This document shows positions 1-64,000 of a stretch of 64,000 nt of DNA, one piece after another. The translations under genes and the position numbers were made by a program. This stretch comes from Escherichia phage vB_EcoP_PE007, in sequence record OQ938542.1; one strand, written 5' to 3'. The notes under the pieces are model-generated. The model made no database searches, was not told the DNA's origin, and saw only the letters and a list, made by a program, of their open reading frames with translations. Numbering within the stretch: position 1 is the first letter of the stretch; the number at the start of each line of letters is the position of its first letter.

Positions 1-324
1 ATGACTACTCAAGCTACTGTACGTATGACCGCAGGAACTTTACTTGGTACTGTTAACTCAGCTGCTACTACTGTTGCAGATACATTCGGTACAGCAACTA
101 AAGCAGTAGGTATGCTTAATTCATATGTTAGTACTATGGCAGAGAAACAAGCCATTCGTACTAAATTAGAAATGCATACATTCGTTAATAAACTGGCAGA
201 GGAAACAGCTATGACTGAGACTCTGCGTAAGAAAAGTATCGAGGAATTCTGCAAGGATTCAGAGAACGCTCGTATCTATAACGCAGAATATTCAAAAGTA
301 ATTGACATCCTGACTAAAGACTAA
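1..324 (+). CDS. hypothetical early protein (may be 5'-partial at window edge)
   Basis: ORF from window position 1, 107 aa; followed by hairpin terminator. Confidence 0.4.
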   Translation: MTTQATVRMTAGTLLGTVNSAATTVADTFGTATKAVGMLNSYVSTMAEKQAIRTKLEMHTFVNKLAEETAMTETLRKKSIEEFCKDSENARIYNAEYSKVIDILTKD

Positions 325-332
325 GTCACCTA

Positions 333-358
333 GGAGGCTCTTCGGAGTCTCCTTTTAT
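333..358 (+). terminator. intrinsic terminator
   Basis: 8-bp GC-rich stem (ggaggctc/gagtctcc, one G-U) with ttcg loop then T-run. Confidence 0.6.
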
Positions 359-412
359 AAACATTAGATAGATAGTCAAAAGTAGATAACTATTCTACTT
401 TGGAGATAGATA

Positions 413-751
413 ATGACTAAGTACATTTGCATAAAATCATTAACTAAAGATGTTCCTGTAGGAACAGAACTAGTAGGAAGATTCCACTCACCAGGAAGAT
501 TCATTCTTACCGAAGATAGTAAATTAAAGTGTGTATCAGGAATAGGACCACGTTGGTACAAAGATGACCAACTACCTCTTCTAGGTGCTTTATGGGTATG
601 GCAATGCCAAGACCCTATTAAAGCTTTAGAACGCTATGAGAAAGCTGTTCGTGCCCATGAAATGCTTGGTGCTCAAGACCCAGAAGATTGGCCTGGAATT
701 GAGAAAGAGTATGAATCTGCTAAGGCAGAATTGCTTAAACATTTGTATTAA
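413..751 (+). CDS. hypothetical early protein
   Basis: 112-aa ORF, GGAG RBS upstream of ATG. Confidence 0.5.
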   Translation: MTKYICIKSLTKDVPVGTELVGRFHSPGRFILTEDSKLKCVSGIGPRWYKDDQLPLLGALWVWQCQDPIKALERYEKAVRAHEMLGAQDPEDWPGIEKEYESAKAELLKHLY

Positions 752-756
752 AAACC

Positions 757-773
757 AGGAAGCTCCGCTTCTA
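757..773 (+). promoter_or_regulatory. candidate virion-RNAP early promoter hairpin (stem gaagc/gcttc, loop tcc)
   Basis: 5-6 bp stem with 3-nt loop, preceded by aaaacca, ~30 nt upstream of next ORF; architecture known for N4 vRNAP promoters. Confidence 0.5.
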
Positions 774-805
774 TTGGGTATCATTTAACTATTGGAGATT
801 AAGCT

Positions 806-1012
806 ATGCGTATTCAAACTTCCTTATTTGCAAACAAGAGTAACAATGGTGGATTGTTAGGTAAGATGAATGCTCAATGGAATCTATGGTTCTCAGAGAT
901 TACTAACGTAATAGAAAGACAGCACTATGTTGCTTGTCACACATTCCCTGTTAAACCTACCAAGAAACAAATCCGTAAATTACGTAGAGAGTTTCGCAAA
1001 GAAGCAATCTAA
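806..1012 (+). CDS. small early protein, basic C-terminus; paralog of 1664-1849
   Basis: 68-aa ORF with RBS; shares C-terminal KPT[KR]KQIRKL motif with ORF 1664-1849. Confidence 0.5.
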   Translation: MRIQTSLFANKSNNGGLLGKMNAQWNLWFSEITNVIERQHYVACHTFPVKPTKKQIRKLRREFRKEAI

Positions 1013-1016
1013 AACC

Positions 1017-1033
1017 AAGACGCTCCGCGTCTT
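1017..1033 (+). promoter_or_regulatory. candidate virion-RNAP early promoter hairpin (stem aagacgc/gcgtctt, loop tcc)
   Basis: 7-bp stem, 3-nt loop, same aaaacca upstream motif as hairpin at 757. Confidence 0.5.
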
Positions 1034-1139
1034 ATGGATGATGTAAATGCATCCACTAATCATTGAACTTTTATCCCTTTGTTTGGGTGTTCTCACCGAC
1101 GAGTTCACCCGTAAATCACATAAATCTGGAGAGTACAAA

Positions 1140-1520
1140 ATGTCTATTCAAAAATTCACTTTCGGTCAATCTAACGCTGCTGCTACCACTGCTAAAGCTG
1201 ATAAACCAAAAGCTCAGTTCTGGCTGAACATTGGTTATGTAGCTAATGAAGGCTCTGATGATGAGAAATTCATCTCACTGCCTACTGGTATTCCACTGGA
1301 TACTCAGGAACCGCTGCCTACTAATAGCAGCAATGCTGACTTCCGTGCTATGCGTTGTGCACAGAATGACTTGCTGGAACAGTTAATCGCTTATGCTCAG
1401 AACCTGGAACCAGGTGAAGAAGGTATCATTAACCTGCAAGTTCAACTTCGTCGTGTGAAAGCAGAGGCTGCTGACATCCCAGCAGACGAGAATAAATATG
1501 CTCGTAAACTGACTTTCTAA
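1140..1520 (+). CDS. hypothetical early protein
   Basis: ATG at 1140 with GGAGA RBS (in frame with longer ORF from 1047); 126 aa. Confidence 0.5.
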
Positions 1521-1529
1521 TCAACCAAT

Positions 1530-1558
1530 AGACTCCCTTCGGGGAGTCTTTTATTTTT
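1530..1558 (+). terminator. intrinsic terminator
   Basis: agactccc-ttcg-gggagtct stem-loop followed by tttatttttt. Confidence 0.7.
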
Positions 1559-1663
1559 AACTAGACGATAAGCTATTTCTACTTTTTGAGTATCTTTAGA
1601 CGAAGGGTACTGAAACAGTAACCAGATAAATATAGATTTATATTAGATGAAGGAGTAACCATT

Positions 1664-1849
1664 ATGCGTACATTATGTAGCCGTTATAACTCGCAGAAGA
1701 TGATTAATATGTTACAACCTTGGGGCAGTAAGATGACACTGAACGCACGTTGGCAGGTATCTGTAAAAGATGAAAATGGTCAGTGTTATGACCACTTCTT
1801 TGTAGCTAAACCTACTCGTAAACAAATCCGTAAACTTCATAAGGCATAA
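1664..1849 (+). CDS. small early protein; paralog of 806-1012
   Basis: 61-aa ORF, AGGAG RBS; conserved C-terminal KPTRKQIRKL. Confidence 0.5.
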   Translation: MRTLCSRYNSQKMINMLQPWGSKMTLNARWQVSVKDENGQCYDHFFVAKPTRKQIRKLHKA

Positions 1850-1853
1850 GACT

Positions 1854-2072
1854 ATGTTGGACTTCATTGCGTTTGTAATACTCTGCTATGTGCTATATCG
1901 CCTACGTGGTTACATTCTCAATGGAGCCAAGTGGGTAGTTACTAAGCTAGTACTTATCCGTAAGTTACCAGTTGTATTCATTAAGTGTCTGTTTGCTTCC
2001 ATCATAGCCAAAGAAGTTCGTAAGCAGCTATGGGCTAAGGAAGCTGAAGAGTTTGCTAAGAGGAACCAGTGA
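1854..2072 (+). CDS. hypothetical protein
   Basis: 72-aa ORF immediately after previous stop. Confidence 0.4.
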   Translation: MLDFIAFVILCYVLYRLRGYILNGAKWVVTKLVLIRKLPVVFIKCLFASIIAKEVRKQLWAKEAEEFAKRNQ

Positions 2073-2251
2073 TATTCACTAACATAGAAGATGCCATTGA
2101 AGAATGTATCTTTCGTAGGTATCACACTGGTGTACAGAAACGACACTATGGTGTTGTACAACTCAATGGCTATCAAATGGTTGTAAGAATTGTACGTAAC
2201 AATAAACCTTTTAACTTTATGTGGAGTACTAAATCATGCGTAAATCATTAA
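2069..2251 (+). CDS. hypothetical protein (GTG start)
   Basis: 60-aa ORF filling gap, GAGGA upstream. Confidence 0.3.
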   Translation: MIFTNIEDAIEECIFRRYHTGVQKRHYGVVQLNGYQMVVRIVRNNKPFNFMWSTKSCVNH

Positions 2252-2364
2252 TCATGGGAACCAGAGAAGACGTGCAAAAGATGAAAGAACGTCTGGTTGC
2301 TAAGAAACAGTCGTCTGAACCAGTACGTAAGATTGTTACCTTCAACCATTCATGTATCAAGTAA
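2236..2364 (+). CDS. small hypothetical protein
   Basis: 42-aa ORF not in track, ends just before terminator. Confidence 0.25.
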   Translation: MRKSLIMGTREDVQKMKERLVAKKQSSEPVRKIVTFNHSCIK

Positions 2365-2368
2365 CTAG

Positions 2369-2399
2369 GAGTCCTCCATTAGGAGGGCTTCTATTTTTT
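2369..2399 (+). terminator. intrinsic terminator
   Basis: cctcc-atta-ggagg stem-loop plus T-run. Confidence 0.6.
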
Positions 2400-2442
2400 A
2401 TTCCTGAATAGTTAGATATGTATTTGAATAGGAGAAATAACC

Positions 2443-2751
2443 TTGAATGAAATTGTTTGTATACTTCCTCATTCAGCTAAGATAGCCGACCGGAATATAC
2501 GTATTCACCTACCATTCCCATTAAGTAATCCATTCACTCGTAATGAAAGAACCACAGTAGAAGATGTAGAGGTAGCTTATGAGGCTTATCTTCGTAATCG
2601 TCTTATTAGTGGTGACAAGTTAATTACAGCAGAGATGGAAAGGATTGCATCCTTTGTAACAGATAGTACAGGTAAGCCTGTTGGCTTAATCGGTACTGAA
2701 TCTGATGTGAATGTTATTCGTAAAATATTAATGGAGGTATTAAATGGCTAA
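2443..2751 (+). CDS. hypothetical protein (TTG start)
   Basis: 102-aa ORF; AGGAG 8 nt upstream of TTG. Confidence 0.45.
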   Translation: MNEIVCILPHSAKIADRNIRIHLPFPLSNPFTRNERTTVEDVEVAYEAYLRNRLISGDKLITAEMERIASFVTDSTGKPVGLIGTESDVNVIRKILMEVLNG

Positions 2752-2974
2752 ATATAAAGTAATACGTTTTGCAGATAATAAACGTGGCATTGGTGCAGAA
2801 GTAGAGAAGAAAACATTCTTTGGAACCAGCACATGGGTGAAGATTGCTACACCTGGTTACGATGAATGCTTTGACAAATGGGTTAATAAAGCAACGGGTA
2901 AATCTGGGTATGCTGATATTTGCATGTCACAGCTTAATGACTTCTATACTGCCAATCACATTACTAAGGAGTAA
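2744..2974 (+). CDS. hypothetical protein
   Basis: 76-aa ORF with GGAGG RBS. Confidence 0.5.
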   Translation: MAKYKVIRFADNKRGIGAEVEKKTFFGTSTWVKIATPGYDECFDKWVNKATGKSGYADICMSQLNDFYTANHITKE

Positions 2975-2979
2975 ACAAA

Positions 2980-3201
2980 ATGTTGTTCAGCACTAATTAT
3001 GGAATCTGCCCAATCTGTAAGAAAGGAAGAGGAGTTGCTAATCATAAGAAGTGTAGTCGTATCCTACAGAAACAACGGAACCAGAAAGAATGGGATAGGA
3101 TATTGGAAAACCAACACAAAGATGAGTTCAAGAAGACGGCTGTTAAGGCATCTACTCAGCTCATTCGTCGTACTAACTTCATAGAAGGTTATCAGAGATG
3201 A
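2980..3201 (+). CDS. small basic Cys-containing protein (possible zinc ribbon)
   Basis: 73 aa; CPICKK...KKCSR motif; RBS present. Confidence 0.45.
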   Translation: MLFSTNYGICPICKKGRGVANHKKCSRILQKQRNQKEWDRILENQHKDEFKKTAVKASTQLIRRTNFIEGYQR

Positions 3202-3554
3202 AACTAATAGTGGCTGGTGGAAGAGACTTCGTAAATACCCAAGTAATGATTACAGTATTAATGGATTTAGTGGAGAAGGGTAAGATTGACCCTAATCCAG
3301 AATTAGTATGTGGTATGGCTCGTGGAGCAGATATATTAGCTTTCCGACTATGGAAATCTGCAAATATGCAGATACATGTATTCCCTGCTGAATGGGATAC
3401 CTATGGTAAATCTGCTGGATTCCGAAGGAATAAAGAAATGGGTGAGTTTGCAGATGCTGCTGTATGTTTCTGGGATGGTAAATCCAAAGGAACCAAGCAC
3501 ATGATTGATATCATGAATAGACTTAATAAACCTGTATATGTTGTGAGGTACTAA
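3198..3554 (+). CDS. SLOG-superfamily protein (DUF2493-like)
   Basis: 118 aa; GGRDF...GMARGADILAFRLW...AGFRRN...FWDGKSKGT pattern recalled for DUF2493/DprA-LOG-like Rossmann fold. Confidence 0.5.
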   Translation: MKLIVAGGRDFVNTQVMITVLMDLVEKGKIDPNPELVCGMARGADILAFRLWKSANMQIHVFPAEWDTYGKSAGFRRNKEMGEFADAAVCFWDGKSKGTKHMIDIMNRLNKPVYVVRY

Positions 3555-3809
3555 ATGATTATTACATATCCTACGGGTAAAACTGTGGAATATATGAAGC
3601 ATACAATTCAAGTGCCTCATTGGGTTAAGTATATAGCATTACTACCTCGCCAATATAAGAGTGCTAATACCTCACTAATAGGATTCTCTAAGAAGCCTAA
3701 GCTAACAGAAAACAATATCTGGGTATCCTCTGGAAGACAAGAAGAGATTGGTTTTTGTGATTTGAGTATTGTCGATAATAACATCTATGGGACATTGAGA
3801 AAGGTATGA
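3555..3809 (+). CDS. hypothetical protein
   Basis: 84-aa ORF. Confidence 0.45.
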   Translation: MIITYPTGKTVEYMKHTIQVPHWVKYIALLPRQYKSANTSLIGFSKKPKLTENNIWVSSGRQEEIGFCDLSIVDNNIYGTLRKV

Positions 3810-4120
3810 AAACTATTCTAATAGTACATGATTCTACATTTACTGATGTAGATAAGATGATGCGTAATATTGATTATGTATCTCAGACAAGCCAAGCATT
3901 CAATGAAGAGTTTACTCTGTACTGTAATGCTGAATCTCCGCTGGTTCCTATCCTTAAGGAATCAGGTCTACCATTCTCTACAGAGAACTTCCCGGAAGAA
4001 CCAGACTATGTAATTTCATTTATCTATGACTTACATGATGGCTCTGAAACTAGTGAACTAGCTATGAACCAGTGGCGTAGTAAACGTCCTGTGTTTGCAT
4101 TTCAGGTACTTAAACCATGA
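3806..4120 (+). CDS. hypothetical protein
   Basis: 104-aa ORF, start overlaps previous stop. Confidence 0.5.
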   Translation: MKTILIVHDSTFTDVDKMMRNIDYVSQTSQAFNEEFTLYCNAESPLVPILKESGLPFSTENFPEEPDYVISFIYDLHDGSETSELAMNQWRSKRPVFAFQVLKP

Positions 4121-4500
4121 AGATTATGTCATTAGGTGACGACACCAATGCTTTACTAGGTGTATCTGCACGTCCAATCATCATTGTTAATAAACATCAC
4201 GGTAAATCTGGTGAGTATATTGGGCGTGGCTCACCATTAGGCAATCCATTTGTCATTGGTAAAGACGGTTCGAGAGAACAGGTTATAGCCAAATATCGAG
4301 TATGGCTTAATGAACAAATTATGAGAAAGAATCCAGTTGTACTGGATGAACTTAATCGTCTTGGTAATAAAGCCATTGACGAGAAAGGATTAGCCTTACA
4401 GTGCTTCTGTTATCCGAAACCATGTCATGGCGAGGTTATTAAAGAGAAGCTAGTGAAAGCTATGTATAACTATTTTGTGGAGAATCCCAATGGCATTTAG
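4117..4500 (+). CDS. DUF4326-like protein
   Basis: 127 aa; GSPLGNPF...YRVWL...CFCYPKPCHGEV pattern recalled for DUF4326. Confidence 0.4.
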   Translation: MKIMSLGDDTNALLGVSARPIIIVNKHHGKSGEYIGRGSPLGNPFVIGKDGSREQVIAKYRVWLNEQIMRKNPVVLDELNRLGNKAIDEKGLALQCFCYPKPCHGEVIKEKLVKAMYNYFVENPNGI

Positions 4501-4873
4501 TGATATTAACCATCCAGCTTTATGGGGTATTTTACATATCCCAAGTAATAAGTTATTGCGTCAATATCCTAAAGGGTATGGGCATACTCAATTAGACGTT
4601 GAAGATCCAGTTAATCATGAAAGACGCAAACGTGGTATTAATTTACCACCTCGTCTGTTCACTGATGAAGATACAGCTAAAAGGGCATTAACTAGTTGGT
4701 TAGCTGGTTCCTGGAAAACTGAATTAGAGTATGAATCAACTGACGAATATGGTAGTGGGTTCTATTATAGGGATGTACCATCACCCCATAAAAAGGCAAA
4801 TCGTATTAAAGAGGATATGAAAGTAGTTCCTGTTTATCTATATACAGATGCAAAAGAGGAACTATATGTCTAA
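4490..4873 (+). CDS. hypothetical protein
   Basis: ATG at 4490 inside ORF 4475-4873; 127 aa. Confidence 0.45.
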   Translation: MAFSDINHPALWGILHIPSNKLLRQYPKGYGHTQLDVEDPVNHERRKRGINLPPRLFTDEDTAKRALTSWLAGSWKTELEYESTDEYGSGFYYRDVPSPHKKANRIKEDMKVVPVYLYTDAKEELYV

Positions 4874-5051
4874 ACAATGCAAATGTGGTAAAGGCCATGT
4901 ATCCCAGTGGGATGGTAAATGTGGCCATTGCCGAACCAAGAAAGAGCAACGTGACCATGAATATGCTCTTACTTACTTAGAATTAACCAGAGCCAACAAC
5001 AATATGACCACACACGATGCTTATATTTATAACAGAGAGGCATGTAAATGA
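4848..5051 (+). CDS. small Cys-rich protein (CxC...CxxC)
   Basis: 67 aa; CKCGKGH...CGHC suggests zinc binding. Confidence 0.45.
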   Translation: MQKRNYMSKQCKCGKGHVSQWDGKCGHCRTKKEQRDHEYALTYLELTRANNNMTTHDAYIYNREACK

Positions 5052-5398
5052 AAGAAATCTTAGTATTCACTACCAATGTACTTGGGCAGCATATCAATGC
5101 TGCTGCCAAATTAGCATATAAGAAGCATGGTGCTCGCTGGGGTATGGCCTATGGTCATTATGGTAATAGCTTTGCCATTCCAGTAAAGGATGGTTATGGT
5201 AACCGGATTAAAGAGGGTACTATCTATGGCTTCATTGAAGGTTTCATTGCCTATGCATCTTCTAATCCACAATGGGATTTCAAAGTTATGAGTAATGACT
5301 ATCTGGACCCATACCAATTCATTAACGTAACTGGAAATGTACTGTTACCAGAAGCATGGCGTAAACACTTAGGCGATGCTTACAACTACTGGAGTTAA
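5048..5398 (+). CDS. hypothetical protein
   Basis: 116-aa ORF, start overlaps previous stop. Confidence 0.5.
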   Translation: MKEILVFTTNVLGQHINAAAKLAYKKHGARWGMAYGHYGNSFAIPVKDGYGNRIKEGTIYGFIEGFIAYASSNPQWDFKVMSNDYLDPYQFINVTGNVLLPEAWRKHLGDAYNYWS

Positions 5399-5400
5399 TA

Positions 5401-5661
5401 ATGACTTATGAAGAATTATGGTCTGCTCAAGTCAGAGCCAGAGCACTTACACGACACGATATCTATTGTGCATTACAGAACGAATTAAAGAGTCGTACTA
5501 AGCTGGGTCACATATCTGGTTTAGTTAAAATACCTATGACTAGCCTAGTATGGCCTTATCAGAAGAAAAATAATGAATTTAATGGTAATGGATTGCATGT
5601 ACGCATCGACTACATCGGTAATGAAAATAGTATTCGTATTACCTTTTGGACTAAGCGTTAG
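5401..5661 (+). CDS. hypothetical protein
   Basis: 86-aa ORF. Confidence 0.5.
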   Translation: MTYEELWSAQVRARALTRHDIYCALQNELKSRTKLGHISGLVKIPMTSLVWPYQKKNNEFNGNGLHVRIDYIGNENSIRITFWTKR

Positions 5662-5666
5662 GTAAT

Positions 5667-5681
5667 AGCTGCTCCGCAGCT
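5667..5681 (+). promoter_or_regulatory. candidate virion-RNAP early promoter hairpin (stem agctgc/gcagct, loop tcc)
   Basis: 6-bp stem, 3-nt tcc loop, 13 nt upstream of next ORF. Confidence 0.45.
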
Positions 5682-5693
5682 TAAGGATATGAA

Positions 5694-5927
5694 ATGTCAG
5701 TATCAATTCAGCAGATCATAGCTAAGAAACATAAACATAAATGGGGTAATTATCCAAAGATTAAAGAAGCAGTTAAAGGGGCATATGAAAGCCCTAATAA
5801 TTGGTGTGAAGTAGAATTATCCTTCCCGTGGGCATGGAGACATAACTTCCATGGAAACTACATAAGAATGTATTACCGATGTGCTAGTGAGCATAAAACC
5901 AGGTCTCTAATAGCAAGTATTGTTTAA
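5694..5927 (+). CDS. hypothetical protein
   Basis: 77-aa ORF. Confidence 0.45.
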   Translation: MSVSIQQIIAKKHKHKWGNYPKIKEAVKGAYESPNNWCEVELSFPWAWRHNFHGNYIRMYYRCASEHKTRSLIASIV

Positions 5928-5947
5928 ATTAATTAGGAGAATAAGCG

Positions 5948-6766
5948 ATGTACTCATCAATTGAACATCAGAAGCAACTCGAAAAACTATTCAATAAAAA
6001 TCAGCTCTTGCCTCGCATGAGGAAGGAATTCGAGGACTCCGAAGAAATTGACTTTAAGGCATTCGCTGCCTATTTAGAAATTGATTATAAGCTGCTCATT
6101 GATGCAATGGTGCAGATTGCCTTACATAAACGTGCTGACATCCAGACTATGATTGGCTCTCTCATGAGTCACTCAGATGACGCTCAGTACATCGCTGACT
6201 GTCTGTATAAGATGGCAGAGAATGACTGCTTCAACTATGACCCTACCATCGACAAGTTCGGTGTTATTTATGAGATTAGTGAAGATGTACAGATGGAACT
6301 GGAGGCATTCCAGTATCCTTTGCCTATCGTAAGTGCTCCTAAGCCTGTTAAGTGTAATCGTGATACTGGTTACTACGAAAGCAGGGGTAGCATCATTCTC
6401 AAGAAGAACCATCATGAAATGGATGTCTGTCTTGACCACATCAACCGTATGAATAACCAACGTCTCTGTATTAACTGGGACGTTGCTAACTATGTAAAAG
6501 ACTCTCGTCCTAACATGGATAAACCCAAAGAAGGTGAAACCCGTCAGGACTATGAGAAACGTGTTAAAGCCTTTGAGAAGTACAGCCGTACAGCTAAGGA
6601 AGTAATGGAGTTAGTGACCAAAGAAGGTAATAACTTCTCCTTGGCTCACAAATATGACAAACGTGGGCGTACATATGCCTGTGGCTACCACATCAATTTT
6701 CAGGGAACCAGCTACAACAAAGCTGTACTTGAGTTCGCTGATAAGGAGTTAGTAAATGAAGACTAA
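5948..6766 (+). CDS. RNA polymerase II small subunit-like (N4 gp15-like)
   Basis: 272 aa immediately upstream of a T7-like RNAP catalytic fragment; size and position as in N4. Confidence 0.5.
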   Translation: MYSSIEHQKQLEKLFNKNQLLPRMRKEFEDSEEIDFKAFAAYLEIDYKLLIDAMVQIALHKRADIQTMIGSLMSHSDDAQYIADCLYKMAENDCFNYDPTIDKFGVIYEISEDVQMELEAFQYPLPIVSAPKPVKCNRDTGYYESRGSIILKKNHHEMDVCLDHINRMNNQRLCINWDVANYVKDSRPNMDKPKEGETRQDYEKRVKAFEKYSRTAKEVMELVTKEGNNFSLAHKYDKRGRTYACGYHINFQGTSYNKAVLEFADKELVNED

Positions 6767-6917
6767 CATTGGATCCTATGAGCTATGGGTTAATGAAGAG
6801 TGTATCTACTCAGGTACATATGTGAAGTGCTTATACTTTGAGAAGCTTTACAAGCTTCAAAACCCTGAGAGTAAAACCATTATTTATAAACTATCTGCCG
6901 ACGTAGTAACTGGCTAA
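6756..6917 (+). CDS. small hypothetical protein
   Basis: 54-aa ORF not in track, between the two RNAPII genes. Confidence 0.3.
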   Translation: MKTNIGSYELWVNEECIYSGTYVKCLYFEKLYKLQNPESKTIIYKLSADVVTG

Positions 6918-6974
6918 TCCATCCAATAAGCAGGCTCTCCATAGTGGGGAGCCAAGAAGCAAAAGGAACATAAA

Positions 6975-8192
6975 ATGCAACTGTTAACCGCTCGTGAATA
7001 CCTGAAAGTAGATATTGCTAATAACTATGGCTTAGATAAGAAGACATGGGATGAGCGTATTGCCTGGTTCGATGAGAACGAAGCTAACCTGCTTAATCTG
7101 GTAGATGAGGCAGAGGATTCCGCTCTGTTCTTTGCAGGTATAAACGCATGGAAAGACATGAAAGCAGGTAAGCCTATCGGTTATGCCGTAGCTCTGGATG
7201 CTACATCATCTGGCTTGCAGTTACTGGCCTGCCTGACTGGTGACCGTTCTGCTGCTGAACTGTGTAATGTAGTTAACTACATGGGAGAGAATGGTAAGCC
7301 ATTACGTCGTGATGCTTATACAGTTATCTATCACAAGATGCTGGACATCCTTGGTGAAGCATCACGTATTAAACGTAGTGACACTAAGCAGGCAGTTATG
7401 ACTGCATTCTACGGCTCAGAAGCCAAGCCTAAAGAAGTATTCGGTGAAGGTATTCGTCTCAAGACTTTTGAGAATGTAATGGAAACTGTTGCTAGTGGTC
7501 CTTGGGCATTGAACAAGTTCTTACTGCAATGTGGTAATCCAGATGCCAACCGTTACATATGGATACTTCCTGACAACTTCCATGCTGTCATTAAGGTCAT
7601 GGTTCCAGAAGTACAGACTGTTAACTTCTTAGGCAAACCGTTCGACATTACTCGTATGGTTCAGGGTACTGAAGAGAAGACTCGTATGCTCTCTGCTAAC
7701 ATCACCCACTCTATTGATGGAATGGTGGTACGTGAGATGCTACGTCGTTGTAACTTCGACATGAACCAGGTGGGCTATATTAAGTCCCTTTGCGAGGGAA
7801 CAGGTGATTACATGGTTGGATCTGATGATAACTATGAAATGGTTAATACACTGTGGACTAGTTATGAGAAATCAGGCTTCCTGTCTACTCGTATCTTTGA
7901 CTATCTGGATTCAGAAACCATTGCATTGGTTGATACAGATGTAATCCTGGCTATGCTCAACACTATGCCTAAGAAACCATTCCCTGTAATGACTGTACAT
8001 GACTGCTTCCGTTGCCATCCTAACTACGGTAATGACCTGCGTCGTCAATACAATCAGATCTTGTCTGACATTGCTAAGAGTGACTTACTGGGCTTCATTC
8101 TGTCTCAGGTACTGGGACAAGAGTTCTCTGCTGGTAAGCTGGATGACAGCCTCTGGCAGGACATCCTTGAAACAGACTATGCGTTGAGTTAA
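6975..8192 (+). CDS. RNA polymerase II large subunit-like, T7-like single-subunit RNAP catalytic fragment (N4 gp16-like)
   Basis: 405 aa; DATSSGLQLLA resembles T7 RNAP motif A (DGSCSGIQH) and MTVHDCF resembles motif C (HDSFG). Confidence 0.65.
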   Translation: MQLLTAREYLKVDIANNYGLDKKTWDERIAWFDENEANLLNLVDEAEDSALFFAGINAWKDMKAGKPIGYAVALDATSSGLQLLACLTGDRSAAELCNVVNYMGENGKPLRRDAYTVIYHKMLDILGEASRIKRSDTKQAVMTAFYGSEAKPKEVFGEGIRLKTFENVMETVASGPWALNKFLLQCGNPDANRYIWILPDNFHAVIKVMVPEVQTVNFLGKPFDITRMVQGTEEKTRMLSANITHSIDGMVVREMLRRCNFDMNQVGYIKSLCEGTGDYMVGSDDNYEMVNTLWTSYEKSGFLSTRIFDYLDSETIALVDTDVILAMLNTMPKKPFPVMTVHDCFRCHPNYGNDLRRQYNQILSDIAKSDLLGFILSQVLGQEFSAGKLDDSLWQDILETDYALS

Positions 8193-8199
8193 TAAACTA

Positions 8200-8232
8200 G
8201 CCTCATTCCTTCGGGAGTGAGGCCTATTTTTT
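8200..8232 (+). terminator. intrinsic terminator
   Basis: 10-bp stem gcctcattcc/ggagtgaggc, ttcg loop, ctatttttt. Confidence 0.7.
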
Positions 8233-8249
8233 GCTTGGAGGTAACAACT

Positions 8250-8432
8250 ATGCTAATCCCTTTTGAAGTAATCTTTCAGCTAATACTGATAGTTTTATCT
8301 GTACTGGTTCTGTCTACAATAGTTCATGCCCACAAATCTAAGTTTGCTTATTACTACTATGGAGCATATTCACTAGGCTGCTTTGTAATGGCAGGATGGA
8401 TAGCTTTTGCTATCTACTGTGTAAACAACTAA
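8250..8432 (+). CDS. small hydrophobic membrane protein
   Basis: ATG at 8250 with GGAGG RBS; 60 aa mostly hydrophobic. Confidence 0.45.
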   Translation: MLIPFEVIFQLILIVLSVLVLSTIVHAHKSKFAYYYYGAYSLGCFVMAGWIAFAIYCVNN

Positions 8433-8459
8433 CCCTCCTAACGGAGGGTTTATTTTTTT
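8431..8459 (+). terminator. intrinsic terminator
   Basis: ccctcc-taac-ggaggg plus 9-T run. Confidence 0.7.
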
Positions 8460-8506
8460 ACATGTCATGTATACTAACTCTGCTATTTACTTATGAGGAA
8501 ATTGAT

Positions 8507-9340
8507 ATGCCAACTTTAAAAGTAGGTTTTAACAAAACCACTAATGTTGCAACTGTACTGGATGCCAGTGGTTCTATCCCAGGTGGTTCCGTAGAAGTAG
8601 GAACCTTTGTACACCCAGATGCCACTTACCCTGATAGCTTAGTTATCTTCCATGGTGTTCGTGACCTGCTGTATAAACGTTCTGCTAAAGACCCAAGTAA
8701 AGTAGGCTTCTGGCCTAACAACATCGTGGATATGCAGTCTATCTCTATTGATATGAAAGCTACTCCACGACTGACTATTGCTACCAAACTGCCACGTGTA
8801 GTCTCTGCTATTGAAGGTGAAGATATTAACTGGCACGTTGATGTAGCAGGTGGGAAAGCACCATTTACTTATAAATGGCAATTCAAAGCTGATACTGCTG
8901 GTGCAGCATTCGCTGATATTAGCTCCAGTACTAACCCATCTGCTGCTACTGCAACATTGACCCTTAATGATGTAACAGCTACTTCTGCTGGTACTTACAA
9001 AGTGATTGTTACTGATGCTAATGGAACCACGGTAGAGGATGGGTCACTATTAGCTGTAGGCTATTACGAAGCAAGCTCACTGGTAGCTACTCCTGCTTCA
9101 CTGGCTCTGTCTGTTGCTGCCGATGCTGTTGCTGGTAAGACTGTAACAATTGTTGCTATGCCCGTTGGTTCATCTGCTGGTACTTTGTCTATCAAGACTG
9201 CTCCAGATTCTGCTCGTGCTACGGCTACCATTGCTGGTAACGTACTGACAGTTAAACCAGTGGCTGCTGGTGATACTACTTCTGTAGTAGTTACCAACGG
9301 TATAGTCGATGTAACCATCCCTGTTACTGTTGCAGAATAA
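8507..9340 (+). CDS. Ig-like domain protein, candidate capsid decoration protein (N4 gp17-like position)
   Basis: ATG 8507 with GAGGA RBS; 277 aa; Ig-like sequence features (FTYKWQF...TSAGTYKVIVTD); sits just after RNAPII genes. Confidence 0.5.
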   Translation: MPTLKVGFNKTTNVATVLDASGSIPGGSVEVGTFVHPDATYPDSLVIFHGVRDLLYKRSAKDPSKVGFWPNNIVDMQSISIDMKATPRLTIATKLPRVVSAIEGEDINWHVDVAGGKAPFTYKWQFKADTAGAAFADISSSTNPSAATATLTLNDVTATSAGTYKVIVTDANGTTVEDGSLLAVGYYEASSLVATPASLALSVAADAVAGKTVTIVAMPVGSSAGTLSIKTAPDSARATATIAGNVLTVKPVAAGDTTSVVVTNGIVDVTIPVTVAE

Positions 9341-9362
9341 TAGTACTTCTTTTTGTGGTTAT

Positions 9363-9388
9363 AGCCCTCCTTAGTGAGGGCTTTCTTG
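9363..9388 (+). terminator. stem-loop, probable terminator
   Basis: agccctc/gagggct stem, weak T tract. Confidence 0.45.
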
Positions 9389-9407
9389 TATCTATAGGAG
9401 AGTAAAA

Positions 9408-9716
9408 ATGACACAGAAATTACGTGTATGGCACATTCCCCAAATGCCAATGAAGGCATTTCATGTAGAAACTGATAGTCTTCAGGAAGCTGTTAAGATT
9501 AAGAATGCGTTAGCAGACTATGACCTATTCCAGTATGAGAACAATGTCAAAGGCGATTATGCTAATGCTAACGGTATTGAGATGTGGGATGAGTCCCTCA
9601 CTGACCAAGACCTTATTGATAGGGAATTGGAGGACCGTTGGGTAGATTGGTATATTGAAACTGAAGACGATTTCTTTGATGACCCAGAAGAATATCTGAA
9701 TTATCTAATCAAGTAA
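9408..9716 (+). CDS. acidic hypothetical protein
   Basis: 102 aa, strongly acidic C-terminal half. Confidence 0.5.
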   Translation: MTQKLRVWHIPQMPMKAFHVETDSLQEAVKIKNALADYDLFQYENNVKGDYANANGIEMWDESLTDQDLIDRELEDRWVDWYIETEDDFFDDPEEYLNYLIK

Positions 9717-9769
9717 GTATGATTGCTTTATTTGGGGTTATAAACCCTGAAATGAAACCCTCAAGTTTG

Positions 9770-9798
9770 ACCTCCCTATTGAAGGGAGGTCTTTTTTT
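9770..9798 (+). terminator. intrinsic terminator
   Basis: acctccc/gggaggt stem plus ttttttt. Confidence 0.7.
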
Positions 9799-9823
9799 GA
9801 CTTAAACATCCTGGAGCCAGGAA

Positions 9824-10012
9824 ATGTACAAAGAGATTGCGTTTTTCTCATTCTTACTAGGTGGTTTGATAGGTGCAGGATTTGTAGCTATTTCTAATAC
9901 CTACTTTGGTTCTACTCCAAACTCTGTAACACAAACCCTCAAGCATGAATGTGAATTGAATATCCCTCGTAATCAAAACTGTGTAATGCAGTTCGTACCG
10001 GAGAAGAAATGA
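9824..10012 (+). CDS. small membrane protein
   Basis: 62 aa with hydrophobic N-terminal segment. Confidence 0.45.
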   Translation: MYKEIAFFSFLLGGLIGAGFVAISNTYFGSTPNSVTQTLKHECELNIPRNQNCVMQFVPEKK

Positions 10013-10269
10013 ATATTCATAATCTACATTTGGTTGAAAAACTGTATGAAGAATACAACGACAACCGACAGCAATTAGCTAGTTTGAAGAAAGCTCCACA
10101 TATGGTGAAAGTATCCTTTTACGATAAGGATTTAGGACCGCAAGCTCGTACAAGAATACTACCTGAGCTACTGTCATTTTATCAAAATAAGGTAGATGAC
10201 TTAGAGAAACGCCTGAAGCATTTAGGTGTAGATTTATCAACGCTACCGGATGAAGGAGAAGATGAGTGA
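10009..10269 (+). CDS. hypothetical protein
   Basis: 86-aa ORF, overlapping start/stop. Confidence 0.5.
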   Translation: MNIHNLHLVEKLYEEYNDNRQQLASLKKAPHMVKVSFYDKDLGPQARTRILPELLSFYQNKVDDLEKRLKHLGVDLSTLPDEGEDE

Positions 10270-10475
10270 AAGTAACAAATCGTTCTGAGAACAATGAGGT
10301 AACTTTCGGTGATGTGGAGCCTGCTAATGGTTTTATTTATAACCAGACAGTGTGTTTAAAGATTCACTTACCTGATGGTAAACCTGCTGCTGTTGCTGTA
10401 GAAACTGGTAAATCATTCTGTCTATCTGCAAGTACATTCGTAACACCAATAAACCTGGAAGGATATTACCTTTGA
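10266..10475 (+). CDS. hypothetical protein
   Basis: 69-aa ORF. Confidence 0.45.
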   Translation: MKVTNRSENNEVTFGDVEPANGFIYNQTVCLKIHLPDGKPAAVAVETGKSFCLSASTFVTPINLEGYYL

Positions 10476-10657
10476 AATTAACACAGTCCCAAGCAATCTT
10501 CCTTCGTATGGTTCAAGGTGGCTCTGCCACCAGCAACCGTAATAACAAAACCGCACAGTCTCTTAAAAAGCTGGGCTTAGTTCAGTTCAATACTGGTCTT
10601 GGGTGGTCATTAACCCCTATCGGTGTACTTCAACTCAACGAAATGAAAGGTAACTAA
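10472..10657 (+). CDS. hypothetical protein
   Basis: 61-aa ORF. Confidence 0.45.
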   Translation: MKLTQSQAIFLRMVQGGSATSNRNNKTAQSLKKLGLVQFNTGLGWSLTPIGVLQLNEMKGN

Positions 10658-10987
10658 ATGAAAACTTTACTTAAAGGTATTGCAGTAGCTGCACTGATAG
10701 CTTTGGCCCCAAGTGCACAGGCAATTGAACCAGAACCAATTCTGGAAGGTGCTCAGGCTTACCTGGATGACACCCGTGATGTGTTCGGGCAAGGGTTCTT
10801 CATGGGCAGCATGGTTGCTTACATTGAGAACACAAATAACTGTGTTCCTGATGGTATTAAGTATTCAAGCATTCTGCCTAAGATTGCCAAAGTAGTTATT
10901 TATGACTCTGCGATCCTTAAGATGAAGAATACATCTCAAATTATTGCGTACTCAGTGCACAAGGCATATCCCTGCACCAAATCTTAA
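10658..10987 (+). CDS. secreted/periplasmic protein with signal peptide
   Basis: 109 aa; N-terminus MKTLLKGIAVAALIALAPSAQA is a classic Sec signal with AxA cleavage site. Confidence 0.5.
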   Translation: MKTLLKGIAVAALIALAPSAQAIEPEPILEGAQAYLDDTRDVFGQGFFMGSMVAYIENTNNCVPDGIKYSSILPKIAKVVIYDSAILKMKNTSQIIAYSVHKAYPCTKS

Positions 10988-11021
10988 TTAGTAATTCCAT
11001 TAGCTTTAGGAGAGTAAGTAA

Positions 11022-12074
11022 ATGGCAAGCATTGACTCCTTGACCGTATGTAATTCACGTCAAGCCCGTAACTTTATTATCCGTGCCTTGAAAGCAGGTA
11101 ACGTACCGTTCCTGACTTCATCCCCGGGTATGGGTAAATCTGCAATCATTCGTTCTATTGCAGAAGAATTTGGTATGAAGCTGATAGATCATCGTCTGTC
11201 TACTTCTGCCCCAGAAGACCTGTCTGGCTTACCATTCCGTAATGGTGACCGTGCAGAGTTTATTCCATTCGCTGACTTATTCCCCATTGAAGGGGATGAA
11301 GTACCAGAAGGGTATAATGGCTGGCTCCTGTTCCTTGATGAGTTCAACTCAGCTAAGAAAGAGGTAGTGGCTGCTGCATACAAACTAATTCTCGACCGTA
11401 TGACTGGTCAGAAAAAACTTCATCCTAATGTGATGATTGTATGCGCTGGTAACAAAGCTACTGACCGTGCCATTGTTAACCCATTAGGTACTGCAATGCA
11501 GTCCCGTGTGGTTCACTTTGAAATGGAACTTAACTTCGACATCTTTGTTGAAGACGTAATGATTCCTCAGCAATGGGATGAACGTCTGGTTGCATTCTTA
11601 CATGCTAATCCAGGCTATCTGCATGACTTCGACCCAGCTCATAAGAACAAAACGTTCTGTTGTCCTCGTACTTGGGACTTTGTTAATAAAGACCTCAAGA
11701 ACCTGCCAGAAGGTGCTCTTCCTGATGAAGATTCTATCTACTATGCAGGTCACGTTACTGCTGGTAAGGCTACAGAGTTTGTTCAGTTTACTCAGGTATA
11801 TAATCGTATCATTACGATTGAGAAGGTAGTCAAAGACCCACTGGGCTGTGCACTACCGGAAGATAACAACCTGTGTTGGGCTACCGTTAACCATCTGGCT
11901 AACAAGACTACTGAAGAGAACTTTGTTGATGTTCTTCAGTACATTGAACGCTTTAAAACGTTCACCCATAAGATTCTGTACTTCCGCACAGTAGGCAAGG
12001 CTTTACCAGAAATTCAGGCTACACCTGAATGGCGTAAGGCTGCTGCTAACGTCTCTCGTTACATTCACGGATAA
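11022..12074 (+). CDS. MoxR-like AAA+ ATPase
   Basis: 350 aa; Walker A SSPGMGKSA, Walker B LLFLDEFNSA. Confidence 0.6.
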   Translation: MASIDSLTVCNSRQARNFIIRALKAGNVPFLTSSPGMGKSAIIRSIAEEFGMKLIDHRLSTSAPEDLSGLPFRNGDRAEFIPFADLFPIEGDEVPEGYNGWLLFLDEFNSAKKEVVAAAYKLILDRMTGQKKLHPNVMIVCAGNKATDRAIVNPLGTAMQSRVVHFEMELNFDIFVEDVMIPQQWDERLVAFLHANPGYLHDFDPAHKNKTFCCPRTWDFVNKDLKNLPEGALPDEDSIYYAGHVTAGKATEFVQFTQVYNRIITIEKVVKDPLGCALPEDNNLCWATVNHLANKTTEENFVDVLQYIERFKTFTHKILYFRTVGKALPEIQATPEWRKAAANVSRYIHG

Positions 12075-12081
12075 TCACAAC

Positions 12082-13257
12082 ATGAACCAATTTCCTCAGC
12101 ACACACTTAGTGATGAACAACTCATGCGTGAGTATGACCGTATTCAGGCTCAAGCCTTCCTGGGTAAGTCTGCTGCGTTCTTTGGTTCATTGCTGTGTAG
12201 TCTTAAATTCTCATGGAAACGCGAGGATTGCCCCACTGCATGTACTGATGGGATAGAACTCCATTTCAACCCAGACTTCTTTATCTGGATGTGTCCAGAT
12301 GCAAGAGAAACAGTATTAATGCACGAGTTATGGCATGTGGCATATCTACATGACATTCGTCGTGGAAGCCGTGACCCGGAAGTCTGGAACCAGGCTTGTG
12401 ACCACTTCATTAACCTTCAGTTAGAAGAGGATGGTTACAAGTTCACTGGTATTGACAAAGGCATTTGCAAAGACCCTCAATATAAGGATTGGGTCGAAGA
12501 AGACATCTACGATGACCTGATGAAGAACCCTCAGAAAAGGCAGAAGCCGTCAGGGGGTGCTGGAGCAGGTCTTGCTGGCGACATAAAATCCCCCACTTCG
12601 GGGCAGTCCCAGGGTGCTGTTGTCAACAACGTAGTTCGTGCAATGCAGAGCCAGAAAATGGCTGGTGGACAGATGCCTGGTAAGGGTGCTGGACGTATGG
12701 AAGAGGTTATTACCCAATTCCTTAAACCAGTGGTTCCTTGGCAGGAAGTTCTGATGAACTTCTTTACCGACATTGATGACACTCACTATACGTGGGCCAG
12801 ACCAAACCGTCGTTATACTGACACCTATCTACCTTCACTGGAAGATGATGAAGGACGCCTACGACACTTAGCTTATTTTGAGGATGTATCCGGTTCTATT
12901 AGTAGTGCTGACTCTCTGCGTTTTAACTCAGAGGTTGCCTACGTTAAGAGCCAGTTCAATCCTAAGAAGATGTCCCTAATTACCTTCGACGATATTATCC
13001 AGGAAGAAATAGACATCACTGAAGAAGATACTTTCGAAGAAATTAAAATTACTGGTCGTGGTGGTACAAGCCTCGTGCCTGTACGAGATTGGATTATTAA
13101 GAATAAGCCAACCGCTGCAATCATATTCTCCGATATGTATGTTCGTCCAATGGAAGAATTGCCATTTGATATCCCTATCATCTGGTGTGTTCTGAATAAT
13201 CCCAATGCTACCGTACCTTTTGGGGAGGTAGTTCATATCCCTAAAGGAATGAAATAA
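12082..13257 (+). CDS. vWA-domain protein with N-terminal HExxH motif (DUF2201-like)
   Basis: 391 aa; MHELWH motif; MIDAS-like DVSGS; directly follows AAA+ ATPase. Confidence 0.55.
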   Translation: MNQFPQHTLSDEQLMREYDRIQAQAFLGKSAAFFGSLLCSLKFSWKREDCPTACTDGIELHFNPDFFIWMCPDARETVLMHELWHVAYLHDIRRGSRDPEVWNQACDHFINLQLEEDGYKFTGIDKGICKDPQYKDWVEEDIYDDLMKNPQKRQKPSGGAGAGLAGDIKSPTSGQSQGAVVNNVVRAMQSQKMAGGQMPGKGAGRMEEVITQFLKPVVPWQEVLMNFFTDIDDTHYTWARPNRRYTDTYLPSLEDDEGRLRHLAYFEDVSGSISSADSLRFNSEVAYVKSQFNPKKMSLITFDDIIQEEIDITEEDTFEEIKITGRGGTSLVPVRDWIIKNKPTAAIIFSDMYVRPMEELPFDIPIIWCVLNNPNATVPFGEVVHIPKGMK

Positions 13258-13763
13258 TGGTTGTTAATGGTAATTCTCTATATCGTTCATCTCAGTTGCT
13301 GGATGTCCCAGACCGTAAGATATCCGAACATGGTGTAAGCTATGGATTGGGTGAAGCTGGTTACGATATTCGTATCAAACAAGATATTACCTTCTATCGC
13401 TTATTTGGGTTGATTCCAATGGTGAAAGTCGTTGATGGAAACAAAGTATCACGCCATCTCGGTAAATTCACATTGGCTTCAGCAATTGAGAAGTTCAACA
13501 TGTCCCCATCCTGTGTAGCTATCGTTCACGATAAGTCTACGTGGGCAAGACGTGCATTATCAGTGTTCAATACCGTAATAGAACCAGGATGGAAAGGGTA
13601 TCTCACCCTTGAACTGGTCTATCATGGTCGTAAGAAATTGCATATCCCAGCTGGTGCTGGGATAGCTCAAGTATTATTTCATCTGGTTCAAGAACCTGCT
13701 AATTACAATGGCAAGTATATGAACCAGGAAAACAAACCAGTAGCTGCAAGAAGCAGTAAATAA
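13257..13763 (+). CDS. dcd: dCTP deaminase / dUTPase-superfamily protein
   Basis: 168 aa; EPGWKGYLTLEL...AGAGIAQVLFH resembles dCTP deaminase core motifs. Confidence 0.6.
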   Translation: MVVNGNSLYRSSQLLDVPDRKISEHGVSYGLGEAGYDIRIKQDITFYRLFGLIPMVKVVDGNKVSRHLGKFTLASAIEKFNMSPSCVAIVHDKSTWARRALSVFNTVIEPGWKGYLTLELVYHGRKKLHIPAGAGIAQVLFHLVQEPANYNGKYMNQENKPVAARSSK

Positions 13764-13772
13764 GGAAACAAC

Positions 13773-13982
13773 ATGTCAATATTTCAAGTAACTCATGCAA
13801 CCTCAGATGTACGTGTAACCATTAATGCTGCAAATGTAGTAGGAGTGGAACAAATTCCACTGTCTGATTGTGCACGTATCACATTCGTAAATGATAGTAC
13901 TATGGACACCAAAGAAACCTATCGTTCGGTACGTAATTACCTGAAGAAAGCTCTTGCTCCTACAAGCAAAGACGCTGAGTAA
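13773..13982 (+). CDS. hypothetical protein
   Basis: 69-aa ORF. Confidence 0.45.
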   Translation: MSIFQVTHATSDVRVTINAANVVGVEQIPLSDCARITFVNDSTMDTKETYRSVRNYLKKALAPTSKDAE

Positions 13983-13995
13983 GTAACTGCCTAAA

Positions 13996-14019
13996 TAGCC
14001 CAGCATAGTTGGGCTATTT
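13996..14019 (+). terminator. stem-loop, possible terminator
   Basis: tagccca/tgggcta stem; short T tract. Confidence 0.4.
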
Positions 14020-14055
14020 GTGAAGAAACTAACTCAACCCCACATAGGAACCATC

Positions 14056-14298
14056 ATGGAATCTTTAGCAGCAATCCTTGTTATGTTGTTTGTATTAGCT
14101 GTATACCTTATCCCTACTATCATTGCTTTCTCACGAGGCCATGCCTCTAAGTGGGGTATTGGTGTGCTTAATATCGTATTAGGCTGGTCTTTAGTCTTCT
14201 GGGTAGTAGCACTGATTTGGTCGCTGTCCAACAAAGGACAGAACCAAGTTACAAATGTAACTGTTGTCCAAACCAATGGTGGCAGTAAAGCAGAGTAA
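14056..14298 (+). CDS. superinfection-immunity (Imm)-like small membrane protein
   Basis: ATG 14056 with AGGAA RBS; 80 aa, two hydrophobic helices; IPTIIAFSRGH...NIVLGWSLVFWVVALIWSL pattern recalled for Imm family. Confidence 0.5.
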   Translation: MESLAAILVMLFVLAVYLIPTIIAFSRGHASKWGIGVLNIVLGWSLVFWVVALIWSLSNKGQNQVTNVTVVQTNGGSKAE

Positions 14299-14370
14299 CT
14301 AATCGTAATAGTCTCATGAGGCTATTACTGGAAGTTACTTCCAGCTCATTGCTTATCCATCTCCTAATCC

Positions 14371-14397
14371 AAGCCCACCTAACCCGTGGGCTTTTTT
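14371..14397 (+). terminator. intrinsic terminator
   Basis: aagcccac/gtgggctt stem plus tttttt. Confidence 0.65.
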
Positions 14398-14413
14398 AAT
14401 TACAGGTACTCTT

Positions 14414-14794
14414 ATGTCAAACAGACGAAATGGTAAGTCTATCTTTCAAGGGATGGACTTCGGTAAGCTGGAACAAACTGCAATGCTTGCTTTGGGTAAA
14501 ACTGTCCATGACCAAGTGGAGAGTAAAATTGAATTAGATCTTTATGCAACAATGCAGACTCTTATTCAGAAAAAATGGATTACTAGCAGACCTTTTCCTT
14601 CATACATTCCCCCAGAACCACATCTGAAATCTAAGGTAGACCGTATCATAGATAAGTTCTGGCTTAGCCCGTGTTATGACGAAATGCATCTTTACTTGGC
14701 TCAAATACAAAAGAATCCTTATACCAAAGATGTATTTAAGGGCAAGAGCACTACCCATCACTACCCCTGGTATAGAAGAGGTAGTAAATACTAA
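14414..14794 (+). CDS. hypothetical protein
   Basis: 126-aa ORF. Confidence 0.5.
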   Translation: MSNRRNGKSIFQGMDFGKLEQTAMLALGKTVHDQVESKIELDLYATMQTLIQKKWITSRPFPSYIPPEPHLKSKVDRIIDKFWLSPCYDEMHLYLAQIQKNPYTKDVFKGKSTTHHYPWYRRGSKY

Positions 14795-15237
14795 TGCGTA
14801 TCCCATTCCTAAGAAAAAGAGAACGAAATCCTGTTCTTTATAATAAAGGCATAGAGGATGAGTATGAACTCAACCGTAAAGCCCGTTCCTACATAACAAA
14901 ATTATTCATGGGGACTAAAAACCCTGATAGATTATTAGACTTTGTTTTTGAACAAGTCTTTATCATATACAGCTTAGCTATGTCTGCTGGTTCACAAGAA
15001 GTAAGTGATAAGGCAAGAAATGCTCTCTGTATGCTCCGTAAAGAGTATGAAGCTCTCATGTATGGAGACTTGTACTCATTTAAGGAAGAAACCGCTGTAG
15101 CGTGTTCTGTGGCTCTTACTGAAGGTGTAGCAGTATTACAGGAACTACCTCGTAGTGAGTTTAAACTGGTATATGTTCAGGTTAAGAGAATCACAGAAAC
15201 GAGAAGTGGTATCACTAACTATCTAAGGTCATTCTAA
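14794..15237 (+). CDS. hypothetical protein
   Basis: 147-aa ORF. Confidence 0.5.
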   Translation: MRIPFLRKRERNPVLYNKGIEDEYELNRKARSYITKLFMGTKNPDRLLDFVFEQVFIIYSLAMSAGSQEVSDKARNALCMLRKEYEALMYGDLYSFKEETAVACSVALTEGVAVLQELPRSEFKLVYVQVKRITETRSGITNYLRSF

Positions 15238-16181
15238 TGATTAAGGCATCAGTAATTGCAGATTCCGTTCATCCAGAAACAGGAACCCGTATCACAACCT
15301 TTGAATTGGTTTATCCCCGATTCATTCACAGTGAGTTTATGACTCACCGTGTATTCAACCGCAATGCTTCAAGTAGCCGTGCTATTCCTACCTCTAAGTT
15401 AATCGAACAGGTTCGCAATGAACCAGTGATGCCAAGTCACTGGGGCAAGAACCAGAAAGGTATGCAAGCAGATGAAGAACTCACTCCTATGGAGATTGAG
15501 GATGCTAAGTTTATCTGGGATAACGCTGCATCTGCTGCTGCTGTGTATGCTGAACAGCTACGTCGTGGGCAAGTACATAAGCAGATTGTTAACCGCATTC
15601 TGGAACCATTCACTCATATCCGTGTAGTAGTAACTTCAACTAGCTGGGCTAATTTCTATGGACTGCGTGACCACAAAGATGCACAGCCAGAGATTCGTGA
15701 ACTGGCTCAAGCAATGCGTATGGCACATGAAGAAAGTACACCAAGGGCATTACCATATGGACAATGGCATCTGCCATATGTTGCTCATATTGATCGTGTT
15801 GGGGCTTACAATTTCTGCAAACGCAATCGAATTACACGCGATGAACCAAGTGATGCAGAAGTGCATGGACTACTCCTCAAAGTAAGTGCTGCACGCTGTG
15901 CCCGTGCCTCATATAACAACTTTGAGGGACGCCCTTCTACTATCGAAGAAGATCTTGGCTTATTCGCTAAGTTAGTAGAAAACCAACCTATTCATGCTTC
16001 TCCAACGGAACATCAGGCTACACCTATGAACCTTGGTGAGAAGTATGTGAATAACATGAACCCAGTTACCTGGGAACAAGGTGTTACATCCATGGATAAA
16101 GAAGGGAATCTGTACTCAGGTAACCTGCTCCACTTTATCCAATTCCGTAAATTAATTCCTGGTGAGACTATTACTGAATGA
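15237..16181 (+). CDS. thyX: thymidylate synthase, flavin-dependent (ThyX-like)
   Basis: 314 aa; THRVFNRNASSSRAIP resembles the ThyX RHRx7-8S signature. Confidence 0.5.
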   Translation: MIKASVIADSVHPETGTRITTFELVYPRFIHSEFMTHRVFNRNASSSRAIPTSKLIEQVRNEPVMPSHWGKNQKGMQADEELTPMEIEDAKFIWDNAASAAAVYAEQLRRGQVHKQIVNRILEPFTHIRVVVTSTSWANFYGLRDHKDAQPEIRELAQAMRMAHEESTPRALPYGQWHLPYVAHIDRVGAYNFCKRNRITRDEPSDAEVHGLLLKVSAARCARASYNNFEGRPSTIEEDLGLFAKLVENQPIHASPTEHQATPMNLGEKYVNNMNPVTWEQGVTSMDKEGNLYSGNLLHFIQFRKLIPGETITE

Positions 16182-16417
16182 AAAAACTAGCTCTATACGC
16201 AATGCTAATTAGTACCCTACTAACACTGACCTACGCATACAAAGTTGCCTTTGTCGTAGAAACAGATATGCAGTTCATTCGAGCTAGTATTCTGTTCTTT
16301 GTAAGCGAGATTGGTTTATGGTGTGTTTACTACTTTGCTCGTGACTACGAAGCAATTCGTGAGCAAGAAGAAGTGAAAAAACAAATGATACGATTTGTAG
16401 AACAAAATCGTAAGTAA
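16178..16417 (+). CDS. small membrane protein
   Basis: 79 aa with hydrophobic segments. Confidence 0.45.
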   Translation: MKKLALYAMLISTLLTLTYAYKVAFVVETDMQFIRASILFFVSEIGLWCVYYFARDYEAIREQEEVKKQMIRFVEQNRK

Positions 16418-16422
16418 ACCTA

Positions 16423-16448
16423 AGACCTCCTCCGGGAGGTCTTTTTTT
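16423..16448 (+). terminator. intrinsic terminator
   Basis: agacctcc-tccg-ggaggtct plus ttttttt. Confidence 0.7.
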
Positions 16449-16477
16449 GGTTTCAATTAACTCTTTTAGGAGGGCAT

Positions 16478-16690
16478 ATGCCTGCTAAATACCGTATCAA
16501 AGACACACCCGTAATGTGTGAGGGTGAGAAGGGCGACATTGTATATGCCTGTATCCAGGATGATTTCAATGCTGCTCAGATGCTAACCCAAATGACAAAT
16601 ACACTGCATGTGTCAGTAACACTGGACCCTACCGGTGACTATCCATGCTTCCCTATTCCTGCCCATAACCTGGAGCAAATTCATGATTAA
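16478..16690 (+). CDS. hypothetical protein
   Basis: 70-aa ORF with GGAGG RBS. Confidence 0.5.
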   Translation: MPAKYRIKDTPVMCEGEKGDIVYACIQDDFNAAQMLTQMTNTLHVSVTLDPTGDYPCFPIPAHNLEQIHD

Positions 16691-16997
16691 CCCTGAAGTA
16701 ATTCATAGTAAAACCGGTAAGGCTGTCCCACTCAGTGAGATTGCAGTAACTGGTGATATTGCTGCTTGTCCAGCAAACATTGCCTCTCTATGTATGTGCA
16801 TTGCTGCACTGGCAGAGGAACGTAAGTTATGGCTGGAGCCAAGCAAGGAAATGGTACTAGCTGGTATGGCTGAACTGAATGCACTTCTGAAAGAAATGTA
16901 TGACGAGAATGGTCAATTAGTTGAACCTACTGATGACCAAATTTCAGACGCTGTAGTATTTGTCCTTCAAGCAATGGCAGGTAAACGCAATGGTTAA
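16683..16997 (+). CDS. hypothetical protein
   Basis: ATG 16683 with GGAG RBS inside ORF 16635-16997; 104 aa. Confidence 0.45.
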   Translation: MINPEVIHSKTGKAVPLSEIAVTGDIAACPANIASLCMCIAALAEERKLWLEPSKEMVLAGMAELNALLKEMYDENGQLVEPTDDQISDAVVFVLQAMAGKRNG

Positions 16998-17181
16998 TGT
17001 AAATATCGCCTCAGAGAAAACGTATAGCATTCAGATTAATGGCTTAACTGAGTATCAAGTCTTATTCCTAATGAATGCTTTTCAAAATAGTCCAGTGGGT
17101 CACCATCCTAATGATGAACCACGAGAAGAAGCTGAACTTCGTAAAGCTATTTTTGATAAGTGTAAACAAGTTCTAATGTAA
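16990..17181 (+). CDS. hypothetical protein
   Basis: ATG 16990 overlapping previous stop; 63 aa. Confidence 0.4.
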   Translation: MVNVNIASEKTYSIQINGLTEYQVLFLMNAFQNSPVGHHPNDEPREEAELRKAIFDKCKQVLM

Positions 17182-17208
17182 GCAACATTTAATCTGGAGA
17201 GTAAATAA

Positions 17209-19776
17209 ATGTTAGTTGCAGATACCAACGAAATAGCTACCTCAGCGACACTGGGTAGCAAAGAAACAATTGCCTTTGGCATCTCTGATGACCCGGCATT
17301 CTTTCATGTATTAAGTACTTCCCTGTATAACAATCCTACTCTGGCAGTAGTCCGTGAGACTATCTGTAACAGTTGGGATGCTCATATTGAAGCAGGTAAG
17401 ACTGATACCCCTATTCGTATCACTATTGATACAGACAACTTTATTACCTTCCGAGACTACGGTAACGGCATTCCAGATGAACTCATTGGTTCCATTTATG
17501 GTGTCTATGGTGCATCTACTAAGAAGGCCAACAGTAGCGTTACTGGTGGCTTTGGCCTGGGATGTAAATCTCCATTCGCTTATACAGATAGCTTCCAGGT
17601 TACTTCATGGAACCAGGGAAAGATGTCGGTATATAACGTAGCTAAGGCTGCGATTGAGAATGATGGTAAGCCCGGTATTGTTCCTATTGTTACTGGTATT
17701 CCTACTGAGGAATCTGGCCTGGAAGTTAAATTCCAGTTAGGCAAACATGACGTAAATACCTTCGTGCATTACATCACATCAATCGTATTTAACGGTGAGA
17801 TTAAAGCTGAGCTTAGTATCCCTAAACTAGTTAAAACAGAAGCAGGCAATAGTATTCAACAGGGTGATTACACTTTATTGAATACGCTGGGTATGTCATT
17901 TGAACCTGGTTCATATGATATGTCTGATAGATGGTATCAAGGCTATATGGGTAGCAGTAACATATACGTTCGCTACGGTAATGTAATGTACCCAATTGTA
18001 TCCAGCCCAGCTAGTGAAGAAGCTGTAGACCTTATCCTCAACTTCATGAATATTATTGGTGCTTCTAATCTAGTAGTTCAGGCTGCACCAGACACTTTAG
18101 CTATTGCTCCTAGTCGTGAAACGCTGTCTAACCAGAAGTTAACCGACGATGGTATTACTACTCTATGTGTAGATTTAGTAGACCGTATGGAGAAAGAGAT
18201 TAAGGCTAAGATTCCTGAAGCTATTAAGCAAGTTGAAGAATATGCCTCTAAATCCTCTACTCGCTTTTGGGAATATCCATCTTTCCTACTTGCTGTTACA
18301 GACAGAACCGTCCAACGTTATATGTCCTCTAGCTTATGGGCTAAGCAACGTAAGCATCACATCAAACACTGGCGTAATCTATCCAATAAGGCTTTGTTAG
18401 CTCGCCCTGAGTATGCAGGTCTTAAGAAACTGTATGGCAAGGCTATGTGTGCTCTTAAGGATACTCGTGAAGAAAGTACATACTCTCCGTTCCAGGAATT
18501 AGTATATCGCCATCTACACTTACCACAGCTTGCTGCTTTGAAAACCTCTGGTATTAAGTGGTCTGGTTACATAATGAACCAAGGTAATCGTGTTGACCTG
18601 GTGAAGGGTAGACTTACTGACTACTTTAAGATGTATCATAACTCCCATCAGGGTATTGGCATATTTACTACCAAGAACGTTGTAGTTACTCGCCGTTTAT
18701 CTGATTGTGCAGACTCTTTTTCATACTTCCCTGAGTACAATCGAGGTGATCTGGAGCGTACAGCTTTTGTTCACGTCGTTGGTCCTAAGAAGGGTGCAGC
18801 AGAAGAAGCTGTAACTAAGTTCACTGCTATGGGTTATCGGGTAATTGACCTTACTCAATATAATGAGTGGGACAAACCAACTAACTTCCGCAGAGAACAA
18901 GCTAAGATAGCTGCCGAGAAACGGGCTAAGACAATAGCTGCCAATAAAACCAAAGCAACTAGTAAAACCAATGCTCTGATTTCATTGAATGCAGTTCTTG
19001 GTGCTACCCAGGTGCGGAATAAAAATGGAGATTGGGAACCCAAGCCGTATATTCAGAAAGAATTTGCTGACCCAAGTCGCCATGAAAAGTACGGTTTCGT
19101 TGAAGTAGAACAGCCTAAGTACTACGTACTAGCCAATCAGGTTGGTTCAGGTAACCCAGTAACTGCCAGTATTGGAACCATGTGGAAATGGTATGAGTTA
19201 TCCGATGAGATGAAAGCAGAGACTGTTGTCTGTCGTAATCAAATTGAAGCTAACAAGGCCAAACGACGTGGTGCTATCCACATTGATGATGTTCGCTTTA
19301 GTGAACTGATGTCTGTTATTACCAGTAAAGGATTCAAGAAATATGTTACTGAACATCGTATAGGTATTCTGGAATACGTAGGACTGGATGACAGAGAGTA
19401 TTGGGAAATCCTAGACATACTGGGTCTAACCTTCAAACCATTACAGAATCTGATTTTTAAACCAGAATATGAATGGGCATATGACTTTCTACGGAATCGA
19501 CCACACGACAACAAAGAAAAACTTGTTGAAATGGGTTGTATTAAGTCAGTGGATGACTTAGAGCCATATGCAATAATGACTAATCCGCGTAATCATAAGT
19601 ACTTTAAAATACTTAATGATTACAAAGAATTATTCAGTTATAGCTGGAATAAAAATGACATCCTACAGACGCTGGACTTAGGTAGTTTGGTCAAACACCT
19701 TAAGAAGAATCCAGAGGATATTCCTGGGTTTAAGTCCCTCTACCGTAATCGTCTAAATAAACTGAAAGGTAACTAA
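17209..19776 (+). CDS. rIIA: rIIA-like protein with N-terminal GHKL (HATPase_c-like) domain
   Basis: 855 aa; N-terminal ICNSWDAH...RDYGNGIP...GGFGLGCKS resembles GHKL ATPase motifs as in rIIA. Confidence 0.55.
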   Translation: MLVADTNEIATSATLGSKETIAFGISDDPAFFHVLSTSLYNNPTLAVVRETICNSWDAHIEAGKTDTPIRITIDTDNFITFRDYGNGIPDELIGSIYGVYGASTKKANSSVTGGFGLGCKSPFAYTDSFQVTSWNQGKMSVYNVAKAAIENDGKPGIVPIVTGIPTEESGLEVKFQLGKHDVNTFVHYITSIVFNGEIKAELSIPKLVKTEAGNSIQQGDYTLLNTLGMSFEPGSYDMSDRWYQGYMGSSNIYVRYGNVMYPIVSSPASEEAVDLILNFMNIIGASNLVVQAAPDTLAIAPSRETLSNQKLTDDGITTLCVDLVDRMEKEIKAKIPEAIKQVEEYASKSSTRFWEYPSFLLAVTDRTVQRYMSSSLWAKQRKHHIKHWRNLSNKALLARPEYAGLKKLYGKAMCALKDTREESTYSPFQELVYRHLHLPQLAALKTSGIKWSGYIMNQGNRVDLVKGRLTDYFKMYHNSHQGIGIFTTKNVVVTRRLSDCADSFSYFPEYNRGDLERTAFVHVVGPKKGAAEEAVTKFTAMGYRVIDLTQYNEWDKPTNFRREQAKIAAEKRAKTIAANKTKATSKTNALISLNAVLGATQVRNKNGDWEPKPYIQKEFADPSRHEKYGFVEVEQPKYYVLANQVGSGNPVTASIGTMWKWYELSDEMKAETVVCRNQIEANKAKRRGAIHIDDVRFSELMSVITSKGFKKYVTEHRIGILEYVGLDDREYWEILDILGLTFKPLQNLIFKPEYEWAYDFLRNRPHDNKEKLVEMGCIKSVDDLEPYAIMTNPRNHKYFKILNDYKELFSYSWNKNDILQTLDLGSLVKHLKKNPEDIPGFKSLYRNRLNKLKGN

Positions 19777-19780
19777 TCTG

Positions 19781-21829
19781 ATGAAAATCGAACTGATTTC
19801 TATCATCGCACTGGCAGTTGACAGTCGTAACCTTACATTGTGGAAGCCTGATGGCTCCACGATTGTATATCCTCAGAGCGACCCACGGGTTGCTCGTATT
19901 GTATCTGAAGCACAAACCAAGGGTCTGGGAACTACCAAAGACCAAATAGAAGTAAACATTGCACCGGAAGTAAACCTGCGTACTGAATATCTGGAAGCAG
20001 AGAAGAACACTAACGGATTCGTCCGTTTCTTCAAGGTAGCCAAAGCTAAGCTTAAAGATTTCTTCCAAGATGGTACGGGTACTCAACCTGACCGTATCAT
20101 TTCTGATATTAAGCTAGGCAATCCAACCAAAACATTAGTGTCTAAAGCTATGGATACATTCCTGGCTGTACAAGCTAATGAACCAGAAGTAACAGTATCT
20201 GACGGTTTCTACGACAGACGTGACAACCTAATGTGGGTTACTGGCTGGGATAAGGACCATAACCATCCTGCATTGGTTCGTTTTATTAACGATGTATTGT
20301 GTTGGGGCTATGCTCATACCGACCGTACTCTTGCACAGGAATGGCCTATTGCAATTCGTGCAGTATCCGATGATGAAATGTGTGAGTTTGCTAAACAAGC
20401 TAAACACATCAAAGGGGTACACATTGTATTCACCAGTCGTGATGTAACACCATTTCCTTACGTAGAAGTAGCTAAAACTACGAACCAGGACAAACTGGCT
20501 GCTGCTTCTGAAAAGTTAGCTGCATTGGGAGCTATCAGTACCGATGATGCTAACTTCCACACTGAAGTGAAGGAGGATGAAGTGGTTGTTGCTGTTACCA
20601 ACAATGGGGTTATCCCTGGAGTTGAGAACCTGCATCGTCACTTACGTCAGTCTGCCAAGCTGAAAGACTACAAGGGCTTTACTAAGTTCCTTGAACGCCT
20701 GGCTCCGGTTATTAAAGACCGTCTGCACTCAGTAGAAGACCTGATGAAGTTCATGGAAACTGCTGAATTACCTATTGCCGATGATGGTTCAATCCTGTTC
20801 CTTAAACGCCTTAAGTCTAGTGGTATAGAAAATGGTAAACGTGTATTCGTTGACTGTCACTCAGGTAACATTCGTCAATGGGTAGGCTGTAAAGTGCAGG
20901 TACGTGAAGACCTGGTAGACCCTGACCGTCGTCAGGATTGTTCTAACGGTCTGCACGTAGCATCCATGAGCTATCTACGTGGCTTCGGTGGTAACGTAAC
21001 TATCCTTGGTAAAGTAGCACCGGAAGATGTATTTGCTGTTCCTGAGTACAGCACTAATAAGATGCGTGTATCTGCGTATCACATTATTGCTGAACTACCG
21101 GAAGAGGAACGTAATAACGTTAACAATGGTATCTACCTGTCTAAGACAGAAGTAGGTAAGAAGTTGCTTAATGATGCCATCGTTGGGAACCATAGCTCAC
21201 CTACCACACTTATTATGGTTGGGGGTCATTATGGTACTAACCTCAAATACACTAATCTCACATCTGGTTCTGTAGAACAATTCCGTACAGTTGCTAGCAA
21301 AGAAGCACTGAACATGGAAGAGTCACTGAATGAAGCTGTAGCTGCTGAACCAGTGAAGGCTACTGACCTTAAACCTGTTATTAAGAAGGCTCCTACTGTG
21401 AAAGAACAAATCCAGGAACTGGTCAAAGAGTTCCTTACTGCAACAACCCCAGAAGATAAGTTAGCTGCTGCTGACCTTCTGGTAGAACTGCGTGGTAAAG
21501 CTCGTAAGCCTTGGGCTGCATTCGATGTGGGTAATGATGTAGTAGCTAAGATTGCTGATGTACGTGCTACCTATACAGCTAAGCCTATTGGTAAACCTAA
21601 AGCTGTTAAGCAGGATAAGACAGTTAAACCTACTAAATCTAAGCCTGCTATTAATAGTACTAATGCCAACATCATCAGAGGTTATCTAGCAGATAGTGGT
21701 ATGTCTGATTATCAGAAAGCCCACTCCATTCATGACCTGAAACGTGCAGCTAAGAAGTCTTATGCTGCTATGGGTCTTACTGAAGAAGAGTGCAAAGCCA
21801 TTGATAAGCTGAAGCACCACCTTAAGTAA
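19781..21829 (+). CDS. rIIB: rIIB-like protein
   Basis: 682 aa immediately downstream of rIIA-like gene; call by synteny. Confidence 0.4.
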   Translation: MKIELISIIALAVDSRNLTLWKPDGSTIVYPQSDPRVARIVSEAQTKGLGTTKDQIEVNIAPEVNLRTEYLEAEKNTNGFVRFFKVAKAKLKDFFQDGTGTQPDRIISDIKLGNPTKTLVSKAMDTFLAVQANEPEVTVSDGFYDRRDNLMWVTGWDKDHNHPALVRFINDVLCWGYAHTDRTLAQEWPIAIRAVSDDEMCEFAKQAKHIKGVHIVFTSRDVTPFPYVEVAKTTNQDKLAAASEKLAALGAISTDDANFHTEVKEDEVVVAVTNNGVIPGVENLHRHLRQSAKLKDYKGFTKFLERLAPVIKDRLHSVEDLMKFMETAELPIADDGSILFLKRLKSSGIENGKRVFVDCHSGNIRQWVGCKVQVREDLVDPDRRQDCSNGLHVASMSYLRGFGGNVTILGKVAPEDVFAVPEYSTNKMRVSAYHIIAELPEEERNNVNNGIYLSKTEVGKKLLNDAIVGNHSSPTTLIMVGGHYGTNLKYTNLTSGSVEQFRTVASKEALNMEESLNEAVAAEPVKATDLKPVIKKAPTVKEQIQELVKEFLTATTPEDKLAAADLLVELRGKARKPWAAFDVGNDVVAKIADVRATYTAKPIGKPKAVKQDKTVKPTKSKPAINSTNANIIRGYLADSGMSDYQKAHSIHDLKRAAKKSYAAMGLTEEECKAIDKLKHHLK

Positions 21830-21841
21830 TAGCCTGTTCAA

Positions 21842-21875
21842 ATAGCCTCACTTATAATAAAGTGAGGCTATCTTT
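21842..21875 (+). terminator. stem-loop terminator
   Basis: 12-bp stem atagcctcactt/aagtgaggctat with 6-nt loop. Confidence 0.55.
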
Positions 21876-21891
21876 GAAGAGGAAATAAGCT

Positions 21892-22287
21892 ATGTCTAAA
21901 ATATTCAGAAGTAATCGCAAAGCAACTGATGAAGACATCATTCGTATGAATGCTGTTGGTCTGTCCCTCGCAACTATCGCTAAGACGTTGGGGGTTCACC
22001 CCACTACGGTTACTTTGCGATTGCGTTCTCTAAACATTGAACCAGCCGACACACGTCGGACGTTCATGGAAAACGTATTACGACCTTTACCAACCCATGT
22101 GGCTGATTGGCTGTCAGAACAAGTTGGTCCTGCTTATGAGATTCGCTCATATGTAAGAGACTTGATTCTGGAAGCGTATAATAATCGCCACCTTAACCAA
22201 GAGAGTGAGCATGACAAGTTCATCCGTTTGTACGCTGGCAAATACGGAAGCCTGGTTCCGGAAAGCAGTACCAAATCCGACAAGTAA
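21892..22287 (+). CDS. HTH DNA-binding protein
   Basis: 131 aa; VGLSLATIAKTLGVHPTTV helix-turn-helix-like segment. Confidence 0.45.
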   Translation: MSKIFRSNRKATDEDIIRMNAVGLSLATIAKTLGVHPTTVTLRLRSLNIEPADTRRTFMENVLRPLPTHVADWLSEQVGPAYEIRSYVRDLILEAYNNRHLNQESEHDKFIRLYAGKYGSLVPESSTKSDK

Positions 22288-22303
22288 GAACATTAGTACC
22301 CAG

Positions 22304-22666
22304 ATGGGTTGCCATCTGGAAGAAGTAGAAGAAATGCTTCAGACCATTTATCCAAATGGTAGTTACGATGCAGAATTACTGCAACGTGCACAGGATGCTC
22401 TTACAAACCTGGCAAACCATATGAAACGTAATGACGATGCTTATCGCATTGATGCTAGTACCAACCTGCTGGATGCACTGGCAGACCAGATTGTTACAGC
22501 AACTGGCGTCGGTACTTTCCTTGGGATGAATGTCCCTGGAGCATTGGCTGAAGTCAATCGCTCAAACTATTCTAAGTTTGAAGATGGTGAACCTGTCTTC
22601 AATGAGAATAAGAAAGTTATGAAAGGGAAAGACTACACTCCCCCGGATTTAAGCCCTTACATCTAA
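22304..22666 (+). CDS. hypothetical protein, possibly MazG-like NTP pyrophosphohydrolase
   Basis: ATG 22304 in frame of ORF 22205-22666; helical acidic protein; assignment tentative. Confidence 0.3.
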   Translation: MGCHLEEVEEMLQTIYPNGSYDAELLQRAQDALTNLANHMKRNDDAYRIDASTNLLDALADQIVTATGVGTFLGMNVPGALAEVNRSNYSKFEDGEPVFNENKKVMKGKDYTPPDLSPYI

Positions 22667-22687
22667 CCCTCTACGGAGGGTTTTTTA
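22665..22687 (+). terminator. intrinsic terminator
   Basis: aaccctc-tacg-gagggtt plus tttttt. Confidence 0.7.
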
Positions 22688-22699
22688 CTGGAGATTTTA

Positions 22700-24010
22700 A
22701 TGTTTTCCAAACCTACCAAAGCCCCACTGAACAAGGGGCAAGAAGCGGTTGCGAAGGAGTTCTTCGACTTCCTGCTCAACCCTAATGCTACCGAATTCAA
22801 TATTAGTGGCCCTGGGGGAACTGGCAAGACATTCCTGATGTCGCACCTCATTGATGACACTATGCCTGCATATATGGAAACTTGCTCCCTTATGGGAACC
22901 AAGCCCCTGTATAACGAAGTTGTTATGACTGCGACCACGAACAAGGCTGCTGAAGTTCTGGCTCAGGCTACTGGACGTCCAACATCTACCTATCATTCCT
23001 TCCAGGGACTGATTGTTAAGAATGACTTTAAGACCGGTGAGGCTAATGTCGTACCGTCTAAATCATTCAATATTAAGAAGAACAAAATCATCTTCGTAGA
23101 TGAAGCATCCATGATTGACCGTCAGTTACTTAAATATGCTCGTGAAGGTACTCACCAGTGCAAACTGGTATTCGTAGGCGATGCTTCTCAGCTTCTGCCT
23201 GTTAAAGAGAATAAGTCTCCCGTGTATGCAGGTAATATCCCAACACACTATCTGACTGAACAGATGCGTACCGATGCACCGGAACTAAAAGCATTGCACC
23301 AGCAATTGCGTGATACGGTAGAAGGTAAGACAGGTTTCCTGCCTATTAAGTGTATTCCAGGCATTATTGACTGGGTACAGGGAGAAGAGATGGAGAAACT
23401 GGTTCTCAGTCACTTCACTCAACCCACCAACAGCCGTATTGTTGCTTACACAAATGACCAGGTTATTAATTACAATAACTACATTCGTGAAGCCAATGGT
23501 TACGTGGGTGAGTACTCCATCGGTGAACAGTTAGTTTCTAACTCTGCTGTTCGCTTAGGTGTGGAAGACCGTCTGTCTATCGAGCAAGACGTAAAACTCA
23601 TCGACCAGGATAGCAGTACTCGCATGATTCAGGTTACAGGTGACCTGGAACTGGAAGTCCGTGATAGTACTCTGGACCTTGGCTATGGTGGTATTGTAAG
23701 TGAAGTCCCAGTACCTACCGACCCAGAATACTTCAACCGTTTGGTTAAGTGGCTAGGTAAGGAGAAGAACTGGGAACCTTACTTCCGTCTTAAAGAAACC
23801 ATTCCAGACCTACGTGCTACTCATGCATGTACTGTCCATAAATCACAAGGCTCTACTTACGACACAATCTTCATTGATGCAGATGACCTCTCAAGCTGTC
23901 GCCAACCGGATATGGTTGCTCGTCTGCTTTACGTCGCTGTGTCTCGTGCCCGTAAGCGAGTAGTGTTTTATGGCAATCTTGCCAGTAAGTATGGTGGTCT
24001 AACTTTCTAA
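22700..24010 (+). CDS. SF1 DNA helicase (Dda/RecD-like)
   Basis: 436 aa; Walker A GPGGTGKT, Walker B IIFVDEASMID, C-terminal VHKSQGSTYD...VAVSRARK. Confidence 0.7.
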   Translation: MFSKPTKAPLNKGQEAVAKEFFDFLLNPNATEFNISGPGGTGKTFLMSHLIDDTMPAYMETCSLMGTKPLYNEVVMTATTNKAAEVLAQATGRPTSTYHSFQGLIVKNDFKTGEANVVPSKSFNIKKNKIIFVDEASMIDRQLLKYAREGTHQCKLVFVGDASQLLPVKENKSPVYAGNIPTHYLTEQMRTDAPELKALHQQLRDTVEGKTGFLPIKCIPGIIDWVQGEEMEKLVLSHFTQPTNSRIVAYTNDQVINYNNYIREANGYVGEYSIGEQLVSNSAVRLGVEDRLSIEQDVKLIDQDSSTRMIQVTGDLELEVRDSTLDLGYGGIVSEVPVPTDPEYFNRLVKWLGKEKNWEPYFRLKETIPDLRATHACTVHKSQGSTYDTIFIDADDLSSCRQPDMVARLLYVAVSRARKRVVFYGNLASKYGGLTF

Positions 24011-24020
24011 GGGAGGATAT

Positions 24021-24551
24021 ATGCCTCAGATTGGTTCAGCGACTATTGGTCAGGTTGCCAATAGCAGTGAGATAGTCAAACACCTGTTCTTAGCAGAACT
24101 GGTTCGTCTTGATAATGTGTTAAACGGTATCATTGATAAGAACGACCGTATCAATGGTATTGATGTATCGGCTGGATTCCTTTATCAAGGGGAGTTCTAT
24201 CAGCGTTCTAATGCTTCCAGACCTCCGACCTACGGTGAGCGATTAACGCTTAATCCAGAACTTTGGCCTGCAATGGACAAGTATCTGAAAGCCTCCAGTC
24301 GTCTGATTATGGAAGTACACCTAGTGAACCAGACTGTTTATCGCCTGGTTCGTGGTTGTATGTCTTATCAGGATGTACGTGATGCTTTGCCTGAATGCCT
24401 GGTAGCCCAGGACCAGACTGGTAAGTACAAGGAACTACCACGTACTCGTGAAGCAGCCTGGACACTTGCTGGTGATCCTATGGCAATAAAACAGTATGAG
24501 AAGATTCTTCCCTCTATTGAGTACTATGCAGCTTCTCATCTGATTTTCTAG
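24021..24551 (+). CDS. hypothetical protein
   Basis: 176-aa ORF. Confidence 0.5.
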   Translation: MPQIGSATIGQVANSSEIVKHLFLAELVRLDNVLNGIIDKNDRINGIDVSAGFLYQGEFYQRSNASRPPTYGERLTLNPELWPAMDKYLKASSRLIMEVHLVNQTVYRLVRGCMSYQDVRDALPECLVAQDQTGKYKELPRTREAAWTLAGDPMAIKQYEKILPSIEYYAASHLIF

Positions 24552-24560
24552 GGTAAAGCT

Positions 24561-27140
24561 ATGCGTTACATCACCTCTCAAGATACGGGTAAGTATCCTA
24601 TTGCTATCCTCGGTCATCAAATCCGAAGGGAGGAGATGATTAAAACCTACCTGCTGCCTAATGACCTAAGCATGGAAGATTTTATCTTCATTGAACTTCA
24701 TTCTGCCCCTGGCAAGAAGAAGACTCCTGCAAGGGAAATTAAAGAGTTCATACAGCAGGAACTGCAACAGGTACTGGATGATGCAGAAACTCAATACATT
24801 ATCTGTACCGATTCTGATTACTTCAAAATACTGACTAAAGAAGCTAAAGCAGAGGCTAATCTCGGCTATGTTTGTGATTCAGTATGGGGTAAGCAGAAGG
24901 TTATCTATGCACCTAGCTACAGGCAGGTCTTTTACGATCCTCCTGTAGTGAAAGCCAAGATTGCTCAGGGTATGGATGCATTACTTAACCACATACGTGG
25001 ACAGTATGCTGAACCAGGACAAGGAATTATTGAATTTGAAGCCTATCCAGATACTCCAGAGAAGATTAAAGCCTGGCTAGACCAGTTGCTTGAGATGAAT
25101 AAGCCACTGGCTATAGACATCGAAGCATTCGGTTTAAAGCACTATAACGCCGGTATAGGGACAATTACATTCTGTTGGAGTAAGACACAAGGCATAGCCT
25201 TTAATGTGGACTACGAGCCAATTCCTGGGGCTACTGAAGCACCTTACGGGCGTATCAACAGAAATGGTGTTGTTCGAAATCTTCTGCGTGAGTTCTTCAT
25301 TAAGTACACTCAACGGCAGATGTATCACAACATTAGCTATGACGTGTATGTGCTTATCTATCAGTTATTCATGGATAACCTGATTGATACAGAAGGCTTA
25401 CTGCATGGCATGGAAATCATGCTACGTAACTGGGATTGCACTAAGTTAATCACCTACTTAGCTACTAACAGTTGTGCAGGTAATCACCTTAGTCTGAAAG
25501 ACCAGGCTCAGGAATATGCTGGTAACTATGCTCAGGATGACATTAAAGACATTCGTCTTATTCCTAATGAGCAATTGTTACGCTACAACCTCATTGATGG
25601 TTTGTGTACGTGGTACACCTACGAGAAGCACTGGGATACTCTTATTGCTGATGACCAACTGGATGTTTACAACAACATCTTTAAGCCAGCCTGTGAAGAT
25701 ATTATTCAGATGCAGTTAACCGGTATGCCCATAAATATGGAAACCGTTAACCAGGTAGCTAAGGAGATGGAAACTGACAGGAACCAGGCTCTGAAAACTA
25801 TTCGTGAGTCCAAGCTCATGAAGAATTTCACCATGATGCTTCGTCAGGAATGGGTAGATGATAAGAATGCTAAGCTCAAGAAGAAACAAGTAACACTTGC
25901 TGATTGTGACATCGAGTTTAACCCTAACTCAGGTCCACAATTACAGAAGCTGTTATTTGATTATATTGGCTTACCGGTACTTGGTCTTACTAAGAGCAAG
26001 CAACCTGCTACTGATGGTGACACCATTAAAGCACTGCGTACGCATACGCAGAGTGAAGATGTTAAGGAACTGCTCAATGCACTTATCGACTATAAGCTCG
26101 TGGATAAGATTATCACTTCATTCATCCCGGATTTCCGTAATGCACAACCTGGGCCAGATGGATGGCACTACCTATTCGGCAACCTCAATCTGGGGGGAAC
26201 GGTTTCTGGTAGATTATCTGCCTCTGAGCCAAACCTGCAAACCATTCCGTCTGGTTCCAAATACGCCAAGAAGATTAAGAAATGCTTCGAAGCACCACCG
26301 GGTTGGATCTTTTGTGGACTGGACTTTGCAAGCCTTGAAGACCGTATCTCAGCTTTAACTACCAAAGACCCTCAGAAGCTTAAGGTATATACCGATGGCT
26401 ATGATGGTCATAGTCTCCGTGCATATGCTTACTTCGGTGAGCAGATGCCAGACATAGAAGACACAGTAGAATCTATTAACTCCATTCAGCATAAGTACAA
26501 ATCATTGCGTAGTGACTCGAAGGCTCCAACCTTCTTGCTTACCTATGGTGGTACGTATATGGGCTTAATGAAAAACTGTGGCTTCTCAGAAGAAAAGGCT
26601 AAGACTACAGAGAAACGTTATCACGACCTCTATGTAGTTAGCGATATGTGGGTTCAGGCTAAACTAGACGAAGCTGCCAAAACTGGTTATGTTACTGCCG
26701 CATTCGGTTTGAGAGTGCGTACTCCTTTACTGGCTCAAGTATTACGTGGGACATGTAAGACTCCGTATGAAGCAGAAGCAGAAGGCAGAACTGCTGGTAA
26801 TGCTTTAGGGCAAAGCTGGTGTCTACTGAATAACCGTGCTGGTTCAGAATTTATGCGTAAAGTCAGAGCCAGTGAGTTCAGGTTAGATATTCGTCCTAGT
26901 ATTCATATTCATGATGCTCAGTACTTCATGATTCGTGACAACATGGATACCTTGCAATTCACGAACAAGCACTTGGTTGAAGCCGTTAACTGGCAAGACC
27001 ATCCTGATATTGCTCATCCAGAAGTTGGTTTGGGTGGGGAACTATCCTTGTTTTACCCAACGTGGGCTAACGAGATTGAAATTCCAAATCACGCTACCCC
27101 AGAAGAAGTTCATCAAATAATTCAAAAGGCATTCGCATGA
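24561..27140 (+). CDS. family A DNA polymerase with 3'-5' exonuclease domain
   Basis: 859 aa; exo motif LAIDIEAFGL; pol motifs CGLDFASLEDRISA, KAPTFLLTYGGTYMGL, IHIHDAQYF. Confidence 0.75.
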   Translation: MRYITSQDTGKYPIAILGHQIRREEMIKTYLLPNDLSMEDFIFIELHSAPGKKKTPAREIKEFIQQELQQVLDDAETQYIICTDSDYFKILTKEAKAEANLGYVCDSVWGKQKVIYAPSYRQVFYDPPVVKAKIAQGMDALLNHIRGQYAEPGQGIIEFEAYPDTPEKIKAWLDQLLEMNKPLAIDIEAFGLKHYNAGIGTITFCWSKTQGIAFNVDYEPIPGATEAPYGRINRNGVVRNLLREFFIKYTQRQMYHNISYDVYVLIYQLFMDNLIDTEGLLHGMEIMLRNWDCTKLITYLATNSCAGNHLSLKDQAQEYAGNYAQDDIKDIRLIPNEQLLRYNLIDGLCTWYTYEKHWDTLIADDQLDVYNNIFKPACEDIIQMQLTGMPINMETVNQVAKEMETDRNQALKTIRESKLMKNFTMMLRQEWVDDKNAKLKKKQVTLADCDIEFNPNSGPQLQKLLFDYIGLPVLGLTKSKQPATDGDTIKALRTHTQSEDVKELLNALIDYKLVDKIITSFIPDFRNAQPGPDGWHYLFGNLNLGGTVSGRLSASEPNLQTIPSGSKYAKKIKKCFEAPPGWIFCGLDFASLEDRISALTTKDPQKLKVYTDGYDGHSLRAYAYFGEQMPDIEDTVESINSIQHKYKSLRSDSKAPTFLLTYGGTYMGLMKNCGFSEEKAKTTEKRYHDLYVVSDMWVQAKLDEAAKTGYVTAAFGLRVRTPLLAQVLRGTCKTPYEAEAEGRTAGNALGQSWCLLNNRAGSEFMRKVRASEFRLDIRPSIHIHDAQYFMIRDNMDTLQFTNKHLVEAVNWQDHPDIAHPEVGLGGELSLFYPTWANEIEIPNHATPEEVHQIIQKAFA

Positions 27141-27442
27141 CAAAAAGTACTAAAGAAACCGTAGTCAGAAAATATCATTGGATGGTAGCAGCACAGGTAG
27201 TCTTCCAGCTTCCTAAAGTGGATGATGGTTCCCTGCTTACCATGAACACAATGTTGCTCACTGATGAACCTTATGTGACCTATAAAGATTTGGCTCGTGC
27301 CAATCATTCCCTGAAGATTAGTCTGGACCAGCGTTTCGACACTTCGGTTGACTTGAAGGACATTGTTTACCTGTCTCTTAGCAATCTGGGTCTGATGTCT
27401 GAACCAGAGTTCCAGGCAAACATGATTCCTAAGGAGAAATAA
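27137..27442 (+). CDS. hypothetical protein
   Basis: 101-aa ORF. Confidence 0.5.
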   Translation: MTKSTKETVVRKYHWMVAAQVVFQLPKVDDGSLLTMNTMLLTDEPYVTYKDLARANHSLKISLDQRFDTSVDLKDIVYLSLSNLGLMSEPEFQANMIPKEK

Positions 27443-27918
27443 TGGCTAAGCTCTCCGGTGGATTGAATAACTGGTATGTAGTACCAGTTAAGAACCCTCA
27501 ACGGAAAGAGCAAGAGCCATATCAAGCAGAGTGTGAGGATATTATCCAAGCACTGGGCATGACCTTCGATGAGGGTTGTGCCTTTAAAGCTCTGTGGCGA
27601 AATGCTGCTGCCCGTATGGGTAATGGTAAACCTGGAAACACTGCTGTTTACGATGCAGAGAAGCTGGTTCATTATGCTAATCGTATTCTTGCTAAGGAGA
27701 AGTTAGCTAGTGAGTTATTTCCGGATCCTGCTACGAATGTAAATACCGTTGGTAGTTATTGGCACCATACAAACAATGGTAAACCTCACTTCACTAAAGA
27801 ATTTTCATTCATTGAGATTGTTTATAAAGATGAACGAGATGAAATTTACTCGTATAACTTCAATCAGCTAAGTGAAATTAAGTGGAACTGGGTTCACAGA
27901 TACAGGATTACTTACTAA
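27442..27918 (+). CDS. hypothetical protein, N-terminal DUF3310-like region
   Basis: 158 aa; CAFKALWRNAAARMGNGK...DAEKLVHYANRIL pattern recalled for DUF3310. Confidence 0.4.
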   Translation: MAKLSGGLNNWYVVPVKNPQRKEQEPYQAECEDIIQALGMTFDEGCAFKALWRNAAARMGNGKPGNTAVYDAEKLVHYANRILAKEKLASELFPDPATNVNTVGSYWHHTNNGKPHFTKEFSFIEIVYKDERDEIYSYNFNQLSEIKWNWVHRYRITY

Positions 27919-37300: not shown

Positions 37301-40300
37301 TTAGTTAGTAAGATTGAGCCACGGGTTCAGGGTATGAGCACGTAAGCCTTGACCGAAACCGAAGGAGTAACCAAGATTGCCCTGTGCAGCAATACTAAAG
37401 ATGTTGTCCTGAATAGGCAGACCAACGTTACCAAACATGGTAGGGGTTGGAGCCAACATAGCTATAGCAGCATGCACCGGGTTATTACGAATCATGGACA
37501 CTGCAACTTTTGCAGAACGAATCTTAAAGTTATAGAACCACATTAAACCAACACTTTCCATATACCCACGGAAGCGACCCGGTAGACGGTCATAGTTAAT
37601 AAACTCTTCCGTTACACGTCCTAGTGCTTCTTCACGGGTCTTACCTTTACGCTGAGTCAGTTCATCATAAATGATTGCTTTAGCGATAAAGTCAGAGTAC
37701 TCAACCGTCTTCTGGATACCCTGGAACAGAGCAGTATCCTTAGTGATAAGTGCATAACGACCTGCGTTACGTACAGACTTAGGCAGCTTATCAGCCAGCT
37801 TATCCATGTATTCGTGAAGTTTGCCTTCAGTAATAAGGATATCATCACGACCAATACCAGCATCTGCAATTGAGGAGAACTCACCAGCTTCCAGCAGAGG
37901 CCAGATACTCAAACGTTTATGGCTATCAGAGATGGACTGAATCTCAGCCTTAAGTTTACGAATCTGGTTCGGGTTAGTAGCTGCACGTAATTCTGCTTCT
38001 GCATCTACCTGACGCAGACGAGATTTCAGGTACTGGTTAATCTCAGCAGTCTTCTGTGGAATGCTCTTAGCAATGTTCTTAACCGGTACACCACGAGCAA
38101 TCATCTGATAAAGGTTAGCCAGGAAGTTAACAGCAGGTACGACTACTGACTTAACCACAATCAGAGTCTTAGCTTCTTTAACTAAGTTCTGAACCAGGTT
38201 CTCACCACCCATTACATACTTATAGGCACGGTTGCCAAAGACACCCAGCATAGCTTTCTTGAAGGTATCCAGTGTTTCTGGTGACCAACGGGAATTACCA
38301 GACCAGGCATCACCTACAGAAGCTGCACGATAACCCAGAGCATCGTTGAGCATGTCACGACGTACCCATAATTCACCCGGACCAAACAAACTTTCTGCTT
38401 TCTGACGGGTTTCACTGTTCATCAGCTTAAGTGCATCGGCAGTTACTGGGTCCAGTTTAGAACCAAGAAGGTTAACGTACTGGGACTTATTAGAAGCAGA
38501 CATCTTAATGTCGTTCTCATACATGCTATGCAGGTTCTCAATCAGCATATCATTGAAACGCTGAGCCTTAGCTTCTTCCACCTGACGACCACGCCATACA
38601 CCGATTGCACGAGCAAGATGGTTCTCACCTTCAATGTGCTTCAGCATATTAGGGTCAATGGATTGCTCATAAGCAACCACATTACCATTGGCATCATATA
38701 CAGGCAGCAGTGGTTCATTACCACGTTCACCACGAGCCAGTGCTTTAGTGATACGGTCTACGGAAGGCTTGTCAGTGATACGACCAGCTACCATGGTTCC
38801 CATAGTAAAGCCCGTACCGAGATCTACACCACCAGCAGTATTACGAACGTTCTGTAAGATACCTTGCGAGAAAGGAGCCTGTGCCTGTACTGGTGCAAAG
38901 TAGTAGCTACGTGCTGGTCCACGATTAGCAGAGCTACCCTGATAAGTACCAAGACGTACATAGGATTTCTCAATCAAATCAGCAAACTGACTATCTTCAG
39001 CAACAATCAGGTTAACACCCTGTTTGTTCTCAGTTGGGATGTATCCTTTGTACTGATTCAGGGTTGCACGAGTATCAGACTTAGCTTTAGCCATTTCATC
39101 TTTACGCTGACCAACCAGGTAAGAAGTAGCAAAGTCCATGCCTTCAATTTCTGTCTGAGCCAGTGAAGATAACATCTCACGGTCAGTCTTATTCATTGCT
39201 TCCAGTGCATACAAAGTAATCAGTTTATCCAACTGAGCTACATCTACAACAGAACGTGTAGTCTTACGTTCACCCAGTAAACGAGAAATTGCAGTAGCAT
39301 TACGTAGCAGGTTGTTACCAACCGTACCATTAATCATGTATTGAGCCAGTTGCTTAGATTTACGATTAATCAGAGGCCAGTTACGTCCTGCTTGTTTCTG
39401 TAAATCTGCTTCCAGTTTATTAACCTCACGGTCAACAATCTTCTGGTCAGTCAGCAGGTCACGGATTTCAGCCAGAGACATAGTGTCGCGAAGAACAGCT
39501 AAGTCAGTTTTACCCATACCAGTATGCATTGCTTTCCACTCATCGTTAGTCAGCTTACGGCTGAACTTAGATGCGATAGTAGTAGGCAAATGCTCACGGA
39601 ACTGCTGACGGTCAGCCTGTACCTGTGCACGTACTGCTTTAATCAAATCATATACAGAAGCATTGCTCTTAGTACGACCAGTTAAGTCATTAACCAGGTC
39701 ATGGAAAGGTTGCCATACTTTACCCTGGTTCATTGCAGCCATAACACCTTCAGCTACGATTGCACCATTCTTCTCTGTAGCAATAGCAGCTATCAATTGT
39801 GCAGCATGAGCAGCACCTTTAACCAGTGGGTTCTTGGTATTAGCTGCAACTTCACGAGCACCTTCCAAAGCACGGGTAGACAGTACATCAATAGAGTCCA
39901 CCAGATACTGGTTAGCACGGTCAATAGCATTACCGGTAGGAGTAGCAACGGAATCATAGAAGGACTCTGCATTAAGACTGGTCTGCATAATTGTCTGAGC
40001 CAGTGCATCCATACCTTCCTGTACGTTAGTGGCTTTAGTATCACCTGCTACACGAGCATTCAGGCTAGCCATTGCAGCAGTACCGATGTTAGTCAGCATT
40101 GCATCAACGGTATTGCCTGATTTCTTATCTGCTTTCATAACAGGAATATCAGCCAGTACCTTACGTACCTCTTCGCTTACCATTGCCAGACCAACAAAGG
40201 TAGGCAGTAAGGAAGAACGACCTTGTGCATCAAATTCAATGTTGTTAGCACCCATGATGGTATCGAACTTCTGCTGTGCATAGTAACGGTCAGCAGGGTT

Positions 40301-43300
40301 AGTACTATCCGGGTCAGCCATGAATGATTCGACGGTCAGATTCTTAGTAACATGCGTGTAGTATTCCTGTGCACGAGCCATAGCAGCAGGGTTAATAGCA
40401 GCCTCGGTAGCCAGTGCAGCAACAATGTTAGTAAAGAGACGCTGTTCCTGCATATTCATGGTGAAGCCATGTGCCTGAACATCACGAGTTACTTTAGTTG
40501 CATTTACTACTGCATCAGAGAACTTACCTTTACGAATTACTTGCTGTACTGGTTCTGAACCAATGTAGTTAGTAATCAGCTTATCGAAGGTTTTCCCTAG
40601 CTCTTCCAGACGAGTATTGTCACCGTATGCTTTGTTATGGAACAAGGTAGTATCTTTAGCTACAGCAGTAGTAGGGGCCTGCCCACGCATTACTACAGCA
40701 GAGTTAAACAGTAAGCCAGAGAACATATCATCTGCATTAGCAGGAGCTTTCTTACGTCCGAATACCAGACGTTTGATTGCTTCATATACAGCCTGAACCA
40801 TAGTTTTAAGTGCAGTGGTTTTCTTCTGCTTACTTATAAGTTCACGGTTGGTTAAACCCCAAGCCATGTACTCATTCAGTGCAGCAGCTTTAGCCATCGC
40901 TGGTTCAATAAAGCCATTAGACAAGTGACCATTAATGGTATTCAGTGCATTAGCATATGCTTCACGTACTGCCGGAGATTCATCCTTAACATCCAGAGCA
41001 CGGAACTGATTCATCAGGTCTTCAATATTCTGTACTGCTTCATTAGGAGTACCTTCATAGTGAGCCAGTACAGATTCAAAAGTAGAAGCATGTACTAATT
41101 CATGAACCAGAGTCTCTAAGGAAGGAGTAACTAAGTAGATGGTTTTATCTTCAAAGTTAGTCCAGCCATATGCATTACCAGCCTCAGCAGCTTCAATATC
41201 TTCTGGTGCTGGGCGAGTAATATTCTTCTCAATAGCGTAGGCATCCAGTTGAGAAGGCGTACCGTAAACAACCTTATAGTCTTTAGCAGCAAGAGATTTC
41301 TGTATTTCTTTCAGTACTGCTTGTTGTTCAGGGGACATCTCTTTAGCCAGTTTAGTAATGGCAGCATTAGACAGCAGACGTACACCAGACTTCAGTACAC
41401 GACCGACCTGTTCCATTGCTGGCACTTCTTTCACTGGTTCTGCTTTAGCAGCACGTACTGCATCACGACGCTTGTTTAATTCAGCATCAAACAGTTCGTT
41501 CAGCTTAGCTACTTGCTGGTCTACAGTCAGACCTTCCAGAGAGATTTTACCGTTGTTCACATAAGGAGCACCAACAGCAGCCATCTGGTCAACAGTGACT
41601 TGTACCTGGTCCATTACCTTGTGGCGAATATCTACACCCAGAGCAATATTACGCAGATTACGTTCAATCTGTTCAGCACCAACACGTAACAGGTCATCAG
41701 TAGCACCCTCACGTTGGTCGTATTCCAGTGCAGATTTAGCGATAGCTTGTTTGGTTTCATCAGACAGTTTGCTGAAGTCTACGTTCTTCATGAACTTAGC
41801 AAAGGAGTCATAAACATTCTTGATAGGGTTACCCTGCCAGGAAGTATATACAGCCTCATTAGCTTTACGGCTTGCATCAGTAATGTCATTAATACCAATG
41901 TTCATACCATCAAAGATTTTCAGGGTATTCTTCGGAGCACCTTTCATAGTAGAAAGGGTCTGCATCATCATGCCATCACCTGTACCGATGGTCATAAATG
42001 GAATACCTGCTACACCTGCCTGTGAAGGAGCATAGATGATCATTGGCACACGCATACGGTCATCTAAGTTGGTAGCCAATACTTGGTTAGCAACATCAGT
42101 ATTCTCACTACCAGCAATGTAGAAAGTCTGTGAACCAGTCTCAATCATTGGAGCCAGTGGAGACAATGAAGCCTGGATTTCATTCAGTTCTTTCTGTGTT
42201 AAGAAATCACCTTTCTTCCATGTTGGGTCTTTTTCTTTTTCTGCCAGCTTAGCCTGTACAGCTTGTTGGAACATATCCTGCAATACCAGAGATTGAATCT
42301 GAGTAGCCTTCTGTAAGTTCTCAGTAGAATACATCAGACCCTCACCAACAGTATTTCGGATACCAGTACGCATTGGTTCAACGAACAGATGAAGCATGTT
42401 CTCTTGTAAGTTCTTCAGAGCATTACCGGATACAGTAAACTTCTGAGGGTCTAACTTACCAGTCAGAGCACCATCTACCTGCTGAATAGACAACTCACCT
42501 TTACGCATAACCGGAACATTACCAGTTAGTGCTTCCATAGAAGTAAGGAAAGTATCCAGCATAGCCTGAGCATCAGCCTCAGACGCAGCCTCCTTACCAA
42601 ACATAGCCATAGCTGGGGAAATGCTAGGGTCAGCAGCACGGGCTTGTAGAACGTCACTGAAGCGTTCGTAGATGGTATCAGTAATTGCACTAACCATCTT
42701 GCCAGCAATACCACGAGCACCAGAACCATAGATGGTAATGGTCAGTGGGTTTTTAGCGATACCACGTTTCAGGTCCAGAGTACCATCTTCATTAAGATTG
42801 AAGTCTTTAATGAACAGGTCCATTAACTTCTGAAGATGCTTCATCTGGTTCGTAACAGGAACGTTGTTACGGTAAGTATTGCGTAATTCATTCAGTGCCT
42901 GTTGCAGACTATTAGTAGATGCTTCATACAGGTCAACACTGTCATCATGCGAATGATGCTCGTTCATAGTCTTGCCAGCTTTACCGAAGAACAAGCCACC
43001 CTTAGCAGTATTCTTAATCCAGTCTGAAGTGAACTTACCACCAGTCATTAATACCATTGCGTTGATTGGTCCGTTGGTTACACCATCGGCTTCAACGTAC
43101 AGTGGGGTATTAAAGTTAGCACGGTCATCACTGTTAAGGTAACGGGCATATTCCATAAGAGCCATGAGAGCTACGAATGATTTATCATTCCCCAAGGAAG
43201 TCTTCAGAATATCCACTGCATTAGCAGGTAAGTGACCAGACTTATCAAACTCAACCATCATATCAACAGCAGGTTTCAGTTTACCTTCCAGAGCTTTAGT

Positions 43301-46300
43301 CAGCTCATCTGACATAACTTCACGGGACATTTTATGAACTTTAATGCCTAATGCCTGAGCCAGTCCAAGCTGGAAGTCAGAGAACGTTTGACTGTTTTCA
43401 TTACTTAAGTCGATGGTAGAGAAGGTTGGAAGGATTGCTTCACGAACCAGCTTACTGGATTGTGGGTTGTTCTTACCAAGCATCTGCATACGACCTACAC
43501 GGGTCATGTTGTAGCCGTAGTGAATAGGTGTATCCAGTCCATTCTCCTGTTCCTTAATTTGATTGATTACACCAAACAAAGAATCATATGCCATGGACAC
43601 GGACAGGTTCTTACCTTCCAGTGATTTAGCAGTATTCACATTAAGCAACTCTGGGGTAAGAGCACCAGCACCCATTAATTCCAGAATGTTGTCACGACCC
43701 AATGCTTCATAGAAGTTAACCATAGGCATATGTACACGAAACTCAGTAGCTTGTTCTGCTTTGAGAGCAGCTTTCTGTTCCGGGGTATTATTAACAGCAG
43801 GGTTACGTAACTGAGTTTGAGCCACGGAAGGAATGTCATCACCCAGATACAATTTCTCTACTGGTTCTAAAAGGACAGTTTCCTCAATAGCAGTAGGGAA
43901 TTTATTAATGGCATCGTTATCATCCAGCTTCTCAATGGTATACAGACCAACAGTCTTATTAGATTCTGGGTCAATCTCAGACACATCTAACATGGACTCT
44001 TTAACTTCACCCATCTCAATAAGGGAAGACAGAATCTCTGTAGCCATTGCCATTGGGATACCCTTGGTATACCCCAAAGGTGCATTAGGATTACGATTCA
44101 AACCCCAATAGGATTCAATCTTTTGAGCTAGTGAGTTAGTAGCTTCAACCAGGGTCTGAGCATTCTCGAAGTCAGCCAGAATACCTTCTGGTAGCAGAGA
44201 TGCTTCCACACCAGTAATAGCAGCTACGTCTTTCATGTCTTTAACAGCAGCATTCTGTGTAGCAGTCAATCGCCATTGCAGACCAGCAAGTACAGCAGTT
44301 TCTAATAGCTGGTCATTGAACTTAAAGGTGTCACCATCTTTCTCTACGATGTTAAGTAACTTACCACCTACCCAACGGTTAGCCTCAGTACCTTCCGCAA
44401 AACGTTTACCAACGTTCTTGTTAGCAAGGAACTTAGCCAGACGGTCAGACAGAGTAGTCTTCAGAGTTTCACCAAACTCAAATAAGTCCTGGTAACGCTT
44501 AATCACATCACTTGTGAGAGCGTTATTTTCTTTTTGAGTAAATGCTTCAAAGCGAGCAGCAGAAGACAGTGCTTTCTTAACATCAGTCAAAGGAGACTCA
44601 GAGCCAATGGTACGAGACTTAGGTTCTTCTGGAAGACTAAATGCTTTAAGGAACTGGTTCGGTGTCTTGTCATTGTTGTAGACAGGGAACACTGTTTCCA
44701 TTTGAGATAAAGGTTTACCACCAACGGTATAGTCTGCTTTCAACTGAGCCAGTGATACTTCTTCCTTCTCTACATTATTGGTATTACGCCCAGACGTATC
44801 TACACCAATCTGAATCAGTGCATTGTTTGCTTCTACGAATGATTGAACAGTATTGAATTGTTCAGGAGTCAGCTTCTGATTATCAAACAGTTGTAATGAT
44901 ACAAATGGTTGCTCACTTCCTTTGTAGAAAGTGGAGCGTACAGCACCAGTATCCAGAGACATATCACGGTAACCATCATGACCAAATACATCAGACAGAC
45001 TGATATGGTCACCATTGGAACCAACAACAGTACCATCATCAAAGAGCCAAGGACTCTCCTTACGGTCACCATACTTATTAAGAGTATCCTGTGAAATAGT
45101 ATTCTCTTTCACATAAGAATCTCTTTCAGATTCAGTAGGCTGTTCAACGGTATCCTGTTTTTCAGATTGGTTCTCAGGTTCTTTTACAGTCTGTGGTTTA
45201 GACTCTTTAATAGTAGGTTCTGTTTTAACAGCTTCACTAACAGAGGGTTTAGTCTGTACAGTAGGGGTAACTGGTTCCTGTTTTGTAACAGGAGTTTCAT
45301 CAACCTGATTCACTGGTTCATTGGTCTGTTGGGATTGAGCAGCATCAAGATTGCCCTGACGGAACTCTTTAACTACCTGGGCGGCAGGCTTGTCCAAACG
45401 TGAATCCAATGGGGTAACTTTCACATGAGAAACATTAAGCTCCGGGTAAGCCGTAGCAAGTGCGTTAGCAATATCAGCTACGGTCTTGGCTTCCAGTCCT
45501 ACTTGCTGGGCAAACTTAACAGACTTGGTATCATACGGATTGACACCGAGGCCAGTACGACTACGTACCCATTCACGCGAGGGAGTAAGAGCCTGATAAT
45601 GGACAGACTTATTCTTATCCGCATTCCCAGAAATCAAATGCTCATTCAACGCTCCGACCTTATTCTGCATGTGCTGGGCGAACTTCATAAAATCGCTCAG
45701 ATAAGCGGAGGCCAAATCGAAGTTACCAGAGTTATACGCAGAACGAATGCGTTTCGCATGTTGCAACGCAGAGTACTGTCCTTCATTAGAACGAGACTCA
45801 TCGGTTTTAATCTGTTTACTAACAATATCTTGAGGACGTAAGCCTAGTTCTTCTGCTTTAGCGTCGAACTCTCGTGCACCCTGTAATAAGGCAGCAGCAG
45901 ATTGCAGGGCAGCACGTTGACGATTCCCCAGTGTAATCTTACCTTCACTTGCATGTTTCAGAACCATGTTCACTGAATCTGCATCCAGCACTTCTGGAGA
46001 TACATCAGCAGCCATAGCAATGTTGTTTGCTTGGGCTTGGTTAGCTTCTTCAGTAGCTTTCAGTTTACCTGCTTCAGCCTGTTCCTGAATCATGGAATGG
46101 ATGGCACGGAATGCACGAAGTACCTTCGGTGTATTCTGAACGTTAGCCATCAGGCCGGAGAATTGGTCTACGATTGCAGCAGCAGGGGAACCTTGTTCCA
46201 GATTAGCCAAAGCACCCGGGTCACGGTTAATGAAGCTATCCATAGACATGATATTGTCATACATCTGGATTGCAGCTTCCATTTGAACGTTAGGGTCTTC

Positions 46301-48055
46301 GGCAGTATTAACCAAGTCAGCCATCTTCTGAATAGCTTCTACACGGTTAGTGGAACCAGAAACAGCTTCACGGATTGCTGGGTTAGTTTGTTCCAATTCT
46401 ACCGGGTCAAACTTCATTGCCTGAGTTAAGTCAGCAGCATACTGGGTAGCAGCAGCTTTCTCTTCTGGAGAAATATCCATTGCATCCACTGCTTCCTGAA
46501 CAGTTGCTTGAGCTTGTTCTGCCTGAGCAGTAGCTTCTTGTGCAGCAGCGTTAACCGTAGCATCAGATACGGGGGATGCTTGTTCATTACGCTTAGCAAC
46601 TTCTTCCCCACGTTGAACCAGGATGTTAGTAATAGGTGAAGCTACTTTTGCTAGTGCCTTACCAGCCAAAGAAGCACCAGCCAGGGTAGTACGTACAGCA
46701 GGACCAACGGCAGCACCAGCAGCCTTAACAGTTGCACCAGGAGCTTGAGCAACTCCAGCAGAACCGAAGCCATACAATGCACCCAGACCAGTTTGTTCAC
46801 CCACACCTTTAAGCAAATCACGCTCAGCATCTACATTGCCATGAATTGCCTTGTTTTGTGCAAACTGACTTGTACCAGACTGGATACCTTCTTCTACAGT
46901 CTCACGCAGCATGTTAGAACCAGCACCAGCCAGTGAACCTACCTTAAGTGGGTTAAGTTCAAACTTGGATACCAGTGGAGCAGTAAGAGCAGCAACTGGA
47001 GCAGTTAAGCCAGCAGCAGTGATACCTGTTTCAGATGCAGTCTGGCGACGTGCTTCTTCAGGAGACAGACCGTCTTTAATATGCTGTTGGTATACAGGAG
47101 ATTTAGCAGCCAGTTCACTGAATGGCATTTCCATAATTTCATTAGCAGTCTGTTGGTATGCACCACCAGCTTCCATACCACCAATTGCTATAGCAGGTGC
47201 AGCAACACGACCAGCAGTCTGTGCAATACGTGCAGGACGATAACCTAATTCAGCAGCTAGGGTAATACCCTTAACAGCTTTATCACCACCTACCATTACT
47301 TTACCAAGTGCAGATACACCACGGATAAGTGGACCACCTGTAAAGAGGGAACCAACACCTTCACTCAGTCCGTCAGAAGCAGCCATACCATTATCAAGTG
47401 TGTTAGCAACAGAATCAAAAGCGTCACGACCAATACGAGACAAGGAGGCAACCAAATCGCTCCCCCCATTTTTGATATCTTGTTCATAGAGCTTCTGGTT
47501 CTTCCGTGCAGAAATCTGGTTCTGATTCTGAACAACTTTACGTGTAGCATTCAGTGCATCAGACTGTAGATTGTGTACACCCTCATTCAACCAATCCATC
47601 CCGGAAGCAATGGTTGCCCCGGCATTATTATTGACCAAACCTGCGCCAAGAGCAGCAATGCCCCCAAGGGTATTAGCAACACCAAGACCAACACCAGAAA
47701 GAGTATCGCCAAATGCTTCTGCGTTAGTACGTTGTTTAGATAAGTCCTGACGTACAACATCAGCAGCATTAGCTCGGCTATTAAGAATCTGTAAACCTTG
47801 CTCATTACCGTACTTATTAATGATTTCTAATGGGGAGGCTTGAGTGAAATCTGCCTGAAGTGAACCTGGTTCGAATGCACCGATTCCAAGATTACCTACT
47901 CGTCCAGTCTGGAGATTGTAAGCATTCTCTGGGGTTAATTGGAAAGGGCTTTGCCCTTGTGCAGCTTGCTTCTGAGAGGTTGCAGTAGAGACATCGACTT
48001 GCTTAGCATTAGTGATGCTGTCTGCGAAACCTGCCAGACGGTCAAATGTTGACAT
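37301..48055 (-). CDS. virion-encapsidated giant RNA polymerase (N4 gp50-like vRNAP)
   Basis: single uninterrupted 3584-codon ORF; ATG at 48055 with AGGAAA RBS (track ORF starts at upstream TTG 48073). Confidence 0.8.
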   Translation of the reverse strand: MSTFDRLAGFADSITNAKQVDVSTATSQKQAAQGQSPFQLTPENAYNLQTGRVGNLGIGAFEPGSLQADFTQASPLEIINKYGNEQGLQILNSRANAADVVRQDLSKQRTNAEAFGDTLSGVGLGVANTLGGIAALGAGLVNNNAGATIASGMDWLNEGVHNLQSDALNATRKVVQNQNQISARKNQKLYEQDIKNGGSDLVASLSRIGRDAFDSVANTLDNGMAASDGLSEGVGSLFTGGPLIRGVSALGKVMVGGDKAVKGITLAAELGYRPARIAQTAGRVAAPAIAIGGMEAGGAYQQTANEIMEMPFSELAAKSPVYQQHIKDGLSPEEARRQTASETGITAAGLTAPVAALTAPLVSKFELNPLKVGSLAGAGSNMLRETVEEGIQSGTSQFAQNKAIHGNVDAERDLLKGVGEQTGLGALYGFGSAGVAQAPGATVKAAGAAVGPAVRTTLAGASLAGKALAKVASPITNILVQRGEEVAKRNEQASPVSDATVNAAAQEATAQAEQAQATVQEAVDAMDISPEEKAAATQYAADLTQAMKFDPVELEQTNPAIREAVSGSTNRVEAIQKMADLVNTAEDPNVQMEAAIQMYDNIMSMDSFINRDPGALANLEQGSPAAAIVDQFSGLMANVQNTPKVLRAFRAIHSMIQEQAEAGKLKATEEANQAQANNIAMAADVSPEVLDADSVNMVLKHASEGKITLGNRQRAALQSAAALLQGAREFDAKAEELGLRPQDIVSKQIKTDESRSNEGQYSALQHAKRIRSAYNSGNFDLASAYLSDFMKFAQHMQNKVGALNEHLISGNADKNKSVHYQALTPSREWVRSRTGLGVNPYDTKSVKFAQQVGLEAKTVADIANALATAYPELNVSHVKVTPLDSRLDKPAAQVVKEFRQGNLDAAQSQQTNEPVNQVDETPVTKQEPVTPTVQTKPSVSEAVKTEPTIKESKPQTVKEPENQSEKQDTVEQPTESERDSYVKENTISQDTLNKYGDRKESPWLFDDGTVVGSNGDHISLSDVFGHDGYRDMSLDTGAVRSTFYKGSEQPFVSLQLFDNQKLTPEQFNTVQSFVEANNALIQIGVDTSGRNTNNVEKEEVSLAQLKADYTVGGKPLSQMETVFPVYNNDKTPNQFLKAFSLPEEPKSRTIGSESPLTDVKKALSSAARFEAFTQKENNALTSDVIKRYQDLFEFGETLKTTLSDRLAKFLANKNVGKRFAEGTEANRWVGGKLLNIVEKDGDTFKFNDQLLETAVLAGLQWRLTATQNAAVKDMKDVAAITGVEASLLPEGILADFENAQTLVEATNSLAQKIESYWGLNRNPNAPLGYTKGIPMAMATEILSSLIEMGEVKESMLDVSEIDPESNKTVGLYTIEKLDDNDAINKFPTAIEETVLLEPVEKLYLGDDIPSVAQTQLRNPAVNNTPEQKAALKAEQATEFRVHMPMVNFYEALGRDNILELMGAGALTPELLNVNTAKSLEGKNLSVSMAYDSLFGVINQIKEQENGLDTPIHYGYNMTRVGRMQMLGKNNPQSSKLVREAILPTFSTIDLSNENSQTFSDFQLGLAQALGIKVHKMSREVMSDELTKALEGKLKPAVDMMVEFDKSGHLPANAVDILKTSLGNDKSFVALMALMEYARYLNSDDRANFNTPLYVEADGVTNGPINAMVLMTGGKFTSDWIKNTAKGGLFFGKAGKTMNEHHSHDDSVDLYEASTNSLQQALNELRNTYRNNVPVTNQMKHLQKLMDLFIKDFNLNEDGTLDLKRGIAKNPLTITIYGSGARGIAGKMVSAITDTIYERFSDVLQARAADPSISPAMAMFGKEAASEADAQAMLDTFLTSMEALTGNVPVMRKGELSIQQVDGALTGKLDPQKFTVSGNALKNLQENMLHLFVEPMRTGIRNTVGEGLMYSTENLQKATQIQSLVLQDMFQQAVQAKLAEKEKDPTWKKGDFLTQKELNEIQASLSPLAPMIETGSQTFYIAGSENTDVANQVLATNLDDRMRVPMIIYAPSQAGVAGIPFMTIGTGDGMMMQTLSTMKGAPKNTLKIFDGMNIGINDITDASRKANEAVYTSWQGNPIKNVYDSFAKFMKNVDFSKLSDETKQAIAKSALEYDQREGATDDLLRVGAEQIERNLRNIALGVDIRHKVMDQVQVTVDQMAAVGAPYVNNGKISLEGLTVDQQVAKLNELFDAELNKRRDAVRAAKAEPVKEVPAMEQVGRVLKSGVRLLSNAAITKLAKEMSPEQQAVLKEIQKSLAAKDYKVVYGTPSQLDAYAIEKNITRPAPEDIEAAEAGNAYGWTNFEDKTIYLVTPSLETLVHELVHASTFESVLAHYEGTPNEAVQNIEDLMNQFRALDVKDESPAVREAYANALNTINGHLSNGFIEPAMAKAAALNEYMAWGLTNRELISKQKKTTALKTMVQAVYEAIKRLVFGRKKAPANADDMFSGLLFNSAVVMRGQAPTTAVAKDTTLFHNKAYGDNTRLEELGKTFDKLITNYIGSEPVQQVIRKGKFSDAVVNATKVTRDVQAHGFTMNMQEQRLFTNIVAALATEAAINPAAMARAQEYYTHVTKNLTVESFMADPDSTNPADRYYAQQKFDTIMGANNIEFDAQGRSSLLPTFVGLAMVSEEVRKVLADIPVMKADKKSGNTVDAMLTNIGTAAMASLNARVAGDTKATNVQEGMDALAQTIMQTSLNAESFYDSVATPTGNAIDRANQYLVDSIDVLSTRALEGAREVAANTKNPLVKGAAHAAQLIAAIATEKNGAIVAEGVMAAMNQGKVWQPFHDLVNDLTGRTKSNASVYDLIKAVRAQVQADRQQFREHLPTTIASKFSRKLTNDEWKAMHTGMGKTDLAVLRDTMSLAEIRDLLTDQKIVDREVNKLEADLQKQAGRNWPLINRKSKQLAQYMINGTVGNNLLRNATAISRLLGERKTTRSVVDVAQLDKLITLYALEAMNKTDREMLSSLAQTEIEGMDFATSYLVGQRKDEMAKAKSDTRATLNQYKGYIPTENKQGVNLIVAEDSQFADLIEKSYVRLGTYQGSSANRGPARSYYFAPVQAQAPFSQGILQNVRNTAGGVDLGTGFTMGTMVAGRITDKPSVDRITKALARGERGNEPLLPVYDANGNVVAYEQSIDPNMLKHIEGENHLARAIGVWRGRQVEEAKAQRFNDMLIENLHSMYENDIKMSASNKSQYVNLLGSKLDPVTADALKLMNSETRQKAESLFGPGELWVRRDMLNDALGYRAASVGDAWSGNSRWSPETLDTFKKAMLGVFGNRAYKYVMGGENLVQNLVKEAKTLIVVKSVVVPAVNFLANLYQMIARGVPVKNIAKSIPQKTAEINQYLKSRLRQVDAEAELRAATNPNQIRKLKAEIQSISDSHKRLSIWPLLEAGEFSSIADAGIGRDDILITEGKLHEYMDKLADKLPKSVRNAGRYALITKDTALFQGIQKTVEYSDFIAKAIIYDELTQRKGKTREEALGRVTEEFINYDRLPGRFRGYMESVGLMWFYNFKIRSAKVAVSMIRNNPVHAAIAMLAPTPTMFGNVGLPIQDNIFSIAAQGNLGYSFGFGQGLRAHTLNPWLNLTN

Positions 48056-48118
48056 AGCATGTTTCCTGTTCAAACTTATATCGTATATAGGTAACTTACT
48101 CTACAGTAAGCCAGTTAA

Positions 48119-48143
48119 AGAAAAAAGCCCCGTAGGGCTTTTA
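48119..48143 (-). terminator. intrinsic terminator upstream of vRNAP gene
   Basis: aaagccc-cgta-gggcttt stem-loop with T-run on - strand. Confidence 0.6.
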
Positions 48144-48149
48144 TTAGTA

Positions 48150-50114
48150 TTACCGATTTTGTCTGGGTTGCATATACTCAGGCAGTCCTTGTGCCTGACG
48201 TAAGTACCGTGCAGCACGTTCTTCATCTTCCTTGGCTCGTGCTCTATCCACACTAGCCTGTGACTGGAAACCTCTTGGAGCCAGGTTAGCTGGGTCAGCC
48301 TGTACTTGTGCCTGTGCAGCTTGGAGCATTGCAGCAGCTTTAGTAACAGCCTCCTGACGTGCAGGTAAAAGAGCAGTAAGACCGCTTTGTCCGGTGTTAA
48401 TCTTATTCTGGGTATTTGCCAGTGCAGCTACAGCAGCATCATATGCAGTCTGTGCCGCCTGAATATTCTGCATAGCTTGAGCACGACCAAGGTTACGAAC
48501 ACTACCTTCCAGTGGTTCACCCCGTTTCACACCCTCGATTAACTGTTCTACCTGACGGTCATTAAGACGCATACCATTACCTGCTTCATTGGTAATGAAT
48601 GGGTTAACTGCATCAATAGCACGACTAATATAACCCTCTGGTACACCAGTCTGTGCACGTTGCATAACAGCAGCAGCCATAGCAGGTGACATATTCCCAC
48701 GTTGAGAAATATCGTTCAGTCGATTCAGTACCCAGTTACGGTCAGCACCTTTAAAATCACCCTCCAGCAAACGATTAGCAATCTCACCTACTGGGGTATT
48801 ATCAGTGACAGTACCAAGGAAGTCTGTGTTAAGACTACCAGTGTTATCCTGCATAGAACGAGTACCAATCATACCCTGAGCCAGAGTAGATACTGCCTGA
48901 TTACCTTGATTATTCTGAACCATAGCAAGTGGGTCAGCCCCTACTTCAGCTTGAGCAATAACAGGTTTAATCTGTTCCCAAGTCATATCCTTATAAGCAC
49001 CTGGGGTAGAGTTAGGCAGAGCAGCCCAAGTATCTTTAAGGTTACCGTTCTTACGAGACTCGAAGATAGCCTTACCAATCTTATCCTGGTTCTCAGGAGA
49101 AAGAGGCTGGCTTTGCCAATCTGAACCAAGAACTTTGGGAGCGAAGTCTTTCAGAGTAGCTTGGTTAATCTGGAATGCACCAACAGGTGAAGCACCTTGA
49201 TTCGACTTCATACCATCCTGGTGTTTAATTACATCACCAATACTCATTTGAGTAATAGGGGTAGATGTACCGGCAAACTGGTAAGTAACATCGTAAGGGG
49301 AACCCTGACGAGTACCAGCAGTGCCAGGAGCAGACGCAGCACCTACGCCATTGCCGTATACACCCGGGTAAGTACTAGCCAGTAAACTCTGTAAACGTGC
49401 CTGTGCAACTGGGGACAAGTTCTTACTGTATGCTTCTGCCAACAGACGGGCATCATTAGGGTTCTCAGCACCACGGGTAATCTGTGACATTACACCCATA
49501 GCTGCCTGACTGTCAGCATCATTACGTTGAGCAACACCTAAATCAAAACGATTCTGTGCCTGATTAATAGCCTGACCACCCTGACCTTGTAGACGACCCA
49601 TCATCTCCAGTTGTTGGTCAGCAGGGAGTGCAGACAGTGCATCACGGGTCTGACTTAATGCAGCATTAATACGGTTCTGGTCACCGGACTGATAAGCCTC
49701 AGACAGTAAACGAATAGCCGGGGAAGCATTATCTAATGCAGTGTTAGTATCCTGTAAACGACCAAAGCGATAAGCAATGTAGTCATTGGTTCCCTGCTGT
49801 CCTTGTTGTGTCAGTAATGTACCTGCTCGTTCATCCAGGTTTTGGAGGGTACGTTGATTTACCAGTGAAGGATCAACCCCCTGAAACAGTGCACCAGATG
49901 CCAAAGCATTACGGTACTCATTCGGGTCTTGGTACTGCATAGCATTCATCATGACGGCATTGCCAGCCTCCTGCTTGGCAGCGTTCTGGAAATTACCCAG
50001 TGCATCACTTAAGCCGGAGGTGGCGTTACCAATCATGCTACCAAATGTGCGAATGCTGTCACCAACTCCAGAGAAGTTAGGTGCATCAACATTTCTCCAC
50101 GTTATCTGAGCCAT
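48150..50114 (-). CDS. virion protein (N4 gp51-like position)
   Basis: 654 aa, Gln/Ala/Asn-rich; AGGAAA RBS. Confidence 0.5.
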   Translation of the reverse strand: MAQITWRNVDAPNFSGVGDSIRTFGSMIGNATSGLSDALGNFQNAAKQEAGNAVMMNAMQYQDPNEYRNALASGALFQGVDPSLVNQRTLQNLDERAGTLLTQQGQQGTNDYIAYRFGRLQDTNTALDNASPAIRLLSEAYQSGDQNRINAALSQTRDALSALPADQQLEMMGRLQGQGGQAINQAQNRFDLGVAQRNDADSQAAMGVMSQITRGAENPNDARLLAEAYSKNLSPVAQARLQSLLASTYPGVYGNGVGAASAPGTAGTRQGSPYDVTYQFAGTSTPITQMSIGDVIKHQDGMKSNQGASPVGAFQINQATLKDFAPKVLGSDWQSQPLSPENQDKIGKAIFESRKNGNLKDTWAALPNSTPGAYKDMTWEQIKPVIAQAEVGADPLAMVQNNQGNQAVSTLAQGMIGTRSMQDNTGSLNTDFLGTVTDNTPVGEIANRLLEGDFKGADRNWVLNRLNDISQRGNMSPAMAAAVMQRAQTGVPEGYISRAIDAVNPFITNEAGNGMRLNDRQVEQLIEGVKRGEPLEGSVRNLGRAQAMQNIQAAQTAYDAAVAALANTQNKINTGQSGLTALLPARQEAVTKAAAMLQAAQAQVQADPANLAPRGFQSQASVDRARAKEDEERAARYLRQAQGLPEYMQPRQNR

Positions 50115-50126
50115 GGTGGTTTCCTA

Positions 50127-50570
50127 TTAACGGGTTAGTTTATTGGCTGCAATATAAGCATCAGCCGAAGACTGGTCACGATTTTCTGCTGTAGCACGGC
50201 TACGAGCACGGTCTTCCAGTGCAGTGTTATAAGACTTAATCTGGTTATTCAGGTTAGTGTTAGTAACACTCTTAGTAAAGTTCAGCTGGTCTTTGGCTAA
50301 CTTGTTAGCCTGGAAACCACTATAGATACCAGCTAAGGAACCAAGTGCACCGAGTCCTAGTTGGAAGGTGGGTACATTCATACCCAACTGATTAGCTGAA
50401 CCAGACAAGAAGGAAGTAGGGGAGGCTACTCCTGTACCTGCATTCATACCAATAGCTGCACCCGGATTGTAGTTCATAGCTGGGGTATTAAAATTCTGAT
50501 TGTTATTAGACATCCAAGACATAGCAGCTGGCTGTGGGGTTTGGTTGCCTGTTAAGAATGACAAATCCAT
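50127..50570 (-). CDS. virion protein (N4 gp52-like position)
   Basis: ATG at 50570 with AGGAG RBS (track ORF starts at TTG 50591); 147 aa. Confidence 0.45.
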   Translation of the reverse strand: MDLSFLTGNQTPQPAAMSWMSNNNQNFNTPAMNYNPGAAIGMNAGTGVASPTSFLSGSANQLGMNVPTFQLGLGALGSLAGIYSGFQANKLAKDQLNFTKSVTNTNLNNQIKSYNTALEDRARSRATAENRDQSSADAYIAANKLTR

Positions 50571-50583
50571 AGGGATTCTCCTG

Positions 50584-53238
50584 TTAAACAAGGTCAGTAT
50601 TAAGAGTCATATCAGAGTAGCTTCCAATCATGTTTAAAGACATGTCAGCTATATCCGAACCAGTCATGAGAGTACGTGAGAGGAAAGAATCCATCGACTC
50701 CATTGACACAAATTGCATAGGGTCAATTACACCCTGCCCAGCAGTACCAAACATCTCTTCATACTGCTTATTGATTGCCATCATATCAGTATTGTACTGC
50801 TGCATTACTTTCTCTGCTTTCTGAATAGTAGCAGCCGTAGATGCATTAATATACTGGCTAATACCATTACCTACTGAACTGGTAAGCTGCATGATGTTCT
50901 GAGCATTCATCATTTCACTGGCTAAGGTAGATAAGGATGAACCAGTAGATAGAGCAGTACCAACATTCATAGCTACCATTGAAGCAACAGCAGCAATGAT
51001 AAAACCTAGCTTATCACCAAAGAGTGAAGTGGATACTTTAGTGATAATAGATACCAGAATCATTGCAGCAATGGCGTTTGCTACAGCACCTACTATTACA
51101 GCAGCTAATCCAACAAAACCGAGTGACGCCCCAACTGCTCCATATGCCCCAAGTATACCTGCACCACCAGTACCCATAGTGAATACGGATACAACGACAG
51201 CAACCACAACAACCACAATCTTAAAGGCAGATGTTTGATACCACTTCTGCTTAACCTTCTTATATGAGTTCATCACCAAGTAAGAACAGGCAGTAGATAA
51301 CTGAGTACTACGAACCAGTGACATTGAACGGTAGATGTTAGTATGTAGTGGAATAATGAACCCACTCTCCTCTGCATCACCCATTGCTTCGGCAACATCA
51401 ATATGCACTGACTTATTCTTATATACCCTGTTATTGTGATTTAGACCCAGTACTCTAAGTTTACGATAAGTGTTATTACCATCCTGCCAAAGCAGTTCAT
51501 ACTCCTGCATAGAATAGAATGTAGTGGTAACCTCTAACTTCTTAGCTGAACCGGAGTTACTAGCAGTTCGTATGTTCTTGCGAGTAAGAGTTATATCCCC
51601 TGCATACCTGGCTCGAAGTTGTCCTTGCTTAGCACCAGACCATGCTTGCCCTGAGTGGGTAGTTTCAGATACGTAATTCCAACCAATGGTCATGTCATAC
51701 TTGTAATGCTTATTACTATGTACCCTAAATTCTCTCTTAGGTATGACTGGGTATTCTGGCAGTGGTGGAGGAGTTCCAATAGTGTGCCCTTCAGTCCTAT
51801 TCCACCATTCTACATATGCATCAACTGCATCATTAGCTGCCTGATAACCTGCAATCACTGCCTCCAAGGTTGGATAGGTTGGGTCAGGTGGGAATGCTTC
51901 AGTAGCCATCTGAAAGAAACGGTAGATGTATTCCTTAGCAGTATCTTCAGGAGTATTAAGAGATACGCCAAATGTGCCATAAATGTACTGAATATCACCT
52001 ATATCATCATTCTTCTTAAGCTCTGTTACTACCTTATCAATTTTTCCACCGGTAGCTTTATAAAGAGCTTTCTTACAGTATGGATAGATTGGGTCATTCT
52101 CTACCCATTGTTTATCGTTCCTGATTGGAATAAATGGATAGAATCGATTATCGGTAGCCTCAGTATCGAACAGTGAGTCTAGTGCAACGTTACCAGAGTT
52201 CTGCTTATAGATAAGCATCTTAGGTGTACCAACAGCAGTCATCTCTGTATCTGTACGAGTAGTCTGGGAGGAATACTTACGAACCAGTGTCTCTGTGGTT
52301 GTAGTGATTGTATCGGTACGAGTAACACCACCACCTATATCAACTACATTGGTAGTTACAGAAGTACTGGATTGAATCTCACCAAACTTTTTATGAGTCA
52401 TTACCCTGTCAGATACAACTACAGTTACGTCATCAGGTTTTTCAGTGAATCCTCTACGGTAAACCTTAATGTAAGAGTTCCAGTTATCTACACTTGGTTC
52501 GGTGACAGTACTGTCTTCATCTGGTCTACCATCAGAATAAACAGAATGAGTCTGTATAGTCTTAGTGAGATTAGTTGTATTAGCTGTTGTATCACTTGAA
52601 ACAGTAGTCCATAACAAAGTAGAAGGTAAGTCATCCTCATCATCATAGACAGTAGTCGGTCCCTCTACCGGTGGATTGATAGACGGGGACTTATAGAATG
52701 AGTAATCAGCATAGAGATACAAAGCACCTGGTTCAAAGTTAGTAGGTGTGAATTTAATAGTAGAACCACCATCCAGGGAGATCATAGTAATTTCATTAGT
52801 ATCTTCATTGATGTCTATGTCGAATCGTTCCATGATTCGACTAGGAGCATTTTCATAAAGATATTGGTCACACCATTGCTCAAAGTCAGCAAAGCCAATT
52901 TCTGCTGCCTGAACATAGACAGACTCTCCAGCAGGTGGTGTAATTTGACCCTCTATAACAGTAGGGTCAATCTTAGCCAATACACCCAACGAAGAACCAG
53001 CCATACCAACTTCTGAATCATAGTGGTTCTTACTCCAGCTGGAGAACAATCGCATACGAATACCAGGTCCATTCAGATAACTATCAGAGATAGTGTCTGC
53101 CATAGTGAATCCTGTATTGGAAACAATGTTACCGATGACTACAGTCTTCATATAGTTAGGACGTTTGTGTATATCCCCTGCCATGTTATAGACAGAGGAT
53201 GCTACGTATACTTTAGTCTTCCCACTGAATAAGCCCAT
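50584..53238 (-). CDS. large virion protein with Gly/Ala-rich hydrophobic segment (candidate ejection/internal protein, N4 gp53-like position)
   Basis: 884 aa; internal ~60-aa hydrophobic stretch IVVVVVAVVVSVF...AAVIVGAVANAIAAMILVSII. Confidence 0.5.
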   Translation of the reverse strand: MGLFSGKTKVYVASSVYNMAGDIHKRPNYMKTVVIGNIVSNTGFTMADTISDSYLNGPGIRMRLFSSWSKNHYDSEVGMAGSSLGVLAKIDPTVIEGQITPPAGESVYVQAAEIGFADFEQWCDQYLYENAPSRIMERFDIDINEDTNEITMISLDGGSTIKFTPTNFEPGALYLYADYSFYKSPSINPPVEGPTTVYDDEDDLPSTLLWTTVSSDTTANTTNLTKTIQTHSVYSDGRPDEDSTVTEPSVDNWNSYIKVYRRGFTEKPDDVTVVVSDRVMTHKKFGEIQSSTSVTTNVVDIGGGVTRTDTITTTTETLVRKYSSQTTRTDTEMTAVGTPKMLIYKQNSGNVALDSLFDTEATDNRFYPFIPIRNDKQWVENDPIYPYCKKALYKATGGKIDKVVTELKKNDDIGDIQYIYGTFGVSLNTPEDTAKEYIYRFFQMATEAFPPDPTYPTLEAVIAGYQAANDAVDAYVEWWNRTEGHTIGTPPPLPEYPVIPKREFRVHSNKHYKYDMTIGWNYVSETTHSGQAWSGAKQGQLRARYAGDITLTRKNIRTASNSGSAKKLEVTTTFYSMQEYELLWQDGNNTYRKLRVLGLNHNNRVYKNKSVHIDVAEAMGDAEESGFIIPLHTNIYRSMSLVRSTQLSTACSYLVMNSYKKVKQKWYQTSAFKIVVVVVAVVVSVFTMGTGGAGILGAYGAVGASLGFVGLAAVIVGAVANAIAAMILVSIITKVSTSLFGDKLGFIIAAVASMVAMNVGTALSTGSSLSTLASEMMNAQNIMQLTSSVGNGISQYINASTAATIQKAEKVMQQYNTDMMAINKQYEEMFGTAGQGVIDPMQFVSMESMDSFLSRTLMTGSDIADMSLNMIGSYSDMTLNTDLV

Positions 53239-53239
53239 A

Positions 53240-54076
53240 TTAGTTCAGCCCGTTGTTAGTCTTCAGCTTGGTCAAAATGGTATCAATACTTGCGTTAGTG
53301 AAACCATTAGGAGGATTCAAGCCTTCATCAATAGTCTTCTGTGTAATCCATGCATCAGTAAACAACTTAGATGCTTTGACTTCTGCATCACGTTGGTAAG
53401 AAGTAATCTGTTGAGAGTACAACTCTTTCTGTTTACCTACAGAACCAGTAACAGTAGCACCATCACTACGAGTATCCAGTGTCTGTGCACGTTGTGCTTC
53501 TGTCTGCTCAGTAAGCAATTTAAGCTGTTGAGGTAGCATCTGATTAGCATTAAACAATGCAGCACAATACGTCTCAGACTCAGTAGCAATCTTCATCTTA
53601 GTAAGAGCGTATTCACTCTTAGCAGACAATGCCTGAATCTTAGCCAGTACAAACTGAGCCTTAGAAGTAGCCAGTTGAACACGAGCAGTAACTGCCTGAA
53701 TCTGTGCCATAGCAGCAGCCCAGTATGCCTGGTCACGTCCAAGTAAGAACTGAACAGCATTACTCATGCATGATTCCATCATAGCAATGTATGCTTTGGT
53801 ATATTCACCACCAGTAATACGGTTAGCTTTAAACTCAGCTTTAAGGTGATTGTGAGCAGATTCCATTAATGCATCAAACGTACCACTGCCTCCTACTTCA
53901 CGGGTAGTAAGAGATTCATTGGTTATTTTAGTAATAGCCCCAAAGATTGTAGAATCATCTCCACCAGGGATATCCCATTCAGGACCAGACATATCAATAT
54001 CAGGAAGGGTAAAGTCATCACCCTTAGTTAACTCTTCTAGGAGTCGGTTAGCTTCTACCTCAGCAGAACAAGACAT
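53240..54076 (-). CDS. virion structural protein (N4 gp54-like position)
   Basis: 278 aa from second ATG with AAGAGGA RBS; helical Ala/Gln-rich. Confidence 0.45.
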
Positions 54077-54152
54077 AATCATTCCTCTTGGTTCAAAAAG
54101 AAACGGCCCACGGAGTTACCCCAGTGAGCCGTGTTGAACTGTAGCTTATACG

Positions 54153-54794
54153 TTAATCGTTAAGGCTACCAGCAGCAATCTGTGCTTGAGCCAGTTGAGC
54201 TAATTCAGCTTCAGTCAACGGAGGCAGTACTTCAATGGAGAACTCACGTGCTTCTGTTGCACGGATGTCCGGTAAGCCATTCTTACCTTTACGAGTCGTA
54301 ATGTTGATGAACTTGCGTTCTTTAAGGAACTCGTAGATACAGTACGGAATATGATAACCATTGTCGGTTACTTCACCGAATGGAACAAACTTACGTACAG
54401 TACCCATATATTCGTTAGCTACGGTGATAATTTCACCCGGCAGGTCTTTCTTCTTAGGGTCAAGGTTCTGGATACGTACACGAATCAGTCGAGTCTGTTC
54501 TGCACGAATCTTCTGACCCAGGGTCATCTTCTTAACGCCAGCTTCTTGTTTTTCGCCAAGTGGGTTAACAGCAGCTTCTTCAACTACTGGTTCATCTTTT
54601 ACTTGTGCAGCTTCAATCTTCTCACGAAGCTTCTCAACGGAAATGTTGTTAGAGAACTTGATATTCATCAACGTTGCACGTTGCTTAAGAACTTCAAGTT
54701 CGCTAGGCATTGCAATATCGTTAACGGTATCTTCGTTGCCCTGTACGTTCACTTCTACGTCAGTGGTCGGTTTATCGTTAATGCTCATGTTCAT
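54153..54794 (-). CDS. virion structural protein (N4 gp55-like position)
   Basis: 213-aa ORF downstream of capsid gene; start may be ATG 54788. Confidence 0.45.
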   Translation of the reverse strand: MNMSINDKPTTDVEVNVQGNEDTVNDIAMPSELEVLKQRATLMNIKFSNNISVEKLREKIEAAQVKDEPVVEEAAVNPLGEKQEAGVKKMTLGQKIRAEQTRLIRVRIQNLDPKKKDLPGEIITVANEYMGTVRKFVPFGEVTDNGYHIPYCIYEFLKERKFINITTRKGKNGLPDIRATEAREFSIEVLPPLTEAELAQLAQAQIAAGSLND

Positions 54795-54819
54795 ATTTCC
54801 TGTGGTTCATTTAGTTTTA

Positions 54820-54850
54820 TTAAGAGGGGGACTTATGTCCCCCTTGTTTT
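54820..54850 (-). terminator. stem-loop terminator downstream of major capsid gene
   Basis: agggggac-ttat-gtccccct 8-bp GC-rich stem just 3' of capsid stop. Confidence 0.55.
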
Positions 54851-54861
54851 ATTTCGGACTA

Positions 54862-56064
54862 TTACAGAGGAGCAACAGTCTTAATCAGAGCCAGACGTTC
54901 TGGGCGTTTAACCAGGATACCATAGTACCACTTGATAGAACTGAAGCCAGTTTCACCATACGGGTCGTTACGGTCAGCAGTTTCTTTACCAGGCATCTTA
55001 GTCATGATGGTGAACTTAACAGACTTACCATCAGTCTGGAAGCCAATGGTAGAGAAGGAGTCGTCACCAACTACCAGCATCGGGAATACGTCGTAGTGTT
55101 CCTGACCAGATACCATAGAAGTACGATAACCCGGGTTAGTAGTAACCTGAGCACCAGCACCTGCCCAATGAAGCATCTCAGGAACCTGGATAATACGGAA
55201 CTTATCAATACAACCGATTTCACCATTCATCAGAGTACCAGCATCAGCATAGTGCTGAACTTCGATGAATGCTTTATTACCAAACAGGTCTTTCATCGCT
55301 TTCAGTTCTGGAACCAGTTCAGAACCAACGTACATTACACGAGTACCACCAAGTACTTTGGTATCTGTCAGTTTAGAACCAGTGATGATAGTAGTCTGGG
55401 TCGGAGTACGGTTCTCAGTAAGAATCTGGTCAAGACGCATCAGGTTCTTATAAGAAACTACAGACGGGGTAGAACCTTCACCAGTGATGGTTGCATCAGA
55501 GACAGCAGCACCTGCATACAGTACAGTACCAGCAGCAGCCAGCAAGTCTTTCTGGAGAACAGCTTCAGTCAACTGTACAGCACCGTTCATCAGTTCACGA
55601 GACAGGTGTTCTTTCAGCTGGTCATCGGAATCAAAGTCCAGAGACTCTTGGGTAAATTCGTAGAAGAAGCCGAACTTATGAATGGAACCTTCACGAGCCA
55701 GACGAGTGAAGCCTACACGGTTAACACGACCACCATTCTCTGACAGCAGAGGCAGTTTAGAGGTGATGTTACCAACGTCTTTGGAAGAACCGTACAGGTT
55801 ACCGTTAACGATGGTAGCACCATTAGCATCAATACCCTGGTCGTTAATGTTCTTATCATCGAGCAGAGGAACGTACTCGTACACCTTAACAGTCTTGCCG
55901 TAGTTCTTCGGCATGTTAACGGTGTTAGCCAGAGGCATAAAATACTGGTCTTTACGAGACTGAATAATAGCCTTCTTCAGCCAGTAATAGGTATTCATCT
56001 GGTCGGAACCAGCACCATCAATGCTAGATTTCTGACCGTCAATTGGAGCGTTATAGTTTAACAT
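54862..56064 (-). CDS. major capsid protein (N4 gp56-like)
   Basis: 400 aa between portal/scaffold-like genes and tail genes; followed by strong hairpin; size matches N4 MCP. Confidence 0.6.
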
Positions 56065-56080
56065 ATCATCTCATTCCTGT

Positions 56081-57301
56081 TTAAAGACTACCCGGTACTG
56101 GGAGTTTAGCGAAATCTTCATCACTCATAGCGAGTGGGTTTACAATAGGTGTTGCTTTACGTGTAGCAGCCCGATTAAGGGAAGCTGCTTTAGCTTGCTC
56201 ATTGTTAGCCAGAGTCTGCTTAGGTTGTGCTACACGCACTACCGGCTGAACTGCTGGTTTAACTGCTTGTACTGGTTCAGGCTTAGCTACTTGGTTAAAT
56301 GCTCCTTGTTGTGCAAGAAGGTTACCAACGTAGTTATAAGCCTGAATAAACGGAGTACCTACCGGAATCTGACCTAACACCTGAAGACGATTCACTTCAT
56401 TAGCAATGGTGTCATAAATACCATTCTCACGCTGTTCGTGAATGGTGTGGAGTAAGCCACGATTCTGATAAAGAGCATCTTTACTGGCAGCATCCCATGT
56501 CGAGCTAATAACACCTAATGTAGCTTGTCCTTCTTGAGTAGACTTTAAGTCGTCAATTTCGGTTGCAAAATCTGCTTCGGTGTCTGTAACACGGTGTTTG
56601 CCACCCTGGTAGTTAATTTCCTCTTCTGGATTAAAGTCCAGAGGATCTGTACCAGAGTCTTTCAACAACTTTTTAATGGCTTCAGGATTCTTCTTATCCA
56701 GGTCAATCAGGAAAGAAAGTTTTTCCTCATCCATTAAACCGTTGTTCTGTAGCATCAGCATTACCTTACGGTACGGCTGAAGTTCTTGCATCTTACGAGT
56801 ATAGTTAGCACCCATCTGCATCAGGCTAATGGCCTCCTCCGGAGAACGGGGAGTAATCATTTTGCCGTTAGCTTTAAAAGGAGCCATCAACTTCTCATAA
56901 CCTTCCTTATAGTTGAAGTCAGCAGGCAGACCTTCAGACTGTTTGCCTTCTTCTTTCTGTTCCTGGCCTGGTTCAGCAGTAGAAGGTTCAGCTTCAGTAA
57001 TCGGCTTACCGTTACTATCAACTTCTGTGTCAACAACTTTATCATCAACTTTATCAGAAGTTAAAGAATTTGCTGAATCATCTTCATCTGCGTCAGTTTC
57101 GGGGGAGGTTTCTTCGGTTGGTAGTTCTTCAACAGCAGGGGTGTCAACTTCTTCATCAGGAGTCTGTACGCCGTTGGTTTCTGGGTTGTTCTGAGTGGAA
57201 GTATCTTCCTCAGCAATAATAGCTGGGGCTTCCATATTCAGAATCTCATCATCCGACATTGCGAGAATGTCGGAAGCTGTGGTTGCAGCTTCCGTAGTCA
57301 T
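56081..57301 (-). CDS. acidic head-assembly protein, candidate scaffolding protein
   Basis: 406 aa, acidic N-terminal third, helical; lies between portal and capsid genes. Confidence 0.4.
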   Translation of the reverse strand: MTTEAATTASDILAMSDDEILNMEAPAIIAEEDTSTQNNPETNGVQTPDEEVDTPAVEELPTEETSPETDADEDDSANSLTSDKVDDKVVDTEVDSNGKPITEAEPSTAEPGQEQKEEGKQSEGLPADFNYKEGYEKLMAPFKANGKMITPRSPEEAISLMQMGANYTRKMQELQPYRKVMLMLQNNGLMDEEKLSFLIDLDKKNPEAIKKLLKDSGTDPLDFNPEEEINYQGGKHRVTDTEADFATEIDDLKSTQEGQATLGVISSTWDAASKDALYQNRGLLHTIHEQRENGIYDTIANEVNRLQVLGQIPVGTPFIQAYNYVGNLLAQQGAFNQVAKPEPVQAVKPAVQPVVRVAQPKQTLANNEQAKAASLNRAATRKATPIVNPLAMSDEDFAKLPVPGSL

Positions 57302-57320
57302 AGGAAATATCTCCGGTTAA

Positions 57321-57665
57321 TTATTCGTCTTCAGGTTCAGCACGAACTACATCGAGTTCTTCTTCTACCTGTAGAATAACGTCAGCTTCACGTTCGCCCA
57401 TACGAATGGCGAGGTCGAGCCAACGACGTAAGTGACCAGCAGCTTGAGCCATGTTGAGTGCATCTGCACGATTGTTAGCTTCAAGCAGTGGGTCACCAGA
57501 CTCTTGCACGTAACGTGCACAATCTTCTACACAGAACTGGCGAAGGATTACTTTACGGAACAGTGGATTCTCCAGAAGTTTACGTACATCCTCTGCGTGT
57601 GCAACTGCACCTTTAGCAGCTTCCAGTCGATGTTCCAGTCCTGCGATTGTTGATTCTTTACTCAT
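57321..57665 (-). CDS. hypothetical virion-module protein
   Basis: 114-aa ORF between portal and scaffold-like genes. Confidence 0.45.
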   Translation of the reverse strand: MSKESTIAGLEHRLEAAKGAVAHAEDVRKLLENPLFRKVILRQFCVEDCARYVQESGDPLLEANNRADALNMAQAAGHLRRWLDLAIRMGEREADVILQVEEELDVVRAEPEDE

Positions 57666-57678
57666 GTGAAGGTCTGCC

Positions 57679-59949
57679 TTATAAGTTCATACCAAGAGCC
57701 GATGCTGGGTCTTGGCTAGGGTCATAATGTTGGGAACTAAGTGAATAAGTCGGGTCTTGCTGTGCAGCTAAGTCACGTTCCTGTAAAGAGTTCCCGTTAG
57801 TCAAAGCGTTATATCCGACAGCAGCAGATATGTTGGGGGTAGTTTCACCTTCTTTAGTAGGTGTTGTCAACGCCTTAGTTATTTGAAGGTTCTGGTTTCC
57901 TTGAGATTGTGCTTTTTGTTTTTCCATATCACGAGCATGTTTAGTACCAGATTCCTGTTCCAGATAATCCAGGTCTTTAAGGTCACCACTAGAAATAGCT
58001 TCTTTAGCCTTAGCATTATTGAGTGCAATCTTACTTTTCAACTCTTCATTCTCAAGCTGTGCTTTTTGAATTGCCAATTGCTTAAGCTGTTCTTCCATAG
58101 GGTCTGGTTGTGGTCGCCAGGTACGTAATTCATGAGCAAGGTCTGGCATACGCTTAAGTTCTGCAATTTTAGCTACGAGAGATAATGTAATAGTCTGGTC
58201 AACTGTATTACCTAACGTTTGAACCATGAAGCTCAAGTCCTGAGATTTCTGGTTATCAATTTCAGCAGTATTAATATCAACCTCAATATCGAAATTACCT
58301 TTAAGGTCTTCACGGTTAATTTCTACGTACTGTTCATTGGTAATACGTACTACTTCCTTCTCAGATAAGAATACGGCATTCATTGCACAAATCTTAGTAC
58401 CAATGTCTGCCATACCCTTAGCTAATCGACGAAGGATTGCCATCTCACGTTTGGATGCTGCATCGAGTGCACCACGAATACCAGCAGCCACATCTCCATA
58501 AGCTGCACCAGTTACACCTCCAGAGAATGCTTTAACACCAGTTAGTGCTTCTGCTTCCTGGTTCTGCATCTGAGTCATAACTATTGCCGACTGAGGTAAC
58601 TCAGGGAACTTATGTTCCATAATGGCCTGACTAGGGTTGCCCTGCATTGGGTTATACTCATAGTCTTGTCCGTCATCATATCGACGTCGGTTCAGAGTAT
58701 CTAACATCCCTTTAGGATAACCACGTTGCCCGTTTGCACTTCGACCTAACAGGTCAATCATCCCACGCATAGTTGCACCAAGAATTGCTTGGTTATCCCC
58801 CAACAGTTCAGCATCAGCTTCACCAAAGAGTTCACGTTTACGGGGCATGTAAGGAACAACTACCAGAGGTAACTTACCATCTGGGAACGGGTTCTTCTCC
58901 ATACGAATAAGAGTAGAACCAATCCAGGTAGCAACAATTGGTTCCAGTGAACCGTCATCATTAATGTCGTAAAATCCCCAGTATTCATAAGCAATGACTT
59001 TCTTACGAAGTGCATCCTTAAACTGGAAATCACCAGGAGTTTTACTTTCATGGTCTGGGTCTGTCATAGGACTAGAACTTTCCCAGTCAATCTTATCCAG
59101 GTTGTGGTAACGGTCCTTGTTCTTCATGAGGTCTGCTTTGCAAGTCTCAAATGAGATAACTGCATAAAGAGCCTTATCCAAATCACCATTACAGCTTGGG
59201 TCAATAACTACGTTGTTTGGGTTAAGCATTTCAACAGTAGGTCTGTTAACCAGTGCTTTCTCTACTTCAACTTCAGTAACACCTGTCTGGATTGCATAAG
59301 TAGCTTCCCCAGTTTCATTGAAGTAATTAACAGCTTCCTTAATATCTTCTGGCATTGTTTCGTCGTACTCACGGGGATTCTCTGCCTGAAGCTGTAGTGC
59401 CTGCTGAAGAATATCTGCTTGTTCTTGGTTCTCAATTGGATACAACTGAAAGACTGGTGTTTCTGTTTTAATCTTAACAGTCTTACGTTCCCAACCAATA
59501 CGAGCAATACCAGTACCGTCATCTACGACACTATGTACGTAATCATCCACCAGTTTTACTTTATTAAGCTGGGTACGGAATTGGTAGTTAAGAACTAATT
59601 CATTCTGACGTGCAGCTAACTCATCTTCAAAAGTAACGGGAGTTACCTTAAAGAGTTTATTAGATGAGAGGAATGGTTCAGACAATGGTGCATAACGCCA
59701 TTCTGCCTGACGGCGAACCAGTCTAGGTTGGACTTGGGAACGCCCCTTCACCTTTGGAGGTTTAGCCTTACCCTTAACTTCCATCAAGTCATTCCACTCA
59801 CGAATCTGGGCCATGATTGCATCGTGAGCAGGTTTAGCTGATTCCAAATCACCTTTCAGTAATTGGATACTTGGTTCCTTCTTCCAGTCCGTTAACTTCT
59901 CTGATTGAGCCGGGTCTGGTAAAGGCTTAAAAGTGTCTTGGTGTTCCAT
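57679..59949 (-). CDS. portal protein (N4 gp59-like)
   Basis: 756 aa immediately upstream of scaffold-like/capsid genes; AGGA RBS. Confidence 0.55.
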
Positions 59950-59951
59950 AG

Positions 59952-60458
59952 TTATTCCTGTTCAAAAAGTTTACGGTCAGCCTGGATCTGTTTACCCAAC
60001 TCAATTAGTTGGCTGTCACGGAGTCTAACAGTTGCCCTGAGTTCTTCAACCAAACGTCTGCCTTCTTCAAGATTGTTGTCGAGTCTGGCTGCATGGCTTG
60101 CAAGACTTCTGCACTCAAAGGTTCCGGTTTCGGCTTGACGTTTATATACCGATGCTCGTCTTTCAGACTGTTGCATCCGGCTGTCATAATCACTGCTAAC
60201 GCGAGCAAGCTCGCTTGCGTAATTACTCTCAGCCGTCTGCAACCGGGAAGTGAGTAACCCGACTTCATAACTATGGTTTCTTTGGAGAGCATTGTATTTG
60301 TCCTGTAATTTTTGTGTTGCCTTTTGGTCTTCAACCTTTTGGGCATCCCACTTCTTTTGAACAGTAGACTGTCCGTTGGAATTACCCCAAAAGTAAATGG
60401 TGGCCCCGAGGACCACCACTAGAAGATAAGGCCAACCTTTAGAGATTAGCATCTTCAT
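59952..60458 (-). CDS. i-spanin (Rz-like)
   Basis: ATG 60458 with GGAGG RBS; N-terminal TM ([21 protein letters not shown]) then coiled-coil periplasmic domain; contains embedded lipoprotein ORF. Confidence 0.55.
60005..60268 (-). CDS. o-spanin (Rz1-like lipoprotein) embedded in i-spanin gene
   Basis: alternate frame inside 59952-60458; signal peptide plus lipobox-like ...[12 protein letters not shown]; Pro-rich mature part. Confidence 0.5.
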   Translation of the reverse strand: MKSGYSLPGCRRLRVITQASLLALAVIMTAGCNSLKDEHRYINVKPKPEPLSAEVLQAMQPDSTTILKKADVWLKNSGQLLDSVTAN

Positions 60459-61074
60459 TACATGCCTCCAGTGGCACATTGCCTATTCGGTTAGCTATCC
60501 AACCATACGTAAAGTCTGGCATGTTTAATGAGGTGTAGTGGTTCAGTTGTTTAGCATCTAGTAACTTAATCATTACCCGACATGCTGCAACTTTGCCTCG
60601 TTTTTTCTGTAATGCTTTATATGCATTAACAGTACTTACACCGACTTTACCATCAACCTGTATTTTAGGGTAGTCTTTGCCATCACGGGACATTTCATTA
60701 AGAGATTGCTGTAACCACTTAGCCGGACGAGTTACACCAGTGTTAACACCGGCATCTACCAGCTTGTGTGTTACAGCAGGAGATATATCAGCGAAGGCTA
60801 CGAAGTTAGGCTTAAGTACGTAGTCATCGATGTATATCTCAGCAGCCATCTCTTTAGATAAACCCTTCATAGAACCATCCCAGCCGTACTCAGTAGCCAG
60901 AACTTCTTTATGGGATTTAGCTACAGATTGGGTAATTCCATGATTAGTTTCCCCACCTGGGTCACGAGGATTATTTACATAACCCCCTTCCATATAAAAC
61001 ACTGCCCCCAGGATAGCAGCGACAACTCCTCCCACTGCACCACCTTTCGCAGCAAGTTTCTGTTTAGCTTTCAT
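60439..61074 (-). CDS. endolysin, GH108 N-acetylmuramidase with N-terminal signal-anchor and C-terminal peptidoglycan-binding region
   Basis: 211 aa; EGGYVNNPRDPGGETNHGIT is the GH108 hallmark; N-terminal Gly/Ala-rich weak TM GGAVGGVVAAILGAVFY. Confidence 0.7.
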   Translation of the reverse strand: MKAKQKLAAKGGAVGGVVAAILGAVFYMEGGYVNNPRDPGGETNHGITQSVAKSHKEVLATEYGWDGSMKGLSKEMAAEIYIDDYVLKPNFVAFADISPAVTHKLVDAGVNTGVTRPAKWLQQSLNEMSRDGKDYPKIQVDGKVGVSTVNAYKALQKKRGKVAACRVMIKLLDAKQLNHYTSLNMPDFTYGWIANRIGNVPLEACNEDANL

Positions 61075-61324
61075 GTGAATCTTCCTTTGGTCGGAATCGT
61101 ATTAATCTGCCTATGATGTTTAAGGCAAACAGTGCGATTACAATATTGGAGCCATGGGGAATATCTTCCAGGATGTGACGAGGTAATCCTGTCAGCATTG
61201 GTTGAATGATATCTATGGCAGAAAACATAATTAACCCGAGCGTACTAATCTGGATGGATGCCCACTTCCAGCATCTTTTCCAGTTAGGTACTAGCTCTAC
61301 CTTTCTTTTTAGCCTGCGAACCAT
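61064..61324 (-). CDS. holin candidate (two TM segments)
   Basis: ATG 61324 with GGGAG RBS; 86 aa, two hydrophobic helices; overlaps endolysin start by 11 nt. Confidence 0.45.
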   Translation of the reverse strand: MVRRLKRKVELVPNWKRCWKWASIQISTLGLIMFSAIDIIQPMLTGLPRHILEDIPHGSNIVIALFALNIIGRLIRFRPKEDSHES

Positions 61325-61638
61325 GCGAATATCTCCCGTCTTGCAGCAGCCAATACACCAATAATTGCACCTGCCCCAGCCCACACCCACTTACCAAAAA
61401 TTCCAGCACCAACAACTTTATGCTTAATGGTGATGAACTCTTCAATAGTAGGTTCATTCTTAGCTAAGCTATCCTCCACATTCTTTAGTCTATTGCCTAT
61501 GTCATTTATTGAATCCCGTAGTTCTACCAGAGTTTCCTCCAGTTTCTCACGGTCCTGCCTGTCCCTTGTCTGGTTCTCAAACAGAGTCTTCAATCGTTCC
61601 TCCAGTCTGACTAGAAGCAGTTCGCCTGATTCGTTCAT
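61309..61638 (-). CDS. coiled-coil protein with C-terminal transmembrane anchor (lysis-associated?)
   Basis: 109 aa; helical N-terminal region, C-terminal GAGIFGKWVWAGAGAIIGVLAAA. Confidence 0.4.
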   Translation of the reverse strand: MNESGELLLVRLEERLKTLFENQTRDRQDREKLEETLVELRDSINDIGNRLKNVEDSLAKNEPTIEEFITIKHKVVGAGIFGKWVWAGAGAIIGVLAAARREIFAWFAG

Positions 61639-61854
61639 AGTATTACCGTAGTTGTGTAGTTAGAATCCCCAATAGGGTCGTATCATAAGATGACTCTTAG
61701 ATAATACTTAGTATGATGGGGTACATCCAGACATAGTGTCTGGTAGCAACCCATGGTGGATGGTATTTAGTTAGGTATGTTTAACATATCCGGGCAAGTA
61801 ATTACCCTAACAGCAGTATCGGTTAGGGTAATGCAAACAGTAAACTCTATATGA

Positions 61855-61878
61855 GAAAAGGCCCAAACTGGGCCTTAG
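61855..61878 (-). terminator. intrinsic terminator downstream of tailspike gene
   Basis: aaggccc-aaact-gggcctt stem with T-run on - strand. Confidence 0.6.
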
Positions 61879-61884
61879 TTTTAA

Positions 61885-63999
61885 TTAAATCAATCCATAA
61901 ACTGCATTGTGTATTACGACACCCCCAACAACTGAAGAAACATTAAAATTAATTTCAGCTTTGTAGGCTCCTTGTGGAACGCAATCCACCAAAGCATAAA
62001 AGTTGAACGTGTTTACCACTGGGATGATATATCCTATGGAATCCGCAACAGTATTTCCTTGCTGGTCCAGGAATCTAATTGACGCCAGGGTGGTTGTTGT
62101 ATTTTTAGCCCAAAAACCAAGCTGAAAATAACGACCCGGTTCACAATCAATGATTGTTTGGGTGAAGTTAGCTGCTGCATCTGCTGATGGTACAGATAAA
62201 ACAAAAGAAGTTGTAAACATTAAATTGTTAGGAACATCGTTTGCTGTAGTAGCAGTGACAACGCCTGTTCCAGTTTGCGAGAGTGTCCAGTTAGATGTGT
62301 TTTCAAACTGTCCTGAGCCATTGCTAATGCTATTAATATAAGGGCTTACAATGCTTCCTAGATTCCAGTTAGTTGTAATAAACCCTGCACGAGGGAAGCA
62401 CCCTCTGGACATTACTTTTTTGCTAGCGCCACCTATCAACTGTCTTGTAGCAAATCCAGTAGCAATCGTTGTGTTACCGTAGAGGGGCAATGAGCAGTTA
62501 TTTAAACTAACTACCCCGTCACCATTACTAACAATAGGCACTGTACTGTAGCCTTCCGGAAGCAGAATAGTAGAATCTTTAATACTGAGGCGTGAGCTTC
62601 CACTCACAGTAAAGCCTACAAAACTCTGCCCAGGTTGATACTCAATATTACCGTTAGCAAATACTAAGGTAGCATTACCACTTAATGCCACTACTGGATC
62701 GAAGTAGCCTGCCTTTTTACCTGCTGGTAATGAGCATGAATCAAAGATGAACTGCCCATTCTCAAATGTAAATGGACCCCCATTATCAACCATCCAGCAG
62801 TGGTTGAATTTTATAACCTCACCAGCATTAGCCGGGGAATTAAAGATTACAGAGTTAGTAAAACTGCGAGAAATGGTGCACTTATCAAACAGGATACGGT
62901 ATGCATTATCTTTAAACTCAATACCTGCGGTAGATATAAACCCGCAGTTAGATATACGTAATTCTGCTATCTCCCCTCCAGTACTACTGCCCAAGCACAT
63001 CTTTCGAGTACCTTTACCTACAAAGGAAATACCTGTTAATAGGGCAGTAGCATTAATGGCATCACGGGCTGTGTAATCTGTATTAGAATTGATTACGGTT
63101 AAGTAATACTCTCCTGTTACACCTTCCACTTCCGTAAGGGTACACTTATTGGCTCCTACTAAAGCCCCCTTAGATACATCCAGTACGATAGGTGTACTAA
63201 TAGTCCCTGATGTAGGTACAAGACAATCGTAACCGGCAGAGTTTACCTTGTTAATGAACGGAGCAATGTCCCCAGTACCAGTATAGCCTGCATCGTATAC
63301 CGTAGCAGTACCTTCAAAGAACTTACGCTTCCAGACCACACCTGCACCGGTGAAAGTTACAACTTCATCTACAGGAGTAGTATTAGGAACCGCAATCATA
63401 ATACCCCCACCAACGGAAGAACCTGAGTATGAATCTAGCATTACACTAGACCCTACTGTTGCTCCGACAGAGGCCAGGGCAGTTACGTCGGGTACACTAC
63501 CAATTAAAGTCATACCATCCTGAGATGCCAACTGAGCACGCAAATTAGGATCCGTTTGGGACTTCCAATCCGTGTTGCCAACAGGGTTGGCCCCTTCAAC
63601 AATAGTTACGGGTAGAGAACCTAAGTAGGTATAACCAATACCATTATGCATCAAAAGCTCATTTCGAGTATTTACTACTAAGCCCGTAGTAAATGAATCA
63701 GATAAGCATACAAACTCTCTACGTGCAGCAGCCAGTTCGCCTAAATCAATAGTACCAGCTGAATGAACCAGGACTGCGTGTTCGTTAAGACTAACAGCAG
63801 TAGTTCCTACCGGAAGTACAGGTAATGAGTAAGCACGTTGGGTAGCCTTATCATAAATTACTTTGTATCCACCCAAGTCCACACCTACAGAAAAATAAAC
63901 CACCTCATTCTGCTTAACACCAAACTTACGGGCAATGGCTTGCTTATTGGTAAGAATACCAGTGGAGCCTTTACCACCTTGGGAGAACATCTCGTTCAT
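61885..63999 (-). CDS. tailspike / receptor-binding protein with right-handed beta-helix (putative glycan depolymerase); start at window edge
   Basis: 704 aa; Gly/Ser/Thr/Asn/Val-rich repeats and NCGFISTAG...FDKCTISRSF...NHCWMVDNGG motifs typical of pectate-lyase-like beta-helix. Confidence 0.55.
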   Translation of the reverse strand: MNEMFSQGGKGSTGILTNKQAIARKFGVKQNEVVYFSVGVDLGGYKVIYDKATQRAYSLPVLPVGTTAVSLNEHAVLVHSAGTIDLGELAAARREFVCLSDSFTTGLVVNTRNELLMHNGIGYTYLGSLPVTIVEGANPVGNTDWKSQTDPNLRAQLASQDGMTLIGSVPDVTALASVGATVGSSVMLDSYSGSSVGGGIMIAVPNTTPVDEVVTFTGAGVVWKRKFFEGTATVYDAGYTGTGDIAPFINKVNSAGYDCLVPTSGTISTPIVLDVSKGALVGANKCTLTEVEGVTGEYYLTVINSNTDYTARDAINATALLTGISFVGKGTRKMCLGSSTGGEIAELRISNCGFISTAGIEFKDNAYRILFDKCTISRSFTNSVIFNSPANAGEVIKFNHCWMVDNGGPFTFENGQFIFDSCSLPAGKKAGYFDPVVALSGNATLVFANGNIEYQPGQSFVGFTVSGSSRLSIKDSTILLPEGYSTVPIVSNGDGVVSLNNCSLPLYGNTTIATGFATRQLIGGASKKVMSRGCFPRAGFITTNWNLGSIVSPYINSISNGSGQFENTSNWTLSQTGTGVVTATTANDVPNNLMFTTSFVLSVPSADAAANFTQTIIDCEPGRYFQLGFWAKNTTTTLASIRFLDQQGNTVADSIGYIIPVVNTFNFYALVDCVPQGAYKAEINFNVSSVVGGVVIHNAVYGLI

Positions 64000-64000
64000 A

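Follow-up and report, generated by a model that had tools for sequence, protein, structure and literature searches.

Three hairpins in the early region of a G7C-like coliphage as probable N4-type promoters for the virion RNA polymerase

The left end of this phage genome raises the question of whether three short GC-rich hairpins with identical TCC loops, which the initial annotation had singled out as candidate promoters for a virion-packaged RNA polymerase (vRNAP), are built, distributed and conserved in the manner of the early promoters of phage N4. The window (the whole stretch of 64,000 nucleotides that was analysed) has its best matches in Gamaleyavirus genomes at 90-94% identity, and covers the leftmost 64 kb of the genome of an N4-like coliphage of the G7C type (Gamaleyavirus, Schitoviridae). 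Its first base is that of the gp1 ATG, which in relatives lies ~140 nt from the genome end, and a fourth promoter (P1) should be located just left of the window. The three hairpins are found at 0.8, 1.0 and 5.7 kb of a ~72 kb genome, all on the plus strand (Table 1). Our reading is that they are very probably early promoters for the injected virion RNAP of this phage, as argued from their anatomy, their non-random occurrence, their covarying conservation, their orthology with N4 P2 and P3, and the recognition residues of the vRNAP.

Table 1. Predicted promoters, terminators and genes of the window discussed in the text.
Feature	Position	Strand	Sequence or remark
gp1 homologue, first early gene	1..324	+	own promoter (P1) expected left of window
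Early terminator after gp1	329..358	+	hairpin and T-run; terminator annotation in SP5M
AAAACCA box	751..757	+	directly 5' of hairpin 1
Hairpin 1, predicted early promoter ('extra')	759..777 (-17 to +2)	+	GAAGC TCC GCTTC tatt GG; perfect 5-bp stem GAAGC/GCTTC 759-771, loop 764-766; loop centre (-11) 765, predicted +1 G776
ORF 806-1012, accessory	806-1012	+	downstream of hairpin 1
AAAACCA box	1011..1017	+	directly 5' of hairpin 2
Hairpin 2, predicted early promoter before gp2 homologue	1017..1037	+	AAGACGC TCC GCGTCTT at GG; 7-bp stem, TCC loop, 1017-1033; loop centre 1025, predicted +1 G1036
gp2 homologue, cofactor of RNAPII	1047..1520	+	internal start 1140 annotated instead in some records
Early terminator after gp2	1530..1559	+	hairpin and T-run
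Early terminator	2366..2403	+	hairpin and T-run
Hairpin 3, predicted early promoter before ORF 5694-5927 and RNAPII genes	5667..5686	+	AGCTGC TCC GCAGCT taa GG; 6-bp stem, TCC loop, 5667-5681; loop centre 5674, predicted +1 G5685
Small ORF	5694-5927	+	between hairpin 3 and gp15 homologue
RNAPII subunit genes	5948..8192	+	downstream of hairpin 3
gp15 homologue (RNAPII subunit)	5948-6766	+	
Small ORF amid RNAPII subunit genes	6756-6917	+	
gp16 homologue (RNAPII subunit)	6975-8192	+	
Virion RNA polymerase, N4 gp50 homologue, 3590 aa	37301..48073	-	matches N4 vRNAP structures, E = 0

N4 reportedly carries three early promoters (P1-P3) of the vRNAP DNA-hairpin type, described by Haynes and Rothman-Denes in 1985, Glucksmann in 1992, Davydova in 2007 and Gleghorn in 2008. 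In the window, all three hairpins proved to be present where they had been placed, with TCC loops and stems of 5-7 bp. The extent first given for hairpin 1, 757-773, does contain a hairpin, but its perfect stem covers 759-771, and the additional positions consist of a G.T wobble (758/772), read on the template strand as an A.C mismatch, and an A.A mismatch; the template stem at this site is only 5 bp. Every hairpin is intergenic and on the early-gene strand, with the stop codon of the preceding ORF 5-10 nt to its 5' side. The distance from the end of the stem to the next ATG is 32 nt for ORF 806, 13 nt for ORF 1047 and 12 nt for ORF 5694, close to the 13-30 nt originally estimated, and the internal ATG at 1140 is 106 nt from the stem of hairpin 2 where ~100 nt had been proposed. 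The shared upstream AAAACCA motif is likewise there at both of the first two sites.

The sequence determinants of N4 vRNAP promoters, which we took from a review, are a GC-rich heptamer centred at -11 within an inverted repeat and, on the template strand, a purine (A or G) at -11, G at -10, A at -12, C at -9, G at -8 and C at +1, with a sheared -10G:-12A pair among them (PMC4496689); the G:C pair that closes the loop and the loop's 5' G and 3' A are likewise required (PMC4496689, PMC13037366). All of these published determinants are found at each of the three sites, which have the core GCTCCGC in common (GCGGAGC on the template) and read T(-12) C(-11) C(-10) G(-9) C(-8) on the non-template strand. 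A GG dinucleotide lies 11-12 nt downstream of every loop centre (776-777, 1036-1037 and 5685-5686), its first G standing 8 nt after position -8. Position -1 is variable, being A at site 3 and T at all three N4 promoters. The minimum-free-energy DNA fold of either strand is the hairpin itself at each site; template-strand z-scores of -0.8, -3.4 and -1.4 for hairpins 1, 2 and 3 correspond to modest DNA folding energies, as calculated with standard DNA parameters that exclude the special stability of GNA mini-hairpins.

We then considered whether the hairpins might be chance inverted repeats without function. There are 110 perfect hairpins in the window whose stem has 5 bp or more and whose loop has 3 nt; the mere presence of one is thus no evidence, and the shuffle test was therefore applied to the core defined in N4. 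Generic hairpins with a TCC or GGA loop number four against 1.75 expected, a count reached in 108 of 1000 shuffles. A scan of both strands of the 64 kb for the GCTCCGC heptamer found it only at plus-strand positions 762, 1022 and 5671, yet by itself it is not over-represented (three against 2.3 expected), and its count is meaningful only jointly with the stem. When the GC-TCC-GC core is required together with a stem of 5 bp or longer there are three sites against 0.035 expected (0 of 1000 shuffles), and when GG at +1/+2 is added the expectation falls to 0.001. With these figures, the intergenic position of all three sites on a single strand, and the compensatory conservation in relatives described below, an origin by chance is vanishingly unlikely despite the many hairpins and the unremarkable heptamer count. 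When the entire window was rescanned under looser rules (stems down to 4 bp, G.T pairs permitted, an NYC loop, C at -8, G at +1), no credible promoter emerged beyond the three.

The sites are also kept in related phages, with compensatory stem changes. In a selection-free test, the pattern GCT[CT]CGC-N7-GG was searched in 27 related loci with no stem demanded. This gave 87 sites, many of them orthologues and hence dependent, every one of which forms a stem of 5 bp or more and lies on the early strand; the spacing to the GG at +1 is identical in the 87 and in N4 P1-P3. A covariation alignment of 55 distinct sites, which was built from stem-selected sites and so leaves the 87-site test as the only non-circular one, has 89.6% paired cells and double changes at six of seven pairs, with a score of 0.476 versus 0.144 in shuffles and no more than 0.115 when the register was slid. 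The pairs -16/-6 and -15/-7 occur as four pair types each. The alignment indicates that the non-conserved stem bases are free to vary if pairing is kept. Virtually all Enquatrovirinae loci retrieved have a hairpin directly ahead of the gp2 start codon, and in one relative, ST4, this gp2 hairpin is broken. Orthologues of hairpin 1 are found in SP5M, L009, ST4, KKP 3715 and KP8 (there as 'P2'), and N4 is without a counterpart. An IMG/VR search with the gp15 homologue added one new locus only, and GenBank phage records were used for the comparison.

Comparison with N4 itself revealed near-identical hairpins at corresponding positions. In the N4 genome P1 maps to 90-102, P2 to 557-573 and P3 to 4546-4562, all in the leftmost part of the genome and on the early strand as in the window, and with the same architecture: stems of 5-7 bp closed by 3-nt loops, GCGGAGC as template core and a start 11 nt from the loop centre. 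N4 P2 (AAGAAGC TCC GCTTCTT) stands before gp2 and N4 P3 (AAGCTGC TCC GCAGCTT) before the RNAPII genes. Judged by sequence and gene context, hairpin 2 is the positional orthologue of P2 and hairpin 3, with a stem of AGCTGC versus AAGCTGC, that of P3; blastn homology at the gp2 promoter begins at the stem of hairpin 2. There are several differences. The stem sequences have diverged via compensatory changes, positions -4 to -1 are other than TTTT, hairpin 3 and gp15 are separated by an inserted small ORF, and the AAAACC box of hairpins 1 and 2 is lacking at N4 P2. In addition, the window phage has one promoter more than N4, namely hairpin 1, which is located before an accessory ORF that is absent in N4.

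The enzyme expected to read the three predicted promoters is the 3590-aa vRNAP, whose gene had been recognised in the window from the start and is indeed encoded there on the minus strand. Its polymerase domain is 71% identical to N4 vRNAP and keeps K114, R119, W129, K268, K849, K850, D901 and R904; residue 267 of the beta-intercalating hairpin, K in N4, is N in the window phage. By analogy with N4, the left genome end would enter the cell first and gyrase-driven negative supercoiling would extrude the inverted repeat as a cruciform, after which host SSB would melt the non-template arm. The template arm would persist owing to the unusual stability of the mini-hairpin into which its core, 5'-GCGGAGC-3', folds with a sheared G:A pair. 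The vRNAP would then bind the template hairpin, with W129 stacking on -11G, K114 and R119 contacting -10G and -11G, and D901 and R904 contacting -9C, -10G and -8G, and would initiate with GTP at the predicted positions 776, 1036 and 5685, each 11 nt to the 3' side of its loop centre. In this scheme hairpin 1 would drive the accessory ORF 806-1012, hairpin 2 would drive gp2, and hairpin 3 would drive the small ORF 5694-5927 together with the RNAPII subunit genes.

A different polymerase could in principle be served, as the middle promoters of LUZ7, for which RNAPII has been suggested, are GC-rich hairpins with a G start ~15 bp further downstream (PMC9163698), and the sites might by the same token belong to the phage middle polymerase (RNAPII) and not to the vRNAP. 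We regard this as extremely unlikely, since the hairpins precede gp2 and the RNAPII genes, whose products must predate RNAPII, since the promoters of N4 RNAPII belong, as described, to another type, sequence-specific and with a T start, and since the window sites equal N4 P2 and P3, which are known vRNAP sites, in all determinants.

Two further alternatives concern transcript ends. In the first, the hairpins would be intrinsic terminators for antisense transcription of the minus strand, where GGTTTT(T/A) follows hairpins 1 and 2, where a terminator scan flags 1034-1016(-) and 771-759(-), and where the retention of the AAAACC box before many internal sites in relatives could be counted in favour. 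However, the box is absent from hairpin 3, from all P1-type sites and from N4 P2 and P3; the minus-strand T-run is merely 4-5 nt long with GG between it and the stem; and the minus strand is free of genes for ~30 kb, its nearest long ORFs starting at ~37 kb. Such a role would also leave the invariant TCC loop, the -8 position and the plus-strand GG at fixed distance unexplained. We rejected antisense termination, to which we give a very slim chance, because it covers two of the three sites and lacks nearby minus-strand genes. The same test for intrinsic terminators found no plus-strand T-run after any of the three hairpins and flagged hairpin 3 on neither strand; it was through the AAAACC box that hairpins 1 and 2 were flagged on the minus strand.

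In the second, the hairpins would act as RNA, as protective or processing stem-loops at the 3' ends of upstream transcripts, and would not be (or not only be) promoters. This would fit their location 5-10 nt past a stop codon and the fact that plus-strand folds equal template-strand folds in stability. We nevertheless consider it very improbable: Rfam gave no match at E-values up to 1 in window 1-7000, the plus strand has no T/U-run whereas genuine T-run terminators are present separately (Table 1), and P1-type sites, located at the genome end, have no transcript preceding them. An RNA stability role would moreover leave unexplained the conservation of loop and GG and the identity with experimentally proven N4 promoters. 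In regards to the terminators, the motif TCTACTTT on their 3' side is not enriched in the window (six against 3.6 expected).

The promoter reading is also congruent with what is known from other phages. Klebsiella phage KP8, of another genus (Kaypoctavirus), has four 'early promoter' features at equivalent places (RefSeq NC_048700), the putative P1-P4 having been predicted by similarity only (PMC6950046, Table 1). Its layout matches that of this phage: gp1, an accessory ORF and gp2 each have a promoter in front, and the fourth precedes the small ORF ahead of the RNAPII subunit gene. Hairpin 1 corresponds to the extra promoter already annotated there as 'P2'. Window 1017-1038 and KP8 P2 (AAGACGCTCCGCGTCTTATGGA) are the same in sequence, although the placement differs, being before ORF4 in KP8 and before gp2 in the window. 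Pseudomonas phage LUZ7, an N4-like phage of a distant genus, lends the class experimental support with nine early transcription start sites mapped to hairpins by ONT-cappable-seq. Like the window sites, these have a stem (4 bp or longer), a 3-nt loop that is conserved and G as the first transcribed base, and several promoters lie in the early region, but transcription starts 13-14 bp from the hairpin centre versus 11 in the window and in N4 (PMC9163698). GCGGAGC is also an extra-stable DNA mini-hairpin that is bound by mini-vRNAP, and the template core of all three sites is the N = G member of the GCGNAGC series (reported Tm 73 C); unlike bare GCGNAGC, it sits inside a longer 5-7 bp stem as a predicted protein recognition element (PMC13037366). 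The N4 vRNAP architecture proposed in the initial annotation appears well founded on the determinants, N4 P2 and P3, the relatives, the vRNAP residues and the KP8 annotation.

The finding, though correct, is an ordinary one, since the mechanism is established for N4 and a close relative already has such promoters annotated. It places three predicted transcription start signals in an early region of a G7C-like phage that otherwise had no annotation, and defines early transcription units for the accessory ORF, gp2 and the RNAPII genes, with the N4 vRNAP promoter code (template GCGGAGC hairpin and a +1 C at fixed distance) unchanged across Enquatrovirinae. Its use is in annotation and phage engineering and it offers no new principle; mildly new are only the one promoter beyond those of N4, the conservation of the AAAACC box and mosaic breakpoints that coincide with promoters. 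One may speculate that the promoter count, four with P1 in this phage and three in N4, follows the vRNAP copy number of roughly four per virion.

Promoter-early stem-loops have been proposed as analogous cassette boundaries in T4-type phages. The cassette of ORF 806-1012 and hairpin 1 is absent in 24-32N and ECBP1, with breakpoints in this comparison at the AAAACCAAGA box and the gp2 hairpin; homology to more than 60 relatives begins at window 1010-1017; and identical promoter sequences stand at differing gene positions among phages. It is conceivable, if rather doubtful, that the hairpin promoters and AAAACC box double as portable boundaries across which early accessory ORFs are gained, lost or swapped by recombination. 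Finally, for a 5'-leader hairpin after the gp2 promoter RNAalifold returned only four invariant pairs and zero counted compensatory changes; by eye only, a fifth pair switches from G-C to T-A.

We confirmed the three GC-rich hairpins with TCC loops that the initial annotation had proposed as early promoters for the virion RNA polymerase (vRNAP) at 757-773, 1017-1033 and 5667-5681, except that the full span of the first is reached only by adding a G.T wobble, which becomes A.C when the template (minus) strand is read. The aaaacca motif described upstream of hairpins 1 and 2 is found at 751-757 and 1011-1017, directly 5' of each hairpin and immediately after the preceding ORF stops. The ATGs at 806, 1047 and 5694 follow hairpins 1, 2 and 3 after 32, 13 and 12 nt, respectively. 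Beyond the features listed initially, all three contain the heptamer GCTCCGC, of which neither strand of the 64 kb has another copy, as well as a GG located exactly 11-12 nt 3' of the loop centre.

Coordinates of the hairpins, the N4 sites, the vRNAP ORF and the terminators
Feature	Record	Position	Strand	First G of GG	Sequence or match
Hairpin 1	window	759-771	+	776	GAAGC TCC GCTTC, 5 perfect pairs
Hairpin 2	window	1017-1033	+	1036	AAGACGC TCC GCGTCTT
Hairpin 3	window	5667-5681	+	5685	AGCTGC TCC GCAGCT
N4 site before gp1	EF056009	90-102			GTTGC TTC GCAAC, then ttat GGA
N4 site directly before gp2	EF056009	557-573			AAGAAGC TCC GCTTCTT, then tt GGA
N4 site before RNAPII genes	EF056009	4546-4562			AAGCTGC TCC GCAGCTT, then tt GGT
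vRNAP ORF, 3590 aa	window	37301-48073	-		N4 virion RNA polymerase structures, E = 0
Hairpin-plus-T-run terminator	window	329-358			
Hairpin-plus-T-run terminator	window	1530-1559			
Hairpin-plus-T-run terminator	window	2366-2403			

A small perfect hairpin as such is not special, since the window holds 110 that combine a 3-nt loop with a stem of 5 bp or more. That these three are chance inverted repeats is nevertheless excluded, both by the relatives' sites picked on sequence alone (see below) and by 1000 dinucleotide-preserving shuffles scored with criteria from the N4 literature rather than from the window. With any TCC/GGA loop, stems of 5 bp or longer number four against 1.75 expected (108 shuffles reach the observed count), whereas stems of that length around a GC-TCC-GC core number three against 0.035 expected, and the same three against 0.001 when GG at +1/+2 is also demanded, with no shuffle reaching the observed count in either case. 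A relaxed scan over the whole window gave no further credible promoter sites.

An identical scan of the N4 genome returned three sites that fit what has been published on P1, P2 and P3, the early promoters to which the initial annotation had likened its hairpins, and the same determinants are present in the window. In N4, inverted repeats flank a GC-rich heptamer centred at -11; vRNAP recognizes template -11A/G, -10G, -8G and +1C, with -10G forming a sheared pair with -12A, with D901/R904 contacting -9C, -10G and -8G, and with the start fixed eight nucleotides after -8 (PMC4496689). The template strand of each window site reads 5'-GC GGA GC-3', with -12A, -11G, -10G, -9C, -8G and +1C, and thus carries all of these determinants. 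GCGGAGC is also an extra-stable GCGNAGC DNA mini-hairpin explicitly named as a target of N4 mini-vRNAP (PMC13037366). Omission of this stability from standard DNA parameters may account for the modest computed template-strand energies of hairpins 1, 2 and 3 (-3.2, -6.9 and -5.7 kcal/mol; z-scores -0.8, -3.4 and -1.4). In LUZ7, a distant N4-like phage, early promoters of the hairpin kind that start with G have been mapped experimentally (PMC9163698).

The virion RNA polymerase gene reported within the window is indeed there, and its product shares 68% identity with N4 gp50 overall and 71% across the polymerase domain, which covers residues ~1105-2210 of the window protein. Residues K114, R119, W129, K268, K849, K850, D901 and R904 are kept together with the catalytic residues, and the only change among the promoter-contact residues checked is K267, in the beta-intercalating hairpin, to N; unchanged promoter specificity is therefore expected. 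The ORF as listed begins at a TTG six codons 5' of MSTFDRLAGFADS, which aligns with the N4 gp50 N-terminus; the real start is probably the ATG at ~48055.

When window 1-7000 was searched by megablast, 83 GenBank phage records matched, all from Schitoviridae/Enquatrovirinae (N4-like coliphages plus Klebsiella and Shigella phages), with the best matches (90-94% identity) being 24-32N, SP5M, ShWW44, St11Ph5, ECBP1, IME11 and Bp4 of Gamaleyavirus (G7C group). In linear records the alignment starts at ~136-144, the ATG of gene 1, so the start codon of gp1 is the first position of the window, and ~140 nt at the left genome end fall outside it. Since a fourth promoter, P1, is located in relatives ~50 nt upstream of the gp1 ATG (SP5M 78-98, ACATGC TCC GCATGT tat GGAC, is an example), P1 of this phage should sit just outside the window, and the SP5M sequence is the one expected there. 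The plus strand carries all early genes. ORF 413-751, which lies past the gp1 terminator and ahead of hairpin 1, lacks a dedicated hairpin promoter, and its expression would require terminator read-through or another promoter type.

Hairpin 2 is located directly 5' of the gp2 homologue, like N4 P2. When window 700-1150 was searched with blastn, N4 and most of the 83 relatives showed homology from query 311-318 (window 1010-1017) onwards, which is the first base of the AAAACC box or of the stem. The conserved gp2 start (ATGCATCCA or ATGAATCCA) is preceded by a hairpin in essentially every Enquatrovirinae locus examined. Hairpin 3 is the counterpart of N4 P3, with a small ORF separating this type of promoter from gp15 in this phage, SP5M, 24-32N and KP8. 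N4 has no counterpart of hairpin 1, an extra promoter relative to N4. It precedes accessory ORF 806-1012, within the variable stretch from gp1 to gp2, and its orthologues are present in SP5M, locus L009, ST4 and KKP 3715. Equivalents are already annotated in a sister genus: four putative promoters were described in Klebsiella phage KP8, in exactly the kinds of position taken by P1 and hairpins 1, 2 and 3 (PMC6950046), its RefSeq record labels them 'early promoter', and KP8 P2 (AAGACGCTCCGCGTCTTATGGA) is identical to window 1017-1038.

Conservation in related phages, on which the initial proposal depended, was borne out in 27 non-redundant loci (IMG/VR via the gp2 homologue, plus GenBank records). 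Sites were selected by sequence alone as GCT[CT]CGC, seven bases and GG, with no outer stem demanded. The 87 sites, many of which are orthologous and not independent of one another, all lie on the early strand and have a perfect stem of at least 5 bp (5 bp, n=23; 6 bp, n=49; 7 bp, n=14; 8 bp, n=1), whereas 21 of 24 heptamers lacking GG at the required distance in these loci have stems below 5 bp. This selection is the non-circular evidence for pairing. A gap-free alignment of 55 distinct site sequences has 89.6% of cells paired across a 7-pair stem, versus 73.3% after shuffling and 20-46% with the register slid by 1-3 columns; both-sided changes occur in six of the seven pairs, the two variable inner pairs take four pair types each, and the covariation score is 0.476 versus 0.144 shuffled and at most 0.115 slid, although these sites were chosen for their stems and so give a picture of variety, not proof of pairing. 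Stems at the gp2 position are AAGAAGC, AAGATGC, AAGACGC, AGACGC, GACGC, GGCTGC and AGCTGC. In the partial genome of ST4 (OM982646, ~6300-6340) the gp2 hairpin is broken (AAGATGC TCC TCGTCTT), which could be a sequencing error or a truly degenerate site. A variant hairpin, GCTGT TCC ACAGC, occurs in G7C (802), pSb-1 (6709) and Moo19 (3236); it has a T-A loop-closing pair and template -9 T instead of C, but is otherwise canonical with GG at +1. As N4 work reports a G:C closing pair as required, this variant may be a weak or altered-specificity promoter.

Reading as GGTTTT on the minus strand, the AAAACC box caused a terminator scan to flag hairpins 1 and 2 there. That the hairpins are minus-strand terminators is nonetheless very improbable, as the box is absent from hairpin 3 and other gp15-type sites, all P1-type sites and the N4 promoters including P2, no genes are encoded on the minus strand in the vicinity, and neither the invariant loop nor the +1 spacing would be accounted for. 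Scarcely more probable is a role in RNA as 3' stem-loops of upstream transcripts, possibly as a second function, which found no specific support and for which the hairpins gave no Rfam match. Promoters for the middle polymerase RNAPII are unlikely since the genes that these sites drive include gp2 and those of RNAPII itself. Overall the determinants, N4 positions, relatives and polymerase residues uphold the reading as N4-type vRNAP early promoters, and judged on sequence the three sites are further predicted members of a promoter class that is well known and has been defined by experiment. By analogy with N4, the left genome end would enter the cell first, gyrase supercoiling would extrude a cruciform, and host SSB would melt the non-template GCTCCGC arm, leaving the GCGGAGC template hairpin, the arm expected to survive because of its extra stability. 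vRNAP would then bind this hairpin and start with GTP at 776, 1036 and 5685, with transcripts presumably ending at the hairpin-plus-T-run terminators.

Mildly notable are the promoter extra to N4, the AAAACC box, a conserved inverted repeat that opens the predicted gp2 transcript, and mosaic breakpoints that coincide with promoter sequences. Of 35 fetched loci, 20 have the AAAACC(A) box ahead of internal hairpin promoters; the box resembles the T-run of a terminator when read on the minus strand, and base pairing is possible between its CCA and TGG at -1 to +2. The predicted gp2-promoter transcript has an inverted repeat from +1 enclosing the gp2 ATG (window 1036-1054, GGATGatgtaaATGCATCC), also seen in N4 (107-119 and 576-593), and P1 transcripts likewise open GGACA TGT TGTCC. 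In the gp2-promoter repeat, GGAT/ATCC is invariant in 11 distinct relatives, with a fifth pair changing from G-C to T-A in three, and RNAalifold counted no covariation in this repeat, which may act as a 5' stem-loop influencing mRNA stability or translation. The gp2 start is annotated differently in N4, G7C and KP8 (window 1047), 11 nt past the predicted +1 without a Shine-Dalgarno, than in SP5M and Moo19, at an internal ATG (1140) preceded by GGAGAG. N4 and this phage share the intervening peptide, MHP(I/L)..E(I/L)L..CLG.LTD, in conserved form, an argument for the upstream start or a nearly leaderless mRNA.

The gp1 terminator is followed by an inverted repeat of 8 bp, AAAGTAGA-N7-TCTACTTT (window 379-401), and TCTACTTT recurs after the gp2 terminator (1578-1585), with a similar 'ctatctacttt' in N4 (541-550). 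This octamer could be a middle-promoter or other signal, and is not enriched across the window (6 versus 3.6 expected). Finally, the cassette of hairpin 1 and ORF 806-1012 is missing from 24-32N and ECBP1 (window 757-1016 compared with 780-925 and 1350-1495, respectively), with breakpoints at AAAACCAAGA on the left and the gp2 hairpin on the right. The same promoter sequence also occurs at differing gene positions across phages, as with KP8 P2 and the gp2 promoter of the window.

Follow-up and report, generated by a model that had tools for sequence, protein, structure and literature searches.

Two predicted TifA-family proteins in the early region of an N4-like Gamaleyavirus phage

What do two short open reading frames (ORF A and ORF B) with nearly identical basic tails contribute to the early left end of the N4-like Gamaleyavirus phage vB_EcoP_PE007 (OQ938542.1)? 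Relatives label both genes and their direct homologues only "hypothetical protein". The original prediction, made from the letters of the window (the whole stretch of 64,000 nucleotides analysed here), had described them as tandem, duplicated genes for host takeover, with a conserved C-terminal tail that suggested a shared target such as nucleic acid or a host protein. The features of the two genes are as follows.

806–1012, plus strand: ORF A, 68 aa, read from the first ATG; predicted TifA-family (DUF7279, phrog_2375) protein
953–982, plus strand: KPTKKQIRKL of ORF A; P51 and T52 as putative cap, K53, K54 and R57 in the predicted basic helix
1664–1849, plus strand: ORF B, 61 aa, read from the first ATG; predicted TifA-family (DUF7279) protein of phrog_7840
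1808–1837, plus strand: KPTRKQIRKL of ORF B; P50 and T51 as putative cap, followed by R52, K53 and R56

Both ORFs are present at the predicted positions and start with MR, and ribosome-binding sites (GGAG for ORF A, GAAGGAG for ORF B) are located 8 nt 5′ of each ATG. The shared motif KPT(K/R)KQIRKL is also as described, whereas the extended pattern H.F.V.KPT holds only in approximate register (HTFPVKPT in ORF A, HFFVAKPT in ORF B). Pairwise comparison of the two proteins by BLASTP gave 15/41 identities (E 3e-6), and their Smith–Waterman score of 63 compares with a shuffle mean of 22.4 ± 4.4 (z 9.3; 0/3000 shuffles equal), so that the similarity is above chance. The N-terminal parts compared alone by the same method gave a z of only 0.9. 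Nearly all of the pairwise signal is thus contributed by the C-terminal motif.

The ORFs are very short and their pairwise similarity is limited to about 40 residues, as might be expected if the likeness were accidental or if the ORFs were not genes. This explanation is already refuted by profile statistics, with Pfam and PHROG E-values of 1e-9 to 5e-32 and with homologous clusters that number more than 100 (an exhaustive search returned 106 representative ones). Moreover, both ORFs are kept and annotated across many phages, have good ribosome-binding sites and yield confident AF2 models, and we attach next to no probability to a chance resemblance.

Homology is settled by the profile matches of both proteins, which score above the curated threshold of Pfam DUF7279 (PF23945; 24.5 bits). 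ORF A matches this family with 71.5 bits (E 5.2e-20, residues 20–67) and ORF B with 38.7 bits (E 9.5e-10, residues 24–60), and both matches include a conserved tryptophan strand (W25 in ORF A, W30 in ORF B). In the phage Bp7, a family homologue is annotated as "similar to T4 gp61.4", and this annotation is the source of the link to TifA. T4 gp61.4 is ToxN inhibitory factor A, or TifA (Srikant et al. 2022, PMC9391042; Guegler et al. 2024, PMC10853763). This protein binds RNA and neutralizes ToxN, a suicide RNase of bacteria (PMC10853763). The same Pfam model recognizes TifA from T4 (72.7 bits, E 2.3e-20) and RB69 (63 bits, E 2.4e-17), as well as a homologue from the N4-like phage CB4 (E 1.6e-15). 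Although T4 TifA is a member, the family still carries the name DUF7279, and a literature search with this name returned nothing. NCBIfam holds no model of the family: ORF A and T4 TifA are without match there, and the one match of ORF B, to VanXY at 0.028, carries no meaning.

The best PHROG for ORF A is phrog_2375 (E 3.3e-23), which also matches TifA from T4 (2.4e-38) and RB69 (2.3e-25) and the Bp7 homologue of the JS98 type (6.9e-35). ORF B belongs outside this group, since its best match is phrog_7840 (E 5e-32) and phrog_2375 follows only at 1.3e-3. Profile–profile alignment with hhalign places ORF A on the T-even TifA profile without gaps (96.9%, E 1.3e-10; residues 18–66 of ORF A on 20–68 of T4 TifA), while the B-type profile aligns with a six-residue deletion in a loop (81.7%, E 1.1e-5). 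With ORF A as the sole query, a word-indexed search retrieved only 11 proteins, and a family alignment was needed for wider reach. A family HMM detected two members in the window and no more (8.9e-26 and 5.3e-19). These profile comparisons indicate that ORF A and ORF B are distantly related members of the TifA family, that is, two versions of a known counter-defence protein. They belong to a recognizable gene family and are not a new kind of system.

How close is this relationship? Both proteins share with T4 and RB69 TifA the Pfam family and a size class of 61 to 85 aa. Only ORF A also shares phrog_2375 and the spacing of 26 residues between the conserved Trp and Pro. Nevertheless, in the family alignment ORF A is only 33% identical to T4 TifA and 26% identical to RB69 TifA, with the identity confined to the second half. 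The homologue from Pectobacterium phage vB_PatP_CB4 (phrog_12748) is likewise encoded in the early region of a member of the Schitoviridae and belongs to the same family. It differs from ORF A and ORF B in representing another subfamily, with 93 aa, an extended N-terminus and the motif PTSKQVR. The four or more PHROG subfamilies have only the C-terminal helix and the Trp strand in common.

Published experiments bear on the basic tail of the two proteins. By alignment, the KPT(K/R)KQIRKL motif is the predicted Pro-Thr-capped basic helix of TifA: P51, T52, K53, K54 and R57 of ORF A correspond to P53, T54, K55, R56 and R59 of T4 TifA, and ORF B shares the Pro-Thr cap and the K/R-K/R-Q-I-R residues. 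Within PT..QIR, P and Q are invariant in both alignments that we inspected (19 and 54 family members), and T and R are fully conserved in one alignment and almost fully in the other. The P53A/T54A and K55A/R56A/R59A variants of T4 TifA no longer co-purified with RNA, gave no rescue from ToxN and did not co-immunoprecipitate with it (PMC10853763). We infer from the conserved motif and from the high calculated pI (10.7 for ORF A, 10.3 for ORF B) that both proteins probably bind RNA. For the proposal that the tail serves nucleic acid or a host protein, precedent exists on both counts, since the equivalent helix of T4 and RB69 TifA binds RNA and TifA also binds the endoribonuclease ToxN (PMC10853763). 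A six-frame search of the 64 kb window revealed no KPT(K/R)KQIRKL motif beyond those of ORF A and ORF B, and motif scan and HMM together detected no third or degenerate family copy in it.

AF2 models suggest that both proteins adopt the published TifA fold, a β-sheet followed by a C-terminal helix, here basic as in T4 and RB69 TifA. The model of ORF A (pLDDT 89.2) contains strands at residues 2–10, 13–16, 19–21, 24–32 and 42–47 and a helix at 53–67. That of ORF B (pLDDT 87.6) contains strands at 2–8, 30–35 and 41–46 and helices at 11–20 and 52–60. Foldseek returned as neighbours of ORF A predicted structures from the phages EcS1, VR25 and Possum (TM 0.63–0.79). The EcS1 and VR25 proteins were linked to the TifA family only through their phage of origin and their length, and the Possum protein (79 aa) agrees in length with the family-HMM match in that phage.

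The two proteins differ from T4 TifA in the region linked to specificity. TifA contains a loop of about 20 residues that leads from the sheet to the last strand and includes the position that determines ToxN specificity (F41 in T4, H41 in RB69); over the wider family this loop is not conserved (PMC10853763). The gap-free alignment to residues 20–68 of T4 TifA implies that ORF A preserves the length of the loop, but its sequence, SEITNVIERQHYV, is unrelated to DIPAEESPPFGRV in T4 TifA. In ORF B the loop is six residues shorter. ORF B also has the additional predicted helix 11–20, and its C-terminal helix is truncated at residue 60, which leaves about 9 residues as opposed to 14 or more.

The surroundings of the two genes bear on when they are expressed and on how they came to lie side by side. 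The following features were located.

748–1007, plus strand: promoter-plus-ORF A cassette, an indel relative to close relatives, with direct repeats of TTAAAAACCARGAMGCTCCGC at its ends (boundaries approximate because of the repeats)
759–771, plus strand: predicted N4-type vRNAP early promoter hairpin, GAAGC-TCC-GCTTC, identical to the N4 P2 hairpin (N4 559–571)
1019–1031, plus strand: second predicted vRNAP promoter hairpin, GACGC-TCC-GCGTC, P2-like, ahead of the gp2 homologue
1140–1520, plus strand: homologue of N4 gp2 (RNAPII cofactor); a longer reading from ATG 1047 (1047–1520) is also open
1530–1549, plus strand: intrinsic-terminator-like hairpin and T-run, 3′ of gp2 and 5′ of ORF B; a terminator is annotated in SP5M

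The candidate vRNAP promoter that had been proposed for one of the genes is real as a sequence feature, and it lies ahead of ORF A. Its heptamer GCTCCGC, centred at 765, predicts a transcription start at about G776, 30 nt before the ATG. A third hairpin of the same architecture, P3-like, is located at 5668–5680. After each of the three (759, 1019, 5668) come a few T-rich positions and GG (TATTGG, TTATGG, TTAAGG), which resemble the corresponding stretches of N4 P1–P3 (TTATGG, TTTTGG). The definition of the N4 vRNAP early promoter used here is that of PMC4496689. Since its hairpin is identical to N4 P2, ORF A is predicted to be expressed early, as an accessory gene with an early promoter like TifA of T4 and RB69. 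The hairpin at 1019–1031, which is kept in SP5M, Mimir124, nithesis and G7C, probably drives the gp2 homologue.

For ORF B the situation is less direct. This gene is located within the leftmost ~3% of the genome, with the P2-like promoter (1019) on one side and the P3-like promoter (5668) on the other, and we recognized no promoter for it. A sigma-70 scan produced fewer hits than shuffled sequence and none ahead of ORF B, and thus leaves its transcription unexplained. With no promoter recognized for it and a terminator on its 5′ side, ORF B can be assigned to the early genes only by its position. The early gene that the two ORFs had been said to flank is indeed there, as the gp2 homologue (phrog_4099, E 2.6e-51; its homologues are called Phage_N4_Gp2, PF26984, and in G7C it is annotated as similar to N4 gp2). 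Since this gene and the terminator separate ORF A from ORF B, the pair is not strictly tandem.

The context differs from that in T4, where tifA lies in the dmd-tifA-adfA "anti-TA island" with dmd as its co-operonic neighbour; here the genes lie in a vRNAP-driven, N4-like early region beside gp2, as two divergent copies in one genome. Comparing the gp2 homologue, the adjacent ORF 413–751 and ten further early ORFs with Pfam, we detected no dmd homologue near ORF A or ORF B: the first two gave no reliable match, and the ten others gave a single one, a YspA/SLOG domain at 3198–3554. T4 Dmd (gp61.5), the inhibitor of RnlA and LsoA, is likewise a small early phage protein that neutralizes a TA endoribonuclease, but it has no sequence relationship to ORF A or ORF B. 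Dmd directly occupies the active site of the toxin and does so without RNA tethering. Phage PhiTE also evades type III ToxIN, but by an RNA-based mechanism, namely pseudo-ToxI repeats. A search of the window for pseudo-toxI-like tandem repeats and Rfam families found nothing relevant, only five short repeats in coding regions and one tRNA.

TifA binds ssDNA and dsDNA in vitro with an affinity similar to that for RNA (PMC10853763), so RNA may not be the sole ligand of ORF A and ORF B. Since the two genes also flank gp2, which encodes an ssDNA-binding RNAPII cofactor, they could be DNA-binding regulators of the N4-type life cycle that act, for example, on ssDNA or hairpin promoters. However, the family HMM found no member in the first 7 kb of N4, the early region of the type phage itself, while the family does occur in T4-like, Ounavirinae, Chaseviridae and jumbo phages. 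None of these groups is known to use the N4 vRNAP and hairpin-promoter system. In addition, the nucleic acid recovered with TifA in vivo is degraded by RNase and resists DNase, and we judge a role in DNA regulation to be very improbable.

How did two versions of the gene come to reside in one early region? The promoter-plus-ORF A cassette is absent from nithesis (94% nucleotide identity overall) and Mimir124 and present in SP5M, according to a four-way alignment with the window. ORF A is missing from nithesis, G7C and Mimir124, and ORF B is kept in G7C (as gp2.2), Mimir124, nithesis and SP5M. ORF B is the resident Gamaleyavirus copy, and ORF A is a sporadic, mobile promoter-plus-gene cassette at a gp1–gp2 hot spot. 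Homologues of ORF A in Mooglevirus, Chaseviridae and Dhakavirus phages are 40–53% identical to it and closer than ORF B. Since its nearer homologues belong to unrelated phage families, ORF A was acquired rather than duplicated in place. Of the proposal that the genes are duplicated paralogues, the homology stands and the simple duplication within this genome does not: a recent tandem duplication is eliminated by the dissimilar N-terminal halves (z 0.9), the different PHROGs and the nature of ORF A as a sporadic indel cassette. At the level of DNA, the motif of ORF B is 80% identical over 35 nt to positions 952–986. B-type proteins are specific to the Schitoviridae, are short-looped and often carry a fused C-terminal CxxC...HxxxC zinc-ribbon-like tail.

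Alleles at the ORF A slot are nearly the same from the motif to the 3′ end (97–100% identity) and diverge strongly in codons 1–45 (~40% identity). This pattern suggests that the N-terminal specificity part is swapped between phages by recombination while the 3′ end coding for the helix stays constant. Non-synonymous changes between close orthologues are about as frequent as synonymous ones, and in SP5M, Mimir124 and nithesis no change falls inside KPT(K/R)KQIRKL. The number of TifA-type genes also varies, from none in the early region of N4 to one in G7C, two here and three in KKP 3715. Three is the highest number seen in one Gamaleyavirus genome, and KKP 3715 carries a near relative of the CB4 subtype beside A-type and B-type genes. 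Sporadic presence of the cassette, mosaic alleles, substitution pattern and multiple copies are consistent with an arms race.

One conceivable benefit of two copies is a higher dose against the same target. T4 overcomes plasmid-borne toxIN by ~tenfold segmental amplification of dmd-tifA (PMC9391042), and ORF A and ORF B have kept an identical functional motif. This explanation is difficult to reconcile with proteins that have no detectable pairwise similarity outside the motif (z 0.9), that differ in PHROG, loop length and secondary structure, and of which one is nearer to homologues from unrelated phage families than to the other. We consider a pure dose effect quite unlikely. Because ORF A and ORF B differ in the sheet and loop, where TifA specificity resides, they most likely cover different toxin variants instead of adding dose. 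Whether they share a target, as originally proposed, is thus uncertain, given that the parts in which they differ set toxin specificity in TifA.

The explanation that we favour, and that we hold to be somewhat more probable than its negation, is that ORF A and ORF B are RNA-tethered inhibitors of ToxN/AbiQ-type toxins with differing specificities. By analogy with T4 and RB69 TifA, the two proteins would be produced in the first minutes of infection. The Pro-Thr-capped basic C-terminal helix would bind RNA non-specifically, and the N-terminal β-sheet and loop would grip an abortive-infection endoribonuclease of the host, of the type III TA class (ToxN/AbiQ-like). A toxin trapped in this way on abundant cellular RNA would leave the phage transcripts uncut. 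Potential targets are available: ToxN/AbiQ toxins are encoded on plasmids of E. coli (55), Salmonella (12) and Klebsiella (8) and include classes only 36–42% identical to ToxN_Ec. Such classes occur in E. coli and Enterobacter, for example on the plasmids CP057411 and OW970321. A point against this explanation is that N4-type phages, in contrast to T4, leave the transcription of the host switched on, and they may not trigger ToxIN at all.

The early position of the genes and the very basic character of their products (see above) could also fit general takeover factors that bind RNA or ribosomes, for example by coating 16S rRNA or mRNA to modulate translation or RNA stability, and that have no toxin as a specific partner. 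On its own, TifA co-purifies with heterogeneous RNA and binds RNA irrespective of sequence (KD 0.36–2.3 μM), and 16S rRNA is enriched in TifA complexes. On the other hand, TifA of T4 shows its phenotype only in conjunction with ToxN, and single substitutions in ToxN (K111N/R, Y115H, L118S), in the region of its toxI-binding groove, permit escape. ORF A is evidently dispensable, because three relatives lack it, and sporadic presence together with a diversifying N-terminus suits an accessory counter-defence gene better. Generic host takeover, the role first suggested for both genes, thus gives way to counter-defence against a toxin–antitoxin system, the known role of the family, and we regard it as improbable.

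A more serious challenge to ToxN/AbiQ-type toxins as the targets comes from the only published screen, in which six homologues from outside the T2/T4/T6/RB69 group (EcS1, vB_EcoM_005, VR7, JS98, PM2 and CB4) neutralized neither any of six ToxN homologues (0/6) nor TenpN (PMC10853763). Among T4-like phages, the JS98 type is the closest to ORF A. Since these six distant homologues were negative, the true targets of ORF A and ORF B may not be ToxN. The proteins could belong to the same family and use the same RNA-binding helix but act on another defence effector, such as a TA RNase (RnlA/LsoA-like, CptN or TenpN) or an Abi nuclease. TifA-like proteins would then represent a general scaffold for tethering nucleases to bulk RNA, with exchangeable recognition modules. 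The hypervariable, recombination-swapped N-terminal module next to a constant helix, the subfamilies with so little else in common and the presence of up to three subtypes per genome all point in this direction. However, a partner other than ToxN has been reported for no family member, and TenpN was itself among the toxins in the negative panel. As the identity of the target is the only difference from inhibition of ToxN/AbiQ-type toxins, we consider this alternative possible, albeit rather unlikely.

A broader and more tentative proposal, which we would not call probable, is that Gamaleyaviruses and related N4-like phages maintain a small modular arsenal, with between one and three TifA-type proteins. 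In such an arsenal a constant RNA-tethering helix would be combined with N-terminal recognition modules that are exchanged by recombination, with crossovers at the motif-coding sequence and at vRNAP hairpins, and the B-type protein and variable A-type alleles would neutralize nuclease effectors beyond the tested ToxNs.

The link to TifA proposes a concrete function, inhibition of RNase toxins, for early genes that have so far been called hypothetical. N4-like coliphages are candidates for phage therapy, and knowing their content of TifA-type genes may help to predict the plasmid-borne abortive-infection systems against which they prevail. The sharp mosaic boundary in the A-type gene provides natural chimeras for mapping the toxin specificity of TifA, for which published work has used only AlphaFold models and a few point mutants (PMC10853763). 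If the proposal of a modular arsenal is true, TifA would be a general scaffold for tethering nucleases to bulk RNA and not an inhibitor specific for ToxN.

ORF A (window 806–1012, 68 aa) and ORF B (1664–1849, 61 aa), both on the plus strand, were confirmed as first-ATG open reading frames, each with a Shine–Dalgarno sequence, and the early gene predicted between them is indeed present as an N4 gp2 homologue. KPT(K/R)KQIRKL-type motifs occur only twice in a six-frame scan of the window, once in each ORF.

Features of the window
413–751, plus strand: 112-aa ORF that follows gp1 and precedes the ORF A cassette (phrog_24403)
759–771, plus strand: vRNAP hairpin GAAGC-TCC-GCTTC before ORF A, letter-for-letter the N4 P2 hairpin
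953–982, plus strand: stretch coding for KPTKKQIRKL in ORF A (motif scan)
1019–1031, plus strand: P2-like vRNAP hairpin before gp2 (hairpin architecture)
1140–1520, plus strand: N4 gp2 homologue (phrog_4099, E 2.6e-51; Pfam Phage_N4_Gp2)
1530–1549, plus strand: gp2 terminator, upstream of ORF B
1808–1837, plus strand: stretch coding for KPTRKQIRKL in ORF B (motif scan)
3198–3554, plus strand: early YspA/SLOG-family domain protein, 118 aa (PF10686, E 1.7e-8)
5668–5680: P3-like vRNAP hairpin (hairpin architecture)
35561–35634, plus strand: single tRNA gene (Rfam RF00005, 64.8 bits)

The similarity between the two proteins is significant by pairwise alignment (BLASTP: 15/41 identities, E 3e-6; Smith–Waterman: score 63, mean of shuffles 22.4 ± 4.4, z 9.3, 0/3000 shuffles reaching 63). 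Taken alone this evidence is thin, because the N-terminal halves without the motif are not significantly similar (z 0.9). Profiles settle the predicted homology: both proteins score above the Pfam DUF7279 threshold (A: 5.2e-20; B: 9.5e-10), each cross-matches the PHROG of the other, and a family HMM finds exactly two members in the 64 kb window, ORFs A (8.9e-26) and B (5.3e-19), with the next match at 0.07.

ORFs A and B are two new members of a characterized counter-defense family, that of ToxN inhibitory factor A (TifA, T4 gp61.4), and the role originally predicted for them, host takeover, is corrected accordingly. By tblastn, ORF A has homologues in unrelated phages of enterobacteria (Mooglevirus, 53% identity; Chaseviridae ST32, 49%; Dhakavirus, 40–42%), and further ones in a jumbo phage and Cbunavirus. 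The Bp7 homologue is flanked by dmd and sp and carries the annotation "similar to T4 gp61.4", a protein whose sequence contains FAVRPTKRQIRQCKRYFRK. Since T4 TifA (2.3e-20) and RB69 TifA (2.4e-17) match DUF7279, this domain is the TifA family. Both also share phrog_2375 with ORF A and the Bp7 homologue (JS98-type). The T-even TifA profile aligns gap-free with ORF A (96.9% probability, E 1.3e-10, A 18–66 / T4 20–68) and, apart from a deletion of six residues in the loop, with the profile of ORF B homologues (B-type; 81.7% probability, E 1.1e-5). TifA/DUF7279 is a small, fast-diverging phage family: an exhaustive profile search of 1.84 billion proteins returned only 106 representative clusters, all of 46–161 aa.

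T4 overcomes plasmid-borne toxIN by way of dmd-tifA amplification, and ToxN co-precipitates with TifA (PMC9391042). TifA binds RNA with a KD of 0.36–2.3 μM, and a Pro-Thr cap and basic residues are kept across the whole family; the variants P53A/T54A and K55A/R56A/R59A lose RNA co-purification, ToxN rescue, and co-immunoprecipitation (PMC10853763). Residue 41 of TifA and the escape mutations of ToxN both locate to the interface of the sheet/loop with ToxN; 16S rRNA is enriched in ToxN–TifA complexes, and in the proposed mechanism ToxN is trapped on bulk RNA (PMC10853763). By alignment, the motif shared by ORFs A and B corresponds exactly to the functional helix of TifA: P53, T54, K55, R56, and R59 of T4 TifA correspond to P51, T52, K53, K54, and R57 in ORF A and to P50, T51, R52, K53, and R56 in ORF B. 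The original prediction of nucleic acid or a host protein as the target of this basic tail was a good guess. Confident AlphaFold2 models computed from a 54-sequence family alignment contain strands 2–10, 13–16, 19–21, 24–32, and 42–47 and helix 53–67 for ORF A (pLDDT 89.2), and strands 2–8, 30–35, and 41–46 and helices 11–20 and 52–60 for ORF B (pLDDT 87.6).

The analysis itself shows that both proteins belong to the family, keep its motif and have its predicted fold, that ORF A has a promoter, and that there is a cassette and mosaic structure; beyond this, we infer from TifA that both proteins would bind RNA and a ToxN/AbiQ-type RNase, probably with different specificities. Plasmids of the hosts concerned carry ToxN/AbiQ toxins of several divergence classes (records: E. 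coli, 55; Salmonella, 12; Klebsiella, 8). The main caveat on this target is that not one of six more distant TifA homologues, those of JS98 and CB4 (N4-like, Pectobacterium) among them, neutralized any of six ToxNs or the one TenpN tried (PMC10853763). A different nuclease could be the real partner of ORFs A and B, or they could act on RNA alone. Repeat and Rfam scans of the window found no pseudo-toxI repeats or other relevant RNA elements.

The window opens at the start codon (ATG) of an N4 gp1 homologue. Its first 4 kb, in which all genes lie on the plus strand, are 91–95% identical in nucleotide sequence to the left ends of Gamaleyavirus (Schitoviridae) N4-like coliphages (e.g., SP5M, nithesis, ECBP1). 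Three N4-type vRNAP promoter hairpins were found in the window. The candidate promoter expected ahead of one of the two ORFs is that of ORF A, with a predicted start at ~G776, 30 nt upstream of the ATG. Promoter scans found no hairpin or sigma-70-like promoter belonging to ORF B, which lies downstream of the gp2 terminator; its location between the P2-like and P3-like promoters suggests early timing.

Several relatives mislabel the gp2 homologue, an RNAPII cofactor, as "RNA polymerase RNAP1 subunit A". The gene has a longer reading (1047–1520) whose start matches the annotations of nithesis and Mimir124 (474 nt, 157 codons) and G7C (477 nt); SP5M is annotated from the internal ATG equivalent to 1140. 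The predicted P2-like start site (~G1036) is only 11 nt upstream of ATG 1047, and ATG 1140 is preceded by a strong GGAGAG site. Between the gp2 terminator and ORF B, GACGAAGGGTACTGAAACAGTAA (1599–1621) is conserved with N4 1150–1172, there GACGAAGGGATACTAAAAAGTAA, and might serve regulation or act as a middle promoter. Annotations of the 3198–3554 protein vary among relatives ("DprA DNA processing protein", "GTP-binding domain").

ORF B is a conserved Gamaleyavirus gene (G7C gp2.2; also in Mimir124, nithesis, and SP5M), whereas ORF A is sporadic, occurring in SP5M and IME11 and missing from G7C, Mimir124, and nithesis. The family HMM found no member in the N4 early region (first 7 kb). The promoter and ORF A block (~748–1007) is a clean indel relative to nithesis (94% identical), bounded by promoter-sequence repeats. 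We therefore reject local duplication, and with it the description of the pair as tandem duplicates: ORF B is resident and ORF A is an indel cassette. Since within 748–1031 this cassette is flanked by two near-identical vRNAP promoter contexts, TTAAAAACCARGAMGCTCCGC (hairpins at 759–771 and 1019–1031), and nithesis has a single copy without ORF A (1045–1075), the hairpins look like recombination sites for gain and loss of early-gene cassettes. The gp1–gp2 interval is a hot spot for variable cargo. The 413–751 ORF is also found in nithesis and SP5M; by position, G7C has two shorter annotated ORFs there, gp1.1 and gp1.2.

Two family copies were found in As2, adjacent and overlapping, and two in Jgk1. 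Gamaleyavirus KKP 3715 carries three genes of three subtypes, all on the minus strand: A-type (homologous to ORF A, 3368–3763), CB4-type (phrog_12748, 3008–3286), and B-type with a zinc-ribbon-like tail (2033–2356). Roughly 40% of B-type clusters are 97–107 aa long. In 5/5 sequences read (four of these clusters and the KKP 3715 gene) a zinc-ribbon-like C-terminal extension, KCYECGKRI...LNYAHxxC (CxxC...HxxxC), is fused to the TifA helix. Its sole Pfam match is DUF2175, a weak one (0.02), and ORF B of the window lacks it.

Phage ST4 and two metagenomic contigs (L017, L019) hold an A-type gene in the identical slot just 5' of gp2, and we compared these alleles (ST4 2501–2707, L017 308–490, L019 1145–1318) with window 806–1012. 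From ~941, the start of the F-P-x-K-P-T codons, through the gp2 start, ST4 and L017 are 97–100% identical to the window in nucleotide sequence, and ST4 is 79–87% identical over promoter and leader, whereas codons 1–45 reach only ~40% and are effectively unalignable. L019 is more diverged throughout, with the same contrast between codons 1–45 and the 3' part. The alignments thus show the A-type gene to be a mosaic with a sharp internal boundary: the part that contacts ToxN in TifA is swapped as a module, while the putative RNA-binding helix and its flank stay constant. Among close orthologues of ORFs A and B, nonsynonymous changes are about as frequent as synonymous ones, and the three closest (SP5M, Mimir124, nithesis) have no nonsynonymous change within KPT(K/R)KQIRKL; A61V in ORF B (Mimir124, nithesis) lies just C-terminal of it. 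Module exchange and this substitution pattern fit an arms-race gene. Only three things are new here: the presence of two or three TifA subtypes in N4-like genomes, a promoter–gene cassette, and apparent recombinational swapping of the recognition module.

Follow-up and report, generated by a model that had tools for sequence, protein, structure and literature searches.

The DNA we analyzed (the window) is a stretch of 64,000 nucleotides from Escherichia phage vB_EcoP_PE007 (sequence record OQ938542.1), a 72-kb podovirus. It is a Gamaleyavirus of the Schitoviridae, a G7C/Bp4-like relative of N4, which bears out the 'N4-like' of a first-pass annotation made from the letters alone. What concerns us here is a block of small genes packed tightly as an operon, with stop and start codons overlapping at, for example, the starts of its SLOG and DUF4326 genes. 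By synteny the block sits between homologs of N4 gp1/gp2 and of the RNAPII subunits gp15/gp16, all of them early products in N4 (PMC4496689). Its features are as follows.

759..771, minus (template) strand: candidate N4-type vRNAP early promoter, hairpin GAAGC-GGA-GCTTC, assigned by inference
1016..1034, minus (template) strand: candidate vRNAP early promoter, hairpin AAGACGC-GGA-GCGTCTT
2366..2393, plus strand: strong intrinsic-terminator-like hairpin, 12 bp stem and T-run, immediately 5' of the gene block
2443..2751, plus strand: degenerate DUF4326 paralog, 102 aa, N4 gp9 homolog; TTG start, preceded by an AGGAG ribosome-binding site
2980..3201, plus strand: small ORF, phrog_6887; its stop overlaps the SLOG start codon (ATGA)
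3198..3554, plus strand: YAcAr/DUF2493 SLOG-domain protein, 118 aa, accessory gene (Pfam PF10686, phrog_289)
3555..3809, plus strand: small ORF between the SLOG gene and the gp11 homolog, matching phrog_1972
3806..4120, plus strand: N4 gp11 homolog, phrog_7827, ending in a stop codon that overlaps the start of DUF4326
4117..4500, plus strand: DUF4326 protein, 127 aa, core early gene, N4 gp12 homolog (PF14216)
5048..5398, plus strand: A1S_2505-family protein, phrog_2072, N4 gp14 homolog (NCBIfam NF049995 at 3.7e-23)
5665..5683, minus (template) strand: third candidate vRNAP early promoter, hairpin AGCTGC-GGA-GCAGCT
5948..8192, plus strand: N4 RNAPII subunit homologs (gp15-like 5948-6766, gp16-like 6975-8192), closing the early block

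The first-pass annotation had singled out two of these, at 3198-3554 and 4117-4500, and both are open reading frames at exactly those coordinates on the plus strand. Both are real genes, under purifying selection among relatives (dN/dS 0.29 for the SLOG gene, the fastest-evolving of the block, and 0.10 for DUF4326). The first-pass annotation took them for early genes, and early they appear to be: the block is syntenic with the early block of N4, and three candidate N4-type hairpin promoters bracket it. The hairpin at 759..771, with its 3-nt loop 5'-GGA-3' closed by C:G, agrees with the N4 vRNAP promoter rules on which we based the assignment (PMC4496689). At the far end, the RNAPII homologs are identified by a match to Pfam RNA_pol PF00940 and by relatives' annotations, and a terminator follows them at 8200-8223. 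Synteny from gp1/gp2 through to gp15/gp16 thus supports placing the SLOG and DUF4326 genes in a vRNAP-transcribed early block orthologous to N4 gp9-gp14.

The SLOG protein (MKLIVAGGRDF...CGMARGADILAF...SAGFRRNKEM) matches PF10686 over profile positions 1-66 of 66, at an E-value of 1.7e-8 and 34.6 bits against a curated gathering cut-off of 28.2 bits, and phrog_289 at 1.2e-29. Pfam describes PF10686 (YAcAr, formerly DUF2493) as the 'YspA, cpYpsA-related SLOG family'. The SLOG/DUF2493 assignment made by eye therefore stands up to a profile HMM, and all three motifs quoted for it (GGRDF, GxARGAD and AGFRRN) are there. So is the pattern of the superfamily, GGR, GxAxGxD, RN and GxGT, with glycines in the loop following strand 1 and conserved polar residues following strands 2-4. 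When free, fused and ORF83-type members (we return to ORF83 at the end) are aligned, G7, R9, G39, A41, G43, D45, N78, G94, G98 and T99 are invariant.

The accompanying description, 'DprA/LOG-like', holds at the level of the SLOG superfamily but no further, for DNA_processg_A (E<=1), the LOG motif and Pfam LOG all go unmatched. LOG phosphoribohydrolases (Cg1261, PDB 5WQ3) have an arginine (R77 in the window protein) and GxGT at equivalent positions, but their motif PGGxGTxxE, with the catalytic Glu, was not found in the SLOG protein, which reads DGKSKGTKH. Aligned SLOG relatives carry H, N, Q, G or D at the Glu position, and because it varies, the protein may be read either as an enzyme or as a binder. 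A structure predicted from the single sequence reached a pLDDT of 61. Its best structural matches include YpsA, the ThsA SLOG domain with 3'cADPR, and CARF, with generic Rossmann folds doing equally well; Foldseek matches also include ShosA, DprA and, weakly, DNPH1. With that pLDDT, we treat the fold matches as weak evidence. At the sequence level the ThsA SLOG of Thoeris and Bacillus subtilis YpsA share 13-14% identity with the window protein, and the window SLOG carries neither SIR2 nor any other attached effector.

GenBank labels for such SLOG proteins read 'DNA processing protein DprA', and one could picture a DprA-like ssDNA binder that aids replication or recombination or shields DNA ends. 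DprA does belong to the SLOG superfamily and, like ShosA, turns up among the Foldseek matches; there are fusions of YAcAr domains with SF1 helicases (ICP1 HelB, the J2-1 helicase) and with a 3'-5' exonuclease, and two fusion partners match Pfam DNA_processg_A. The window protein itself gives no such match at E<=1 and is a single domain of 118 aa with none of DprA's additional domains, while N4 and three Gamaleyaviruses replicate without it. Nor does ORF83 have the residues for DprA dimerization and RecA binding (EVADES). We rejected the DprA/Smf identity, and consider a DprA-like role highly improbable. Two other readings were set aside. For the label 'GTP-binding domain', attached to phrog_289, Pfam and NCBIfam searches at E<=1 returned no GTPase, and the sequence has no GxxxxGK[ST] P-loop; an 'orphan ShosA-like antitoxin' has as its PADLOC support a single weak match of a fusion protein, P0252, to ShosA (1.9e-4). 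PADLOC returned nothing for any window protein, NCBIfam nothing for the SLOG or DUF4326 (4117-4500) proteins, and PDB sequence searches with single sequences and family profiles of SLOG, DUF4326 and A1S_2505 gave chance-level matches only.

The product of the second gene, 4117-4500, matches PF14216 at E 9.5e-23 and 81.1 bits (gathering cut-off 25 bits) and retains 14 of 14 near-invariant columns (G36, R37, L41, G42, N43, P44, R53, Y60, L94, C96, C98, P100, C103 and H104). The signature GR...LGNPF...R...Y..WL...LxCxCxPxxCH is complete, which makes the product a canonical member of the family. It has a degenerate relative in the same block: the paralog at 2443-2751, which matches N4 gp9 at E 6.5e-51, phrog_464 at 1.1e-16 and Pfam DUF4326 at 0.012, under the cut-off. 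In the alignment the paralog keeps LxNPF and Y..YL and is without GR, R53 and the entire CxCxPxxCH motif. It is nevertheless present in 9/9 relatives at 92-99% identity, with a dN/dS of 0.08.

What might DUF4326 do? The literature we searched reports no experiment on it. Its placement in the rhodanese-phosphatase (Cys-phosphatase) superfamily, on which Burroughs and Aravind have reportedly written a paper, is a proposal. The RapZ C-terminal domain and Cys-dependent phosphatases such as PTEN and the DUSPs are counted among the closest known systems. The canonical C-X5-R active-site loop of that superfamily was not found in 4117-4500, whose loop, C96-F-C98-Y-P-K-P-C103-H104, can at best be read as C-X5-H. 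The label 'NrdA-like ribonucleotide reductase', which DUF4326 sometimes bears, comes from the T4 gene name nrdA.1; the family has no RNR domain.

The A1S_2505-family gene at 5048-5398 matches N4 gp14 at 4.6e-32, and is a shortened allele: N4 gp14 retains the family's HGAGAA and GCGLAG motifs, whereas the window allele aligns without HGAGAA and TRIGCGLAG. It too is under purifying selection (dN/dS 0.11). The label 'ADP-ribosylglycohydrolase' has no Pfam support, with no Macro or ADP_ribosyl_GH match at E<=10 for the window protein or for full-length family members. An hhalign comparison of the family with a Macro-DUF4326 protein gave a weak alignment: 94 columns fall on the Macro domain, with an E-value of 0.002 and a probability of 14%. 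No similarity was found between A1S_2505 and the SLOG profile, nor any correlation among relatives between presence of SLOG and type of gp14 allele.

Five early ORFs of N4 are direct orthologs and follow one another as they do in the window: gp9 (2443-2751), gp11 (3806-4120), gp12 (4117-4500), gp13 (4848-5051) and gp14 (5048-5398). The gp11 homolog is the best conserved gene of the block, with a dN/dS of 0.03, and the 'antirepressor' label it carries found no support in our tests. DUF4326 of the 4117-4500 type is core, present in 9/9 relatives, at 90-100% identity, and in N4 as gp12. The SLOG gene, in contrast, is a single-gene indel, present in 6/9 relatives and missing from 3/9, and unlike the window, N4 has none in its early region or anywhere else in its first 10 kb. 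Of the two, then, DUF4326 alone belongs to the core, and SLOG is an accessory that these phages can do without.

Other genomes tell us who the partners of these proteins are. Among 28 multi-domain relatives of DUF4326, 11 contain SLOG, three NADAR and one Macro, and the SLOG and DUF4326 domains are fused in both orders. Macro and NADAR are ADP-ribose-processing domains. In the corresponding early region of one N4-like phage, SLOG and DUF4326 form a single protein, whose identity to the two window proteins is 57% and 52%, and the A1S_2505 family is fused to DUF4326 in P0260. (P0260 and another fusion, P0242, sit on short phage-like contigs with uninformative gene context.) These mutual fusions, above all the one at the matching early locus, lead us to put SLOG and DUF4326 together, and by this sequence evidence the two genes probably work together. 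The first-pass annotation had proposed a two-gene module. The partnership survives, but the two genes are not adjacent, one of them is accessory, and the linked network also takes in the degenerate paralog (2443-2751) and the A1S_2505 protein (5048-5398).

The idea that such proteins process ADP-ribose (ADPr) is not ours. Iyer, Burroughs, and Aravind (2021, 2022; PMC7824862, PMC9503650) predicted that viral YAcAr/YpsA-like SLOG and DUF4326 proteins process ADPr derivatives, a network that would embrace the SLOG-, Macro- and NADAR-DUF4326 fusions of jumbo phages and amoeba giant viruses, which we reproduced. In the window, unlike those fusions, SLOG and DUF4326 are separate genes, two ORFs apart. 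The counter-defense reading, which the first-pass annotation put forward as sponges or modifiers of host immune signals, is a reasonable one, already in print; what is new here is the SLOG/DUF4326 linkage, the wider network, the distinction between core DUF4326 and accessory SLOG, and the distant homology to ORF83.

Our preferred reading, to which we give a probability of about one half, is that the early operon encodes a co-operating nucleotide-processing set acting on NAD+/ADP-ribose-type immune nucleotides. The set would comprise SLOG, DUF4326, the A1S_2505/gp14-type protein and the catalytically degenerate DUF4326 paralog, expressed from virion-RNA-polymerase promoters within the first minutes after infection. 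Together they would bind and dismantle nucleotides derived from NAD+/ADP-ribose, whether made or attached by the host in the course of an immune response. SLOG would recognize the adenine-ribose moiety, perhaps cleaving the N-glycosidic bond, after which DUF4326 would act on a ribose-linked phosphate through a strand-loop-helix Cys/His pocket (C96-x-C98-x-P-x-x-C103-H104). The purpose would resemble that of Tad1, Tad2, Acb1, Acb2 and Apyc1, early removal of host nucleotide immune signals, by analogy across unrelated protein families.

Tad1, Tad2 and Acb2 suggest another way of reaching the same end. SLOG could be a non-catalytic sponge or sensor that sequesters a host nucleotide signal, and the degenerate DUF4326 and gp14 alleles might be so too. 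The SLOG family does not conserve the catalytic Glu of LOG, ligand-sensing proteins are among the structural matches of the predicted model, and two paralogs devoid of putative active-site motifs (the gp9-like protein and short gp14) remain under strong purifying selection. Yet SLOG domains are recurrently fused to enzyme domains (Macro, NADAR and the Cys/His-bearing DUF4326), the invariance of R9, D45, N78 and T99 would fit catalysis as well, and known sponges have unrelated folds. We regard a sponge as possible, if doubtful.

Housekeeping is an unlikely explanation. Here DUF4326 and a LOG/DNPH1-like N-hydrolase SLOG would tune nucleotide pools for phage DNA synthesis and have no role in immunity. 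The nrdA.1 gene of T4-like and other large phages, which adjoins nrdA, nrdB, nrdD-small or td, is DUF4326; NMPs are the substrates of LOG and DNPH1-type enzymes, and DNPH1 is one of the weak Foldseek matches; and the 90-100% identity of the DUF4326 core is unlike that of typical fast-turnover anti-defense genes. The N4-like copies, however, lie in the early host-takeover block, away from the middle replication genes, the fusion partners are Macro, NADAR and SLOG, none of them RNR or thymidylate synthase, and close relatives dispense with SLOG.

The immune-nucleotide reading can be pushed further, to a more ambitious form that we hold only tentatively and think rather unlikely: a dedicated multi-protein pathway against ADP-ribose/NAD immunity, built of DUF4326 (gp12), a Macro-like gp14, SLOG and dead paralogs. 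In it gp12 would be the active enzyme and SLOG an exchangeable specificity or accessory subunit, and the dead paralogs, gp9 and the short gp14 of the window, would have been kept to trap ligands or to partner in regulation. If it were true, DUF4326 would be a new Cys/His-dependent class of enzyme for ribose-linked phosphates of ADPr derivatives, and the SLOG indel would set which defense (Thoeris, DarTG or Avs3, for example) a Gamaleyavirus overcomes.

More than a thousand sequenced phage genomes contain DUF4326, and more than a thousand contain YAcAr-type SLOG; DUF4326 has about 5,900 cluster representatives. Gamaleyaviruses are easily grown, therapy-relevant coliphages that provide natural experiments (isolates that have or lack SLOG, the two domains split or fused, gp14 full or short), which makes them a convenient system for assigning biochemical function to both families. 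They could also be used to test what has been predicted in print, that phages break down immune signals or marks derived from ADP-ribose. If the test were positive, N4 gp9, gp12 and gp14, for decades unassigned early ORFs, would gain a function, and host-range differences between therapeutic N4-like phages would become easier to explain.

There is one more protein to reckon with, ORF83 of phage DruSM1, and with it the last alternative: that SLOG directly inhibits a STAND/Avs-type sensor at the protein level, as ORF83 might, with no nucleotide chemistry and a separate role for DUF4326. Avs3 is not known to signal through a nucleotide, which would suit such an inhibitor. ORF83 and its ortholog Seurat gp80, a YAcAr SLOG, are catalogued as an anti-AVAST type III protein (EVADES), and the sole experimental phenotype in the family is that DruSM1 without ORF83 plated less well on a host with AVAST type III, or Avs3 (bioRxiv 10.1101/2024.04.14.589459, a preprint). 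The same phenotype, however, attends deletions of the ligase, ORF72 and ORF84 in that study, and so may be indirect; the window protein is only about 28-32% identical to the ORF83 ortholog; conservation on the surface lies in the motifs of the nucleotide pocket; and the SLOG-DUF4326 fusions argue for joint chemistry. We think direct inhibition very unlikely.

The window SLOG does appear, from its sequence, to be a distant homolog of ORF83. Like Seurat gp80 it is a small, stand-alone coliphage protein matching PF10686 (1.7e-8, against 4.9e-18 for gp80), and the two share GGRDF, GxAxGxD, FPAxWD, AGxxRN and GxGT with ORF83. Against gp80, BLASTP gives 28% identity and the multiple alignment 32%. 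Unlike the window protein, gp80 carries an insert of 15 residues, and it comes from a siphovirus (Queuovirinae) rather than an N4-like early region. Three of the four predicted AMP-contact residues of the ORF83 type, R89, N90 and T112, are kept as R77, N78 and T99; the fourth, D114, is H101 in the window.

The phage is a Gamaleyavirus, G7C/Bp4-like and belonging to Schitoviridae, the N4-like family (the taxonomy lines of its relatives agree), which bears out the N4-like origin proposed in the first-pass annotation. A 3-kb stretch around the two genes of interest matches 63 phage records, nearly all Escherichia/Shigella Gamaleyaviruses, with Escherichia phage 24-32N on top at 92% identity. Both ORFs lie exactly where that annotation had placed them. 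ORF 3198-3554 (118 aa) contains the GGRDF, GMARGAD and AGFRRN motifs from which it had been called SLOG/DUF2493-like, and it matches the SLOG family YAcAr (PF10686, formerly DUF2493) over the Pfam curated cut-off, E 1.7e-8. The call of 4117-4500 (127 aa) as DUF4326-like was equally sound; this is a clear DUF4326 protein (PF14216, E 9.5e-23) that keeps 14 of 14 near-invariant residues of the family.

The genes sit in a block orthologous to early ORFs of phage N4, as judged from the Bp4 annotation and by direct comparison with N4.

Features of the early block (gp, N4 gene product; vRNAP, virion RNA polymerase)
759-771, template (minus) strand, perfect hairpin, candidate vRNAP early promoter
1016-1034, template (minus) strand, perfect hairpin, candidate vRNAP early promoter
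2443-2751, gp9 homolog, E 6.5e-51
3198-3554, plus strand, SLOG gene
3806-4120, gp11 homolog, E 2.3e-60
4117-4500, plus strand, DUF4326 gene, gp12 homolog, E 1.7e-79
4848-5051, gp13 homolog, E 1.1e-28
5048-5398, gp14 homolog, E 4.6e-32
5665-5683, template (minus) strand, perfect hairpin, candidate vRNAP early promoter
5948-6766, homolog of RNAPII subunit gp15
6975-8192, homolog of RNAPII subunit gp16, Pfam RNA_pol

In N4, gp1, gp2, gp15 and gp16 are early products that the injected virion RNA polymerase transcribes from hairpin promoters (PMC4496689). The three candidate hairpins, with stems of 5-7 bp, the same 5'-GGA-3' loop and a C:G closing pair, match the published N4 early promoter rules, flank the gene block on both sides and would fit as the elements that set this phage's early transcription units. 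From ORF 2980 to ORF 4500 the genes are tightly packed, their start and stop codons overlapping or abutting. Synteny makes the predicted early label well founded.

That the two genes form one module, as first proposed, is strongly supported by how often their domains travel together. Exhaustive searching by HMMER, with our DUF4326 protein as query, returned 5,922 cluster representatives; among the 150 best, 28 are multi-domain proteins, and 11 of these 28 carry a SLOG domain (by Pfam, YAcAr in seven, DprA-type SLOG in two, cpYpsA and YpsA in one each). The other partners are NADAR (3), Macro (1), DUF488 (2-3) and a 3'-5' exonuclease (1). SLOG and DUF4326 are fused in either order, implying independent fusion events. 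Closest to home is P0252, a 226-aa SLOG-DUF4326 fusion with 57% and 52% identity to our separate SLOG and DUF4326 proteins, encoded at 6001-6681 on a 69.9-kb Logan SRR25400119 contig (L013) from an uncultured N4-like phage. Its gene lies between gp1/gp2 homologs and RNAPII, the same early position as our pair, with a full-length gp14-type gene downstream (7460-7849). Salmonella phage FSL SP-076, which belongs to another subfamily of Schitoviridae, has separate SLOG and DUF4326 genes 1.6 kb apart. Fusions, shared locus and this second pair argue that the proteins are functional partners.

Selection on the partners was compared across nine Gamaleyaviruses by presence, identity and dN/dS. DUF4326 is present in 9/9 (identity 90-100%, dN/dS 0.10), as is the gp11-like gene (95-99%, 0.03), the most constrained of the early block; phrog_7827 is the sole family assignment of the latter, and the 'antirepressor' label it bears in some records is unsupported. 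SLOG occurs in 6/9 (74-88%, 0.29), has the highest dN of the block (0.16) and is missing from ECBP1, Bp4 and IME11, where homologs of its neighbours 2980-3201 and 3555-3809 abut; it is thus a clean single-gene indel. The first 10 kb of N4 hold no SLOG gene, and the phage collection searched has 63 records with DUF4326 (at least 80% identity) versus 36 with SLOG (at least 60%). In its behaviour SLOG resembles an accessory gene that can be exchanged, and DUF4326 is not strictly dependent on it. A 132-aa ORF at 4475-4873 (TTG start, phrog_23096), overlapping the DUF4326 gene end by 26 nt, occurs in one of the nine relatives (24-32N), so it is a further accessory early gene.

Two more genes belong to the network. 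ORF 2443-2751 encodes a second DUF4326-like protein (phrog_464, 1e-16) that in alignment lacks GR, R53 and the entire CxCxPxxCH motif. N4 gp9 shows the identical loss, which must therefore be old. With a homolog in N4 and presence in 9/9 Gamaleyaviruses (92-99%, dN/dS 0.08), it looks like a conserved and probably non-catalytic paralog. ORF 5048-5398 falls into NCBIfam NF049995 ('A1S_2505 family phage non-structural protein') and phrog_2072, and an A1S_2505 domain is fused to DUF4326 in another protein, P0260. Our allele (dN/dS 0.11) is shortened, missing the Gly-rich HGAGAA and TRIGCGLAG that N4 gp14 and Bp4 orf82 retain; the full-length type in Bp4 and K57alpha1.2 is just 49-52% identical to it. 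In profile comparison, A1S_2505 aligns weakly with the Macro part of a protein that joins Macro to DUF4326 (E 0.002, probability 14%), with Gly-rich motifs in register, and a Pfam search of the family gave no Macro match. We take 'Macro-like' as a lead rather than a result.

What might the partners do? Fusions of YAcAr SLOG and DUF4326 with Macro and NADAR were described in jumbo phages by Iyer, Burroughs and Aravind (PMC7824862), who suggested that the SLOG domains of viruses break down cADPr-like signals and that DUF4326 takes off phosphates linked to ribose (PMC9503650). The families and the functional prediction are thus already in print; the literature we searched reports no experiment on DUF4326. 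The present data show what the proteins are by family, where their genes lie, how they are linked and how selection acts on them; as to substrate, chemistry and purpose we infer, at a probability of about 0.5, that these early proteins co-operate to bind and process NAD+/ADP-ribose-derived nucleotides or ADP-ribosyl marks, blunting host immunity. The adenine-ribose moiety would then fall to SLOG and a ribose-linked phosphate to DUF4326. The DUF4326 motif C96-x-C98-x-P-x-x-C103-H104 lies between a strand and a helix N-terminus, placed like a phosphatase P-loop but different from CX5R, and may just as well form a zinc site. Free, fused and ORF83-type members of the SLOG family invariably have G7, R9, G39, A41, G43, D45, W66, A73, G74, N78, M81, G94, G98, T99 and M102; the LOG catalytic Glu position (our H101) varies (H/N/Q/G/D), so that by its motifs our protein is not a LOG enzyme. 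That the protein is a non-catalytic sponge or sensor is a less likely reading. Slightly less probable still is housekeeping nucleotide metabolism, supported by the place of DUF4326 in T4-like phages as the nrdA.1 gene, adjoining nrdA/nrdB/td.

The SLOG family has one experimental precedent. The EVADES preprint counts ORF83 of coliphage DruSM1 among anti-AVAST type III proteins, gives it a LOG/DprA-like fold and mentions amoeba-virus homologs that are fused to DUF4326. Deleting ORF83 is reported to reduce plating and give small plaques on an AVAST III host, a phenotype shared by ORF55, ORF72 and ORF84 deletions (bioRxiv 10.1101/2024.04.14.589459). The ORF83 ortholog of a related phage, Seurat gp80, carries R89, N90, T112 and D114 exactly as cited for ORF83 and matches PF10686 at 4.9e-18. 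Our SLOG protein shares that family and motifs with gp80, at 28% identity by BLASTP (E 1e-7) and 32% in the multiple alignment; by sequence, it is a distant relative of the sole YAcAr protein for which an anti-defence phenotype has been reported. We consider direct Avs-type inhibition by our protein very improbable, and a DprA-like DNA role marginally more so.

New here are the placing of N4 gp9, gp12, gp14 and their Gamaleyavirus orthologs in the SLOG/DUF4326 network, the split and fused forms inside N4-like early regions, the accessory nature of SLOG and the degenerate yet conserved paralogs. At last, these genes offer a practical system for testing the domains.

Positions 1-9000 are strongly depleted in sigma-70-like promoter matches (8 versus 28.2 +/- 5.9 in shuffles) and enriched in terminator-like hairpins (18 versus 4.7), among which those at 1530-1549, 2366-2393, 8200-8223 and 8431-8450 are strong. 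A 35-nt direct repeat (952-986 and 1807-1841, 80% identity) lies within small early ORFs 806-1012 and 1664-1849, whose C-terminal ends are alike (...KPTKKQIRKLR and KPTRKQIRKLHK); repeat and ends together suggest that the two are paralogous.

Follow-up and report, generated by a model that had tools for sequence, protein, structure and literature searches.

The window, the whole 64,000-nucleotide stretch of DNA analysed here, derives from a Gamaleyavirus, a G7C-like, N4-like coliphage of the Schitoviridae. Its DNA is 92-95% identical to that of phages St11Ph5, ShWW44, ECBP1, and Bp4; across the first 25 kb, identity to the same Gamaleyavirus phages is 92-94.6% over 88-93% of the length, and in the DNA around gene 17 it is 90-95% (St11Ph5, ShWW44, Bp4, ECBP1, PD38, and pSb-1). 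The layout is the standard N4-like one, in which the plus strand carries the early, middle, and replication genes as far as about 37 kb, and the minus strand carries the virion genes together with the gene for the virion RNA polymerase (Table 1). ARAGORN detected a single tRNA-Ile gene (anticodon AAT, 35561-35635, plus strand), close to where the plus-strand gene block ends.

The original prediction placed a gene at positions 8507 to 9340, and this interval coincides exactly with an intact plus-strand open reading frame of 277 codons, referred to here as gene 17. The frame opens with ATG (8507-8509), is preceded by a GAGGA motif that is invariant in an alignment of six phages, and closes with TAA (9338-9340), followed directly by a second stop, TAG (9341-9343). 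In a program-made list of reading frames, the gene 17 frame begins earlier, at an ATG at 8396 (314 aa). We rejected this longer version and set the true start at 8507 because the motif MP(T/V/E)LKV opens all homologs and the chains solved in the PDB, which begin at the equivalent of that position. An antisense frame of 131 aa (9064-9459) was also rejected, as a composition by-product of the Ala/Thr/Val-rich GCT, ACT, and GTT codons.

Together, Ala, Thr, Val, Gly, and Ser make up 55% of the gene 17 protein, a composition that favours beta-strands. The frequency of T at third codon positions is 0.48, compared with 0.33-0.39 in the immediate neighbours and 0.38-0.48 in the virion genes (0.42-0.48 in most of them). 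In this respect gene 17 is closer to the virion genes than to its neighbours, which weakly supports a virion role.

Table 1. Coordinates of gene 17, its predicted domains and signals, and reference genes in the window and in the compared loci
Feature	Position	Strand	Basis or remarks
RNAPII gp15-like gene	5948-6766	+	phrog_2166 'N4-like RNA polymerase', E=3e-117
RNAPII gp16-like gene	6975-8192	+	PF00940; phrog_2051, E=2e-174
gp16.1, 60-aa hydrophobic membrane reading frame	8250-8432	+	phrog_12530; between RNAP2 gene and gene 17
Intrinsic-terminator-like hairpin with T run	8431-8459 (hairpin 8431-8450)	+	8-bp stem, loop TAAC; between gp16.1 and gene 17
Shine-Dalgarno GAGGA	8495-8499	+	7 nt 5' of gene 17 ATG
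Gene 17, very probable capsid decoration protein, 277 aa + TAA	8507-9340	+	Reading frame, sequence, homology
Domain DI, aa 1-88, predicted N-terminal capsid anchor	8507-8770	+	Conserved; role from PMC11768535
Domain DII, aa 89-181, Ig_3/I-set-like	8771-9049	+	Motif GGKAPFTYKWQF...AGTYKVIVTD
Domain DIII, aa 190-277, C-terminal	9074-9337	+	Role from PMC11768535
Weaker terminator-like hairpin	9363-9382	+	Just 3' of gene 17; dG -12.0, z -2.4, poor T tail
Virion RNA polymerase gene, 3590 aa	37301-48073	-	Alongside virion genes
Major capsid protein gene	54862-56064	-	phrog_1357, E=1.4e-150
Portal gene	57679-59949	-	Virion module
DI + Big_2 protein, KP8 locus	3501-4016		Compared locus
DI + Big_2 protein, phiAxp-3 locus	3501-4274		Compared locus
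DI + Big_2 protein, Zuri locus	3501-4259		Compared locus

Gene order around gene 17

Upstream of gene 17 lie the two RNAPII genes, separated from each other by a 53-aa reading frame. The gene had been described as sitting right after the RNAPII genes, and so it does, with one small frame, gp16.1, intervening; gp16.1 is annotated in G7C and St11Ph5 and carries no annotation in N4 or Moo19. In N4, middle transcription is the work of the early products gp15 and gp16 (PMC4496689), and gene 17 therefore lies at the early/middle boundary. Its distance from the virion module, also proposed beforehand, is considerable: the major capsid gene is 45.5 kb away, and both it and the portal gene are encoded on the opposite strand.

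The order RNAP1-RNAP2-(sometimes small frames)-gene 17 is kept in all eight relatives checked, namely the Enquatrovirinae members N4, G7C, St11Ph5, Moo19, and KP8, together with phiAxp-3 (Rothmandenesvirinae), Zuri, and Frozen (Erskinevirinae), a set that spans four subfamilies and one unassigned genus. A location next to the RNAP genes and away from the virion genes is the normal arrangement in this phage family. The suggestion that the decoration gene follows an N4-type arrangement is borne out by this shared order and by the identity to N4 gp17 given below.

Orthology to N4 gp17 and domain architecture

By position and by sequence, gene 17 is the ortholog of N4 gp17. Residues 1-277 align with residues 1-279 of the N4 '32 kDa protein' (ABK54386; 9E99, 9LBZ, and 9LD7, chain J) at E=2.6e-117 and 71% identity, distributed as 77% in DI, 73% in DII, and 64% in DIII; the N4 protein differs in a DII-DIII linker that is three residues longer (VQEPPEV, compared with YYEA here). 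Similarly, the protein matches Moo19 gp28, an 'Ig-like domain-containing protein' (9D7Z chain J), over its full length (E=7.3e-93, 61% identity), although DII identity is just 45%. We checked the identity of these PDB chains, and their first 102 residues equal the genome translations of N4 gp17 and Moo19 gp28. Among PHROGs, the protein matches family 2973, 'Hoc-like head decoration' (E=6.9e-99, protein 1-277 against profile 1-310). In N4, too, the gene follows the RNAP2 gene and is trailed by the same P22-gp17-like gene and hairpin, and the major capsid proteins of the two phages are near-equal in length and highly similar. The capsid-side binding surface is conserved, since the major capsid protein of the window matches N4 gp56 (9e99_A) at E=6.9e-247.

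Homologs with at least 80% coverage were found in 82 phage records. The closest Gamaleyavirus gp17 proteins (St11Ph5 ATS92488, Bp4, ECBP1, and PD38; 92-95% identity) differ by point substitutions only and are encoded in an identical gene order, which extends to gp16.1 and to the flanking stem-loops that the G7C record annotates. Identity reaches 94% to the 'capsid decorating protein' of St11Ph5, PD38, and Bp4, a GenBank label shared by the G7C ortholog (AEL79626, 78% identity), and is 50% to the protein of Erwinia phage Frozen. Gene 17 is an allele, at 92-95% identity, of an already described protein that is annotated in dozens of Gamaleyavirus genomes. Capsid-bound structures of the N4 and Moo19 orthologs have been solved, and the main value of gene 17 lies in its correct annotation: it very probably encodes an N4 gp17-type capsid decoration protein.

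The original prediction also attributed Ig-like features to the protein. These were recovered in DII, where Ig_3 and I-set matches together span aa 93-175 (including aa 96-169, nt 8792-9013), both short of threshold (Ig_3, PF13927, 27.8 bits against a cut-off of 30; I-set, PF07679, 21.6 against 23.7); the G7C ortholog clears the I-set cut-off (24.9 against 23.7). They did not extend to DI and DIII, in which no Ig signature was found by Pfam profiles, PDB profile search, or profile-profile comparison. In the profile search for Big or Ig domains that had been proposed as a check, the protein thus gave this sub-threshold signal in DII and no Pfam match to Big_2 (PF02368) at E<0.1. Marginal matches to PDB sequences comprised phage 'Decoration protein' chains (8zvi and 5lxk) and the Ig domains of titin and myomesin.

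Searched against the PDB, the DI profile matched only 9d7z_J and 9e99_J, at residues 1-88, and the DIII profile matched 9e99_J (193-279, E=2.8e-42) and 9d7z_J (187-273) and nothing else significantly; the Ig domain of lambda gpV appeared in these DI/DIII searches against PDB sequences at a non-significant E=0.94. With hhalign, DIII aligned to the Big_2 domains of KP8, phiAxp-3, and Zuri at a probability of 1.3%, and the DIII-Big_2, DII-Big_2, and DI-DII comparisons, at 0.2-1.3%, revealed no detectable relationship. The absence of a signal between domains agrees with the remark that the three domains of N4 gp17 are dissimilar in sequence (PMC11768535). A single-sequence AlphaFold2 model of the 277-aa protein was unusable (mean pLDDT 35.2, pTM 0.29). 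All three segments of the protein align to the solved chains without loss of a domain and, judging from these homologs (9E99, PMC11768535), DI and DIII would also adopt an Ig-like fold.

The domains differ in how widely they are shared. DI is 72-77% identical to its counterparts in N4, G7C, and Moo19 and 38-56% identical to those in KP8, phiAxp-3, Zuri, and Frozen, and distant Schitoviridae homologs match the DI part only. KP8 gp26, phiAxp-3 ADP65_00018, and Zuri gp27 ('structural protein with Ig domain') are encoded at the same post-RNAP2 locus and share DI, but carry Big_2 domains (one in KP8, two each in phiAxp-3 and Zuri) instead of the N4/G7C-type Ig_3-like DII and DIII. Their sequences point to domain replacement on a conserved capsid anchor and to a modular gp17 family. 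One possibility is that the family consists of a conserved DI anchor with swappable outer Ig cassettes, either Ig_3-like or Big_2, which adapt virions to surfaces.

Compared with the Frozen protein, DIII is 61% identical, DI 50%, and DII 39%, and 41 of the 88 DIII columns are invariant across six sequences. That conservation relative to Frozen is strongest in DIII was unexpected for a supposedly accessory, solvent-exposed domain.

Probable placement on the capsid and alternative roles

In a 2.45 A cryo-EM map, N4 gp17 was modelled on the capsid as a three-domain Ig-like decoration protein, of which three monomers per asymmetric unit surround the quasi-2-fold axes of the T=9 capsid and lie flat on its surface (PMC11768535). 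DI sits at the quasi-3-fold axes and DII on the P-domain of the major capsid protein; DIII is flexible and solvent-exposed, makes minimal capsid contact, and has been assigned 'an uncertain, non-structural function' (PMC11768535). A figure of about 175 gp17 copies per N4 capsid is given in PMC3715699, which cites Choi et al. 2008 for it. Loss of gp17 is reported to leave N4 infectious yet less stable to EDTA and DNase I (PMC7602432). The case for this cement role comes from mutant data that others cite but that are unpublished, and the same review also places gp17 among the Ig-like decorations thought to add little stability (PMC7602432). Mass spectrometry detected the Moo19 ortholog in virions, and residues 1-183 of this protein were modelled on the capsid in the corresponding map (PMC11654681); the KP8 ortholog gp26 was detected in virions by MALDI-TOF (PMC6950046).

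By extension from these orthologs, the gene 17 product would be carried on the virions of this phage, with a similar location, binding geometry, and stabilising role. Homology with N4 gp17 predicts a monomeric protein in which short linkers connect three beta-sandwich (Ig-like) domains and which would settle flat on the outer surface once the T=9 head has assembled. DI would plug each quasi-3-fold axis, and DII would lie over the P-domain of a single major capsid protein, bridging capsomers across a quasi-2-fold axis; DIII would stay flexible and mostly free in solvent. With three copies per asymmetric unit, a head would carry about 175-180 copies. The protein probably strengthens the capsid against harsh conditions, and the free DIII may serve an accessory role in surface adhesion.

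A stronger version of this last idea is that the protein acts mainly as a Hoc-like adhesin, which uses its exposed Ig-like domains to tether virions to mucus, to glycans, or to the host surface and adds little strength to the capsid. The scant capsid contact of N4 DIII and its assigned non-structural function fit such a role, as do the strong conservation of DIII, the exchange of the outer domains for Big_2 in other Schitoviridae that keep DI, and a review that names host adhesion beside stability for gp17 (PMC7602432). However, DI and DII of N4 gp17 have buried surface where capsomers meet (PMC11768535), N4 without gp17 reportedly shows a stability phenotype (PMC7602432), and the proposed adhesin has no known ligand and is compatible with a cement role. 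We consider a mainly adhesive function unlikely, though well above negligible, and favour a decoration protein that reinforces the capsid.

The comparison with T4 Hoc (3SHS), the source of the 'Hoc-like' label, extends to function: Hoc is likewise a dispensable, monomeric, multi-Ig-domain capsid decoration protein. In a PDB sequence search, however, the match to Hoc was not significant (3shs_A, E=0.69 over 38 residues only). Hoc binds hexamer centres and projects outward, whereas N4 gp17 lies flat (PMC11768535, PMC7602432). The capsid-binding domain of Hoc is C-terminal according to PMC11768535 (N-terminal according to PMC7602432), whereas the conserved anchor of the gp17 family is N-terminal. 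'Hoc-like', as applied to gp17, is a functional analogy and not a family membership.

The plus-strand site among early and middle genes, beside small membrane and exclusion-type reading frames, would also suit a non-virion early/middle protein that happens to have an Ig-like domain, such as a membrane-associated factor or one involved in host takeover. This is very improbable, as three orthologs, those of N4, Moo19, and KP8, have been found experimentally in virions (PMC11768535, PMC11654681, PMC6950046) and the identity to N4 gp17 extends over the full length. Finally, the probability that the protein is a fibritin, neck-whisker, or tail protein is close to nil: this reading comes solely from GenBank labels of close homologs ('fibritin (wac) protein', 'neck whiskers protein', 'tail spike protein', 'tail tube protein'), the significant Pfam and PHROG matches include no family of fibritins, tail spikes, or tail tubes, the sole 'tail' label (phrog_3995, E=0.0054, aa 140-177) lacks a qualifying stretch, the composition favours beta-strands, and orthologs are modelled on the capsid surface (9E99 and 9D7Z; PMC11768535, PMC11654681).

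Public labels of the close homologs are inconsistent, and besides these four they include multidomain protein and virion RNA polymerase. Most of these labels are wrong. Fibritin, neck whiskers, tail spike, tail tube, and virion RNA polymerase are unsupported in Pfam and PHROGs; fibritin, neck whiskers, tail spike, and virion RNA polymerase should not spread further.

Hairpins, possible expression signals, and neighbouring genes

Gene 17 is flanked by two terminator-like hairpins. The upstream one (dG -13.3 kcal/mol, z -4.9) has stems that vary between phages by compensatory changes, so that complementarity is kept, and a stem_loop is annotated at its position in G7C. The downstream one is conserved in St11Ph5, N4, and Moo19. 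More broadly, four plus-strand hairpins of this kind occur within 1.6 kb (the two flanking gene 17, and others at 8200-8223 and 9769-9791) and divide the region into short segments that hold gp16.1, gene 17, and gene 18. On both strands, this 1.6 kb holds six terminator-like sites, compared with 1.2 expected by chance.

A -10-like hexamer, TATACT (8470-8475), lies after the upstream terminator and before the ribosome-binding site of gene 17. It is the same in St11Ph5 and reads CATAAT in N4, G7C, and KP8; Moo19 lacks the spacer of about 27 nt that contains it. A scan found no -35 element for this hexamer, a lack also described for the weak late promoters of N4, which need N4SSB. Scanning positions 8000-9800 for sigma-70 promoters returned none, compared with 3.8 expected by chance, and the same scan of the late region returned 20 compared with 33 expected, which makes it uninformative. 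From its sequence, TATACT could provide gene 17 with a weak promoter of its own.

Gene 17 might thus form a self-contained, terminator-insulated cassette within the early/middle region, timed or boosted apart from its neighbours, an idea that we put forward tentatively and hold to be rather doubtful. Were the cassette real, the host polymerase could express a virion protein of about 175 copies late, from the 'wrong' strand and region.

Downstream of gene 17, a 102-aa plus-strand frame (9408-9716) belongs to the P22 gp17-like 'superinfection exclusion' family (PF17420, E=1e-44). This gene is found in N4 (gp18), Moo19, and St11Ph5 and is missing in G7C; it is probably missing in Bp4 and ECBP1 as well, because their DNA match ends just past gene 17. 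This neighbour of gene 17 appears to be a variable accessory gene. Further along, a 109-aa plus-strand frame (10658-10987), a homolog of gp17.3, begins with a signal-peptide-like N-terminus, MKTLLKGIAVAALIALAPSAQA, and possibly encodes a secreted or periplasmic phage protein.

Follow-up and report, generated by a model that had tools for sequence, protein, structure and literature searches.

Identity and family of gp18

As judged from its sequence, gp18 of the phage studied here belongs to the P22 gp17 family (PF17420) and is, within Gamaleyavirus, the ortholog of N4 gp18. The family is catalogued and the ortholog annotated, so the protein is already known. By analogy with P22 gp17, we give slightly better than even chances to the view that gp18 acts as an accessory cytoplasmic inhibitor in counter-defence. 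The window, by which we mean the whole 64-kb stretch of DNA that was analysed, comes from an N4-like coliphage of the genus Gamaleyavirus (G7C-like, Schitoviridae); its segment 8000-12000 is 91-95% identical to phages St11Ph5, Bp4, ECBP1, and IME11. The coordinates of gp18 and of the features around it are listed in Table 1.

Table 1. Features of the gp18 locus (positions are those of the window)
Feature	Position	Strand	Basis or remark
gp18 CDS, 102 aa acidic protein	9408..9716	+	ORF, translation, Pfam, PHROG, tblastn, dN/dS
Shine-Dalgarno AGGAG, 7 nt 5' of ATG	9396..9400	+	direct sequence reading
gp18 cassette, 379 bp (hairpin, RBS, CDS)	9352..9730	+	alignment with ECBP1
Left copy of imperfect 16-nt direct repeat TTTGKGGTTATARMCC	9352..9367	+	cassette edge
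Right copy of direct repeat TTTGKGGTTATARMCC	9731..9746	+	379 bp downstream of left copy
Upstream GC-rich hairpin AGCCCTC-loop-GAGGGCT	9363..9382	+	7 bp stem, after gp17 decoration gene
Downstream intrinsic terminator	9769..9798	+	hairpin 9769-9791, 9 bp (6 GC), then T7

In Pfam, the gp18 protein scored 151 bits (E 1.1e-44) with the profile PF17420 (GP17, "Superinfection exclusion gene product 17"), for which the gathering cutoff is 25, and its residues 4-100 were aligned with profile positions 2-96 of 98. PHROG 1510 was matched at E 8.4e-49. Homologues of gp18 were detected by tblastn in 325 of 50,697 phage records. The orthologs of G7C-like phages were 87-89% identical, N4 gp18 (ABK54387.1) was 60.6% identical over its full length, and P22 gene 17 (AB362338.2) was 69.6% identical (E 3e-32). 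Taken together with its lambdoid relatives, P22 gene 17 showed 69.6-72% identity over residues 4-82, and at the DNA level the P22-like phages could be aligned over 239 nt at about 71% identity. Kuttervirus and other Ackermannviridae reached about 60%, and weaker tblastn matches were found in Bacillus, Nocardia, and Mycobacterium phages.

The protein is not an orphan: the GenBank record of N4 already annotates gp18 as "similar to P22 gp17"; public databases moreover contain proteins 87-95% identical to gp18 of the window. The position of the gene is that seen in N4: the decoration-protein gene gp17 immediately precedes it, in the same orientation, and the window ORF upstream of it encodes Ig-like domains, as in Hoc-like gp17. 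All characters of PF17420 and of the N4 gp18 orthologous group that can be examined in a sequence were found in gp18 of the window. No match for the protein was obtained in NCBIfam or PADLOC, and a phmmer search of PDB sequences gave a chance-level match only (4kh9, E 0.059).

The family as a whole is large. When 1.84 billion representative proteins were searched with a profile and matches with E up to 1e-3 were counted, 1237 clusters at 50% identity were returned. Some longer GP17 members carry fused domains, namely the N4 gp49/Sf6 gp66 family, DUF6166, and a weak match resembling the RNAP alpha-CTD; these fusions are heterogeneous and non-enzymatic and therefore provide no functional lead. 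The neighbourhoods of distant members consist of small unannotated ORFs in runs, among which a conserved partner was not found. A scan of IMG/VR loci recovered P22-like prophages for the most part and added no diversity.

Several unusual variants were also seen. In five of them (P0009, P0023, P0029, P0033, and P0047; 154-159 aa) gp18 is preceded by about 50 additional N-terminal residues, which include a Walker-A-like GxxxxGKS motif. Some of the contigs encoding these extended variants are N4-like and about 72 kb long, and in P0009 GP17 is the sole domain recognised by Pfam. A metagenomic protein of 103 aa (P0074) combines gp18 residues 1-56 with the C-terminus of a homolog of the window ORF 10266-10475. 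The two parts are apparently fused at an ANG(I/F) junction common to both (window 9408-9575 and 10266-10475), and P0074 resembles a deletion variant from which about 0.85 kb is missing.

Composition, conservation, and predicted fold

The 102-aa ORF was present as first described, with an ATG start preceded by AGGAG. The protein has a pI of 4.13, a net charge of -16, and a D+E content of 24.5%, which makes it the most acidic product among the approximately 90 plus-strand ORFs of the window (ATG-initiated, at least 60 aa). The charge is distributed unevenly, with -1 in the N-terminal and -15 in the C-terminal half, so that the strongly acidic C-terminal half reported previously is confirmed; the acidic string cited for it corresponds to residues 61-96. 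The highest mean hydropathy over 19 residues was -0.06 (Kyte-Doolittle), and the predicted product is a soluble protein of 12 kDa that has no membrane segment. With an overall dN/dS of 0.16 (reference St11Ph5), gp18 reads as a real gene under purifying selection. An ORF on the opposite strand (9064-9459) overlaps the conserved decoration gene gp17 and was for that reason not accepted as a gene.

Two further acidic ORFs were noted on the plus strand of the window. One, at 10009-10269, encodes 86 aa with a pI of 5.5 and a PDEGEDE end; the other, at 33256-33696, encodes 146 aa with a pI of 4.35 and a net charge of -20. Pfam gave no match for either. One of the two may be the protein to which the preliminary description referred as the first acidic small protein.

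Conservation and charge were measured in an alignment of 60 diverse GP17 members. Ten positions were invariant (P11, Q12, Y38, D39, F41, Q42, K48, D50, G56, and W78), all of them present in gp18 of the window, and a further eleven were conserved at 90% or above. Most of the positions in these two classes lie within the first 56 residues, which are near-invariant in phages of Proteobacteria, Firmicutes, and Actinobacteria. The family motifs (R)VWHIPQ, ADYDxFQ, KxDYxNxxG, and W can all be recognised in gp18 of the window. Up to G56 the mean net charge of the aligned proteins was -1.45. Beyond G56 the proteins differ in sequence and length, and every one of them is acidic there, with a mean net charge of -12.8 (range, -6 to -18); residues 63-74 of gp18 represent an insertion found in about 60% of members. 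The acidity of gp18 is, on this alignment, a family trait and not a matter of chance.

An AlphaFold2 model of gp18, with the GP17 alignment as input, was compact and fully ordered (mean pLDDT 95.7, pTM 0.83). Strands were predicted at residues 5-10, 18-22, 54-60, and 78-80, and helices at 25-44, 66-71, and 93-101. The model thus describes a single compact domain of beta-beta-alpha-beta-(alpha)-beta-alpha order. Since the model is ordered throughout, the acidic half would belong to the fold and would not form a disordered tail. A family member at 45% identity, in which the insertion is missing, was also modelled in the beta-beta-alpha-beta-beta-alpha order (pLDDT 93.4). The fold common to the two proteins means that the lack of a conserved fold, which had been named as grounds for abandoning the original reading, was not what we found.

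Neither model had a PDB counterpart with E below 0.5 in Foldseek. For both the top PDB match was ERH, the enhancer of rudimentary homolog (E 0.57-0.63, TM 0.40-0.48, rmsd 5-7 A). Like gp18, ERH is a small alpha+beta domain; however, ERH is eukaryotic, and the match, which lacks significance, does not imply homology. Known DNA mimics, sponges, and anti-CRISPRs in the PDB gave nothing better than E 3, and the matches in BFVD were members of the GP17 family only.

These results bear on the suggestion that gp18 is a DNA mimic, that is, that its acidic surface imitates the DNA backbone and competitively blocks enzymes that bind DNA, for example restriction-modification systems, nucleases resembling RecBCD, or nucleoid proteins. 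Ocr and gp5.9 of T7, ArdA, and Arn of T4 are DNA-mimic inhibitors of DNA-binding enzymes, and a conserved charge on a variable sequence is the pattern of such proteins. The net charge of -16 over 102 aa agrees with this suggestion, as does the C-terminal acidity kept in 60 of 60 aligned members despite the variable sequence; the P22 homolog also adjoins ral and anti-RecBCD genes. On the other hand, the invariant residues, together with the conserved basic residues K4, R6, K16, and K48, are situated in the near-neutral N-terminal part, and the conserved recognition surface of gp18 appears from the alignment to be this non-acidic part. Neither phmmer against PDB sequences nor Foldseek revealed similarity to solved mimics; p56 and AcrIIA15 were among the Foldseek matches, but with E >3, and no match to the Pfam families of Ocr (PF08684) or ArdA (PF07275) was seen at E up to 10. 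Since DNA mimics differ from one another in fold, the missing structural match only weakens the idea. Ocr, ArdA, Arn, and gp5.9 are small, acidic, cytoplasmic inhibitors of defence acting early in infection; gp18 is likewise small and acidic, but resembles none of them in sequence or fold. Of the properties of a mimic surface, it is the high negative charge that is established for gp18. Given the compact fold, the lack of a significant PDB match, and the invariant residues in the non-acidic half, the idea gained no positive support, and we regard DNA mimicry as improbable.

A segment within the acidic half may have a history of its own. Residues 61-82 (window 9588-9653) are 82% identical to P22 gp17 and 64% identical to St11Ph5, whereas the flanking segments are 95% identical to St11Ph5. 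In residues 61-75 the synonymous differences from St11Ph5 are too many for correction. The comparison suggests that residues 61-82 form a mosaic patch, with a surface helix exchanged by recombination between phage lineages. Positive selection on residues 61-75 was considered and set aside, the segment being read as a recombinant patch. A mosaic of this kind fits a shuffled specificity region.

The gp18 cassette, its flanks, and its expression

Comparison with close relatives delimited gp18 as a cassette bordered by the two copies of the direct repeat listed in Table 1. The repeat TTTGKGGTTATARMCC had two matches in the whole window, where 0.04 would be expected. In ECBP1 the segment 9352-9730 is missing and only the right repeat copy is found: immediately after the stop codon of the decoration gene comes the sequence that starts at window position 9731 and continues into the 9769-9798 terminator. 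In Bp4 the slot of gp18 is occupied by a hydrophobic ORF of 86 aa (orf75) with its own terminator, unrelated to gp18. The gap between the gp17 decoration gene and gp17.1 can be described as a variable hotspot (window 9340-9830; ECBP1 L004 1841-1947; Bp4 L005 1840-2300).

A close homolog of the decoration gene next to gp18 was present in approximately 52-55 G7C-like phage records, of which 13, or about one-quarter, carried the cassette at a coverage of at least 80%. A more divergent copy of gp18 is carried by Shigella phage Moo19. The patchy occurrence in G7C-like phages differs from the situation in N4-type phages, where gp18 was present in all the records found in these searches. N4 gp18 is syntenic with gp18 of the window and has the same terminator-gene-terminator layout, but belongs to the genus Enquatrovirus instead of Gamaleyavirus. 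Judging from the alignments, gp18 is an accessory indel cassette that is dispensable and cleanly absent from some close relatives.

It has been proposed that gp18 is flanked by terminators as a solitary unit. Hairpins are indeed present on both sides of the gene. The downstream one (context -19.9 kcal/mol, z -4.2 versus shuffled controls) agrees in full with the description of a Rho-independent terminator, and it serves the gp17 decoration gene directly in phages that do not have the cassette. The upstream hairpin (-17.3 kcal/mol in a 51-nt context, z -3.2 versus shuffled controls) agrees in its stem only, the T tail being poor and broken (TTTCTTGTATC). Because of this weak tail it is better regarded as a leaky terminator or an RNA-stability hairpin, so that the terminator flanking holds for the downstream side and in part for the upstream side. 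A similar arrangement is known from phage vB_Eco_AL25, in which an N4-type gp18 has annotated terminators on both sides. A search of Rfam with window 9000-10100 gave nothing above threshold and sub-threshold matches on the terminator hairpins only.

The solitary character of the unit was likewise sustained only in part: the hairpins stand on both sides, but the upstream one is separated from the ATG of gp18 by 25 nt, and no site was found before gp18 in a scan for sigma-70 promoters. Given the short gap and the lack of a sigma-70-like site, either read-through or an unrecognised promoter of a phage RNAP probably accounts for the expression of gp18. Flanking by terminators had further been taken as a layout typical of inhibitors that act in host takeover. 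It is not recognised as a signature of such proteins, and here it reflects a small indel cassette.

The distribution of the cassette is also relevant to the possibility that gp18 inhibits an essential, conserved host protein of transcription, replication, division, or proteolysis in favour of the phage. The gene is located within early/middle blocks of small proteins, and an N-terminal motif so extremely conserved in phages of distant phyla would fit a universal target. However, gp18 is dispensable, being missing from ECBP1, Bp4, and about three-quarters of the G7C-like records, and the phenotype of P22 17- is conditional on a prophage, according to PMC6486243 and PMC9409062. Inhibition of an essential host protein is thus unlikely, to about the same degree as DNA mimicry.

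Function of the family and the proposed role of gp18

The only member of the family for which the literature provided a phenotype is the founding one. It has been reported that P22 requires gp17 for growth on Fels-2 lysogens, with Semerjian et al. (1989) as the source cited in PMC6486243 and PMC9409062; the phenotype is reported for P22 gp17 alone. P22 gp17 is an anti-exclusion factor, and the "superinfection exclusion" label given to gp18 orthologs in RefSeq relatives and in PHROG 1510 is a misnomer. The database label is misleading because the founding member counters exclusion. The PL operons of P22 and of an Stx phage contain the gene together with ral, cIII, kil, and abc1/2 or gam. The PL operon block consists of classical takeover and counter-defence genes. 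Our literature search turned up no experiments on N4 gp18 or its G7C-like homologs, and searches on N4 gp18, PF17420, and P22 gene 17 found no mechanistic work.

P22 gp17 (103 aa) resembles gp18 in having an acidic C-terminal part and all the invariant residues and in being encoded among pre-late accessory genes. The two proteins differ at the end, where the last 20 residues are 40% identical, and in their hosts and life styles: P22 is a temperate lambdoid Salmonella phage, whereas the phage of the window is a virulent N4-like coliphage. The counter-defence role is assigned to gp18 by analogy, because P22 gp17, the founder of the family, is needed on Fels-2 lysogens. If the analogy holds, gp18 would be produced ahead of late gene expression and would inhibit its target stoichiometrically in the cytoplasm, neutralising by binding an abortive-infection or exclusion protein of a prophage or of the host. 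Alternatively, gp18 might mask the trigger of that exclusion protein. In either case the phage would be able to grow in strains that are otherwise non-permissive. The general idea of an inhibitor-type protein, already put forward in the preliminary description, is consistent with the P22 gp17 family; an orphan status, DNA mimicry, and a layout signature do not survive.

A candidate for the system countered by P22 gp17 was found in the Fels-2 prophage (NC_010463). The product of STM2723.1 (22639-24336, minus strand) matched PADLOC AbiU at 2.7e-112 and Pfam AIPR at 8.8e-43, and the gene is situated in the old/tin hotspot of P2, beside the portal gene Q. Of the four Fels-2 cargo genes scanned, this AbiU/AIPR gene alone was recognised as a defence gene; the other three had no defence-family match, and for STM2726, which adjoins STM2723.1 and encodes 243 aa, no family match of any kind was obtained. 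As the only recognised defence gene scanned, abiU is therefore a reasonable candidate. It is possible, but rather unlikely, that the GP17 family, including P22 gp17, N4 gp18, and gp18 of the window, inhibits abortive infection of the AbiU/AIPR type. On this assumption the invariant N-terminal surface would recognise some feature conserved among AIPR proteins, and specificity would be tuned by residues 61-82, which form the shuffled acidic patch. We found no paper linking gp17 to AbiU, and in the papers found the Fels-2 determinant that excludes P22 17- was not identified. Close DNA homologs of Fels-2 abiU were detected in 7 of 5426 complete E. coli genomes; this allele is rare in E. coli and therefore cannot account for the retention of gp18 in coliphages. 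An N-terminal part that is near-invariant across phyla could equally fit a host target that is conserved universally, or a small ligand.

The latter possibility may be framed after Tad1, Tad2, and Acb2, which are sponges that sequester immune signalling molecules. According to this scheme, which is pure speculation, gp18 would hold such a molecule in a pocket of invariant aromatic and polar residues, and Q12, Y38, D39, F41, Q42, K48, D50, and W78 could form its lining. A small protein from a widespread family would suit this function, and conservation across phyla would suit a universal ligand. However, Foldseek detected no structural similarity to the sponges in the PDB, and AbiU/AIPR, the only recognised defence gene scanned in Fels-2, is not known to rely on signalling nucleotides. 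We consider a sponge very improbable.

That gp18 itself blocks the entry or development of a second phage, as the database label taken literally would have it, deserves hardly any credence: the label goes back to P22 gp17, itself a factor that counters exclusion and does not cause it, gp18 has no signal peptide or transmembrane segment, unlike classical Sie proteins, and a separate Imm-type membrane protein (PF14373) is encoded elsewhere in the window. P22 SieA and T4 Imm/Sp (PF14373) share with gp18 the database label and nothing else; they are membrane proteins that block DNA entry, whereas gp18 is predicted to be soluble and is acidic. When gp18 was examined for the membrane anchor of Sie/Imm-type proteins none was found, nor was there a match to Imm_superinfect.

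The Imm-type protein just mentioned is a hydrophobic protein of 92 aa encoded at window 14020-14298 (plus strand), which matched Pfam PF14373 (Imm_superinfect) at E 7.5e-17. Its counterpart in St11Ph5 is gp27.1, annotated as "immunity to superinfection". By this similarity it is the membrane-type superinfection-immunity candidate of the window.

Significance

As a finding of a genome scan, gp18 is an ordinary, recognisable, and annotated member of its family. The family itself is of wider interest: GP17 comprises more than 1200 clusters (at 50% identity), occurs in phages that infect several bacterial phyla, and is confidently predicted to adopt a fold with no solved relative. Annotation pipelines spread a misleading "superinfection exclusion" label for a family whose founder acts in anti-exclusion, or counter-defence. 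The AbiU/AIPR gene in Fels-2 offers a cheap and concrete hypothesis for the counter-defence role favoured here; if it is true, GP17 proteins would be the first anti-AbiU factor, with a fold absent from the PDB. Should proteins of the gp18 type neutralise an abortive-infection system that is common, their patchy occurrence would help to predict the host range of N4-like phages under consideration for therapy.
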